This document shows positions 1 through 64,000 of a stretch of DNA of 64,000 bases, piece after piece. Source of the stretch: Tubiluchus corallicola (taxonomy: Eukaryota; Animalia; Priapulida). Below the pieces are notes generated by a model that saw only the letters and a program-made list of their open reading frames with translations, was not told the DNA's origin and ran no database searches. The position numbers and the translations under genes are program-made. The stretch lies in NCBI GenBank assembly GCA_030141605.1, contig JAQGDQ010000221.1:186001-250000 (forward strand), given 5' to 3'. Position 1 is the first letter of the stretch. Each line of letters opens with the position of its first letter.

Positions 1-1048
1 GATACAGCTGCAAAATCAAGCTGCGAAACCCACCTGTGTTTCATTCTAAAAAATCACAAAACACTTCTTAATGCATACATATTTACCAAGCACAAGTTGT
101 TGTCTGTACATAACTTAATTAGTTAGTTTTCTACCATGTTTATCGCGCGTTCCATCGGGATTGTGTGCATAGTAGTATGATCCATCTACTTTTAAGATCT
201 GCCATGTAACCTAAACGACTATTAAAGTCGCAAATGATAACAACCCCTTGTGAAGTTTTGTGGGCTTCAATGCATTTACAAATGACTGCATGTCAAGTAG
301 ACAGCACATAACAGCCACCAATTCACACATCAGGCACAATTTTAAACATAACCCATATTTAGTAAAATTTTAATAGGCCCAGTTCGGCAATACAGCTTTC
401 TGATAAATTGTGCTCCACAAACAGAGCTAGACTACCACGATGTCCAGTACCCAGGATAGAGAAGGACAGATAGCAGATGCGGATAGTGAATTAGTGCGGA
501 TGAGCGGACTGCGACTTTTTAATGCGTAAACCGCGGATTTTACGAAAATGTGCAAGAACCACTAATGTACATTTTCATGTGTTGCAGAAAAAGTTTAAAC
601 AATTTCAGTTCGTTAAGCATTCCCCTGCTCATTAAAAGCTTGTTACCACGTTAAACGCCTTCTTTTACAATTATAATTATATTACATATATTTATAACAT
701 CATAATTTTTTACTCGAGCCTATTACGGTTTGTTATGTGGTGTGATGGTACGGAACGCGGAACGCGAATATTCTATTTCCACACAGTCCGTACAGTTGCA
801 CAAACGAGAAAGTGATAAGCGACATCTCTGACCCAGGGTAAAATGACTTCAGTAAATATAGAAACCCGGTAAATCAAAGTTTATGCTACGTTTAATTTCG
901 TTAATAAAAACAAAATCAAACGTATTTAGTACATCATTACTTAATAGTTTACATTTAATACCATTTATATTCCATGAACAGATTCGTAACACGTCATTCG
1001 TACTGCATTTACCTCAGACTCTATAAAAAAGATTCTGTAACATTTGCG

Positions 1049-1660
1049 TTAATAAACAATTAAGTTTCCCCAATTTATCGCTAGCTCGCACCCTACATTT
1101 TCTGACTTCCTGTTTTCTTCTTTCAGTACCCTCCTAAATTCAGCATACTGTCTACGTATTGAATGTGAAACATCCCTATTGACGTACACACACTTTCGCC
1201 ACTCTTCATGCCTTTGTTGTTTCAGTTTTTTACTGCTTTTGAGAAGGCGAGTAATGATTGCTCTATCTTCAAAGGTCACTAACACTGGTCTGGGCCTCAT
1301 GACCTCTGCACTCCCTTCGTCATTTTGTGTTGCCGTATTGCCTATCCTCTTCAATGTGTAACTTTCCGTTTGTCAGCCTAGAATATCTAGCACTTGTCTG
1401 CACATCAGATTATTAGCTTCTTTTTCTACTTTTTCTGTATCCTGGTAATCATTAAGTTAAAGAAGCGAACTCTCTGCTTCCAACCTTTCCAGAAAGTTTT
1501 GCTGATTGCACACAATATCCTTTAAACCACATGCAGCTGCCCAAAGTGTATTGCACCCTGCCTTTTCTAGCTTGACATATACCTCAACTTTTGCTTTATT
1601 AAATTGAATTGTTTGACTAATCTTCTCATCAATTCTCCTCTCGAATTCACTGAATTTTTA
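1049..1660 (-). mobile_element. Decayed non-LTR retrotransposon ORF1-like fragment (RRM/CTD region)
   Basis: Minus-strand ORF RIGN...RPRPVLVTF...LLKSSKKLK...VYVNRD matches the typical LINE ORF1 pattern RIG..RPRPILVKF..KKLK..IYINEDL; upstream frame is interrupted. Confidence 0.6.
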
Positions 1661-2296
1661 AATCTCTTATTTCCGACAATGTCTTACATTGCACAACCTT
1701 CAAACTGCTGATCTGCCTATCATCTGCTAATTCTGTTTCTCCCATTTCAGCCTGGTTGCTAACTGTAGTGGAGTTTCTGCCCTGGGACAGAGACGCATTT
1801 TGAACACGCGCTTATAACACAAGAAGATATTTCCGAAACCTTGCCTGCATGCAGTATCAGGGTGCTTCTTACGACAATGATAACACGATATGGGCACAAT
1901 TGTTTATTTTGTACACAATAACCGTGCTGCAGGCTATTTAGGCATGGCAAACAGTTACGTTGTAAGGCCATCTATTATATTGTTAAACTGGCAAATCCTG
2001 CCAAATTTATTTTTTGAACTACAAATCCACCAGGATTTTCTTATTTTTGCACAAAAGAACTCACTATCAGTTTTCAAAAATACAGCATTGTATTCTTCGT
2101 TCATTGACGCATACGATTTTTTACATCTAATTTCACTTTGCTGTAATATATTCCACAAAACTATCGGAGACCCTGTAAACACGTATATGCACCACTAGAT
2201 TCACGAATTACTGGATTTACAGTGATGTTTATTTTACGTCTTATTTTCAGGCACAACATTATTTTAACATTTTACTAGAACAACACTCTATGTGCC

Positions 2297-3311
2297 ATGT
2301 TGAGTTGTAAAGCAGTAGTTTTACTTTTTCTGCCATACATTATATGGTGTTTAACTGACTCATGTCAAGGAAAGCCGGCAGAAGAAAATAGACAACAACT
2401 AGTACAAAATGGTGCTGCCAACGAATTGGCAGATTATATCGAAGACGAAACGCAAAATTCAGATCAGAGATATTCAAACTTTGAAGAAGACGAAAAACAA
2501 GATTCAGATAGTCACATTGATTCTGCTAAATCATTATCGAAATCTGAAAAACTTTCACCGTTATCAAAACGAGATTCTCCACAAGAAGTGGTTGATGACA
2601 TTTCAGAGGTAGATGTCATCAGTTCTTCTGGAGTGTCTGGCAAAGCTTCACAGGCATCTCTTCGAAGGAATCCTTTTAGTGATTCTTCAGCAGGAGCAGA
2701 AATATCCAAAGAAACCAACAAATCTCCTGACAATTTCCCTGCAGATCCTTTACAAGAGATTTCAAGAACAGCTGATGATGATTCTGAAACAGATGATACC
2801 AGCTCTTCTAGAGAATTTTTAGAAAATGATTCTTCAGCAGATATATCCAACGAAAATGACAAATCTTCTCACGAATCCCCTGCAGATTCTTCACAAGAGG
2901 TTTTAGAAATAGTTGACAATGATTCTGAAACAGATGACACCAGCTCTTTCAAAGAATCCTTGGGAACAGCTGATAAAGTTCTGAGATCACCTTCTGGTAG
3001 TTCATCAGCAGAAGTGTCAGAAACATCTGAAGATACTGACAATGCTAAAGAATATCCCACAGAAGAAGAAGAAGAAGAAGAAGAAGAAGAGGATGAAGAA
3101 GAAGATGATGATGATGGTGGTGGTAATGAGGATGATGATGGCGATGATGATGGTGGTGGTGGTGATGATGATGATGAATTCACCCAACTTAGTCCTAAGG
3201 AGAACGTCAATGAACCAGCTGCAGGAGTCAAAATTAATCCTTTTGAACCAGGAACGTCACTTGTATCCCTGATCTGTGCCATACCAAACAAGGTACTTCC
3301 TCCAAAGAAAT
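2297..3311 (+). CDS. Protease coding exon 1: signal peptide plus acidic/Ser-rich pro-region
   Basis: ATG 2297 lies downstream of acceptor ttttcag at 2250 (implying an upstream non-coding exon); hydrophobic N-terminus; donor gtaagt at 3312, phase 1. Confidence 0.85.
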
Positions 3312-6300
3312 GTAAGTAAATGAAGTGTTACGCAGTAATAATTGCGATTGTTTGTTAAAGTTGATAACTGATTTTATAGGATGCTGGTCTATATAAGCAA
3401 TAGCTCAGCACAATTATTGTTTTGCCTAAAGCTTACAATTCCTCACACACAAGAAATTAGTTCATGAAACGGATTAGGATTAGAGTTTTGGTTAGGATTA
3501 GGGCTAAGGTTAGGGTGCGATAATTAAATTGTAAACTCCTTCCAATGTTTTTGCAGTTTCTCGGCCAAGCCCAAAAATGGTTGGTGGTCATAAAGTGCGA
3601 GAAAAGGACCGGGGGTACTTATATCAAGTATGTATATTACGCAATGCACTACATTATTTACATTAATAAAAAACTTACGAACGCACAGAAGACATCAAAA
3701 ATCCAATAAAAATTATTTCAACTCCCATAACGAGAGTCGACACCAGACGTTGATAGCAAGGTCGTTTAAAAGAGCAGCTCTTGCTGTCAACAAATTTTTA
3801 TTGATAATGGCTCCCGTTTTGGGGTTGAACTACTGTATTGTTTGTTTTTACATTATATTGTGGCGTGTCTGCAATTAAACCGTCTCGAAAGCCATGGGCT
3901 TCATGAAAATGTAGTGTATTGAATGTAAAATTGCATGAACCAATCAGAGCTCAGTTTTCTAGGCCAATTTTCTCGAGCGTGTAACCTGTTCTTGTAAGAC
4001 TCGAGAGCAGTGCGTTCCGTGCATGTTCGGCTTCGGTTTCATTTTGTTTTCTTTTCCTGGTTGCTGTTATTAAGTCAGTAGTGATTCAGTAATTTTGGTT
4101 TAATCCCTTGGTTTGCATTTCGACTCAACGTAAGTAGTAAATTACGAATCCTTGTATCATAGACGGTATCACAATATTGTTTATTAGTATTTTAATGAGA
4201 TGCAAAACATGTCCGTTAAAACATTATTATTAAAAATACGTTTATGTGCGTCTAACTTGTCTTTTTTAAATAAGAAATATAAATAATTTTTTGCACTTGT
4301 GCTGCCTGTTGTCATTAATTATTAATCAGCTGAGTGACACTCAAATACGACAGTTTGTTTGACAGACTTCTGGTCTTCCTATTTATAACTGTTACGTGAC
4401 AAGGCAATAAGTTTATTTCTAGCATCTGGTAGCTAAAAGGTGCAGCTTGACATCTGTCCAACGATTCGTCCAACACCAGCTGCTCTTTCTGCTCCTTGGG
4501 TCGCCAAGGGCTCCAGTCCTGCATACAGCAAGCTGTTCCGTTGGCAGACGAATATTGTTTTTAGGCATATGTTACGTGGTTTCGCTAAGTATTAGGGGAA
4601 ATATTTCACGTTTAGATGACAGTGCAAACGGTAAGTGTTCATTAACTTCAAACCTTCTATGACTAGTGACTTTTTAAATGCATTTTTAGGTTGGACTTGA
4701 AATTGGGTCGTCGAATTTTTGCGGAGGGTCTCTAATAAACAAAGAATGGATTTTAACTGCTGCACATTGTTTTTATGGGTAAGAAATCTTAGTAGTTGAT
4801 GGTGAACATTGGTCCAAGCTCGTCGAGTTATGCTGTCAAAAAGACTAAAGATTTCAAAAGCTTTTTCATAAACCCACCTCTACCACATGGACCTGCACAC
4901 AAGCACACATGTAATGTTACTGAACGCACGAGAATAAATAACGTTCTCAAGTTTTGCTAGTTTGGTTAATTGCACAAAGGCGCTTATAGGTTTTGGAAAT
5001 TTAAAAATTTTGCTATAAGCCAAAGGTCTGTAATAGAGTTGTCTAAATGCATGGGGACTGTTGATGGTATTTCGTTTGCTTGTATGCCGTGGAAAAAAGC
5101 AAAGCTCGTTATAATATGTGTGAAATATAAAATGTACATATCTTTGTTTTTGCAGTCAGGATGCTGGACGTCACGTAACAATTTACATTGGAAGCAAAAA
5201 CTTTAAGGAAAGGAATAAATATACTACATATGTAAGTGTTGTTCTATAATCTCAGTAGAAAAAGGGTTTTTTACTAAAGATACTAAATAATGGAAGAGAA
5301 ATGGGTAAAAAACTTTGGTATTGATTGTTTAAATTAAGTCAGCGTTGCAGCAATACAATAAACAAACAAACGATGTAAAACTGATTCTGTTTGTGTTCAC
5401 ATTATCTTTGGTGTTCATTTCAAATCAGTGTGGAGAGCTTAAATTGTTGTATTGTGAGCGGATTGATTTTGTTTGGATTGGATTGAGTTCTGGCGGAAGC
5501 TGATGGTTTACACTGTTTTGACTTAACTCTTTCCTGACGAGTACATACACTTACCGGTTGTTTGTTCTTGTGAATGCAGCAGAGAGCAGTGGTGGCTCGT
5601 AGCTATATTTAAAGAGGTGCTGCTTCAGAAAATTTTTAGCCATTGTTTTAATACTGTGTAAAGCGAAACAAACATACGAAAGTTTATATATAAACTTGTT
5701 AAAATCCAAAACAAAAAATATTTTTGCTTACTAATAGCCTAAATTGTCGGAGTTCAAGCTTGATCCATTCACGGTAAGCATGTGACAACTGAAAACAAGC
5801 TGTGTGAGCGACAGTACTTTCTCTACCTGGGATTAGACATGTACGCATGGCCGCATGCGCAAAACAGCCACATACCGCGTTGCTGGAGCACACTGTACTG
5901 GGCTATGAAGCAAACAGTACTGTCGTCACGTGCTCTGCTTGCGTACAAGTATAAAGAAAGAACTAAAGAAAAAAGACTTATTATATTGAATATTATTGAT
6001 AGTATAAAGTGAAAATAGGGGGTGCAGCAGTTCCACATTACTTATACACGAGCCGCTACTGGAATGCAGGCAAAAAATCATTACTAAATGTTACAGGTAT
6101 GTTATAGAAAAAAAAAGAAATGGAAAAAAGTTGTAAGAAAAAATGAATAAAGCTTAACTGCTAACCCTAAAATGTTGAACAAAACGTGATTATTTTTCAC
6201 GTACACGTAATGTCAATATGTATAAGTCATATACTGCCAGGTTATAACTGATTTAAGAAATTTTTCTCTTTTATTACTGTAACTCTTTGTGGTGATTAAA

Positions 6301-9300
6301 TAATTTGTGACTGTCGTGAATATTTTTGTTTGGTTGCCTGACTTCGTTTCCTAGCCAAAATTGTGACTTCTCTGATGACATAAATTAACTGTGAGTGTGG
6401 TATGGCACAGTCTAGTGTGGCACAGGCATGGTCAGCCGTGGATTGACCAAAGCCGGTATTGTCTGTTTTCGTTCACAAAGTTACTTGTTATGTTATCGTT
6501 CAGCAACATAGCGTTTTTCTAGTTCAGAAATACAAAAAATGTATACCACATTACCAAAAAGACAATTACAAAAGTCAAACTCAACAATTTAAACCAAAGA
6601 CACTACATCAAACCAATATACACAATAGCCAAAGTGCGATTGTATAGTGGTAATAACCATTTACTTACGAAATATAACCAGAAGTCTGGTCTGTTAAGGC
6701 CAAATTTTGGTGATCTGGGTACTGACTGGATACACTGCCAAACTTTCAAGAATGGTACTTTAGGCCACATAATAATGTTTTGGTCTCTTTTTATAAAATT
6801 TTGCATTTGGGTCTTCTGTCCTGGAACACTAAAAAACAAGAAATGGCCCAGCACCTTGGAAGCTTATTACACCAAAACGTCCAAAGATAGGCACTTGAGT
6901 GCTATTATGGACGACTAGGAACTTATAAAGGGCAGTAAAAATATAACGAGACAAATAACACAGTGATTTTAGCACTTAGTGACAGCCGGCAGAAACACGT
7001 CCTCAGCTCTAGTTCGGTACGTTCTTTTACGCCCTGTCCCGTTATAATGGAAACCACTTGGAAAGTGGCTTCCCAGTTCATTCCTATGGGAATCAGTAAG
7101 GAACTTCCTCTCAGTCCATTGCTACGGTGATCAGCAGGAAACTTCCTTCCCTGTCCCCTGCTATCGCTATTAATTAAAAAATGTACCAGCTTTGTCTCAA
7201 ACACCAAGACGACAAGAATAAATTTAACAAGTTTATTGTAACTCGCAAAGCCACGAGGTCGTAACTAGAAAGATGAGCGCAACCGAAAAACAAAGAAGTT
7301 GAAAACAAAGGGGCAACATTGCAAAAGGGATAAAGTTGATAACACTAACAACACGCATGTATACTGGCGTATGGTAATCAGCAAGGAAGTCCGAACTGCT
7401 GGGAAATGGATCCTTCCCAGTCGGTTAGTTTCTCTCCTTGTTACTTGATACTAACCGACTGGGAAGGATCCATGGAAACGAATATAACAGAGATTGTAAA
7501 TTGTATCTGAAATAATTTATCGACGTGCTTCTGCATGAAAAATTGTTGTGTAAAATAATAAAAAAATGTACTTATTACATTTTCAGGCTGATAAAATTAT
7601 CCGTCATCCAGATTTTGTATTGAAGATAACAAATAAGGGCGCAGTCACGGATATTAAAAATGACATAGCTCTAGTCCACATGCACAAAAAGCTGAAACAA
7701 TCTTTCGTATATGGAGGAGCGTATAGCCGTATTCTTTTGCCATCACACAATGCAAATCCTGTGGGTAAAGATCTTAGGATGACTGGATGGGGTTCTTTGG
7801 GAGGTGAGAGTTTCTAGAAACTGAGATCTCTCTAGTCACCTTTAGGTCATTGCTAAACGGCTTTGTATACGCCTATTATCCGTTACAAAGGTGCTAAAAA
7901 TTTAATTGCTAACTCTGTTTAAGCAGATGACGACAGGGTTCTGAGAACTGGGATGTTTCGTCTTATTTAGGCCTACATTTACCCTACAAGAGCGTTGAAG
8001 AGAGGGAAGTGCAAAAATGTCTTATCCCTGAAATTGACCTGGAATCATCGCCAAAAAAATGAGTTCTCATCTCAGTTAATTAAGAGCGTCTGGACAGCTG
8101 AAATATATTAGAAAGATTTTGAAAGAAAGATTAGAAAGATATTAGAAAGATATATTGGAAAGATTTTTAAAGTATATGAAAAACAACTTCCAGCTAATTT
8201 TAAACGCAAATTATATTTTTTAAGGTGCTGTGGATACCACAGAGATTAAAAGGCTACGGGGAGTGCATGTGACTGCTATATCTGCTGCTAAATGTAACGA
8301 GTTACTTAATAAGAATGCACAAGAAAAGGTTTCACTGGTGGACGATGCCACGCAATTCTGTGGAAAAGGATATAAACCAAGTCAAATTAGATCTGCATGT
8401 ACGGTGAGTATATTATTTTATTGTTATAATATTTCGTGAATTCCATCTCAGCTTTTATTAAGCTAAATAAAATCTGCGACTTATGCTACATTATATTTAT
8501 TTTTGGTCGCGGTACTAATACTATGTGAAATCCCTGCTGTGCATTAGCAGTTAAGAACAGGCCTTCTTCTAGTTCCTAATGTTTCAGTACTTTTAAAAAC
8601 AGTTTAGAAAGCTGAAAAATTGGAAGTGTAGCTTCTGTTGTTAGAATTACCACTCTTCTCAAAACACAGGCCTTCTCAGAATAATATTTCCCCTTTTAAA
8701 TTGTTGGGACACGCGGCTTAATTGTTTTGGTGTTTATTTTTCATCATGTTATTTTATTTATTTAACGTCTTCATCAAAAATCACAATAGCGAAATGGAAA
8801 GACACGAGTTAATAACTTAGCTGTCAGTTATCAGGTGCCACTGTAGTGTAATGAATTTATTTTAAAATAAGGAATTAATCAATAGAAAATTCGAAATTAG
8901 ATTAATCATAATAGTGTACTGCAGGGCTGTGATGAGATAGTGTAATACTGGCAGGAGAATACAGCAGACTTCTCAGGTGTGCGTGTGAACGTGGCTTTAA
9001 CTAGCACATAGACGCTTATTCTGACCTTGTGTTAGTGGGAGCCACTAGTCACGTGCACACCTGAGCTTATAAAAAGGGTAGGTCTGCTGTAGATCCTTGT
9101 CAGTGGTCAGTGGTTGCTTCATCTCATCCCAGCTCTGTTCGCACGTCTCCATTCGGTAAGCCATTTGAAACTTTTCTTTTTCTGATAATAAATCGTCATT
9201 TTTATTTTATTCATTTTCGTTTTTTGTCTTGGAGTCATGCCGCACAGTGTAGGCCGCGGTGCCATCCGTTCTGCCTCCACTAAAAGTGGAGAGCAGTCCA

Positions 9301-12300
9301 ATAGATTAGACTCTGGATTGTGCCGTTCAGCCGTTTTTAGACGCCATAAAAGATTATGCCGTTCAGCTATGATGACTCACTCAGCTTGTACCTTGAATTT
9401 AATGCATAAAGGATCAGAGGTTGGATGATCATAGAAATCTTATATATTAAATAGAAATTAGAAGTCAGATAACGACAGTTGAACTCTGTAAAGTAGGAAG
9501 GGCTATTAACCCACATTGCATAGCTCAGACTTGGTACCACCGTCCCGAACTTCCGAGTAAAATTGCCAATGGTCAAAAGTAGAGTCATAGAAGACACGAG
9601 TGTCGTCAGTTCAATTAATAATTAGCCTAAAGACAGAGGCTATATGTCATTACGGCTAATACAATGGACGTCTTGTCGTAGTTGAAATAGATGTACCAAG
9701 TTGATGGTCAGTGATGTGGCACTTAACGTGTCACTGACAATGTCATGCCAACTAACCTTGCATTCAAAAAAGAGAGTGCAGAGAGTTTTTGGCGGCTGTT
9801 GGTTGTTGGTTGGCGGTTGATGAGAATCGAGGGTCCAGGACAGAGCTGTCGTGACGAGGTCTGTTGCAGAGAAATTCTTGAGGTAGGAGATGGTACTATA
9901 GCTGAGCGTGGAGGATAGTTCTGCGTAGTTTGATCAATCAAACCTCTGGTACTTAGACGTCTCTACTAGGAATTCGGATCTGGCCAATTACAGTCGTAAG
10001 ATTGGCCAGGCCACAAGTTAAGTAACATTACGATCTTTTCAGTAATTGTAAACGGATCGAAGTAATTTTATATTAACTTGTATTTTGTATGAAGTAACGA
10101 TTATAGAGTAACAGTTAAACTTTGGTAACTTGAACTGTAAATCTTCAGAGATATATCAATACTAGTTGTGAGCGCCCAAAAGCGCATACATAAACGAAAT
10201 TGTAAATTGATAAAACGCTGAATCACTTATTGGATGTTTGGAAATTGTTCAATAAACCTATATATATTACTGTTACTTATTTGTTCGATTCACTTTGTGA
10301 GATTGAAATTCGTGGTTCAAGGTCGTGCGGGAAGATATCATTGCCCTATCGACCTAACCGAAGCTCCCGTAGTCAGGTAATTAATTAATTACAATTGATT
10401 GCCTCAAAGCGAGTGTACTATGTATAGTTACCGACGGGTTATCGTTAAAACATTAGTATTAGTTCAGTTACTTATGTGTATGTGACATGTTCAATTAGAT
10501 GTTTGCACTGTCAGTGATGACTGCATTGTAACTGGGGCGCTAGCAAAATAATAACAAGTTACTATACTTCCGAAGTTGAAAAATGGAAGACGTGGGTTCG
10601 TCTATTAAAATAGTGGAGCAAAAGGCATCTACGTGCATATGTGCCCGTGCTACATCTCCACATCCGATGGTGAAGGTGGCATTCCACAAACACGCGACGC
10701 TCAGTCTAGTGTTATAAATTGTCTTGATCGTCTGCACTGGACGGTGTTCTTTTCATTCGTTTTTCAAAAAAATTATTTCCGTCTGAGATATAACAGATTT
10801 TCAATGGCTATGTGTTGTTTGAATTAAAAAGAATCTTTACACACCGTGGCGTCAACAGTGTCACAATATTACATTCCAGTTACGTACAACTGCATAAACA
10901 GTTTAATAATGAATTTCACAAGCAAACTGAGTGATTGGCTTGAGATAGGGAGGCCGAGGGGAGAGAAAAGGTGGAAAAAATCGGAAAAAAAAGAAAAAAG
11001 AGTGAGAAAAGACTGCAGAAAGAGAGTGCAAGAAAGAAAAAAAGAGAGAGAGATAAAAGAGAGACAGTCGGGAGATAGGAAAAGAGAGAGGAGAGAAAGA
11101 GAGAGTGTGAGAAAGAGAGCGAAAAAGGGAGAGAGAGAAAGAAAGACAGGAGAATAATATAGAAAGCAAATTTTGCTAAGAGGGAGGGATGAAGAAATAG
11201 AAAGAGAGACGAGCGAGGTGGAAAGGGATAGAGAAAAGTTTCTATGCAATAAGTCTGCAAGCGTAGTGAACAGCAACGCAAGAGTCAAAGCCTTTGATAA
11301 TGTTTTTAATCCCACTATAATAGACAGACTAAGCATAGGCTATAATCAGAGCAATTTCTAAAGAAATAATTAGGTTGACATAATTGGAGGGCCATTTACA
11401 AGGTAATGCAGAGAAAAACGTTTGTTGCATTGAAGACTCATGAATTGGTGACGTTTGCTCAAGATCGGTGCAAGACAGTTCTGAGAGTCAGTGAACATCA
11501 ATTTGCATCAGCTTGACCATTTCGTTAGCAGTGAAGCAATATGTCGTCGAAATTCCGAATAGGCCAATCAAAACAAGTAACGCGAGCATAGCACTGTATG
11601 AACATAACAAAATGCATGCTAGGTTAAATTTACAACATTTGTGTTTCACTTTACATCACTTTGTAACGACAATTTAACACTCAGTTTGGGGTGGCTGATT
11701 CGATAACTGATGTTTTTCGCATTTCTTTGTTTTCTTACTTTATATTTATTTTCTTTGTATTTTTATTGGGCTAATAAAAATAAATGATTTGCTTTGATTT
11801 TGATTTGGCTTTGCGTCTAGATCTGTTATGAATTATATTCTTGCACAGACATTTAAAGTAAAACCGGATGATCGTGTAAACATTAGTTCAGAATAAAGAA
11901 TGCTCTAAAATATTGAAAACTACCATAGCTTATTTTAAATCAAAGCTTAGATAAATAATAATTACCTCGGATACTCAAATTTCGTTAAACTATCAAAGCT
12001 ACGCGCGGCTCAGTGAATTTTCTAAGATTGGCAACGGCACCTTTTTGCCACTTTTTTCGTGACATCATGCGTTTAAGCAGTACTGTAACACCTATGCAAA
12101 TGTGCATGACATGCAAGGGAAGACGCCTACCATTGCACAAACTGTGCTTAGTTTCTGACGTAAGCATTAGCTGTATTCGGTTGCAGCTAATTAACTTTCT
12201 AAGCTAATTATTCAAATATAAGGAAAAATTGCTAACTTTTATAGGCAAGAAAATGTACATTTTGGACAGTAAATTAAAATGAGATTCAATGTAAACAATC

Positions 12301-12531
12301 GTCCGGTCTTTAAACAAAATTTGAATTGAATTTCAGGGGGACTCAGGCGGTGGTGTAGTTCAAGTGAACAGTTATCAACTGGTTGGAGTCATCTCGTTTG
12401 GTGGAGTGCATACCCCAGGTGCCAGTATTGATGTTAATTTGGCTCGCTGCGTGGGACCTACTGTCTACACCAAAGTTGCTGCCTATCGTCGCTGGATTGC
12501 CTCAGAAACCGACTTATGGTTTCTACAGTGA
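2297..12531 (+). CDS. Secreted S1A (trypsin/chymotrypsin-family) serine protease with long acidic pro-region, ~613 aa; 7 coding exons: 2297-3311, 3557-3627, 4690-4778, 5156-5231, 7587-7803, 8225-8403, 12337-12531
   Basis: Exons join in frame across GT-AG introns. Signal peptide; activation site K|MVGG; [17 protein letters not shown] (His57); NDIAL (Asp102); GWG; ACT|GDSGG (Ser195); VYTKV..YRRWI; stop TGA 12529-12531; AATAAA near 12582. Confidence 0.9.
3557..3627 (+). CDS. Protease exon 2 (FSRPSPK|[17 protein letters not shown])
   Basis: ttgcag acceptor, gtatgt donor, phase-compatible, contains the zymogen activation motif. Confidence 0.85.
4690..4778 (+). CDS. Protease exon 3 (catalytic His motif TAAHC)
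   Basis: [30 protein letters not shown] between tttttag and gtaag. Confidence 0.92.
5156..5231 (+). CDS. Protease exon 4
   Basis: [25 protein letters not shown]; tttgcag and gtaagt; phases 2 and 0 fit neighbours. Confidence 0.85.
5587..6061. mobile_element. hAT-type MITE in protease intron
   Basis: Terminal inverted repeats CAGTGGTGGCTCGT ... ACGAGCCGCTACTG; GAATGCAG follows the right end and also occurs 7 nt before the left TIR (candidate 8-bp TSD). Confidence 0.6.
7406..7473. repeat. Perfect 24-bp inverted repeat (hairpin) with 20-nt loop
   Basis: ATGGATCCTTCCCAGTCGGTTAGT ... ACTAACCGACTGGGAAGGATCCAT. Confidence 0.9.
7587..7803 (+). CDS. Protease exon 5 (catalytic Asp, NDIAL; GWG)
   Basis: [10 protein letters not shown]...NDIALVHM...MTGWGSLG; tttcag and gtgag. 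Confidence 0.92.
8225..8403 (+). CDS. Protease exon 6
   Basis: ...AAKCNELL...TQFCGKGY...RSACT; ttttaag and gtgagt. Confidence 0.9.
10950..11235. repeat. Purine-rich (AG) low-complexity tract
   Basis: Degenerate (GA)n/(GAAA)n sequence. Confidence 0.85.
11853..12313. mobile_element. TTAA-flanked MITE (Kolobok-like), copy 1
   Basis: Imperfect TIRs ttaaAGTAAAACCGGATGATCG ... CAATCGTCCGGTCTttaa; an inverted copy of the same element lies at 27079-27630. Confidence 0.75.
12337..12531 (+). CDS. Protease terminal exon (catalytic Ser, GDSGG)
   Basis: [23 protein letters not shown]...[27 protein letters not shown]; tttcag acceptor. Confidence 0.92.
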   Translation, partial: GDSGGGVVQVNSYQLVGVISFGGVHTPGASIDVNLARCVGPTVYTKVAAYRRWIASETDLWFLQ

Positions 12532-12931
12532 AATAGCCGCGAGAAATGGTTACAATTTCGAATTCATCTTATTAGAGAAAAAATAAATAAACATATTTTT
12601 AGTATTTCTTTAATTTTTCTTCTACTTAAAACTGCTCTGAGTTATTCTTATCAGAGTTTACGTTAATGACACTATTGCATTTCAGTTAAGTCTTCAACAT
12701 GTACTTGCGCCTTCTTTCCCTCTTGATTCGCTGCTATTTGCAATACTTGTTTTTCTTTCTAGTTTTGTTCTTATAGTGCATTCAAAATAATTTCTCATTT
12801 TTCAAAAATTTTTATAAATTTAAAACTGTTGTAAGAAAAATTCTTGCATTAATTACCCTATGAACTAAGTTTGATTTGGAAAAATTTTGATGTTGTAAAT
12901 ACATTTATTTGCATAATAAATAATGCTGGAC

Positions 12932-12964
12932 ACTACTACTACTATTATTATTATTATTATTATT

Positions 12965-12997
<33 letters not shown>

Positions 12998-13000
12998 ATT
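12932..13000. repeat. Compound trinucleotide microsatellite (CTA)n(TTA)n(GTT)n
   Basis: Seen directly. Confidence 0.9.
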
Positions 13001-14120
13001 ACTTTTACTAATATCAACCTAATTTAACATAGGATAAATTTATTTATCACAAATCACTCATTCGTAATATTGCCATTAATAATTTTTCTATGACTAAGTT
13101 TAACTGCTTTTTCACCAGCTTTCTTACATAAAATCCTATAATGTTGTTTATAGCAAGTTTGATTGTAATCGATAACACATTTTGAAAACTCAACCTTTCA
13201 TTTTCACGACACAAATAATTGGCGATCGAAAGATGAAAATTAAAGTGATTCCGAAACATTCTCGTTTACGATAAATTTTTTTATAAATAATACTGTGGGA
13301 TTTTATGTAAAAATAGACGATTCTTGTCAGCGCACAGTAAAAATGACACGGGTAAAAATGGCGCAGAAAAAAATGGCACAATAAAAAAGGGCACAAATGG
13401 AAAAACTGGCATACTTAACAAAATATAAGTTAGGGTTGGGTTGCCGTAGCAATTAGGGATAATTATTTTAATTATCTTTACCTCTGCCAAGAAAGTTATA
13501 TTTCCAATGCCAGTTTCTTGTTTGACTGTTAGCTATCACTGTTATGCAAAAACAATAGTTCATAACTTGCGATTATGATTGTATTATTACCTCCGCAAAA
13601 GAGGTTAGGTTTTCATTGCTGTCAACTTGCTGATTTGTTTCTTAATAGGATTATCAAAAAACTACAAAACAGACTTCCATAAACTAGGTGGCGATGTTGA
13701 GCAAAACTTGCTAGTACAGCATGTACAAAAAGGTGTTCATCGGGTGCTTCGTGGAGGTCTTGAAAGAAATTCTTTAGCTTTTTGGAAAGAGGAGAAACTT
13801 GGCTACAAGTTAGGGTAAAACAATAAAATACGTCCACTAGGACGAATGACTATGTGTTAGTTCCATGTTCCATTTCACTTTTACTTACACACTACCCTAT
13901 TCTTGTCAGTACGTTGCTAATGATCCCGTTATTGAAAAGGCTGTTAATGGCACTTACACCTATACCAAAATGACGACAAGCGGTAACTGCGTTAACGGTT
14001 ATTCACGTCTTGTGATTCTTATTTGCAAAACCTTACAACCTTCCATTGCGTCTACTAATGGCAAAGCCTACAAAATTGTAGCCTATTTTAGAAATATAAA
14101 ACTAGTTGGCATTATTGAAC

Positions 14121-14338
<218 letters not shown>

Positions 14339-16505
14339 TAAGCAAACGCTCTTGATTGATAAGCAAAATAAACAAGAGAATTCATTACCCTAGCATTTAA
14401 TCAATGAAAATGTAAAAATACTTAAGAACGAGTCCGCGAGAGCACCATGCAGGGGGTGGCACATGAGGTGTGACGAATTTATCATTTTTTCTAACATGAA
14501 GGGCGACCGTCAAAACCATGTAACCAAGATATCAAATAGATCGAGCTACTATTGGCAGAGAAATGACCACATCAAGAAATAGACCTCAAAACAAATCGCT
14601 ATTTTGGGGGGTTATTTTAACTTTTTCTCCTGTATAAACTATTATAGATGGGTCGATGTAAGTTGGCTGGTACATAGACCCAGACATTGTCTTCTGATAT
14701 TCTAACTTTTTCTGACATACTATTAATAGTATCAGAGAAGGGGATTTTTCAAATTCGGCTCTTTGTTAAGAGTCCACGGAGAGGTTAAGTTGTAAGGCTC
14801 ATAACTCGCCCACTGCGGGGTTACAGAACTTCTGGTTTTCATGTATGTGTTAGCCACCATCCTCACTAATAATATAAAAAAGAAAATTCGCTGGAGCCTG
14901 TTTCAGTATTTAGACATACTTGGCCCAGGTCGTATATGACAGTAGACATTTAGCCACGTTTAACCTGCATCTTCTGTGACTAGTGCTCTCATTTCCTAGT
15001 AGCAATAGAATCCTTTGCCATGGAAATTGTTAGAAATTTGCTCATTTCATCTTAAATTGGTTTAGTTATGTCGGAATTTTCATATGATTACAAATATGAA
15101 TAATTGCCTCTTCTGATGGATTTCTGGACAGGACATCGTGCATGCCCCTAGTACCGAGTCCGACCCTGATTCAGGGCATTCTCTACACACTGAATCGCTA
15201 ATGGATACCAGGAAAGACTAAACAATAAGCCCTCTATTAGAAAAGAAGTACCCATTGTTAAGATTGAGAGTCATTGCTAGCGAAAGAATCTGACAACATT
15301 CGGTATATACATATAAAATAGAAATCCGTTCCTTTTTTATACTTTTTATGCGAATAAGCTTCATGGCTATACATTATGAATAGTATAGGAATATTATGAA
15401 TATCAGTACAAAAATGAAAAACTACAAAACTCAGTCAGAATTAATTTCTCTATGTCCAAAATACTGTTCCTATTGTAGCAGCATAATCCTATCACTGAAG
15501 AGTAGTACAAGTAATCAAAACCATAATATCTAAATAATATAGAAAGAATTATCGATGCAGGTAGATTATCCCTGGAAGATAGATACAGAAATATAGACAA
15601 ATATATCATGGGGAAAGTGATAAAGGAAAAAATATGGCTATTGTGTGCTAAAGTTGACAACAGGCAGTACATTCTTTGTTTTTTTTACAATATACCGTCT
15701 GAAGTACTATGTAAAAGTAAATGCTGTCTGACGCATGTTAAAGCATGTCCTGTTTACTACAGAAGACAATGTTTTCTTTCGGCACATTTTTTTTATTTTT
15801 ATTCAAATTTTTATTTTTTCGTCATGCACATATAATGTTGCAAGTTCTTTGGGCAGCATTACACCAGTGCTTCTCGGCTTCTGCGCTTTCATAGATTGTG
15901 ATGCGACATCACTCATCTGACATGTTTGAAATTCTAGAGAAGAACCCAGCATTTTTCAAAAAATTGGCTAAAACAAATGTAGTTCGTAACGAAGCAATAA
16001 AACAGATTAGAAACGTTACTTCCAAGATGTATGGATTGAAAACAATCTTCGCTGTGAATGAAGAGAAGCTTCGGTATGCTTCTGAATCAGATGGCAGCTT
16101 CCCCTGGAATAAACAGGAGGTGCCTCAGCATTCTTCAGATGGCATTTACTACTTCTCCAAATGTGCAGCAAAGGTGCAGCTAAGAAAAAGTAAAAGACAT
16201 TGATGCTTTGGCACAGCCTACTTGCCAACGAGAACTGGTTGTTGAGCTTCGTATACTGAGGATTCTACTTGTAACACTGAAACGTGCACGAAACTGATGA
16301 TATTGATGTTCAGGAGATTCTGATGATAAGTAGCTTTAAATGGATTTGTTCATTAATTTTGTTAAAACATCATGCTCGTTTTCATAATTTCCAAAAATGA
16401 TTGGTTACCTTCCAAGTTAATACAGTTTTGCTAGGACACTAATTAGTTTGCATTATTTATCACTAGGACAAAAAGGCTATAAGAGCATAAAAATTATAAA
16501 AATTC

Positions 16506-16596
16506 AGAAGTGACTGATGTTCTTGTCAGCACAACATGACTTTGGTTCAGCCACCATAGCCTTAAGGTTGGGCTGACAAGAACATCAATCACTTCT
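16506..16596. repeat. Inverted repeat with ~25-30-bp arms
   Basis: AGAAGTGACTGATGTTCTTGTCAGC ... GCTGACAAGAACATCAATCACTTCT (24/25 match). Confidence 0.85.
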
Positions 16597-17929
16597 CCTG
16601 CCTTTTTTAATATCACTGGTCCACCTGAATCATAATCAGTGTTGCTGCGCGTCACATGATGCACACGAAAACTGTCATGTTAAATCGTTTGCAATAAGCT
16701 ACGTCAAATGCTAACAAATAATCAGTTTCTGCAGACGATGTGTGTTTGTTGGCAAATCTTTCATGACAAGTCAGTTTAGACTGGATAAAAGATGTAGTGA
16801 ATTGTGATCCACTCTTCAGATAAATTCACGTCTTTGATAAATGCTGTGTTCCTGCGCGACACACAGCTTCAGTAATGACAGGGCCAGCAAATGATGATTT
16901 GTATAATTACATTGTACACTGAGCTATCTTTCAGCATACTGGTGACTGATTAAAATTAGCAAACAAAAATGGGGAAAGTGCGTATAAGGTCTCCTTCGTC
17001 GTTCCTGTTTCTGTCTTGCCGTTTTCACACAATAGAATATTAAGAAACAATATTTTTCTTTCCACTCTCTTTTTAATAAAGCTTTATCGCAGATTATCTT
17101 TATAGGTTATTACATGTATGTTTTTATATACTAAATTCGAAAGCAAGTCCTGTAATTGAGCAAAGATTAAACAGAACAATGTTACATGTATTACATAATG
17201 GGATCATCAATCCTTTTTTGCAAGTCATTTATTTTAGCTACATGTATTCTTTAAATAAGGTAGTATTCCTATATATACAATTACATTGTTTTCACAGTCA
17301 ATTAAAGAGCCAATTTTAAATCTTGCCATATTATGTATCAAATTTATACGCATACATAAAGCCTCGAATATACAAATACACAATCGAGAGAGGGGGGAGA
17401 GAAAGAGAAAGAGAAAGTGACAGACAAAGAGGAGAGAAACAGGCAGCCATGTTTCGAATACAAGCTCAGTTCCGAATTTATTAGAACTTTTGTCCAGGAT
17501 TAATTTATCTGGGGCGCGACAGGATAAGTTTAATTGTTCGCTGAAAACATTTTAAAACTTATTTTGTTAAAACGAGATCATCTTTCTAGCAGTAATCTCG
17601 ATTAACCGGAGACACATGTGTTCGGTTTAAACTCGGCCATATTCAAGATAGTTGCTGCCACTTTAACTGTTCTATAAAGCAATGTTTGATCTCAGGCGAT
17701 GTCATTAGAAGGGACCCGCGAAGCATTGCAACTATCAACAACAGCTGTAGAAATGACCGCTTCTTGGATGTACGCGTACGGCAACACTGTCATCAACAAC
17801 TGAAATAGTTGTACCATGGACTCAAGCTGCCTCGTTTACTCCACCACGAATTCCGTTAGTAACATTAGACCATCGACTACAACCAGATGTGTCATCTCAA
17901 TTTACACGTCAACCCCACCTTTATCACTT

Positions 17930-18141
17930 TCATCTGATTGGCGTGCATTTGTGTGACGCAAGCAGTTGTCGAATACTGATTGGCGGCTACCAAGTCACAT
18001 GACGCTGGCAAGCGGGATGGTTTCAGCACGGCTTCCAGGGTTTGAATCTCTTTTTTACGCTAGTGCCGGGTTTTCGTAGTGCAAAAAATTTTGTGAAAAA
18101 GCTTACTTTGGATTAGCAAACTTATAGCCACGATTTGTAAG
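17930..18141 (+). promoter_or_regulatory. Probable caveolin promoter and non-coding first exon
   Basis: Two CTGATTGG (CCAAT) boxes, TGTGACGC and GTCACATGAC motifs, locally CpG-richer sequence, strong donor aag|gtgagc at 18141/18142; the next acceptor at 21400 precedes the ATG. Confidence 0.5.
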
Positions 18142-19699
18142 GTGAGCGATTTTTTTAAGTCATACTTCCATAATTCGGTAAAGTTATCTTAAAAATAGCT
18201 TACAGGACTATTTTTGTATTAAAGACCCAAAATTAACGTAGAAGTCGAAGATAAGGAGAGCGATTACTGAAAATAATTAGTTTAATGTCCCGAACATTAT
18301 TCAATTAAAGCATTTTTTTCAAATTAAATAAATGAGGAAGACTATGCATTTTCAATACTGGAAGCCAATTTATTCAGGGATTGATAAATTGATAAGAATT
18401 GAGAGGAAAATTTTAAACAAATCCCGCCATGATATTAGCATCAACTCATCAATGAAGGAGTAGGTGTCTATTATTATTATGTGCAATTGTTCTGCCCGAC
18501 ATGTCTAAAGGCATATCTTAAAATAAAAACAATTGATTTCCGTTAGACATTTTTCAAAATTAATTAGCATCGATAACTTTATTATTTACTAGACAATAAT
18601 ATTTAGATTGCTTGTCGTAAAAGAATAACTAATATTTAGGCTGCAGTTCTGTTCCATGAACTTAAAACTAACTAATCGCTTTCTTTTTTATGAACTTATT
18701 CATAACCTATTAAGGCAATATTTAGGGACAACTTAGATTATGCTTTTGCTTAAACACAGTAACAGGAATAAAGTAGAACGTAATTTTTAATATGAAATGA
18801 ATTTCGTCAAGTCAAAACTAGACAGCTCAAATGAATATTGATTATATCAAGTCTTGAGATCGCAAGAATGCGAGTTCGATTACCAAAACCAATTTAGCGT
18901 AAAATAATGAATTTCAGTGTTAAATTTAGCATAACACATTGTCGTATAACCGTGTAAAAGATGTTGTACTTTTAGTTGTACTGGTATGACATGTAAGCAA
19001 AAGTAGTAACAGTACACGTTTAAAGATTAAAAGAGGTTACGTTCAGTAATTTGCGTTTATTTAGGCCACTGACATATTAAAAAGAAGTTAATCGTTTCGT
19101 GTCAGTTAAAAACGTGTCTGCTATGTTACACCCCGATAGCGGATAATACATCATGCGCATGTGGCCCGTCACATGTGTTACTAAACTCGCACCCGGTTTC
19201 ACACTTCACTACAAAGTAAATTCTAGTTGCCCAATACGCAGCTTGAGATGCCAACAAGCTTGATGATTTCGGATAAAACCCATGAAGGTAACACCGTAAA
19301 ACTCGTCGAGTGTGGTTATCTCATGTCAATACTTGTAGATTATTATACTCAAGTGTAACTAACGGTGCAATGATCACTGGACCAAACCTGATGCAGTGCG
19401 GTTTAATCATATGTGAATTTTGAGCAAAGTGCGTCTTCATTTTCACATTTTGGCTCCTTCTTGGACCTTTCATAATCATAGATCTTTTATGCACGCCATT
19501 GCCTGAGTTCCCTATTCCACACGTTCCACCATCCCGCAAGTTTCGGGACTCTTAATAAACTTCTAGAGATTTTCAATGTTATGCATTTTGACATGTCGGG
19601 TTCTTAAAAAAATCTCGGTTTTTTAAAACTCGGGTACAAATATGCATCAAAATTATCAATTGAATTTAACTGAGACCCATTAGAGGTAGTCTAAGAACT

Positions 19700-20125
19700 A
19701 ACCAATGACCAGTGTCCTTGATTTTTGGCAGAGGTCACCGATCACCACACCACTTTCAAGGCTCCTACCACAGATGTGTAACTACAAGTTATCTATAGCC
19801 CTCGGAGTTTGCAAGTTCACGAGAAGTGAAAGTGGGTTACCCAATCTCCGTCTTGGACACTTAAATTATCCCAGTTTTACCATGCCAGGTTTTTAAAAGC
19901 CCATGTACACATCTAAACCCACATTGCCTAAATACTCATGAAAACATGGACGTAACTTAAGGCTCTAGGAGGAGCTGAATGGCAATCGAAAAATTGACCG
20001 ATGTCCAGTGCCATCGACTCTTTGGCTGAGATCACTGCTCACTATACCACTTTCAAGGATCCTTCCCCAGTTATCTACCCTGAAAGTTTCGTGACACTAG
20101 CCCTCTGCATTTGCAAGTTAACGTG
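19700..20125. repeat. Diverged ~130-bp direct repeat pair, probably internal array of a non-autonomous element
   Basis: ACCAATGACCAGTG..ACCACTTTCAAGG..TTTGCAAGTT at ~19700 recurs at ~19997. Confidence 0.6.
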
Positions 20126-21410
20126 TATTAAAAAGTGAAAAAATTGGAAATGATGACAAAAAAATCAGCGTATGAATTTCCTAGATCCGCCCTCGTTGAT
20201 TCAAATGCCATGTGTACCCAAGCTCCAAAATTATTCCGAAATGCACTTTATTATGTGTTGTTGAGTGTGATGAAGTGTGTTAACTTTTACTGATGTTACG
20301 CTGAATGATACAAAGCTGAAAATTGTCAAGAAAGAGCCTATAGTTATTAAAGACTTAAGTTTGACTAAAGCAAATCCCATGAACTATTGTGAGTTATCTA
20401 ACTAACTAATGAATCAAAATTCACGATTACGCAGTACAGGTATGGAAACTTAATATTAAGGATCGAGTTTAATTTCTTCCAAGGCGATAAGTGAACTACT
20501 CACTCGCAACATGGCAGGTTGTTAATCAGAATGCCTTAATGTATAAAAAAGATAGAATTGAAGATACAAATATGATTAATCACATTTAACATGGAACCAA
20601 TAGTAACTACTTTTACAACATTTTTGTAAAAGCCAGTGAAATCTCCCAAAAAATAAAAAACCAAATAAGACCTTTTTTAATATTGTTTCACTTTACACTG
20701 TTTGTCGTACTACTAATGGTGGTTCGTTGACAGTTCAAGGTTTTCTATCTTTTCTCCTGCATATGCCCCACCTATAAGGTTTTTCTGGACTCATAATAGC
20801 TGAATCTATTGTGTGTTAATACACTTTTGTGTGTTTACCTCGCTAAGCAATAATTTTGAGTTCAACCCGTGTTGAGAAAACAACATTAGCCACATCATGA
20901 TTTAGTCTTCCGAAACAAACAGAGCTATTTGCAGTTCATAACATGAATGAATATGAGGGAGCAGCGGTAGGTTAACCTTTTTCTTATCAATAAAAACGTG
21001 TTATTAGAGGATTGCTTTCTTTCACAATAGATTTTTTTAGAAAAATTACGAGTCTGAAACTGGAGACGCAGGTTTATAGATTGAGGAGCAGTTCTGTGTA
21101 TCCATAAATAAATAAAAATGTAATTAAAAATTGGAAAAACAATATTTCCGGAAAAAACTACTCCATTCAATAGATTACAAGTAATTAATCACCTAATTGA
21201 TTAATTTTATGTAACCCGATGAATGGAGCATAAACGTTGTTGCAGTTTTGTAGATAAAAGAATTAGCTGAGAGTGATCAAATATTATATACAATGATGCT
21301 GCAGCAATACGTAAAATCAGAAAAAGCATTTTGCGCAAACGGTAAACAACGTCACTGACATTACGAGTTTAACTTGTGGCGCATTTAATTTGTTTATTAG
21401 AACTGCCAAG

Positions 21411-22025
21411 ATGTCGGACGACCAGAAGCCAGCAGAATTGAATGAGAGTCAAGTTGGACTTTTATCAGCTGATGCAGAAGAGCAGAAAGATCAAGATGCG
21501 GACATTCGAGAGAAAACTATGAAATCCGGAGAGACAGAGGAAATTGAACTGAATCCGACTGATAATAAGGAAAAAGAGGAGGGGGACGAGAAGAAAGATG
21601 AAGGAGCGGAGAAGAAGAAAGAAGACGAGAAATCCGAAGAGGAAAAGAAGACGAAAGAGCAGCTGAAGGCAGAAGAGAAGGCTAAAAAAGAAGCGGAGAA
21701 AAAGGCAAAAGAAGAAGAGAAAAAGAGGAAGAAGGAGGAGGAGAAGAAGCGAAAAGAAGAAGAGAAAAAGAAGAAAGAGGAAGAAAAGAAGCAGAAAGAG
21801 GAAGAAAAGAAGCGAAAGAAAGAAGAAGAAAAGGCCAAGAAAGCAGAAGTAGCACAAACAGCAGCAGCTGCCCCAGCAGAAGGAGAAGAAGGTGTTGCCC
21901 CTGCTGAGGGTGAAGAGGGGGCAGTTACCACGCAGCCTAAACGGAAGAGGCTGCAGAAACCAGCATTTTTCAATGTCAATTTGGAGGAAGACAGAGATCA
22001 CAGGAAAGTCAACGAACTTGTCAAG
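21411..22025 (+). CDS. CAV: Caveolin coding exon 1 (E/K-rich extension)
   Basis: Acceptor tttattag at 21400, ATG in gccaagATG context at 21411, donor aag|gtgagt. Confidence 0.85.
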
Positions 22026-25000
22026 GTGAGTGAAATCTTTTGCATAAAATTTGATATCAGGTGTAATAAGATCCGTTATCTTTAGTCTTCGGGGGATAAA
22101 ACTCAATAACCAATACTTTCTTAGCACCAGTTAAGAGCACGTATAAGTAATCTGATGTATTAATTCTGCTACTAATTTCCTGTACGTCAAAATGTCGGAC
22201 AAACAGAAACCGGCAAACCGAATGAGAGCCAAGTTTTTTTTCGGATATGTAATTTCCGCGGCTACATCCCAACGGTTTCATTATTTTTGACAAAATCATA
22301 CATCCAACAAAATATTTCAATGTAGTATGATATCAGTGAGAGAAGTTATCGCTTTGAAGTTACGAAAATTCCAAGGGCAAGATTTTTTTGGATAATTCAT
22401 TGAATTAAAAGTTCTTACCAAGTCAAACTTAAAGGTGTGATATACTTTGGAAGAATGGCCTAAAATGGCATCGCGTACCTCATATATTTCAGTTGTTCAT
22501 GTCCTTGCTTTTATCATACTTTTCTAGTGTGTTTGACACAAACTTGACTGTAACAAAATTTACATTTGCGCGTGCTTGTCTAATTGTTTAGACAAGACTG
22601 TACACTAATTTGCTTAGAGAGGCGCTTACAGACGACGTCATTTCGTTAGACTTTTATAGTTTAAAGTTTCTTATTAGTTGGGGCTTCAGACAACGTTTTT
22701 AGCTCTGTATTGATGTACAGCTACTATAAGGCAAAAAATAAAAAGTTTTACATTTGCTTACCTACCACATGTTTCACTCACGTAATATAAGCTTCACGTC
22801 AGCTGAAAATAGCGTCACTTGTCCCCCCCCCCCCCAAGATGTTTCAGCATGTTGACTGGGCAGTGGTCATTAGCTGCGTTGAGCACAAAGTTGAAAAACA
22901 TTTATTTGCGTTTGATATAAAACAAGTTAATTGACTTCCATAAAACTGCCCTCATTTGAACTCGCAAGTATAAAAACCATTTGATCCTACCTGCAAAAGG
23001 GGCTCTCAAATGGCTTCCACCAAATTTAAAGTGTCCAGTGTCCAGAATAAATCCGCCTTGTTCGCAAATTTAGAACGGAAATCATCAATGTCTCAACACG
23101 GTTATATACGTAATGACCATACGGAGGGGGGGGGAATAAATGACCGGTTGCAATGGTTAATGTCTGCCTAATGTTGCTACTGAGTACTGACTTCTTCTGA
23201 CTAGTAACAAAATCTAATTTGAGATCACAAGAAACTGTAGGAACTGTTGGGCAGGTGTCTTGATAACTTTCTGAATCAAATAAATTACATTTTTCTGTAT
23301 TTAAAACATGCCGCTTATAAAGTTTGTACTTTTGCTAAGTTTTCTGTAAACCCGCCATAAATTATGCTTAAATTAATAAATAGACAACGAGCCCTATTAT
23401 CGTCTTTTGAAGCCACTCTTGCATTACTCTTGGCTACCATTTTGTCGTACTTCTGCTCAAAATAACTTTGACAAATATGGGCTATCTTTAGTACCTAAAC
23501 TTCAGTCCCAGAGTATCATCTAAAGATATCTTTAGAGGCAGGGCAAAAGAACCTTTTTCCAATCTCATACCTAAAACCAAGAATTTGCAGTTTAAGTAAA
23601 TTTTCGATCAAATTTAAATCACCTGCTTGCAGAAGATGTTTAAAAAACGTCAGAAAGGAGATACACGTAGTCTGCATCAGCCATTAATTTCCAAACTAGT
23701 CTGACCTACATAGAGTCTGTTGAACTCTCTTCACCTGTTTTATGCTATCGTACAAAATTAAAGATTCCACAAATAAAAAAATTACAGAATTCTGCTGTTT
23801 CAGAAATATCATTTCATGCAGTATAATATGCCTCTGATTGCTTAGTTGAACGCGTGCTTGAAGAGAATTACCAACAGATGTTGTTGCTTGATTCCTCCAC
23901 CTAGGCGTATTTGGGAACGACCTTGCAAAGGATAAGCTGGGTCTGTTTTATATTATAAAAATATTATAATAGTTCCGTTCTCGTGTTATTCAGTTCAGTA
24001 TAGACTTACTTCTATCTTTGCAGCAGATCTGGAAATATATCGTAATCATAGACTACAGACAAGTTATATAAATCGCATTCGTTTAGAATTGCGGACAACA
24101 AGTTCCTATGTACAACTGCAAGAACTTGCAGAACTTTATTAACCTAACTTTCGCCAATAAATCAACAAAGTCGGGCGCATGTTTTCTGTTTGCGCACTGC
24201 TTCTAGTGCACCTTATTATGCCATTGCTTTGAACCAGTTCAAGCTGCCAGGACCGAAATCAATTCACATTAGGTGCATATCAGGGGAGGATCTATCCATG
24301 AAACTACTAAATGAGTAAATTTTGCAGTGTTAAGGACATACTTAAGAACCTACTTTATTTCTGCAAAGATATGTACATGCATGAGTGTCATCTTCAAGCC
24401 CCCTCATTTTCACTTATCAGCAGACTATGAGTGACACTTGCTTAGGATATGCTTGTGTCCAGTACTACAATAAACAAGCCCTCCTAAGGTTAGACGGTAG
24501 TTGGTGTTATGGCGAATCCAAACAGGCATCAATATTGATATTATTCTATCATTATCTTTTGCTATTGTTATTAAACTGAAACAGTCGTGCCGTGGCCTTC
24601 GATGACCCTATTCTGTGTTACATCGGAATGAAACCAGCACATTTGCGATACTGCTGCCATCTGGAAGGCAATCGAAGTAAAACACAATAATATAATATCA
24701 AGTCATAGTGCAAGCCAGAACTAGAAAAGTGTAAATTTAGGTACAAGATGATTTATATTTTTGGGATCAGCTGATGGGGCACTAAAGTGCAGTATTATGG
24801 ATTTTTAGTAGAAACTTTTCACTGTTATATCGACTTTATCAACGGCCTAGCCGGCTAACATTAATTAGACTTGGCTAGATTAACTGCATAATTAGTTTTA
24901 TCCAAGTACTCATTCTCAGAATCACTCAATAACCTAAACTGAAATTAAATTAAAATGAGTGATGGAGTACTTGGATAAAAATAATTATGCAGGTAATCTA

Positions 25001-28000
25001 GCCAAATCTAATTAATGTTAGCAGACTAGATCATTGATAAAATCGATATAATGGTAAAAAATTTGTACTAAAAAATCCATAATACTGTACTTCAATGCCC
25101 CTGTTAACTGGTCCAAAGAAAATCTGGTTTATCTTGCACTCAAAATTCGGGTAACTGTCCCGCAAAGTGGGATAACGCATAGGCCCAATTGAAAGATACT
25201 GAAAACGCCTATAATAGCATGAATGAAGTTCCAAGTATAACTGGTTGAAAACGTGAATAATACGGACCAGATGGAAGATGGGATCTTGTTTAGAGTTCGT
25301 CCATCGTGGCTGTGCATTACTTAAGGCGCCTTCAAAGACTGCATTAGGCTGCCAGTGGTGTAGCTAGAGAATGTTAACTATGCTGGAATGTGCTGTAATA
25401 AGTGGTCATCTGAGAAAGCGCAACGGCAACAGCTGCGGATGTAATATAGCAGTTGAATGTACTGTAACGGCAACTGCACGACGACACATTTAATGTGATA
25501 ATTGCAAATGACTATGGCTATGGTTGTATTCGCAGTTTACATTAAGTTTATATGAACTCTTACGCCCACGAGGCGGGACAAAAAAACATTCTTCAAATCT
25601 CATACCTAAAACCAAGAATTTTCAGTTTAAGTAGATTTTTGATAAAATTTAAACTACGTGTTTGCCGAAGGCCTTTACAAAAAATTTCAAAACCAGTGAT
25701 ACATGTAGATCAGCCAGGCATTTCCAAACTTCTACCTAGAATACTCACATGTGTGAATTTCACACAGAAAACTTCAATTTTGAAAGACATTTTATCGTGT
25801 TTTGTAGTAAAAGAAAAAACAGTTTGGCGACAAACGGTAGACGAAGTTATAGACTTGGGTGATTAATGCACGTCATAATTATGACGATATGATTAATAGG
25901 ACGGTAGTAGTATGCATTTTGTACAATGTCCTTTGAATATATTTACCGAACAATTTGTCATGGAAGCAGGCGAAGTTCTGTGTGGCAAGAAACCAAGCAA
26001 CCCTGTCACGCATAGGCTTATAGGCCATTATCTTACCTACACTAAAAGAGAGCTAAAAATTTATCACTTACATACTGCCTTATTGCGCACAACTCTTGTA
26101 TTAGCAGTAACTGCATGAAACTTACAAATTTAAACTCCTGCGATGATTATTGGGCCGCTGCCATAGGTCGTTCGAAGCAAGTTTAAATAACATTGCTTAA
26201 AGTTTGAAAAGAATGATAGGTTGTAGGGCATACTTCACTAACTGATGCGAACTTTTTAAATTATTAAGAATTTTCATTTCTAGTTACAATAGTCTTTTAG
26301 GCACGTAAACGTAGTGTTAAGTAATATAACTTTGTGTAGATTGTTTTTGGGGACATACTTTAAAATTGTCTTTTCTTTCGATTTAAATTCTTTATTAGGA
26401 ATTTTGTAAACTTACGAAATGGTACAAGATTGTAGAACGCACCAGGGAAAGATTAGAAAGTCAAAAGTTTGCGTGACACATAATGTAATTCGGCAAAGTG
26501 AATTTCGAAAGTTTTCGTACAATATATATGATTTCACGTACTTTATGTTCGTTTTTTATTTAGTTAAACTGATAGTAAAGTCCAATATCCCACTAGGGCC
26601 TCCTGCTGATTTATGTTTCGCAATTAGAACGATGACCGACTGTGCAAAAGAAAAACCTCCACTTAATACCTACGACGATGATTAGCATCTGAAGTAGGAT
26701 AGTGTTGAAACAACTTTCAGTTAGAAACAGATTTGCCGTGGTCCTGGGAAAACAGCGCATTTTCAAACTCGCATGGGCGGTTGGCGTTTTGCCAGATCAA
26801 GTTCTCTGCCCTACAAGAGGTGTGGTGCACATTACTCAAACGAGCGCTATAATATGTCATGGTCAGGTTTCTCAACAAATCCCTTGAGGGGTATTAGAGT
26901 GTTTCCAGTGTCACTAACACGGTTCTACTTGCTTCATAAGAGACCAGTTATTTCTTTACTGATCTCGTGTAAGAGAAAATAATTTAGCTTTTTATTTAGA
27001 AATCATCGTCTTTTGATAATAACTACCTTTCTGTAAAAGTTTTATACAATACATAGGACATATTGTGAAGACTGCCATTTAAAGGAAGACTGGACGATTG
27101 TTTAGATTCAATCTCATTTTAATTTACTGTCAAAATATACATTTTCTTGCCTATAAAAGTTAACAATTGTTCCTTATATTTGAATAATTAGCTTAGAAAG
27201 TTAATTAATGGCAACCGAATACAGCTATAGCTTACGTCAGAAACTAACTACAGTTTGTGCAATAGCAGGCATCTTCCCTTGCGCGTCAAGCACATTTGCA
27301 TAGGTGTTACAGTACTGTTTAAACGCATGATTTCGCAAAAAATGGGCTCTACATCATGTGACGTCAGAAACTAATACAGCAGTTCATGATCATGCTTATC
27401 AGGGTACTGCCTTCTATTTGTCGGCCACGCGCACTTGACAAAAAGGTGCCGTTGCCAATCTTAATAGATTCACAGAGCCGCGCGTAGCTTTGAAAGTTTA
27501 CGAAATTTGAATTACCGAGGTAATTATTATTTAATCTAAGCTTTGATTTTAAAAAAAGCTATTGTAGTTTTCAATATTTTAGAGCATTCTTTATTCTGAA
27601 TGTTTACACAATCATCCGGTTTTCCTTTAATGACACATGCCCAGCCTTCTATGTCTGATCTGAAACCGTAAGTTTGAAGCTGTAAGCTAGAACCTAGATA
27701 TAATATTAATGGGAAGATTTCCGAATTTTAGGGCTACGCATACATATATTAAAGGCCCTTATTTGCATTTTTACGAATTACAGTATCTTATGTTTAGATT
27801 TCGAGTTTAGGCCTGTTTACAATAGCTTTTGATTATGTAGCGCTCAACATATCCCAATCTTCTAACAAAATCTGCTTTACCGTTCATTTTATATGCTTTT
27901 GGGCTTTACAGTTTTATGGTATCTTGCAACGTGATGATGCAACCTCTTTGAAACATTTATTGCAAATTTTGGTCAACTTGGTTATAGGCCTAATCTTACA

Positions 28001-30772
28001 TAAATTAAGAGGAACTAATGCTGAAATCTAAATGTGTTTTATCGTCTTTTTCACGCAAGAGTTCAGCGGAAACTCAGTTATTGTTAGTGCATTGCATTTA
28101 TTTAACCTTTAGTTGCACTAAATGAGCTATTTTATTCGCCCACTTTCACACTACGTAAAATGTTGCTTAAAAACTCAATCTACAGCTCATCTATTTCGCT
28201 TTCTGTACGTGTCTGTGTGGACGCAGTGGAAAAGCGGCCTTATGCGTATAATTTAAAAAACGGAATAACAGTCTTCTCACACCAAAAACATCAAGTTCTG
28301 CGAAACCACACAAAATCAGTGAAGCGTGATGTTTAATGTTGTGAATCTTCCCCGCCATTGAACGGCCGAGCTATAAAGTCAGTTTTTCGAAATAACTGTC
28401 GACAATTTGCGTAATTATTTCGATATTAGTTGTTAGCAACTTGGCAAAATGGCTGCAGCAATGAATTATAGCGGCAAGCGATCTGTGACAGGAAAAGATG
28501 GCTGCCGTTATACAGATCTTCACTAGTGCTCTAGTGTCATTGTGAAGTATGGAAGCCATTAGCCTGATCTTTCTGCCTGCTTGTCTGTAAATAAGCCGCG
28601 TGATTGAAATAAACACGATTTGAATCACAGCTTGGGGAGGGTTGATCCTGGAAACATTCCAAGCATACCGCTGTTGCAGAGAAAAAGAAAACCTGTTTTT
28701 TTAGCCACAGGAGGTCAGGAGCACGGTTCTTATGCCACATTAATTTCTTGGAAAAATAAAAAACTGATGTCTAAGGAGAAGACTCGGGTGTCGGGGATGC
28801 TTACCATGTACCTAATATAACTCGTGTATTTCAGACTGCTGCAACTAAGCAGGTCAAATCAATTAAAAATTGATTAAGAATTGCACTATAAAGAAACACA
28901 GAAGAAACACACGAAAACAAGGGTCTCAATTCAAATGTTTGGAGTTAGATTAGCAAGCCAGTACTTGGTATAGGACTTGCCTTAGTAAGTCAACGGTGCT
29001 CCAGTTTTTTCGTAGGCTCTGCCATCAGGCGCTTGTCAAACGCCAAAAAACAGGCTGTAGCTGAATTCGGAGTAAGAAAGATCGCTAGCACATTAAAGCT
29101 AGCGATTTGAAGCCACTACTCGCGAAGGAAAATTCCTGCCTGGAAAAATTTAACTGTTTGTTTTAAGTAAACGTTAATCGTGTGTTGTGACAAAATAAAA
29201 TGAATGGTGATGTTTCTGATGTGTTAACTTTGTCTAATTGGAGCAGTGAAATATTCTGCTCCAGCTCTGTAAATAGGAACAGTTTTCTCGCTGATATTAT
29301 GAATATTTTGAGAAAATATTAAGCAGACGTTTTAGGCAGATTATTTTGTTGACATCTGTTCGGTGGGCTTATTAAATTTCTGGGCTCGGTTAATGTGAAA
29401 CAGGTCGGATAGCATAAACAGATTGATAATATTGTAACGAAGAACGAACTGGCTACAGGCTGCCAAGAAACGGTACATCCGCTAGGTAGATAATTTTTCA
29501 AATAATTATGAAATCCATTTTCTGTTCTTATCACTTTTATCTCCAGAAAGCAAAAATCAACAAATTTCTTGAAGAAATTTACTGGAGTGATTTCTTGAAG
29601 AAATCAGTCGACACCAGTGCCATTGAGCACACAATTGTATAATTTCTCATCTCAGCCCAATTTATGGCTGTAACAGACGACAACAGCGTCGGTATCAGAG
29701 AATAAGTGGTTTTATTCAAATTAAATACACCTTTTCAGAGTTTTGTCGGTTTTTATCTATTTCTTTTGGTTTTTTATTTTCTGGCTTCTGTATACGACAA
29801 GCTATGTAAATTTTACACAATCAAATAAATTTGATTTGTTTTTTTACCTTAAGTTTACGTTTGTGCGTTTGACTATCAATTTTGTATGCTTATCAATTTT
29901 GACTTTTATTTCTTATTGGTCTCAGAGCCAATGTACTGTAATCATGATAATGCATCATAGTAAGCTTTGCATGCTTTAACAACCATTGATCAATTAATAA
30001 TAATAACACTATTATTTTTTGCAAAACACTGACACAATCCTAGTAGGCCTAGTGCTCCTTATGAAGCCAGCCAAGGTGGTGATGCACACTCTTTTGGTAT
30101 AGTTTCCATTAATTTTTTAAATGGTAAAAAGGTAGGTATATTTGGGCCTAGCGTGTCACGTACTCAAATAATTTATTACATGCAGTACTCAAAAAGCATG
30201 TTAATGAATTTTTTAGTAGTAAGAAATGGCGATTCTGCTTCTGGACGACTTTACAGGCTAAAGCTCGCATCCTCTTGTTGCTCGACATTCCTACGGCGGC
30301 CATGTTTACAAACGTGTGTGAGAGAACTGAAACAGCTGTCAATTCGCTGAATCGGCATACCCGCGGCTAAAACAGGCCGCCGATTCGTTTGTTGTTGTTG
30401 TTCTTCCTGCTGTGGACTTGTCTTCCCTCTGTCCATTCACCGTTGTTTTGTCTACACTCAGAAGAACGCCTACCACAACGCCAACTCTTGGAAGAACTCT
30501 CGACTGGCTTTATTAGAAATCTACGCCACTTATGAACCATCCTGGCCATATGATTTTTATGAAAGAAGCCATTTTATATCATTTTATGAAAAGAAGCGAA
30601 GAAGAATTTCGTGTTAATAATTGGGCTATGTCTATTAATTATTAATTAAGGAACAAAATAAGAATGTTTACAGACAAATAGTAGTCCATGAACTAATTAT
30701 TAAATACAAGGTCTTGAAGTGAAGATCGATGGTCCCCCTCTATCTCTGTCTCTTTTTTCTCTTAATTCTCTC

Positions 30773-30866
<94 letters not shown>

Positions 30867-33800
30867 TAGGTCGCTTTCCCACACTTATTTCTCTCTCTCT
30901 CTTTTTCAAGCCCCTTTCTGCTCACTCACATAACCCTCTCTCTTTCTAAATGTCATTTACTTCCCTTCGCTTTTGTTTTGCTCTTTCCTGTTATACGCTC
31001 TTTCTCGCAATAACCCATTCTCCCTTCCTTTCCGCCCCTTTCTTTATGTTCTCTCTCTCTCTCTCTTCTCTTTCTTTCTTACTTTTCTCCCTCTCTCTCA
31101 CAATTTTCTCCATCCTCCTATCTACTTCTATCTCTGCCAAGTTTCCTCTCTCTTTCCCTCTGTGCTAGTATTTTTCTTTACTGACTTCTCTCTCTTTCTT
31201 TCATACAGACTCGCTACTCAGAAGACAGCATTTTCGTGCCGCTTTACATAAACACTTTCAGTTGTTTTCCTGCATAAGTAAAGAGTTAGCATCCGCGTGT
31301 ACAGAGTGGATAAAGTTACCAGAGCACAGCGGCAGCTGGTCTTGCATAGCTATCTTTTTTGACAAGTTGAAGGCAAACGCAAACCTCTGCTGCATTTACG
31401 AACTCTGCAAGCGTCTCCGCATTTCATTTATACGCCAAAGCTAGGAGAAGCAGCCTCAGACGTAGTATAAATTACGTTACTGTAGTAAACTATGGATCAT
31501 TTTATGATTTTCATCGAATTTCCAGTGTGTGGTAATAATATACAATGACTATTACTATTACCAAACACCTACCAGAGAGTTACAGCGTAAAATTTTGTGG
31601 GTAAAATAAATTCTTTCAAAGATGCGAAAGAAGCAATTAGATTTATTGAAATATAGCACTCGGTAGTTCGTCACAGACCATTTTATTTTCTCAGTAACTA
31701 TTATAGCACAATTACAGCGATTTAACAGTCAGAAGTACGTAAAGAATGTAAACAGACATCTGTAGACTTTTATTAGACAGCGGAAAAATGTAAAGCTTTC
31801 CAGTTATTGTGCCAAGTCCATAATAATAGTGACCATTAATTGTGTCTATAATAGTAGTGATCGCATCGGAATATCACGAATTCTTGTTAATAATTGGGAT
31901 GTTTCCAAGGATTAAGGATAAAAATCCTTATGTAAATATGTTTTTATAGAGATAGTGCGCAATATATAAAGCACAAAGTCTGGATATGAAGAACAATTGA
32001 CATCACACACTCAAAATAACAAAAAGAACACCAACGACGAGAAAACGACTTTCCTCGCTGAGTGATACTTTTAAGATGATATATTATGAGATGTAGACTA
32101 AAAATCAGTTGTGTTCTGAAAAGACGGTTTTCGCACTGTCCTTTCGACATAGGATAACCTATTTATTGATGCAGGCTAAGGGCTTATTACTTATCTGCAG
32201 AATTCTCAACCAAAAACTGTTTGTTTCTTTGAAAATTACAGTCTACAATTTCATCTTTTTATTCTAGCCCCTTATCCCGAGTAGAAATTGGTTGTGTTTT
32301 TAGCTCAAACACAAGCGGTAGTGAACTTTTGACCACATCGTGCTTCTCAGCTACCATTTATTGCTCCTGGAGCACCAAATCATGGCCCGTAGCAGAGCCT
32401 ATATTGCTCCTATATTTATTTCGACAGCATGTTAAAGGGGATTATGGTTTACCCTGGTTAGTGATGTGTTTACAGCGTGCAGCTGTCTTGCATCCTAACA
32501 TCATTTAGATAGTTGCAGTGTCTTGTTTCTCCTTGCACTGATTTTCTGATAGTCTAAAACTAAATAGGTTAACAACATTGACGGTGTTTGTTTTCGTAGA
32601 ATTTTGTAGCCGCTAACCTAAATTATTTATCATAGCGATGGCGTTGCAGTAGTTATTAGAAAACTGTCGAAGATAAGACGTCATAAAATGTCACAAAATC
32701 GGCTTGCGACCTCTTTAAAGGAAAAAGGTTTGGGAACAGCAAGTTTGCTTTTAGCAATGCGAAGCTAAATATACAAATATGCCTGTTCGCAATCTCTGGA
32801 GTGTCTTTTCGCACTGGGTGTTATTGGCCTTTTTTGTCTACCATCAATAGTTCAAGGTTGCTAAATGCAGTAGAGCACCACAGACAAAAAGATAAAAGTT
32901 TGGCAGATAAAACAGTTCTTGGCTGTTCTTCTACTGGGCAATCATTAATCTACTTATTAACAGGACCCAGCAATACCTTCCTTGTGTTGCATACACATCA
33001 ACCACTCAGCCATGGCACGCTCAAATGGCGATTAATGTTTGCACTAAATTTAAAGGGCACACTTTTGGATTTATCTTGGACTCTGTAGACACATGAACCA
33101 CAGATTTTAACCATGGAACCTACAGCTGTGACTCACATGTTAATCCCCAAATAAAACGTTTTAATTGGAGCTGCTGAAATAGTTTTTGTTTACGTTAAAC
33201 GAGAAAAAATGAGGGTGGCATAACTGTGCTCTCACGTGTCGCCGAAAATAAGTTTAATGAGGGTGCTGCTGATGATGTGAGTGACTGTGAGTAACACGTG
33301 CTGGGCTTGTGTTTAACACTTTTTAACTATTAATGCATTTCTGGCTTTGTTTATGTGCTGATTACCACTGTTTGGTGGCGCGAAAGTAGTATCAATAAAC
33401 AAAGTTAGGAGGATAAGAACAGTGACGAAAATATTTCTGTTATGTCAGTCAGATTCAACTTAATTGGCGTTCCAAGCATGTCTGTCGGATCTGGACAGTA
33501 ACAAGCTCATCTACGTTCTCCGGCCAGAAGAGACGGACGGGTATCTGAAAGTGAAACTATTCAGGTTACAATTCTAACATAATTGCGATGTTAGTTGTTG
33601 GGGGACACAACTTCCAATCCACTTCTATCTGATGCATCGAGCCTATTAAGGAGAGGAATTTCAAATTAATATCTCTTAAATTTTCATGTAGATGATTTTC
33701 TTTTTTATTTCATTTAATAAGGCATCATCAATTTCATAATTGTTTATAATTTTATAATTGATAATTTTATCTTATCATCAATAGCTATAATTATAAAACT

Positions 33801-35970
33801 AATTTTGTGGACAGAGTACACGACCACATACTGTGAGAATTTTTTAAACAGTTGCAGAATATTACAATAAAAACAGTATGAGAACCTACTGCTAATGTTG
33901 AATGACTGTGCTAGAATTAGATGTCAGCTCAATTTCCAGCATAACCGGTCAAGATGAGACAGAAGAGATGTCTAATTTGTTTTGAATATAAATGTCCTGC
34001 CTCACCAAAAGGCCCAAAAGCAGAGCTCGGAAGTCAATTCACTAACCACGCCAAGTCTTCTTGTCACAAGGTCATCTCCAACCGACCGCTTAATACACTA
34101 ATAACACAAAACTATCTCTTTCTAGAGTAAGCCAGATGCTAGCTAACTGATAGCAGCTCATGTAATTCTCATGATTGTGTTTTATAGTTCGTTTATCAAG
34201 ACATGTGCTACGTCGTGTATATAAATATGTGCACCCTGTAGTGGAATTCTGCCATTATTTGAATGTACTGTTGTTATTTCATAGCCGTTTAAACGAGCTG
34301 CCATTTTGTTTGCTTTTTTACACAGATCGTTTTCGAGGATGTGATAGCAGAGCCAGATGGCACGCACAGCTTCGACGGATGTTGGTGCGTCAGCAAGGGC
34401 GTCTTTCAATGTACACGCAACTGGATGTACAGAGTGCTGGCCTGCATAATTGGCATACCCTGTGGACTCTTCTGGGGATGTAACTTTGCCTTGCTTCAGC
34501 TGTCTTACATCTGGTGTTACGGACCATGCGTGAAATACACTACTGTCAAATTGACATGGTTCGGAGAGGTAATGATACAAAACTGTGTTACACACCAAAA
34601 AGTTTGTCGAGAGGCCGGGAAAGAATCGAATCACACATTAACGTTTTCTAACCAGTCTCAAAAGTATTTTAACTTAACGATATGAAAAAGCAGCAAAAAT
34701 AACAGCTGCAGGTTCATCGGATCCTTACAAAGGAAGCCACTGAATGGGCAAGACCGCACTTGTCCTCTGACTTCTAAATACGTGTATGACCAGCAACTGT
34801 AGTGCAACTTTACTTTTGTACAATACGTGTAATGTATTCTGATTGAAATTCCAGTTTCTTTAGATAGAAAAGCAGTCATACGTACAATACATTATTATGC
34901 AAGTAATGTATTTTGGTTGAAATTCCAATTTCTTTAGATAGAAAAGCAAACATATACCCCCAGAGATACATTTTCTGGTAAGCTTTATTCTATTGTCAGT
35001 AAGTGTGGCTGACCAAAGTTTGAAAAAAATGGACCCCGATCCCAGAGTTTTTTCCACTTCATTTATATCTTGTAAAATCTAAAAAAGAGTGCCATAGAAC
35101 AACCAGCTACCAGACAGTTTTGCATTGTTCACCACTTCAACTACATGTTTGTTTACGCAGCAGTTTCAGAATTTCGAAGTTAAGAGCTATTTTGAAGCTT
35201 CAATTTGCAAAACTTTTCAGAAACTGTAGCCAATTCTTGTCGAACCCTGAGATGGCTGACTAAACACAATACGTATTATGTAGTCAAAGCTACATTGGCT
35301 CAGCTTGCTTAAGTGAGAAGCACAGATGCTGCAATACCAGTAAAAATTATACTCTGATGTCTTGGCGGCATCATTTATGTACTCACAACTAAGTAAAAAG
35401 TGTGCCTACTAGTGTGTTCAAAAGTAACGGCAGCAAAACGTCAAGAATTTCAAAGGGATTGTGTAAAACTGAGTGATACACATATTTCTCTCAGAAAAGG
35501 AAAGCTGTCTTTTAAGAAATGAACGAGGAATCATATATGCAAGTACCTAGTAGTGTGTAAAAAAGAGTTTTCAAGTGAGCATCTCATATATACCATTAAT
35601 TGAAATGTAAACGTAGAACTGCAATTGTGTAAAAACAGAAGTATTTGATAAAGCATTTGCATTTTAATTCCATCTGCATGCAACTAGTTATATTTTGTAT
35701 TTGTAAAAAGGCGAAATGATACTGCATTTTTGGCATTTATATCTAGCAAACTAAATGTACATTAACAGCTACTGCTAATGCCACTTGAGTAAAAATTTGT
35801 GCCTATGTAAAACTAAATTTATTTTATGTATTTTTATTTTATTACAGATTTGGAGTTTGGTTGTACGCACAATCCTGGATCCATTATTTGATTCCATCGG
35901 CAGGTGTTTTAACGGTATACGAGTTGAACGAAGAGTGACAACACTGAAGGGAGACGAGCACATTGCTTAA
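21411..35970 (+). CDS. CAV: Caveolin with long charged N-terminal extension, ~326 aa; coding exons 21411-22025, 34326-34568, 35848-35970
   Basis: DRD..VNELVK|IVFEDVIAEPDGTHSFDGCW caveolin signature, hydrophobic hairpin, C-terminal DPLFDSIGRCF; phase-0 GT-AG junctions; the intron after VK matches the vertebrate CAV1 position. Confidence 0.9.
23536..23700 (+). repeat. Dispersed repeat, copy A (copy B at ~25570-25735)
   Basis: AATCTCATACCTAAAACCAAGAATTT..CAGTTTAAGTA shared between both sites. Confidence 0.8.
24740..25140. mobile_element. Foldback/palindromic MITE-like element, ~170-bp arms
   Basis: GGGCACTAAAGTGCAGTATTATGG...TCCAAGTACTC is mirrored by GAGTACTTGGA...CCATAATACTGTACTTCAATGCCC. 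Confidence 0.8.
25570..25735 (+). repeat. Dispersed repeat, copy B
   Basis: Direct repeat of 23536-23700. Confidence 0.8.
27079..27630. mobile_element. TTAA-flanked MITE (Kolobok-like), copy 2, inverted relative to copy 1
   Basis: ttaaAGGAAGACTGGACGATTG ... CAATCATCCGGTTTTCCTttaa; reverse complement of 11853-12313 with an ~90-bp extra internal segment. Confidence 0.78.
30735..31200. repeat. (CT)n microsatellite and pyrimidine-rich tract
   Basis: Seen directly. Confidence 0.95.
34326..34568 (+). CDS. CAV: Caveolin coding exon 2 (signature, scaffolding and membrane domains)
   Basis: FEDVIAEP motif; cacag acceptor, gag|gtaatg donor. Confidence 0.95.
35848..35970 (+). CDS. CAV: Caveolin terminal exon
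   Basis: IWSLVVRTILDPLFDSIGRCFNGIRVERRVTTLKGDEHIA*; ttacag acceptor. Confidence 0.92.
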   Translation: MWSLVVRTILDPLFDSIGRCFNGIRVERRVTTLKGDEHIA

Positions 35971-38900
35971 TATCAGTTGTAGATTTGGTAGAAGAGTTAT
36001 TAATCTAAAACTAAGTATCCTACCAATATGGGACAAATTCTGTTTCACTACAGTCACTTTAAATTTAGGTTTTTGTAAAGTTTTTGGTCAAGTTAAACTA
36101 TTCTAAAATGTACTTGATTGTATGCAAACACTTTTTACTGTGGAATGTATTTTCTTAATTATTTATAATACTGATTTTTAAGGTAAGTTCTGTTTCCAAA
36201 AAATGTATACTATATAAAGTAGGCAACAGATACCTTCTGTCTCACCAGATGTGACCTCTTTTGTCATACATAATTTGCAAGCTCAGGACTGCACCAGCAG
36301 CGGCTTCCAATTTATCAAAGATGAATGTTACTGGCACTTTACAATGTAGTAGTGATGATTTAATGTTGCGGGATATTTTAAAATTTAGTGATTTTTGTGT
36401 TGCCACACTTAAGACCAGCTTGGTGGCTGACAATGAGGTATGCACTTTGCATGCGGCATGCAAAAAACTGCAGCAGAGGCACATTACGTCATGATGATGG
36501 ACCCTCTCAAAAATACAACAATCAATAAAAAAGGAACATGGCAATATGAGACGTTTGTTGCGACGTTAACACAGAAACAATCGATCTCTGCAACATCATA
36601 AATTCACAGGTGTTCAGATTTTTTTGAAAAACTGTAAAATTTATCAACTGCAATTATTGATATTTGAACTACAGTAAGTGAAGTAAGTGAAGCATCATTC
36701 GGCTTCCTAGGTCACTTATTTGTTAAGTGAATTGTTGTATTTGGCAAATAACAAACTGGTCTTTAAGTTTGTTATGTAAACTTCCACACGTGCATTATGG
36801 TACACTGGTGCTAGATTTATATACTGCCACAAAGCCACTCATTAATCTTTATTGAAAATGTATTATTTTTTGTAATATAAATGAAAATATTGTTTACGTA
36901 TGATAATCGTAGGAAAAAATCGTTTGTTTTTGTCTCAGTCAGCTATTCAGTGTGTGAGTTATTTATGTAGAGTATAGTTTATCATATAACAAAAACAATT
37001 AGCTGCAATTTTGATAGGTCTGCTGGTTTATATATGTACAGAATCTTTATACAAGTGTGCGATTTTAAGTTTTTATAGCTCCGTTTTTGTGCGTGGTAAA
37101 ACTAATTTGTAAAAATGACTTAATGACAAATGTGGAAGGATTTATTATGTGCCTATACCGTCTTGCAGTTAATATTCAAAATACTCACCAATCTTATGCT
37201 TATGTAATGCGATTCTAATGATAATTAGGCCGTAATAATTTAATATTAAAAGCAATGCATGCATATTCCATTGCCAAACTATTTTAAACTAGTCCGAAAT
37301 GTGAAGCGTTGAGTTACTCGCTTGCCGTAAATGTACATACTTCAGTAACTTGTAGCTGTCAGTAGCTTCAGTAGCTATCAAACTTTAATGATAAGCTATG
37401 TTTCTAATGACGCCCTTCCGTGAATTTCTGTAAGTCATTCAAAAATTTCTCTGCAATAGTACCTTACTGTGACGTTAAAATATTCAAAAAATTACCCTGC
37501 AACACAGGACAATACACACAACATGCAATAAAACAACAGCAATCAAAAAGCAGTTTCCACAATATTGAAACTGCGTGAAATGGCAGACGCTAATAAATCC
37601 GCCTACTGATGATCTATAATATGCGAATATTCCACATAGTCTTGCTTTTTGCTCCTAAAATGCTGGCAATAATGCAAGAACATTCTGCATAGTCTTTGTT
37701 TGCTGCTGTCGAAATGATGGTGCATAAGCGGCAGATATAGTTGCCGTAAAATCTAAATTTGCGAAAATTTGACAAGCAGCTTTGCCTCACAATGAGAAAA
37801 TGCCAAATTTTGTATTACATGAACAACGAGAACGAAACTGTCAACTGAACGGCATTATAGAGTTATTCGCAAGCGAGTAGCACAATCAATGAAAACTGTA
37901 ATTAAACTGTACAAGGACTTCTATAAGGACCCTTTGGCTTGCTTTGTATAAAGCCGTAAATACTGTAGAAAACAATGCAATTGAAAATGACAATACTGAA
38001 GGGTTTGAATTAAAAAAATTTTCATGCTTGTATAGCAGATTAGTAATCACTTCCTCGCAGGTTGTCATGACTAATAACGAGTACAATCTAGTTCATAGAG
38101 CAGTGCATGTTAGTATTAAGCCCACAGATGTAGTGAATAGCTGAATACATTGGATGAGCCTGGAAAGTCAGGGTACATTTCTAATGGCAATGTGTATTAA
38201 TAAATTAGCTCTATAAAGACATTAATAGCATCTCTATACAATAGGTAATAATCATATTGTAAAGATCGTTTTCCTGTAATGTTTTACATAATGTACTTTT
38301 ACATAAGTGTTACGTATCTGATAATTTTCTATTTTTATATGCAGAATTTTCATTTTTATTTGTTTAAATTTCATATGTAGTGCGACTCTACTATCGTTTC
38401 AGTTTTAAAGGACAATTCTTATAAGTTATAGATTCAGTTGTAATTAATTTATTTAATTAAACAATCACGGAAAAAATACAAAATTATAAACCATCATCTA
38501 TTAATCAATTTTTGCCTTAGAAAGTTTTTATAAATATCTTATCTAGAAAAGTTTCAAAACTTATTATTTATTATATACTTATGATAATCACTTTTTATGC
38601 ATTAATATTTAGCATAGGAGAATAAAACATATTAATAGAAACAACACTTTTGGTTTTTAATTTACTTAGTAGATAATTTAGCAACTAATCCTAAATAATA
38701 ATAACTGTAATAATACACAGAATGGTACAAAATCATGCAACAAATGAGTTTTTTCCTGAAACATTATCATATTAAGTAATTCTCTGATTACATTTAACTG
38801 CCATAAATATTGCAATATTAAGAGAGTTCTGTACATACTGCAACTTTTTTAACTTGTAAGCAAACCCAGTCTGAGTAATTTTATGTTAAGCAAAAGTGTC

Positions 38901-39699
38901 AAATAAATTACTACTAAAACTCCTTTGGAAGAAAGGCAAGATAGTAACAAAATACGGTTTAATTTAAATGACAATAATGATGCATAATAACTATTAAATG
39001 ACAAGAGAGACAAGCACTCATGTTAATTATCTCCTTTGTCATTTGTATACCCAAACATATTGTGTATTACACACTGAGGGCTGCTGACCAGTTGATGCAA
39101 AATGCACTCAATGTCATGACAAATGAAACCGTGAAAAAAATATTTCTTGGTTTGTGCCAGGATGCAACTATTACATTAAGAAAGCAAAATGCGAATTTTC
39201 CTTTTTGAATTTAATAATACAGTAAGTGGAAAATTTTAGACTGTACTTTACAGTCTGGACAAGCTAAAGATATGTCTAAGTGAGGAGTGTGGCAAAGTGT
39301 ATTGCACTCTGGAAGCCTAAACAATCACAAGAGAAATATGTGGAAAACGATGTACAAACGTGTGAGAGCGTTTTTCGAAGTAATGCGTTTTGTCTTGAGA
39401 TAAGGATATACCATTGAGGGATACCGTAGATTTTAATTCCGTTCGTGTGAGTGACACGTTTGGAAACGGTATGTTTACCCTTGTAAGCATTTTTCCGAGA
39501 TTTTCAGACTTTACCCTATAATACCCATTTCGTATAAAAATTGCCTGGATATTAATATTAGCAAGACAAACAAGAAGAACAGTGAAACTGTTGATATAAT
39601 ACTGGACTGAACAGGCGGGAAACTGGCTGAAACGGACAATACAAAAAAAATCGAGTGCCATTCTTTGTTTTGTCTTAAAAATACAAATATTTATGTGTG

Positions 39700-40900
39700 C
39701 CTTTGACATAGCAAAGCTGCATTAGATAAAGGAATTCATCCACTTCCAGTCATCGATTATGTGCTGCCATAACTAGCCAAGCTCAGATGTTTTCGAAATT
39801 TGACAAGAAAAATGGCTATTGGCATTGTGTATTAAACCTTGAATCAAGCTTGCTGACTACTTTTTAAGCACCTTTCAGTAGATATAAGTGGATAAGGCCT
39901 CCCTTCGGTTTGTCAGTGTCGAGTAAAATTTTTCAAAAGAAATTACACCAGACGTTAGATGGTCTTCATAATGTGATATCTATCTTAGACGATGTCATGC
40001 TGTACGGAGTTGGGGACACTGATGAACAAGCACTTGTTGATTATGATGTACATCCAGTGCAGCAAAGATAAATGCAGAAAGTTGCCATGAGGAAATCTGA
40101 AATAATGTTCCTAGGTCACAAGATTGGAAAAGATGGTCTTCTTGTTGACAATTCAAACATTGAAGCCATGATGAGAATGAAACCAACAAGTAATGTGACT
40201 GAAACACAGAGGCTTACAGGCGTGGTGAATTATTTGACAAGATTCCTGCCTAAATTATCTGAAATGCTAGAGGCAATAGGAAAGCTTACTGTGAAAAATG
40301 CTGAATGTTCTTGGGGCAAAGAACAAGATGAAGCTTTGTAAACTGTGAAACATTTAGTTACTACTGCTCCAGTATTAGCTTTTTATGACCCGAATAAACC
40401 TTTAATGATCCAGTGTGACGCCAGTCAGTCAGGCTTGCGTAGTGTCTTACTCAGTTCCTTCTGACATAAAGAAAACGGGCAATGCAGTTCAAAACAGACA
40501 GCAATCTCAGACACAAAGTACAATATCATCCAATCAGTTTCATATATATATATATATATAAATCAGTGGTGCAGTTCGAGATACACATGAAGCAGGTCAA
40601 CAAGGTATGGAAATCACAAGCTGGTCAAATTCTTAATTGTGCGGCGCGCAGCTAAGAATGAAATTGATGATGGTGCCCAAAAAGTGCAAGAATGATCAAC
40701 AATTCAATCGTGTAACATACAACTTTATGAGGAGCATCCTGGAAATGAAGCATGTATCAGTTTTAAAAACTGTCTAATCTAAACCACAAAAACTATTAAA
40801 CTAAATGGGCGCAACTCAATCTAACAGCAGTGGTCTGTATTTCTTTCTGAAAGATGTCAAGCCTTGCATAGCACCAAGAAAAGATTTATAAAAAGGGGAA
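39700..40900 (+). mobile_element. Decayed Ty3/gypsy pol fragment (RT and RNase H start, deleted integrase) ending in a polypurine tract
   Basis: HPLPVID..FSKFD.KNGYWH..LLTTF..RYKWIR.PFGLS..FQ..LDDV..FLGH..GVVNYLTRFLP..FYDPNKPLMIQCDASQSGL with stops and frameshifts; AAAAGGGGAAAGA at 40891. Confidence 0.88.
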
Positions 40901-40904
40901 AGAC

Positions 40905-41112
40905 TGGTGTTTAGACTTCAAATCCTTATCTAGAGTGTACGGCACTATATTGGTACAAACTATGTTTGCAAACGTAGTGTACCGCTGGCTGGTGAGTGTC
41001 TGCTACAGTTTCAAGTTGTTGAACTCTTAAAATTATGTTATAAAACATCATTTTACTTAATTTCTAGTTACGTGTTTATGGTTTTATAATACAACATGGT
41101 GGTTGCAGTGGT
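40905..41112 (+). mobile_element. Short LTR (~190 bp) followed by PBS-like sequence
   Basis: TG..CA ends (TGGTGT ... ACAACA) directly after a PPT and directly before TGGTGGTTGCAGTGG, which resembles a tRNA-Leu PBS (TGGTGGCAGCGG). Confidence 0.6.
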
Positions 41113-41304
41113 TGATTTCAGCAAACCAGTGGAGAACTATCAAGTTTAAACAACATTACTGTGTAAACCACTCGTGTTACTTTCCTAGTGTCTGTACGTG
41201 CAACCATTATTAGTTTTGTTACTGCTACAGCATAATACTGTGCAATGGCAAACGCAGTAGGGTTAAATCCACAAAAACAAATAAATAATTAACGCAAAAT
41301 GGGA

Positions 41305-42480
41305 TTATCAAATATCAAACGCTTTTACTGTGTTAAATGGGGTGTGGCAAGGTGATCTTCTCTCTCCCAGCCTCTCCCACATATTCAGATGATCTGCTGT
41401 GGTTGCTACTTTAGCAATGTTTACACTGGCTCAGTCAGCTACACTGACGATTTAACAATTTTAGCGCCTAGCGCAAAGGCATTGCAAAAGTTGCTCCTGA
41501 TTTGTGAAGAATATGCCAATGAGTGCGACATAAATTTTGTTAATATACAGGGCAATAAAATTACAAGTAAATGCATTAGATTTACACCATTTAAAGAAAA
41601 AAATTTAGCCATGTATAATGCTTTGCGGCACCCCTCTCACTTGGTCTGACGCGGTCGTCCATTTTGGTCATACTTTGTCCTTTGATCTCTCTGATGATAC
41701 TGACATTTTACGTAAAAGAGCAGATTTTGTGTACCGTGCAAACAGCATTATTTGTAACTTTGGTTTTGCAAAGAGCCAAATCAAAACAAAAATTTTCATG
41801 ACTTACTGTTACAGTTTCTATGAAGCCAAGCATGGCGTCTAGATAATTGTAATTTAAAATTCATCGACATTTCCTGAAATATTGCTGTGCGTAAGTTAAG
41901 GTGTCTCCCATATTGAGCGCACAGTTATATATTACCTTACATTCCCAATATTGTACATCCAAGTCAACAGTTTGTCAAGCGTTTTATTAAATACTATTTT
42001 AATTGTAAACAATGTAGTAACACAAATGTTAAGTTTGTGACACACTAAGCTTTGTTTACTGTTAAATCAGCAACGGGTTTTAATTTACGACATATATGTT
42101 GCACATTGAACTGTAGTAGTTATCACTCAGAAAATGGATGTAATTTTTTGGCAATGAGATCAGTGAGGAAAAAGGCTTTGAGGAAACCAACAGGTAATTG
42201 TTAATATGGCTAGAGAATGCGTCGAAGGCTTAGAATGTAAAGATTTTGATGTTTTAAACATAGCATAGCTGCAATCAATTGTACATTACATTGTAACATG
42301 TTAATTTGCAAGAAACTGTACTGCTTATATATTTTATCAAAAATACTCGGCGCATTAACCCTTTTTACTATCTTTGCGTTGTTTTTTTAGTAATCATGTA
42401 AATAATCTTGACTGCTAACACTTTTATGAATTACTTATGTAAAGTATATTCGAAATAAAATGATGTTAACAATAATAAAA
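41305..42480 (+). mobile_element. 5'-truncated, decayed LINE (CR1/L2-group-like RT C-terminal half plus 3' UTR)
   Basis: NGVWQGDLLSP, YTDDLTILAPSAKALQKLL.ICEEYA, HFGH..DLSDDTDI..YRANSI..TYCYSFY; ends with AATAAA and an AAT-rich tail at ~42455-42480. Confidence 0.85.
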
Positions 42481-42484
42481 CTTT

Positions 42485-42960
42485 CTGCAGGCAGAACAAC
42501 AAGGAAGAATAGAAACGTTCAAACAAGATTTCAAATATTTTACACTAACTGCAAATTTCAAAAATAAGCTCGATGAAGAAAAAGTTGTTTTCCTGATTAA
42601 CCTAGGTGGCGAAGAATTGGAGCAAATTTATAGAGGTTTTAGACGGACCCAGTCACAGACGCCATTCCTGACCAATCAATTATGAGTGTGGTAGCAAAAT
42701 TTGATGAATATTTCTGTGCAAAAAATGCTCTCAGTGCTAAAAAATTAGTAAGTGTACAGCAGCAACAAAGACGAAACAATTGACTCTTTCTTGACCCAAC
42801 TTGACTGGACTGCAATTTCGACAATGAAAAAGACAGCATTTTACACGATAGACTAATCTTCGGTTTTAATGACATCAGTCTTTGCTAAAAAAAAATTTCA
42901 AAAAGGAGTTGTTTTGATCGCGTTGTGAAGATTGCGGCACACAGCAAATGGCTGTCACAC
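42485..42960 (+). mobile_element. Decayed Ty3/gypsy gag fragment
   Basis: FKQDFKYF..KLDEEKVVFLINLGGEELEQIY..KFDEYF..DCNF..ILHDRLIFG resembles the gypsy gag N-terminus. Confidence 0.7.
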
Positions 42961-45184
42961 TTAGCAGCATGCCGTGACGATAACGAATTGTATATGCAGG
43001 CTACAGAAGACTAGACCAAACTAGGCAGATGATGCCATCTGTCATGAATCAGCTAAATATTCGCGAGAAATGTAGGGAACAACACTTTTCTTCTTTTTTT
43101 GTTAATGTGGAATTATTTGGCAAGCAGGCGGAGGATTTGGGTCTATTTTTAGCAGACGGAAAAAACCGCTTTTGAGTTAAATTTTTTACAGAGTTTGGTG
43201 ATATTTTGTATCTTTATGAGTTATAATAAAAGCATTTATAGTTCTCATTAATCCATGTGTCTGATGCATCTGTTTTGGCCTGGCTGCGTTTGTTGTTTGC
43301 AGATTGTCTGTTTTGTTTGAAACAAGCGCTTACCTGGATATCAGATGGGCGATGCCCATTTCCCCCCTCGCAAAGGTAAAGTTTTTTGTTACATTTAATC
43401 ATCAATGACCAATGGGAGAAGTGCTACTCGGAACGTAAAAGAAGGGCATTTTCTATACCATCTACATGCAGTGGTGACGGCATGAAGAAAAAACCCACAT
43501 CAGTGACTGAATCGTATTCGGTTAAACCAAGACTGAAACTGTGCAAGACGGCGACTTTTGTGGCAGAAAACATGTTTGGGATAAAGATCATTACCCAGCA
43601 TTCAGAAAAAAGTGTAAAAGTGTTTTGGCTTCAACCATTTCGCAAACAAGTGTAGATATAGACAGTGATGGGCTTTACTTTATGGACTTACTATTAACAA
43701 GCATTGGTGAACTATTAGATTATTTTTATTTCGTTAGCCAAAAGTAATTTTTGGGTACTGTTTGTAACATTTGAAGATATTTCCAACCTGTAAATTTTGA
43801 GTTGCGTAGCAATACATGTTTATTGAACTGGTACCCGGGTACAAATTAACTGCTGTCACTTGGTTTGAACTAATTTTATATTATCAACATTTATGAATAT
43901 TAAAGCTTTATCTTATCATAAAACTGCATAAAATTAGTTTCACGTTTTGTGTTCTAGGAATATGTTGAGTAAAAACTGAGTAGTATGACACACGCTACCA
44001 AACAATAAGAGCGCTGATTGCTCATACTTGATTGTGAGATCCGCCCCACATTACAGACAGAATGAGCCACGTAATAAAAATCAGACAATAACAATTAACA
44101 GCAAAGCCATACAACAGAATTGTAAATACTGTGCAAGAGTCAGACAGCAAATCGTCGGGTGAAATTGTAATGTAGTGACGCATGTAAAGCCATAACTCTT
44201 ATACGTAACAATACAGCAGTTTATTAATAACATATATTAATAATAGTGAAATAACTTGCCTAGTTTTAATATAACACACTGAATATCTTACACTAGCCAT
44301 ACATAAATCTATTAACCATACATTTCACAAAATAACGTAGATGCGGAAATGCATCTTAAAATAATCTTTGCTATGTACAGTAATACTTGATTTAATAAGG
44401 CCATGTTATTCAAATATGGTGTTTACTCTCCCAATTCGAATGATTTATTGTCTTGCAATAAATGATCCACAGACGTGAAACAGCAGATCTAGGTTTGCTT
44501 TGCTTGTAGAAAAGTTTAGAAGAGTGGCGGCTTGTGAATAGGTAATGTGGTACTGCAGCACCCCCTATTTTCACTCAACATTATCGACAATAATCAATAT
44601 AATAAGTTGTTTTTCTTTAATTCTTCCTTTACATCTGTATGGTCCCGAATATGTGAGGTTAATACTGTCTGTTTCACAGTCCAAGTAATGTGGTGTTTGG
44701 CTGTTGTGCGCATGCGGCCATGCGCTCATGTCTGAGATAAGACGTTGCACTTTAGGTAGAAAGAGTACTATCGCTCGTACAGTGTGTTGTCAGTTGTCAC
44801 GTGCTTAAAAACCGTGTACCGGCATATTTGTGAAACTGCGACAATTTAGACTATTCGTAAGCAAACAATATTTTTTGTTTAGGGTTTTATCAAGTTTATG
44901 TATAAATTTTCGTGTGATTGTTTGTTTAAAATTACAATTACAAATTATAACATTAAAATTACATTACGTTTGTTTCGCTTTTGTTACTCACTGATCGTTA
45001 TGAAGCACCAGTATGACTTGATATTAGCTAAATTGTAAACAGCTCTCTAGTGGTGTATGTATCCGTGCACCAAAAAAGCAATTTTAGACCACAATTATAG
45101 AAATCGCCAAGATTACATGAATTTTTTGAAAAGTGGAAAAATGCACCATGAAAAATATATCACGAGGGGCCTCACAAATTCCAT

Positions 45185-45377
45185 TCAAGGAATTGCCATC
45201 ATGTCTAACAGGAAATTTATTTTCTGGTTTAGCCACTGTCTCTGCTTTGTCCGAAGTCCGGTTATCAAGGTTGGCGGCAACTGCGAATACCCGTTAATGC
45301 AGCCGAGGAGAGCTCCGGCGATAGCTGCATTTGTGTTAGCATCTCCACCTCTCATGATGACATCAACAACTGTTGAT
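45185..45377 (-). CDS. ARH terminal exon (GGDANT motif)
   Basis: STVVDVIMRGGDANTNAAIAGALLGCINGYSQLP...DMMAIP*. Confidence 0.92.
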
Positions 45378-48300
45378 CTATAGCAAATGTATGTGCAATT
45401 ATTCCCTAATCAAACTAACAAGCATTTAATGTCAAATTATATAGCTCAAGGATATAAAGTTTTACCGTCCAGGGATTAAAAATCGTCCTAAATAGAACAC
45501 ATGTAGCACAATTAGTGATCTGTGATTATGGAAATCTGCAAGTCAAATGATGTACAACGAATTTAAAGCAAAACCGGACCCAATCTTAAACTCTCGGTCA
45601 AAACAATCTACTCTTTAAAATATTGAAAGGAAGCATCCTATTTTTTTTAAAACTGACTTACGTGAAAGAGGTATTACCACACAAACTTAATTTCGCATTT
45701 GCGCCACTAGTTCCTCGCTGTTACATGCATTTCACTATTCGCTAGTTAGATGGGCATTAACGCCTGTATTTTGGAAAAGCACTGCACAAAAAAGAGGTGC
45801 TGTAGCTCTCAGTTCAGATGCATTAGTTTGTGACAAATTGCACACGTTTGACAGCTTATGTGTGAGCACAGTGGTGAAATTGAAATTGAATTTTTATCTA
45901 AAAACTTGCCTAGTTTTAGTACAACACACTGAATATCTTACAGCAGCACCGCACTTCAATTTTCGCTTTTGCAAACACGTGCAACACACTCGTTGAATAT
46001 TTTTGCTGTTGAAAATTATGTTAGTTTGTGATGTCGTCAATAGTTGGGCAATAGTTAACAAAAAACAGCTTTAATACTAAAAGACAGATGCACAGCATAT
46101 TGCCTTAAATGCTAAACGTATGACGTATTCCAGCAATATAGCTTACCTAAAATCTTTTCTATTTCGCAGTGCAATCACTCCGACAGATAATGGTTTCAGG
46201 ACGAATGAAAGTTTGCTTGGTTCAAGAATGTTCACGCTAAAATCGGAAAAATTTGTTTAGCTTTCTCAGGAAAATCTGTGGCTCTGTGTTGCACAAAATC
46301 ATGGGCTTTTTGTTCATTAATTAATTTCATCTGACAGGAACAAAATTGCTAAAAAATTTAACAAATTACACTCTAACCTCGTTATAATGCCAGATCTGGA
46401 ATACCACTAAATATGGTGCACTATATCAAAGCCATTCCAGTCCGTAACCTCTATTTTGTTTCCTAGTTCATTTTAATATGTCATAAATAATATAATATTG
46501 TCATACCTACAACATCACATGGGTTATACAGTAAATTTTTGCTGCATTAACAAAATCAATGCAGCTGTATAATGCTGTCTCCTGATAAGGGAAATGTGCA
46601 GGCACGCAGCCCACCCATGCTCCCAATGCAACATTACGTTGTACTTTATCTTGGATGATATTATAATGGGGTAAATTTATTATGTAATATGGACTTTCGG
46701 CACAGCAGATACATTGGCGGACAGAGGCTATTTTACATGTAGAGGTCATAATTGCTGTTTTACCTTAGAAATAACATTAGGAGTTAATTGATATGTACGT
46801 AATGGATAGTACGAAACACGCTCAATACGAAAATATATCTGGGTCCCATGAAAATCGTAAAATCGGGATTCGACTGCACGTTCGAAAAATATTTTTACAT
46901 TGTGTAACCAGTTCAATTTTATCACATTTGGTACAACAATGTCCAATCTAAATTGGAAAAATTTTGATAACGACAAAAATTTTAAACAAAGATGGTACAA
47001 CTTCGAGCAATCTTTGAGTACAGTAGTAACAAAATTGTAACAACTGTTGTATAGTAAGTGAGCAAAACAAACCTGTCAAAACTCTTCAAGTTCATATAAT
47101 GTTCAAATTCCTTCTTTTGCTTGAAGTGGGTCAAAAGGTCAATTCCTCGGTGTTTAATGGAAGACAAGAACTGTTCCACTGAGGAAGCACTCGACATGTC
47201 GTGGTCACCCTGTAGCAGCACAGCAACCATCATGGCGACACAAGTAGCTGCAGCAACGCACCGGGGATCAGCGTGGGTGGACTTGCAGATTCGGGCGGCA
47301 TTTTCCGAAATTTCGTCAAGGTTGTGAAAATGAGGAATTCCTACAGAAGCAACTCACTTGGTCACAAAATAAAGATAGAAGAAAATTAAAATTATTGCAC
47401 TATATTAGAGTTAAAGTATTAATCAAATTTTGATAAAGAGTTAATTTGATTACATTAAAACTTTAACATGCTAACATGACAATGTCAATGTCACGTACCA
47501 ATGCCACAGCATTATGTAATTATTTTATTTAAATGCATATAAAAGTGGTAACTTTAATGGAAAAATCGTCCTGTATGCCTATGCGCATAGAAAAGAGTTA
47601 CTCTGGTGCAGTATCGCAAATCAAACTCAGGCTGATTCTTAGAAAATATTCGCTTATCTTTATCCCATCATGTCAAAAAAGGAAAGTCTGGCTCGGGGAC
47701 GCAAAAAACGTGTACAATTTGTGGCTTCACCCATGTAACAAATGATCAAAATGTTAAAAGGGCAGGGCGCCAGAAGTTTTTTTGGCCCCGGTTGCCACAA
47801 GCACTAGCTGTGCCACTCATAATACCTTGCTACCATTACTCTTATTTTTGTGCCCCTAGCAGAAAGTCATATTACACCACGCATTCAACCATTTGCTTAC
47901 CTAGTATCAATGATCTCACTAAAGCTGCATTGTCACATAAATCAAAGTTATCATCAGCAACAGGTATATCTATGCCAGAAGCACAACCATTGCCAAACGG
48001 TCTAGCATTGATAACTTGCTCAGCTACTAAGTGGGGCTTCTGTAAAAAATCTTCATTTTCCAGAACCTGTAATGAGAAAAATTGAAGAGAAATAGATGCG
48101 GTCAAGTGAGGGCAGTACACGATTCATTATCTACCTTTGGCAGGGCAGTTACAGTTTGGTCAATATTATGTGGCTAGTACTAGTAAGGAACTAATAGTTT
48201 AGTTTACCTGCAAACTCAAAACAGTAAAACAGGTAACTCTAGATACCAGCATGTAAGTTTAAACTGTGACGCAGAAGTAAAAGACTCCACCGAAATTGAT

Positions 48301-51300
48301 TAGCATTGACTGTGGGGCAACGCTGAAATTGCGTATCACCTGACGAAAATCGTGTAGCATTTTGTAATGTGACCAGGAATGTTACCGAAACGAAAATTTT
48401 CGATTTGCCGATAATTCAGTGTTTCGATTTGCCGATAACTGCACTTTCGGATGAGTTTCATTTTCATTGAAAATTATTACGTTTCGTGGCCAAAATAATC
48501 GGTAGCATTTTTTCGAGGTTTTAGTTGTATTTATCCAGCTTGTATCCAGCTCAAAAAATGTTGGCTAAAATAGTTCAAATAAAGCATAAATATAGTTTAC
48601 TTAACTTTTTGTACCATTTGTAGCATGCTTTTTATGGGCTTTCTAGTTAAGATTTTTTGCCTAGCTACTTCACCAAGTGTGTATCAAAGCAAATATAAGC
48701 AAACAAGCAAAAGCAAAATATTTCATTTATTTCAGAATTTTTTTAGTTTTGATAGTTAGTTTTGCAAAAATTATTTCAGTTCGGTTTTGTTTCGATATCG
48801 GTTTCCTGTGTTTCAACAATTTTGGATTCGGTTTGTAATTCAGTTTCGGTAACATCCCCGAACGCGACACCGGAAAAATTCAGCTCTCATAAGGTAAACA
48901 ACTGCACATGAATTTACTTCCGTGAAAATTTCGTCATTTGTCCGTTCAACGAGTTATTCATGAAAATAACTTAAAGAAGTAGGCAAATAATAGACTCCCA
49001 AATTAAGAGAGCTAAGATCCATCTACCACTGAAATTATGGCAGCTTGTGCACATCCAGATTCGTTGAAACTTGAAATCTTTTTTTAATAAATGCCAGCCT
49101 GGAAAAAACACTGCACCACGTGTGAATGCCACCATGCGCAGTCGCGCACACCTATATCCATCAATTTTTCATGCTTATCATTATAAAACTCATAATTAAA
49201 TGTAAAACTACCAGTAGTTTATTTATTTTACAATCATCTTTGTTGCAAATAGAATTCAATATAAACTTGCGCACAATTTAATAGTCTTTACAAGAGCAAA
49301 ATTCATTTTAATTATTGAGTTCACAGCAGAAGGTCACAGATACTGAGATACATCAATACTAACAATGCATTAATTTTGAACAGACATTGTGACGAACCTA
49401 GTATGGCTGTCTATGGATCGAAAAACTGGTTAAATTCTTTATTTTTTAAGGTGTTTATGCAATTTATTTTCGTATTCTGCCTTTATGGCCTAACACTCAC
49501 ATTAATTTTCTGATACCACACCTGCACCAATTCCAGTCTGGTATAATGGATATTTTTACTCATTGTGTGCAAGCATGCTAGAGTGAAATATTTACATCAC
49601 TACATCGTCCTGCAAAATCGGGCAGGGAAGATTCAGTGTTGCAACAAAATATGGAAATCAATTTCATTACTTTGGAGCAAGAAGGTATTACTTTTCAAAT
49701 GTTTCATAAATCAAGTTAAACAACTTACCTTAGTAACAGTATTGCTGAAAACAATGCCCTCTGTATCGCCCAGCTCCGGATACCCATGCAAGCTCCAGTC
49801 ATGTAAGCGTTGAGCAAAATCCAGTTCATCCACAACACCGCCCCATTGTATCACAGAATCCAGAACCAGCATCTATTGAAATTTTGCATCAAGAAGTTTT
49901 GCACTTAATACTTTCAACATAAGTAAACTTGCCTTTTGTTTAAGCAATAGCCACAACCTTTTCATTTTATTTAACAGTCAAATACTGGGTCACGTGACAA
50001 ATTCTTTTGCTACTGCAAAGACAGCAAGTTCTGCAAGCAAGAGGTATGTCAGTGCATCAGTGAGCTAAAACAAACCGTAACTGCCACGTGATGTCATCCA
50101 CATTGTTCTTACACCATCTTGCATTTATAAAACACAGAGCTTTCAGAGTTCTACATTTTTCTGTAACCTTCGATTATGATCTTACATGGAACTTCTTCAA
50201 AGAAATCAATGGTTAACCTATCCAAAACGTGCATCCTAACTATTTGCCAACTACAGGGAAAAAAATAAACACACTTTCATCTGGACATGCATATAAATTA
50301 TCAGGAAATCTATATACAGTACGTCCTTGTTTAACGACTCCCTGTTTAGTGATGCTTCGTTTTAACAAAGCTGAACGTTTAATAACTTTTTCACTTAATG
50401 GCATGCGTTTTGTTTTAACGGTGATTTTTCTACTTTGCTTGAAGCCAATTTTTATTTTATCTGCAACTTTTTTACCTAATTTGATCCATTAAAACAGTAC
50501 AGATTGCATTATTCTGTTCTAAAAATGCATTAGTAACGTAAACAGTGCAATTATTATACAAGTATATGTTTTTGATGCCCGACTGACAACTAAATGCAAG
50601 AGGTTTGTCTCAATGGAATCCTGGGAGCAAACTTTACGCAAGGAATTTTACCGCCAACCTGTAAGCATCTAGATAAAATTCTCAAGGTTGCCTAGGGCTT
50701 GGGTTTGACTCTGAGGTTTTATGTTTACCGCTGCCTAGGCTTAAACGTTAAAGATAGAGAAACCGCTGGCTAGGTAAGTAAGATATGAGGATGGTTTCAA
50801 GCAAGAAGAAAGAGATTAATCAGTAGAAACATGAGTAAAACTTATAAAACGTTTAATTTATTTGATTTAACCAACTTTGATTTCTACCTCAAGAATGTAT
50901 CTCAATTCTTTTACATTACTTTCTATGGAAGTCTTGGCCTCGTTTAACGACATTTTGTCAGAACACATTAATGTTGTTAAGCGAGGACTTGCTGTATCGT
51001 AAACTTTGAGGACATATGAAAAATTATATATCATACACTTTCAAGTTTATGGTCCTATTCAGTTCACATAAACCTCTAAACAGGCAAAGGTGTCTCAGCC
51101 ACACTCATGTGAATAGCCAGGATCGGCATGACTCACAAAATCATGCATAAATACAGTAGGTGCCCCTTAATAGACTCTTTTTGGAACCGAATTGTTTTGA
51201 CCCAATTAACCAACTGAATCTATTAACTGATGGGTGTAGCATTATTGGCATACAAGAATGGATCATCAACTTACTATGCACTGCACAGATTCTTAATGAA

Positions 51301-54300
51301 TTTTAGAAGTGAAGTAATGCCTAAATTCCTTTGCGCAGTTAAAAATAAAAAAATATTTTAAAATATTAATTTATATAAGTGAATTAGCAATTAATTACAA
51401 AAGTATCCTTTTCTAAATCACACAAGTCTTTAATTTATATAAGTGAATTAGCAATTAATTACAAAAGTATACTTTTCTAAATCACACAAGTCTGTTTATT
51501 TGCAAAAATTACAAAACATTCCTTTAAAGTCGGCTGCTTCATTTTGTCACGAAGAAGTTGGCTCAAAAGTTCTCATAATTATAAACCCATGTTGAAAATC
51601 TGTTGCCGTGTGATGCACGTATTCTCGTAAAACATTTAGCGCTTGGCGTGCTTGAGCTGCAGTTTTTCAAACTTCTTAACTCTTTGCTCTTATTTGCTGT
51701 ATCATGTTTACTCTTGTAAGTCACAAGTAATACTGGCTGATTACTGTGACCACATCTTTGATTGTTAGCTGATTAAGCGTGAAAGTGTGATTTGCAATGA
51801 GAACTTCAAAACGAAACATCTAGACAAATGATTGAAGTTTAGCTTCCAGAAATTCTTGTTAATTGCAGTTGACGAGCAGGTAACACAAACTAAGCAAAAC
51901 CGCTACCTTAGCGTATTAGTGCATGATAAACGTACCTGCTAACAAACAAAACGGTACTCAAGATGATTGCTTCTACCTATATTATAGCACACAAAAGCGA
52001 AGTAAAGAACTCATAAGTAGGAAAGGCTCTTTGAGCACAAACAAATGTCTTATTTTAAGTAGGTTAGAGAAAAAATATTGAGTCAATTATGTGGAGTTAA
52101 TCGAGTCAATAACCGACAGCTTTTATATACATTTGAATAGAAGCGGGCCATTCCAGGCATTTTTGAGTCAATTAAGTGACTGAGTCTATTAACCGTAAGT
52201 CTATAAAGTGGCACCTACTGTCGTAAGATTTAAGTATTACCAGGTTACCATCTGATCAAAATCTGTTGTCCAATCTCCTTTCTTCCACTTCACACGATGC
52301 TGATCTCTGACAATGTCACTGTAAGTTAAGCAGCTGGGATCATAATGAAAATTACACTCATCGGGGGACATGAATTCAGTAGCCATCCCAAGTGCATCTC
52401 CAATTGCTGCTCCATAAATCATGCCTAGATGAACAGTAAAGTAGATTACTAGTGTTTCCATTGGGTACCTAAGTAATTACACACTTTATTTATGTTCCAG
52501 CAATGAAAATGCTGACATTATTATAATATTAAATATTGTAATAGGACATCTATTGTTAGAGAATTTAAAATTTAAATGTCAACTTCTGCTGTGCGCTTTT
52601 ACAGTAGGTACCTACTAGCAAAGTAATAAGTCTTAACTGCAGCGTTGGCAGTGCGCCAGGCCAAAAGCCATTGGAGAGATGGCAGATCAAACCATTTCTG
52701 TCGTAGGACTTACAAAAAACAAAACTATGATTTCTTTACTAAGAGGGTAATTATCTCAATAAAATTGTTTATTAATCTTTAAAAACCCATTTCAGACGAC
52801 TAATAAAGTTTTGAAAAGATGGATTGTTAGGTTTAACAGCACACAGAATAATATAGATTATTTTATTCTCCTGATCGCTACCCTGTATTAATAGTGCTTG
52901 GTGTTGGTACTTAGTAGGGTGACGTAGATGAATCATTGATAAAGGCTGCAATTAAGTAACTGAAAAGTCTGGCCAGATAAAAACTTAGTCACACGCCTTG
53001 TGGGGGAAAAACAATAACATTCACAACTCACACCTCGTGTATTCTGGCTCTTACAGGTCTAATAAGTGAATGTTTGTACAGTTAGTCAAAATGCACCAGT
53101 GATTGTTTCTATTTGTAAATATAACTGATTACAGTTTCTTCACTCCCACTGAATCTTAACAATCGGGTATCTGACGGGTATAAGCAACAGGGTAACCGGG
53201 TCTGATTTTTTCTTCAAATTACTAAGAAAACATGATTTTTAACACATACACAAGTAGTAATGATATTAGCACATGCCAGGCACACTTTATGAACTAGACT
53301 ATTGAAAATAAGCAGTGGTGCTGTCCTCTATTGGCCAAAAAGTTATCATATATGCTCCAAAATGCCTAACAGTAGTTCCTACCAGGGGCATAAATGTCCC
53401 TTGGGGGTATGAGACAGCTAAATGAAAGTTGTGTCATGTAACATGTCAGAATGTTCTTGTTTGCCGCACAGCATACATGTACGGAGTGGTGTGAGGAAAG
53501 AGTATGATACAAGGTTTAAATCCCTAAACATCATGCTTCTCTGTATTTTTAAAAGTCATTGTCTTTCCAAAAAATAGCATTTTTTGGGTAATCCACTGCA
53601 CACTGACTGCCTGTCGTTATAACGGGGTTAATTTATTATGTAATATAAGACATTTGGCACGGCAAATGCATTGGTGGATTGCGGTAGACGAGGTTGGCAG
53701 TTTTCGGAAAAGCCAGCATCAACGAGGCGGCCATTGAGGCTACTTCACAGTTCAACTGCAAGTTTGTCTTCTGATTTTTTTTCTTACATTTTGTTCTTGA
53801 AGTCGGTGTTTTGTTTATCAGTTTTGCTTGTATAATCAAATGACGCTTGTATAGTTAAATCATAGTAGTAAAAAATTTTCTCTTGAAATTCATATTACTA
53901 AAAATGTTAAGGGATAAGTGGCAGATCACTGAATTTCGAAAAGGTACTAGGCTACTAAAAGGTTAGGAACCACTGGCCTATAGCCAAAAAGTTGGAAAAA
54001 CTTGTAAGAAGGACTATTACTGTTATCACTAAATGTACACTGTAGTCTGCTGTATTGAGACTTTTGTTATCTACCCAATACTTGCAAGATGCTTTGAATT
54101 ATACCACACAAAATAAAACTAATTTTCAAAGGGTGTGACAAAGATGGTGTTTGTGGCAGCAGTGGAAATTATGGGGGGTGGGCAGAGTTGTCAACAGCAG
54201 TGGTAACAATGATACTTGTGTCAATTAGGGGTGAGCATCGAACGTTGGAATTAGATTCGAACGAGTTTATTTCATTCGAATTCGATTCAAACCTAAAATT

Positions 54301-57300
54301 ATAGATTCAAATAATTCAGCACTTCAGCCACATATGTTCTTTATCATTAAAATGTTTGAAACAGTATAAAGTTAGCACAACTTAACTGCAGTTTTTGTGC
54401 AAAACTTTTAACAAACTAATAGTAGTTCTACTGCAGAACAAAATCAAGTAACATGCATGATCTTTGTAAGAAAACTTTTTACTACTGATTCGAAAACTTG
54501 TTCAAAAATCTTTCAAACTCAATTGGAATTCGATTCGGATTCAAAATACTGAAATTTGGTTCGATTCAAATTCAAAAGTCACAAATTCGATTCATTTCGA
54601 ATTCGCCTGCTAGTAGAGACAGCTCACCCCTAGTGTCAATAAAATTAATGGTGATGAAGCAAAAGTTCCGGTAATGTGGTAGTCTGTGCTAGTACATGTA
54701 ATAGCAGTGACTTTTCCTTGTCATAAAATATTCCACTACATCAGCTACAATACAAATAGTGCAGCGGTGAAGAGGTTAAAACTAGAAGCAAGAAAGACAT
54801 TCGGTGTGACGTCAAAAGTTTCTTACTTGGTCAGCACAACAGCACAGCTAGAATTGCAATTTAGTATTTAACTAATACTCAAGGCAAGTTTACCAACTAT
54901 TTTATCCCGCAGGTCATTGGCATCTAGTTTGCTAGCACCACTAGGTGGGAGCAACGGAGTTTTTATCCGGCTAGCAGTATGCAGCGTTTGTGTTTGTGAC
55001 TGGACATACTGCGCTCGAGCAGAGTCTGGATTCGTAACGGACGACTGCAGAATATTACCTGAAAAATATCTGCTGTGATATGAAATAATAGAACTTTAAA
55101 AAAAAAATTATTTGAATTTTATTATATATTTAAAAACAAGAATTTATATATTTTCAATGAGGCAAAAAGCAAAGCATGCTTTATAATAGACACAAGATCT
55201 TACACAGTATAATATAATAAATGTGCAAAAAACTTTGTCTACTTCGGAGCTCATTGCTATTAGAGAAAAATTAAGAAGAATAAGCGGATGGCTTCTTTCA
55301 ACTTTAAGGAAAAATCCATGAACATTAGGCGTACGCGTCAAACGTTCGAGTTGAAACGAATTTGATTAGATTTGAACAAGTTTGTTTAATTTGAATTCAA
55401 TTTGAAGCTAAAATAATAGATCTGAATACTTCAACTACTTACGTTTTTTATCATTAAAACAAGTGAAACATTATACAGTTACCATAATTTAGCTGTGACC
55501 TTTGTGCACAATTTTTAAACAAATACCGCTTTTTATTTGTGATTCAAAAATCTTCAAAACTGAATTTGAATTCGGAGTTTGGTTTGGTTTGAGCTCAAAA
55601 TTCAAAAATTCGATTCGAATTCGTTTCGGATGCTCACACCCTAAAGAATACACAAGGATTGTGTATACACATTCAAACCCCCCTAACAAATACACAAGGA
55701 TTGTTAATTGTTAATTTGTGACATTTGGGATTGTTTATGACACTATTTCATCCTGATAGCAAAAAAGAGCAGTAAAAATGTTAGTGACATTCTAGATTTT
55801 GCACAATAGATGTTTTTAAAATAAAGTGCAATAGATGTATGCATAATAACACCAACAATTTTAGTTTTAATTTTATAAAAGTCAGAGTATTTCTAGATGT
55901 TTATTAAAAGTGCAAAGGATATTCAAACAGAAACATGCAAAGTTACGCCAGATATCACCTTTTCTCTAGGCAAGTATCAGTGTTGAAAAGTGAACATAAC
56001 AAGAACCGTATATACAAGTAGTGTGCAGACATGAAACACAGGAAGCCGATATTAAAAATGAAACCGAACAGCAACATTTTTGCAAAAGTAACTATCACTA
56101 AAACTGAAAAACGGAAAATTCTAAAATAAGTAAAATTTATTTGTTATGATGCAAAATTACTGATAAAAAATTCTAACACAAAATGAACAAGGAAGTTTTA
56201 TAGTGTAGAACCTCAAGTTTGAGGAGTGGCTTATCCTAGGAAATGTGTTATAATGTTTTTAATTTAAGTATTTTTAATGATTAATGTTTAAAGATCATAA
56301 TGCTTCATTAAAAATAAACAAATTGTATATTGCAGATATTTTGTTGTGTATATATCATAAATTATAAAATTAAAGAGACCTAGAGACCTTAAAACTGCAC
56401 AGTCCTCAGCACTGAAGATATGCCACATTGACGGTAAAAGCAAGCCCAAATTATTGTGAAAACAAAACTTTTGTTTTATTTTAACTAATTTAGTCAAAAT
56501 TTTTCAGCTTTTTCGGCAGCTAGGAGAAAATGTAAAATGGATAAATACTAGTAAAACCTCTGACAAATGCTGCCGAAATTTCTGCTACAAAATATTGTAA
56601 ATTTTGCCGAAACTGAAAGTGCAAATATCGGCAAACCGAAACGAAACCAGCAGACAAGTGGTATTTGTTGCAAATTTGCCTCTAGACTTTGTAAAAACTA
56701 ATTAAACTGCATTTATACACAAAATTGTTAAGATGCCTGTTCACATGTTTTACCTCGGTGTCGTGGAAACACGTTTAGTTTTGGAATATCACGCAACGGC
56801 TTGTTTAGACTTTGACGGCGGAGAAATTTCAGCAATATGGCCGAGCCTTGATCACAGATGGATTGCGGAGGGTTATGACTCCTAAAAGAGCAATCTTGAC
56901 GGTAGATAATAGAAAGCTTATTTATGCATAAATAATCTTAAGAAGACTTGAAAGATTTGTGTTACAAAATCAGTAAATTTTACATAAATTTTCAACTTTG
57001 GCTGATTAGATATATGACTAAAGCAAAAATACACCTTTTGATAAAACAGCATATGCCAATAGGCCTATGGAATACAATAGAGTCAGTTATGGATTAGTCA
57101 AATTAGTGTATAATCACAAATATATAGTATTTAGTATACATAGCATACTTCCAGTAACACAGCATTCACAGAATAAATCCTATAAACGCAATATCCTATA
57201 AACAAAAAAGCAATATTAAATTATAAAGTCTGAAAAATTTTTCACAGAAAAACATCTGGAAAAACCGTGCCTTAATAAATCTGCAATAATCTACTAACAC

Positions 57301-59141
57301 GATGCGGTGTGGAAATAATTAAATTTATAAATTTACTAATACAAATAAATTGCATCGCTCATTATGCAAAACAAAAATTAACATACTTTTTATGACCAAT
57401 TTTATGAAACATTTGTAATTCGTTCTCACAGGTGGAGGAGAATACTTATTCTTCACGCTTAAGCAGCAGTTCAGTAGAAACTACAGAGATTTCCTTGTAC
57501 TTTTGTCTGGCAATAGCGGCTATCTTCATTCTGCATCATACTGACAAAGTATAGAGGTACACTTTGATACTGACACGCATATGTCAAGTACACATTTTTA
57601 GTGTCACTTTAACTGTCATGTATAACTCGTATAGATAAATATTTTCAACGCAGTAATATGTTTATCTGTCGCAGCTTACTCATTTATGAATCATTATGAC
57701 AAACAAACTTGTGTTTCACAACTAGCAGCTATTTAAGTATACAGCGCTGAATGCACTAAAGCATTTACTAATTTCAATTATTAACGACACTTTCTCTTGT
57801 CTCCATTAATTGTATAACTTCAATATCGTGTTTATCGTTCAAAATAATTTATCATAGATATCGTATTGTCTAAAAAATAATTCACCATTATCGTATCATT
57901 GGAAAAAAGTGTCATATCACCAAATTTGTGTTGTTTAACATCCCTAATCCTGATCGCTACAGGCTAAGGGTAAGAAGCCTTAAAATGAGACATTATTCTG
58001 GTGCTGCCATCTAATTCTTATTAGCAGTGCCAATCAAGGCCCGAACCACAAACCATTTTTGTGTTAATGAACAGCCACAGTTAATTAGTTAATTACCAAA
58101 ACCTATTAAATTCAAACCTTTTTACCAGGGGATACTAGATTCTGACACCCACCTGTTATTGCTAGCCAAAATTACTTCCAAAGTCTCCGATCTTCCTAAC
58201 GATTCAGGTAAATTCTTCAGTTTATTATGGCACACGTTGAGTCGTCTAAGACATTCCATTTCACCCATCTCTTCGGGCAATTCGCGAAGTGCATTATGAG
58301 ACGCGTCTACTTTTTCTAGCTTCACCAACCGTGTAAAAGATTCTGGTAACTTGGTTAGCACGTTGTGTGTAAGAATTAACGTTCGCATGTGGAAGAACAA
58401 ACCGAAACTTTCCGGTAGCTCAGCAATTTGATTGTAGCTGATGTTGAGGTGGCATAGGTGTGGAATCCTGAGCGGCAATTCAATTGGAATACATGTTATA
58501 CGGTTGAATGAAACATCCATTCTTTCATAGAGAGAGATTGAATCAACAATTTCCCACGGAATGTCTAAAATACATCGTTCGCTGTACTCTCCTTTGATAT
58601 GCTAGAATGGTTAAGTAAGAAAGTAGAATGCTAAGCATTGTGTAATATATAAAAGTGTTGACATAAAAATAAGCCTTTTCACTGTTCCAGGGATTGACGA
58701 TGATTGTAAAAAAATCAAAGGTTAAGTGTACCAGACAACACATCTGTGTACACTTGACAATGCCTTGCAGCCCATGCTTTTGTAATAGTAACAGTTTTAA
58801 CAACTAGCTAGAACTTCACCTAGTTCATTTTTTCTTGTTCCCAAGCAACATCCTGTTAGTAAATCAGTCTATGCACAGACTAATGTATAGTTAAGTAAAG
58901 TCCAAGTAAAACAACTGAAGTTACAGAACTTGGGCAGACGGCTTTGCTTTACCTACATCAGATGAAGGTTACAATTAAGACATGTTGCTATGGCACACTT
59001 AACCTTTGAGCTACAGCCACTCTGCATGCGCAGTAGAATGGGCTACAATAGAAAAATCCATCCTACACAATGGCGTAAAGAAAAGTTGAAACATACCTCC
59101 TATTTATACAAAAATAATTTTAAAAAACTTACTGTTACCAT
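45185..59141 (-). CDS. LRR + ADP-ribosylglycohydrolase (ARH/DraG family) fusion, ~595 aa; exons 59141-59133 (tentative), 58601-58153, 56881-56754, 55058-54894, 52424-52249, 49872-49729, 48066-47901, 47340-47073, 46236-46147, 45377-45185
   Basis: All junctions GT-AG and phase-consistent in one frame: LRRs, PPQSICDQG cap, linker, GMIYGAAIGDALGMATEF, GDWTTDFDQM, DFAQRLHDW, DNAALVR, THADPRC, GGDANTNAAIAGALLG. Confidence 0.85.
46147..46236 (-). CDS. ARH exon
   Basis: VNILEPSKLSFVLKPLSVGVIALRNRKDF; ttttag and gtaagc; phase 2/2. Confidence 0.82.
47073..47340 (-). CDS. ARH exon (THADPRC)
   Basis: GIPHFHNLDEISENAARICKSTHADPRCVAA...NLKSFD; ctgtag and gtttgt. Confidence 0.9.
47901..48066 (-). CDS. ARH exon
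   Basis: VLENEDFLQKPHLVAEQV...DNAALVRSLIL; ttacag and gtaagc. Confidence 0.88.
48374..48860. mobile_element. hAT-type MITE
   Basis: TIRs CAGGAATGTTACCGAA ... TTCGGTAACATCCCCG; flanks AATGTGAC / AACGCGAC (8-bp TSD differing at two C/T positions); many CCGAAA/TTTCGG subterminal motifs. Confidence 0.75.
49729..49872 (-). CDS. ARH exon
   Basis: MLVLDSVIQWGGVVDELDFAQRLHDWSLHGYPELGD...VTK; caatag and gtaagt. Confidence 0.9.
50317..50994. mobile_element. Tc1/mariner (pogo/Tigger-like) MITE
   Basis: ta-CAGTACGTCCTTGTTTAACGAC ... GTTGTTAAGCGAGGACTTGCTG-ta. Confidence 0.7.
51154..52220. mobile_element. Tc1/mariner (pogo/Tigger-like) non-autonomous element
   Basis: ta-CAGTAGGTGCCCCTTAATAGACT ... AGTCTATAAAGTGGCACCTACTG; repeated GAGTC(A/T)AT subterminal motifs. 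Confidence 0.72.
51366..51493. repeat. Tandem duplication, 2 x 64 bp
   Basis: TTAATTTATATAAGTGAATTAGC...AAATCACACAAGTCT repeated almost exactly. Confidence 0.92.
52249..52424 (-). CDS. ARH exon (GDALG and WTTD motifs)
   Basis: GMIYGAAIGDALGMATEFM...KGDWTTDFDQM. Confidence 0.92.
53370..53975. mobile_element. hAT-Charlie-like MITE (old)
   Basis: CAGTAGTTCCTACC ... AGGTTAGGAACCACTG termini; TSD not clean. Confidence 0.55.
54226..54632. mobile_element. hAT-type MITE with perfect 8-bp TSD
   Basis: GTGTCAAT-TAGGGGTGAGC ... GCTCACCCCTA-GTGTCAAT; TTCGA subterminal repeats. Confidence 0.9.
54894..55058 (-). CDS. Linker exon leading into the ARH domain
   Basis: GNILQSSVTNP...RIKTPLLPP...DLRDKIV; tttcag and gtaaac. 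Confidence 0.85.
55326..55643. mobile_element. Older copy of the same TTCGA-rich hAT MITE family
   Basis: Collinear similarity to 54226-54632; ends GATGCTCACACCCTA. Confidence 0.7.
56754..56881 (-). CDS. LRR C-cap exon
   Basis: SHNPPQSICDQGSAILLKFLRR...FPRHR; ttttag and gtaaaa. Confidence 0.85.
58153..58601 (-). CDS. LRR exon (~5-6 repeats of LxxLxLxxNxLxxLP)
   Basis: DVSFNRITCIP, LNISYNQIAELPESF, LILTHNVLTKLPESF, VDASHNALRELPEEM, LNVCHNKLKNLPESL; ttctag acceptor, gtgggt donor. Confidence 0.92.
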
Positions 59142-59554
59142 CGCGAGAACATACAAAGATTGAGCGATTTCACAAAATATTTTCATTTGGTAGTTAGCAG
59201 AGAGTGATATTTTTTATGTACTACTGAGGAAATCTCTTCACAAAGCTTCACAAAAAAGAGCCAAAGTATAAACTTCCTGAAAAGTTAAAAAGTTTTGGGG
59301 GAATTTGCTCAACGTGCACTATTTTGTAGCATCTGTGTGTGCCAGTAAGTGGAGTACTCTACCGGCGTTGTTTTGTAACTTTTGTTTTTCTTTTGAAACG
59401 CGGCGCAATAATAAATAATTAATATTAGAACATATGATAATTGGAGACTTCATGCCATACACAAAAAGTGACTGTACAAAGATTGTTAGCTAGTTAGTTA
59501 GCTAGCTGAGCTAGTCAGTTAGTCAATCAATTAGTTTTGCAAAGATGGGTTAGA

Positions 59555-59680
59555 CAGCTTGGTGCTCTTGTCAGCTTGACATTCTTGGCGGCTTGACATT
59601 CTTGGTGGCTTGGCGGCATGGCATTCTTGGTGGCTTGGCACTCTTGGCAGCATGGCATTCCTGGCAGCGTGGCATTCTTC
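59555..59680. repeat. Degenerate minisatellite (~17-bp unit GGCTTGACATTCTTGGC), preceded by (TAGC/TAGT)n
   Basis: Seen directly. Confidence 0.8.
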
Positions 59681-62099
59681 ACAACGAAGCGGGAGAGGGA
59701 AGGGAGGTTTGGAGTGGGGAGTAGGTAGAGTGTTGGCAGTGGGACTGATATAGTAAGTTAGTAGGGTGTGGGGAGAACCACCTAAACTGCAAGTCTGCCT
59801 CAGCTACAAGCCTCATACACAGAACAACAAAAACTGTACAGTATGACAGATTCTGACCTTAATAAATTGCTTCTGGTTAACTTTGCGACTCAAATCCAGC
59901 ATTTGCCTTTCATCGTGACGCACTGGAGAGAGATCAGTCACTTCCACGTTACCCATCATTTATTGGATGATTTTCGCTAAGTAATAACATAGTGATTTTC
60001 AACTGGCATGTGACGTGTTGAATAGAATTTCTAGTAAAAAAACGATATTAAGATAAAAACAAATTCTATAGATATTATCTTCTTTACTAATAGTAATAAT
60101 AATTTTGAGGCAACATCAGTCACTATACAATTATATTAACACAGGCTAATATTGTTGATTAAATCATGTTTATTTATTACTCCTTTTATACCTGAATTGT
60201 ATCATTTTGAGAGCCATCACAGGTGGTTGTACTGACCGATATATTCAGAACGATCAAGGAGTGACTGACACTCAATAGAGTGTAGACTGTGCAGTAGTTT
60301 ATAAATACAAAGTAAGTGTACAGTTGAAATATTAACAATACCTCTAATGACTGAAAGAGCTTTGCTAGCTTTTACTGATAGTTTGACAATGTGGGGATGA
60401 AAGGTTAATTAATACAACATTTACTACCCATGCCATGTTAAAACGTCGTATGGCACCACCAGTCATCACTCATCAATCTTCACAAGCTTTCTATTCGGGC
60501 GCGTTTTCTTTATGCAATGGATATTGAAGTACAATGGGAAAATCAGTTTTGAAAATTATGGGAAAGAGCTATCATCCTATTTACCTTTCAAACTAACTAA
60601 GTAGATGATGATTTATCAGGAATTTAAATTTCACATTAGCGAAAATTAATTAAATGTGTCTTTCTTATGAAAATATCACTTTAACTTCTTATTATTTTGT
60701 TTCTGCTTCAGTCAAAAGATTCAATTCACTATTGCTAACAAATTATTTTAGGTAAATAAAAAACCATTTTGCATTTTCAGCCTTATTTTAATGGAAACAA
60801 TTAGACTTATGTATGGCTGAAATGTATTATGATTGTAAACGTGTTGATGCTAATTGCTGACTATCTAACTTTGTTTAAGAGTGTAAACAAAATCTTTGAT
60901 GTTCACAGTTGATACCCTTAATTGTGACCAACAAAGGTTGATTTCTGTTTATATCAGAATCAATAACAAGATTTAAAAAAATTCACACTGGCAAGAATTT
61001 TTTTAAATTTCTGGGCGAAATTTTGTAAACCTCAGTAATTAAGATCTCAAAGATGTCTGCTTCAAAAGTTGTTTTACTTTAGTGCACATGCAGTTAAGCT
61101 AGTTGCATACAAAAAGGTTCTTGAATTGCAAGCTTCCATGCTAACTCCAAATATCATTTTTGCAAGCACATCTTCCCTAAGCAAGTTAATCTTTCTAGCT
61201 GATCATGTCAATTCTCCTTTACTGTGCCATTTAAAATGACATTGTACCTTGCGTAATTTTTTTTAACAGATTGTAAAATATTGTTAAAAAAACTCCAGGT
61301 CAACTGCTGTTAGGATAAAGAGATCATTTTTCCCTTCTCTCTTATAGTATTGTTCCATTCATTACTCCACCCAATTCCAAATATGCTATACCTCACACTT
61401 AGGAACTTTGTCATCTTTTCTCTGCTTTCAAAACCTTTGTATGTGTGTATCAGCCTTTGACAATGGCGGCACAATTGTAGCTGCCGATATTAACACAGTT
61501 ACATATTAGCTCAGCCATTAACTGAAATTTCGATCAATAATCGATAGCTTATGGCAGTTATCTGCAGAAAATAGTGCAAAATTAATGGCTAGTAATTTGA
61601 AGTACTATTGTAGTAGGCCTATTATACTTCCCTGCAACTAAAAATCATGCCTGTTATAGAAAACAGAAATGGATGTACGAAAGTGCTTAATGTCCGTAAG
61701 CTAATTTAAAAAAGACAAATTTTGCATTCAATCCCTACTAAAAGGCTTATAAGAATTACATAAAGCTTACAAAAAAAATTTCCAAAGCATATGATGTTTA
61801 TTACTGTGCACAAAGTATTCGCTACATGAAAAAGTTAAATGCACATACCGCATATACTGAGGAATTAATATTAAACTGTAAAAGTTCTAGCACACATAAT
61901 TGAAGGCGTAAATGAAACTTACTAAATAGTTCAATGTTTACTATTGTTCTGTTAACGAAGCACAAAAACAAATAGAAATTACTTAGAGAGTGACATTATA
62001 AGAAAATTTAATAGGTTTACAAAGTTATAGGAAAAATTACTGAACTACAATTAAATGAAAATAAGTTGCTTTAAGAAACTGTTAATAAGTAAAGGATTC

Positions 62100-62900
62100 A
62101 GCAACAGTCAACCAGCTACTGACAGCACAAGGGCGCATTCAAACTGCAAAAACTGTGGTGGTGTCCGAACCAAACTTCACCACCACCCCTACATCAGCTA
62201 CATTCCCTTGTATATGTGAAGGTTTTTCGTCTGGTTTGCCCAAGTAGTAATGCTGACATCATAAGGCTTATGGACTGCTGTTCCATGCTCTTGTCAATAC
62301 CGAGCAAATGTAGTGGTCAAAAAAGTGCAGTGTGTACTTTCACGTTGCCAGGTGTCAGAGGGTTATTATTTTGCCTGTCATTGGAACAACTTTGCCTCAT
62401 ACTACTGGTCATAACATCATACCATGCAGTTGTAGTAAGCATAAAACTGTCCACAAGCACTTCAACTATTGTATGTCTACAATAATCATGTACAATGACG
62501 ACATAACTACTCTGTTCCATTTTGATATTATGCTTAAGCTTTGTACTGTCTCCTTCACTACAAAAAGCTGCTATTTACAAGAAACTGCTCCACCACAGTG
62601 AAGCTCCAGGAACTTCTACACAGTATAGTATAAACACAGAAATACAGGTACCGTGAGCTGCTACCAACAGAAAAACTTACCTGTTGACACAAGTCATGAA
62701 CTCGCTGATCCCCAAGAATTAATAGCATGAATACATGAAGGCAGACATCAGCAGGAATGATGTGGCACTGTGGCAATTGCCCCGAAATCACTTCATGCAA
62801 AACCATTCAAAATGTAATCCAGGTGATCCCACTTCTGACACCAGTGTAATATTGATGGAGACCTGGTAGTCCATGGTTCAAGTTTTGATTGATGGTGTTT
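62100..62900 (+). mobile_element. Possible heavily decayed hAT transposase remnant
   Basis: Collinear weak motifs DST..VR, CSGQKSAV (cf. MSG.K.GV), C..H..H.FN (cf. HC..H.LNL), TR*SPR (cf. TRW..R) across frameshifts and stops. Confidence 0.35.
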
Positions 62901-64000
62901 CAATTGTTAGGAAACCAATTCAGAAGCCACAAAACAAATCAAAAACTTGAAGGAATAACTTGCTATAATTTTCCTCTTGTATGTATACAGTAAAAGCTAG
63001 TGTAATATGTACATGCAGTATGTACATGATTGCTCAATATAAGAGTGTATAGTAGGTAATTTGGTAGATATTTTCTATTTGAAGAGCTATTGATGAAGCT
63101 ATAATTATGCTGATGATTTATTTATTACACTTAATGGAATTTAAAAAAAATAGTACAAAAAACTGAAACATTTCGGCTTATTAATTAATCAAAGATTTGG
63201 ATCACTGAGAGTGTCTGTACCACAAGCATACAGCAAGAATCGTTGTTAAATAATTGATGTTTATTCACCATAGTATGTCATTGCCATAATGGTAAGCATG
63301 CTTCAAGATAAGTCGAACGCATTCATCAAAGATTATTAGTACACAACGGATAATTTATATCGTGCGATGCCTTTTATCATAGACACACAATATTGAATGT
63401 ACTTGGCCATCAAACATAGCTCAAAAGAATTGATGTTCAATCTTTGCTCCTAATGCACAAAAATATATATATTTCGCATTTCTTGATCCATGAATTAATC
63501 GTTTTTAGTCAAAGTTTATCTTCTAGTTAGAAATTCCATTTTTAGATCGATTCCTGCTCTAGAGAACTAGAAGTTGTAAACTCTTTTCTTTTTAAGTAAC
63601 TAATATTCAGTGCAAATGTGACTTAAAGTGAAAATTTTTTTATGATACATCAAACATGTGAATGTTTGTCATAAACGCATTCATAAAAAGCAGAAAACCT
63701 TATCTATTTTTAAGTACCTTATCTACGTAAAAGCAGATATCCGTTAACTGTTCGTCAAATGTGCACTGGGCGAAACAATTGAATAAATAACATCAACCTG
63801 AATTGAAATTACTTCTTGAGTGCGGACTAAAATCCATGAGTGCGGTCCTTGAACACGGAACAGTTGAAATCCGTTTTGGAGGTGAGTTTTGTCAAACAGA
63901 AATTTATATAATACATATTTTCTATCGTAGCGTGATATGGGCGCTTAGTAAATTTCGGGCTGCCAGAAACTACTGGCGTTTTTTGCTGGCTGTATTTATT

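What the first reader, a model, noticed from the sequence alone, without database searches (positions are those of the whole stretch)
45185..59141. LRR-ADP-ribosylglycohydrolase fusion gene
Seen: phase-consistent exons join ~5-6 LRRs plus a PPxxIxxxG cap to a complete ARH/DraG-fold domain in one ~595-aa frame. Known: characterised members (ARH1-3, DraG, SelJ, jellyfish J1-crystallins) are stand-alone domains. Inference: an LRR-targeted ADP-ribose eraser or reader, for example a cytosolic sensor of proteins modified by microbial ADP-ribosylating toxins or host PARPs. I do not know of a characterised protein with this architecture, though unannotated orthologues may exist.
Basis: partly seen in the sequence, partly recalled or inferred. 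Interest (0 to 1): 0.8.

Follow-up and report, generated by a model that had tools for sequence, protein, structure and literature searches.

The report
Invertebrate LRR–dead ADP-ribose eraser fusion
This unnamed invertebrate gene joins a protein-docking module (leucine-rich repeats) to an ADP-ribose-removing enzyme domain that keeps its metal-binding residues in sponges and some protists but lacks part of them in every cnidarian and bilaterian copy examined, so here it is likely an inactive, probably membrane-tethered adaptor rather than an enzyme.

Summary
The fusion is real: a 10-exon minus-strand gene (59956–45185) encoding 625 aa, with an MG start, six LRRs, a linker and an ARH/DraG-fold domain. 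Unnamed orthologues occur in ten animal phyla, from sponges to amphioxus, and form one clade that roughly follows the species tree. The "eraser" reading fails the active-site test: two of five acidic metal ligands are replaced here (T334, N576). None of 74 scored cnidarian/bilaterian orthologues keeps all five. Sponge orthologues, 20 of 21 LRR-ARH fusions outside the animal clade and 33 of 34 stand-alone animal paralogues do. Bilaterians have also lost glycine-loop and purine-side residues, and a conserved linker motif appears on the branch where the ligands decayed. Best reading (0.6): an LRR-targeted hydrolase, still intact in protists and sponges, became a conserved pseudoenzyme adaptor, probably myristoylated. 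No activity, partner or LRR-to-ARH splice junction was shown for this species. Ten paper searches found no description. The scan earlier noted an LRR plus intact ARH gene in another genome.

The parts
59858..59956 (-).
   Evidence: tblastn with Lingula, Ridgeia and Acanthaster orthologues; GT donor, phase 0; MG start in 71 of 82 animal orthologues
58153..58601 (-). Exon 2 (aa 34-183): rest of the N-cap and six LRRs (aa 57-183)
   Evidence: Pfam LRR_8 E 4.9e-15; 61% identity to Lingula over this exon; six strands in the orthologue's model
56754..56881 (-). Exon 3 (aa 183-226): LRR C-cap (PPxxIxxxG), variable stretch, start of the conserved linker
54894..55058 (-). Exon 4 (aa 226-281): conserved linker (aa 227-256 motif seen in cnidarians and bilaterians, not in sponges or protists; then a Thr-Pro-Leu-x-Pro stretch) and first ARH helix
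   Evidence: 69% identity to Lingula; conservation 0.69 over aa 219-264; profile test
52249..52424 (-). Exon 5 (aa 281-339): ARH start; E297 kept (52375-52377), T334 in place of Asp (52264-52266), D335 kept, F336 in place of Thr/Ser
   Evidence: PF03747 E 1.6e-11; motif tallies
49729..49872 (-). Exon 6 (aa 340-387): orthogroup-specific W349-L356 patch; glycine loop changed (V380, S382)
47901..48066 (-). Exon 7 (aa 388-443): variable insert; D432 gained, N433 kept, A434 in place of Gly
47073..47340 (-). Exon 8 (aa 443-532): T464-H465 kept
   Evidence: PF03747 E 1.6e-9; spliced contig in X2
46147..46236 (-). Exon 9 (aa 532-562): S542-F543 in place of the Gly-Tyr motif
   Evidence: both junctions bridged by one X2 contig
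45185..45377 (-). Exon 10 (aa 562-625 and stop): D574 kept (45341-45343), N576 in place of the bridging Asp (45335-45337); conserved C-terminal helix
   Evidence: PF03747 E 7.4e-10; junction bridged in X2
59133..59141 (-).
   Evidence: reads through to 595 aa; no orthologue match

Best explanation
The gene encodes one 625-aa LRR–ARH protein whose ARH domain lacks two of five acidic metal ligands, so it is likely a catalytically dead pseudoenzyme that probably works as a lipid-anchored adaptor, predicted to bind partner proteins rather than remove ADP-ribose. Shown: gene structure, both folds, the broken metal motif here and in all scored cnidarian/bilaterian orthologues, the intact motif in sponge and protist fusions and in separate animal paralogues. 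Inferred from mutagenesis of ARH1/ARH3: no hydrolase activity. Inferred from conservation: the N-terminal glycine is myristoylated and holds the protein at a cytosol-facing membrane; the LRR, the linker motif gained on the cnidarian+bilaterian branch and orthogroup-specific ARH surface patches bind partners, while the stand-alone paralogues carry the hydrolase activity. The partner is unknown.
For: All five ligands kept in 0 of 74 scored cnidarian/bilaterian rows against 189 of 202 other rows; the bridging Asp (576) kept in 0 of 75 and both Asp of the TDD motif in none. Rack 2018 (PMC6309922, passages): motif E..[T/S]DDT..DxD[T/S]; mutating one Mg ligand abolishes ARH1 and ARH3 activity. Sponge orthologues Corticium and Sycon keep all five; 20 of 21 LRR-ARH rows outside the animal clade and 33 of 34 named stand-alone animal paralogues do too. 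Substrate-side residues are lost in bilaterians: G380 5 of 68, G382 2 of 72, M437 0 of 70, G542 7 of 67; an Asp at 432 in 71 of 71 and in 0 of 206 other rows. The fold is kept (pLDDT 85; Z 35.3 and rmsd 2.2 over 294 residues to MJ1187) and so is the sequence (40-58% identity to 11 orthologues). Linker aa 219-264 is as conserved (0.69) as the LRRs (0.65); its 227-256 motif scores in the six cnidarian and arthropod rows checked and not in 3 sponge or 24 other fusions. MG start in 71 of 82 animal orthologues against 22 of 174 relatives without LRR. Precedents for non-catalytic ARH folds: ADPRHL1 (PMC4990356, PMC7390403) and ArhL (bioRxiv 2024.09.02.610899).
Against: No assay, partner or localisation. 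This copy is among the least decayed: E297, T333, D335, D574, T577, N433 and H465 remain, so one metal might still bind. H465 is kept in 71 of 71 and N433 in 63 of 71 bilaterian rows, which could mean a ligand still binds. ARH3 D77/D78 mutants keep ADP-ribose binding (PMC11488344, passage). This protein has Val at position 6 and fails the recalled PS00008-type myristoylation pattern that 52 of 82 orthologues meet. The linker profile was trained on cnidarian/bilaterian rows, so their scores are partly circular, and the linker is low-confidence in the model. Residue equivalences rest on alignments; no coordinates were inspected.
Confidence: 0.6

Rival explanations
1. A non-catalytic reader: the dead cleft still binds ADP-ribose or an ADP-ribosylated residue, and the LRR adds specificity for the modified protein.
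For: H465, N433, T333, D290 and D337 stay conserved in the dead clade; ARH3 D77/D78 mutants bind ADP-ribose without cutting it; cnidarians keep G380, N-G, M437 and the aromatic at 543 in 4 of 4 rows; the modified cleft of ADPRHL1 is essential (PMC7390403, abstract).
Against: In bilaterians the glycine loop, G542 and mostly the aromatic at 543 (19 of 67) are changed and an Asp stands at 432; this copy also has G434A. Rack 2020 says correct substrate positioning needs both metals (PMC7050489, passage). The replacements differ among lineages, as in relaxed selection.
Confidence: 0.17
2. A still-active hydrolase with one metal or an altered substrate.
For: This copy and 8 others keep 3 of 5 ligands; Thr and Asn can still be polar ligands; sponge and protist fusions are intact, so the architecture does suit an eraser.
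Against: 55 of 75 scored animal orthologues keep only 1 of 5 ligands and 3 keep none; no replacement set is shared; single-ligand mutants of ARH1/ARH3 are dead.
Confidence: 0.08
3. An innate-immune decoy or sensor: the dead ARH domain is bait for microbial ADP-ribosyltransferases or their targets and the LRR signals.
For: Nearest solved relatives include the immunity chains of ADP-ribosyltransferase toxin/immunity pairs (6dre/6drh, 8za7); intact fusions occur in phagotrophic amoebae; no vertebrate is named in three hit lists.
Against: No NACHT/NB-ARC, TIR or death domain among the Pfam families listed for any orthologue; LRRs are conserved, not diversified; the tree roughly follows the species tree with no expansion seen.
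Confidence: 0.08
4. A targeting or regulatory subunit of the active stand-alone paralogue: the dead ARH pairs with the live one and the LRR brings substrates.
For: The same animals keep intact paralogues; tandem two-ARH proteins have a degenerate first and an intact second domain in Sinanodonta P0184 and Saccoglossus P0333.
Against: Tandem domains group with the stand-alone paralogues, not with this clade; nothing here shows ARH-ARH pairing.
Confidence: 0.05
5. Two neighbouring genes (an LRR gene and an ARH gene) joined only by prediction.
For: The LRR-to-ARH junctions of this species were not seen in a transcript.
Against: 21 Logan-only rows encode whole 608-667-aa fusions on contigs of 1,976-4,413 nt, which points to spliced single transcripts in relatives; exons 3 and 4 match the orthologues' linker continuously.
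Confidence: 0.02

Closest known systems
Tri1 / DraG / MJ1187-type ADP-ribosylglycohydrolases (Pfam PF03747; PDB 6dre, 2woc, 1t5j, 8za7)
   Same: Same all-helical fold; best sequence and structure matches (E 2.8e-20 to MJ1187; Z 35.3, 34.4, 33.7). NCBI labels the Corticium orthologue 'Tri1-like'.
   Different: These are stand-alone microbial proteins with an intact metal motif; this one has an MG start, an LRR domain and a linker, and a broken motif.
Vertebrate ARH1 (ADPRH) and ARH3 (ADPRS)
   Same: Same fold (Z 28.8 and 32.6) and homologous motifs.
   Different: Active, single-domain, more distant in sequence (ARH3 E about 1e-3); no LRR.
ARH2 / ADPRHL1 pseudoenzyme
   Same: ARH fold kept without the critical aspartates, with an essential non-catalytic role (PMC4990356 passages, PMC7390403 abstract). 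The closest functional analogue.
   Different: Vertebrate, heart-specific, modelled on ARH1, no LRR. This clade comes from another subfamily, so the loss of activity is inferred to be independent (ARH1/2 were not in my trees).
ArhL of the Chlamydomonas Orf2971-FtsHi import motor (8xks chain Q) and 6sga chain FP of the trypanosome mt-SSU assemblosome
   Same: ARH folds found as subunits of large complexes (Z 32.3 and 25.3); ArhL keeps the catalytic residues only in part (bioRxiv 2024.09.02.610899, passages).
   Different: Unrelated complexes and lineages; neither entry title names an LRR; 16-18% identity.
Multi-domain ARH3-like proteins of protists and sponges (zf-UBP, zf-RanBP, WD40 fusions; Perina 2014, PMC4245714)
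   Same: ARH domain with an added targeting module; Capsaspora zf-UBP-ARH belongs to the same subfamily.
   Different: That paper has no occurrence of 'LRR'; the zf-UBP fusions seen here keep all ligands (10 of 10).
Small cytosolic LRR adaptors (RSU1, SHOC2, LRRC8 LRR domain)
   Same: LRR domain of the same class (Z 18-20).
   Different: No ARH domain; the match is generic to LRRs and names no partner.

Membership tests
ARH/DraG fold superfamily (PF03747) | Profile match above the curated cut-off | tested here: met
   Three exons each pass the 26.2-bit cut-off (44.8, 38.3, 39.4 bits)
ARH/DraG fold superfamily (PF03747) | All-helical ARH fold | tested here: met
   Model of the Lingula orthologue, not of this protein: Z 35.3, rmsd 2.2, 294 aligned to 1t5j
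Active ARH hydrolases (ARH1, ARH3, DraG, Tri1) | Binuclear metal motif E..[T/S]DDT..DxD[T/S] | tested here: not met
   T334 and N576 replace Asp, F336 replaces Thr; 0 of 74 scored cnidarian/bilaterian rows complete; motif from PMC6309922
Active ARH hydrolases (ARH1, ARH3, DraG, Tri1) | Buried Gly and His that bind the pyrophosphate | tested here: inconclusive
   His465 kept, Gly434 is Ala here (Gly in 47 of 71 bilaterian rows); Tri1 also has Ala at this place in the alignment
Active ARH hydrolases (ARH1, ARH3, DraG, Tri1) | Metal-dependent hydrolysis of an ADP-ribosyl bond | not testable with these tools
   Needs an assay
ARH2/ADPRHL1 orthologues | Descent from the ARH1/ARH2 branch | tested here: inconclusive
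   ARH1 is absent from the 18 sequence hits and ranks below MJ1187, Tri1, ARH3 and DraG; ARH1/2 were not in the trees
Leucine-rich repeat proteins | Tandem LxxLxLxxN repeats with caps | tested here: met
   Six repeats at aa 57-183
N-myristoylated proteins | Gly at position 2 and a small residue at position 6 (pattern recalled from PROSITE PS00008) | tested here: inconclusive
   Gly2 present and conserved (71 of 82); position 6 is Val here; 52 of 82 orthologues meet the pattern
NLR-type immune sensors | NACHT or NB-ARC nucleotide-binding domain | tested here: not met
   None among the Pfam families of the 71 rows; the 625 aa are accounted for by LRR, linker and ARH
PIDD1 (label given to three orthologues) | ZU5 and death domains after the LRR | tested here: not met
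   No such family listed for P0147, P0157 or P0182; the label is inferred to be an automatic transfer from the LRR match

The most novel reading that the evidence does not exclude
An ancient membrane-anchored, LRR-targeted ADP-ribose eraser of protists and sponges was switched off on the branch to cnidarians and bilaterians, gained a new linker motif there, and has since served as a dedicated sensor or decoy for ADP-ribosylation signals at membranes: a second, older animal ARH pseudoenzyme that vertebrates, flies and worms appear to lack.
Probability: 0.15. Interest if true: 0.8.

Novelty: new variant of a known kind. Interest (0 to 1): 0.5.

Why it matters
Animal ADP-ribose erasers are described from three vertebrate single-domain ARH proteins. 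This points to a further ARH orthogroup in at least ten animal phyla, with a docking domain, that no paper found here describes, probably because no vertebrate, fly or nematode member turned up. It gives a natural series for how an enzyme becomes a pseudoenzyme: intact in sponges, metal site lost in cnidarians, substrate loops lost too in bilaterians. Each step can be tested with proteins from Sycon, Nematostella and amphioxus. The intact protist and sponge versions are candidate substrate-targeted erasers in their own right. Function remains unshown, and the architecture is already visible in automatic annotation.

Tried and rejected
No whole genome is held for this window, so copy number, paralogues and synteny in this species were not checked. 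No listed holder is on record as RNA; run X2 (RNA by guess) has no cover on exons 1-6, which says nothing on expression. A first guess for exon 9 (46330-46147) gave stops and was replaced by 46236-46147 from tblastn and the X2 contig. A possible extra exon at 57080-57260 has stops in all three frames. Ser184 where orthologues have a hydrophobic residue or Cys looked like a wrong acceptor, but the spacing equals that of Lingula. 'NAA' instead of 'NGA' is not by itself a sign of inactivity, as Tri1 has it. A complex prediction of the LRR half against the linker-ARH half gave no verdict (not folded), so whether the two domains pack together is open. The ESM Atlas search gave only generic LRR clusters (scores 0.77-0.78) and ARH clusters, no cluster with both; only clusters of 50 or more are searched. 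One origin of all LRR-ARH fusions is neither shown nor ruled out: the LRR label outside the animal clade needs 4-6 changes on the trees, starred branches force only 1; the trees are unrooted. Absence from vertebrates, tunicates, nematodes and holometabolous insects rests on three searches limited to about 8,000 candidates each and is weak. One review sought by PMC id was not held. Two further look-ups in the scan's notes were blank. Supplements were not read; sequence alignments in the supplements of PMC6309922 or PMC4245714 could list an LRR-ARH protein.
Full report
Gene model. The window is intron-rich animal DNA (GC 0.36). tblastn with four orthologues and splice-site inspection give ten minus-strand exons: 59956-59858, 58601-58153, 56881-56754, 55058-54894, 52424-52249, 49872-49729, 48066-47901, 47340-47073, 46236-46147 and 45377-45185. 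All nine introns (560-2,469 nt) are GT..AG, and the frame runs 625 aa without a stop. Exons are 44% GC, introns 34%. Pfam places LRRs in exon 2 and PF03747 in exons 5, 8 and 10. One contig of run X2, RNA by guess and with several other letters per exon, joins exons 8, 9 and 10 exactly as modelled. The LRR-to-ARH junctions were not covered. In relatives, 21 Logan-only rows encode whole fusions of 608-667 aa on contigs of 1,976-4,413 nt, from which I infer single spliced transcripts.

Distribution. A search with the Lingula linker and ARH part returned 71 proteins, 68 with both LRR and PF03747 families. Named members across searches come from Porifera (Corticium, Sycon), Cnidaria, Priapulida, Arthropoda (ticks, spiders, crustaceans, odonates), Brachiopoda, Annelida, Mollusca, Echinodermata, Hemichordata (a partial model without LRR) and amphioxus. 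All are 'uncharacterized' or carry labels transferred from one domain. No vertebrate, tunicate, nematode or holometabolous insect is named among them, but these searches scored only about 8,000 candidates each. On an ARH-domain tree of 210 rows (FastTree) 77 animal fusions form one side of a branch (100), with the sponge outside cnidarians plus bilaterians. An IQ-TREE quick tree of 61 hand-picked rows agrees: animal fusions 100, cnidarians plus bilaterians 95, this protein sister to Priapulus caudatus 98, at 62-64% identity. The trees are unrooted.

The fusion is not confined to animals. A profile search of 1.84 billion representatives gave 143 new proteins among the best 150. Of the 61 longer ones I scanned, 27 have LRR plus ARH and 10 have zf-UBP plus ARH. 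Named LRR-ARH proteins outside animals come from Diphylleia, Anaeramoeba, Balamuthia, Pelomyxa and Protostelium. Four unnamed fusions lie next to the animal clade and share its LRR C-cap (25-42 bits). One origin for all fusions is not ruled out and not shown.

The active site. Rack 2018 (PMC6309922, passages) gives the metal motifs E..SDDT..DSDS (ARH1) and E..[T/S]DDT..DTDT (ARH3) and reports that mutating one Mg ligand abolishes activity; Rack 2020 (PMC7050489, passages) names ARH3 Asp316 as the bridge between the ions. Here E297, D335 and D574 are kept, but T334 and N576 replace aspartates and F336 replaces the Thr; I take 576 to be the bridging position by alignment. Over 76 cnidarian and bilaterian rows, this protein and unnamed rows placed by the tree included, 74 could be scored at all five ligands and none keeps all five; none keeps D576 or both aspartates of TDD. 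Of 206 other rows, 202 were scored and 189 keep all five. Corticium and Sycon orthologues keep all five, as does an unnamed sponge-like protein (P0407). So do 20 of 21 LRR-ARH rows outside the animal clade, 10 of 10 zf-UBP fusions and 33 of 34 named stand-alone animal paralogues, among them one from Lingula itself. Rows under 280 aa in the domain were left out (3 of 74).

The decay is graded. Sponges keep every site scored. The four cnidarian rows keep D334, G380, N433-G434, M437 and the aromatic at 543 but lose D335, D574, D576, G382 and G542. Bilaterians lose D334 (0 of 71), G380 (5 of 68), G382 (2 of 72), M437 (0 of 70) and G542 (7 of 67) and carry an Asp at 432 (71 of 71, against 0 of 206 other rows; sponges and cnidarians have Ala, Ser or Thr before the Asn). 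By motif alignment these lie in the pyrophosphate and purine-binding parts described for ARH1/ARH3; this mapping is inferred, with no coordinates inspected. H465 (71 of 71) and N433 (63 of 71) persist, which keeps a reader role open.

What is conserved instead. AlphaFold2 on the Lingula orthologue with 60 rows gives mean pLDDT 85 and pTM 0.70: an N-cap, six LRRs, a low-confidence linker and an ARH domain. Foldseek ranks Tri1 and DraG first; the wide search ranks MJ1187 (Z 35.3), a Listeria ARH immunity protein, Tri1, ARH3, ArhL, DraG and ARH1. Among 63 full-length rows, weighted conservation is 0.65 for the LRRs, 0.69 for linker aa 219-264, 0.22 for the stretch before it and 0.55 for the ARH domain. 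A profile of aa 227-256 scores 14-33 bits in six cnidarian and arthropod rows checked and at most 0.1 in 3 sponge and 24 other fusions; five of the six were in its training set. Nineteen ARH columns are conserved in the dead clade and not among active relatives; several are shared with sponges, so they mark the orthogroup, not the loss of activity. An MG start is found in 71 of 82 animal fusions, 13 of 22 other fusions and 22 of 174 relatives without LRR; this protein has Val at position 6 and fails the recalled myristoylation pattern.

Mechanism. Shown: one gene, two folds, a broken metal motif, conservation over the cnidarian-bilaterian split (more than 550 million years, recalled). Inferred: no hydrolysis; a lipid anchor; protein binding through LRR, linker and ARH surface. 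I put 0.6 on a membrane-tethered pseudoenzyme adaptor, 0.17 on an ADP-ribose reader, 0.08 each on residual activity and on an immune decoy, 0.05 on a partner of the active paralogue and 0.02 on two genes.

Comparison with what is known. It belongs to the PF03747 fold superfamily but fails the defining test for an active ARH. It works most like ADPRHL1/ARH2, which lost three of four aspartates and has an essential modified cleft (PMC4990356, passages; PMC7390403, abstract), and like ArhL (bioRxiv 2024.09.02.610899, passages). Perina 2014 (PMC4245714, passages) lists zf-UBP, zf-RanBP and WD40 fusions, with no occurrence of 'LRR'. Ten paper searches (seen as listings) found no description of the fusion; term look-ups in PMC7050489, PMC11488344, PMC10789625, PMC3417536, PMC3482391 and PMC8003356 (passages) showed none either. 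Most subscription papers and all supplements were not seen.

Verdict. A real, widely conserved, uncharacterised invertebrate gene; a new variant of a known kind. The new point is the loss of the metal site on the branch to cnidarians and bilaterians, with intact forms surviving in sponges and protists. Interest 0.5.

Noticed in passing
proteins P0200, P0205, P0208, P0212, P0214, P0226, P0230, P0236, P0254, P0305; P0355 Balamuthia: A zf-UBP (ubiquitin-binding zinc finger) domain is fused to an intact ARH of the same subfamily in 10 of 61 long hits scanned, including Capsaspora; noted for Capsaspora by Perina 2014. A candidate eraser for ADP-ribosylated ubiquitin or ubiquitinated targets (inference).
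   Followed up: partly
proteins P0233, P0252, P0299, P0301, P0324: Other fusions of this ARH subfamily: NADAR-ARH, Macro-ARH, dual-specificity phosphatase-ARH, ARH-metallophosphoesterase and cREC-ARH.
   Followed up: no
proteins P0184, P0186, P0333: Tandem two-ARH proteins in Sinanodonta and Saccoglossus; in P0184 and P0333 the first domain is degenerate and the second intact.
   Followed up: partly
one search list: Stand-alone intact paralogues occur in several copies in molluscs (Mytilus californianus 3 rows, two each in Ylistrum, Mizuhopecten, Haliotis cracherodii, Elysia chlorotica); some rows may be isoforms.
   Followed up: no
window 34293-34682 (+), possibly with 21315-22085 (+): A caveolin exon (PF01146, E 2.2e-26); the upstream ORF is a Glu/Lys-rich stretch that may be its long N-terminal exon. 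It lies on the opposite strand to the fusion gene.
   Followed up: no
window 2279-3319 (+): A 346-codon open frame with a hydrophobic start and a long acidic, low-complexity body; no Pfam family above cut-off.
   Followed up: no
window 54321-54418 and 55428-55525; 51366-51493; 44250-44297 and 45900-45947: Dispersed and tandem repeats in introns and 3' flank; high summed contig depth in run X1 over several introns points to repeat elements of the genome.
   Followed up: no
window 56878-56881 (-): Tandem acceptor (TAG then GAG) at exon 3; the first keeps the spacing of orthologues, the second would drop one codon.
   Followed up: partly
window 59957-59962 (-): A second in-frame ATG lies directly before the Met-Gly start, itself preceded by a stop; its use would move the glycine off position 2.
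   Followed up: no
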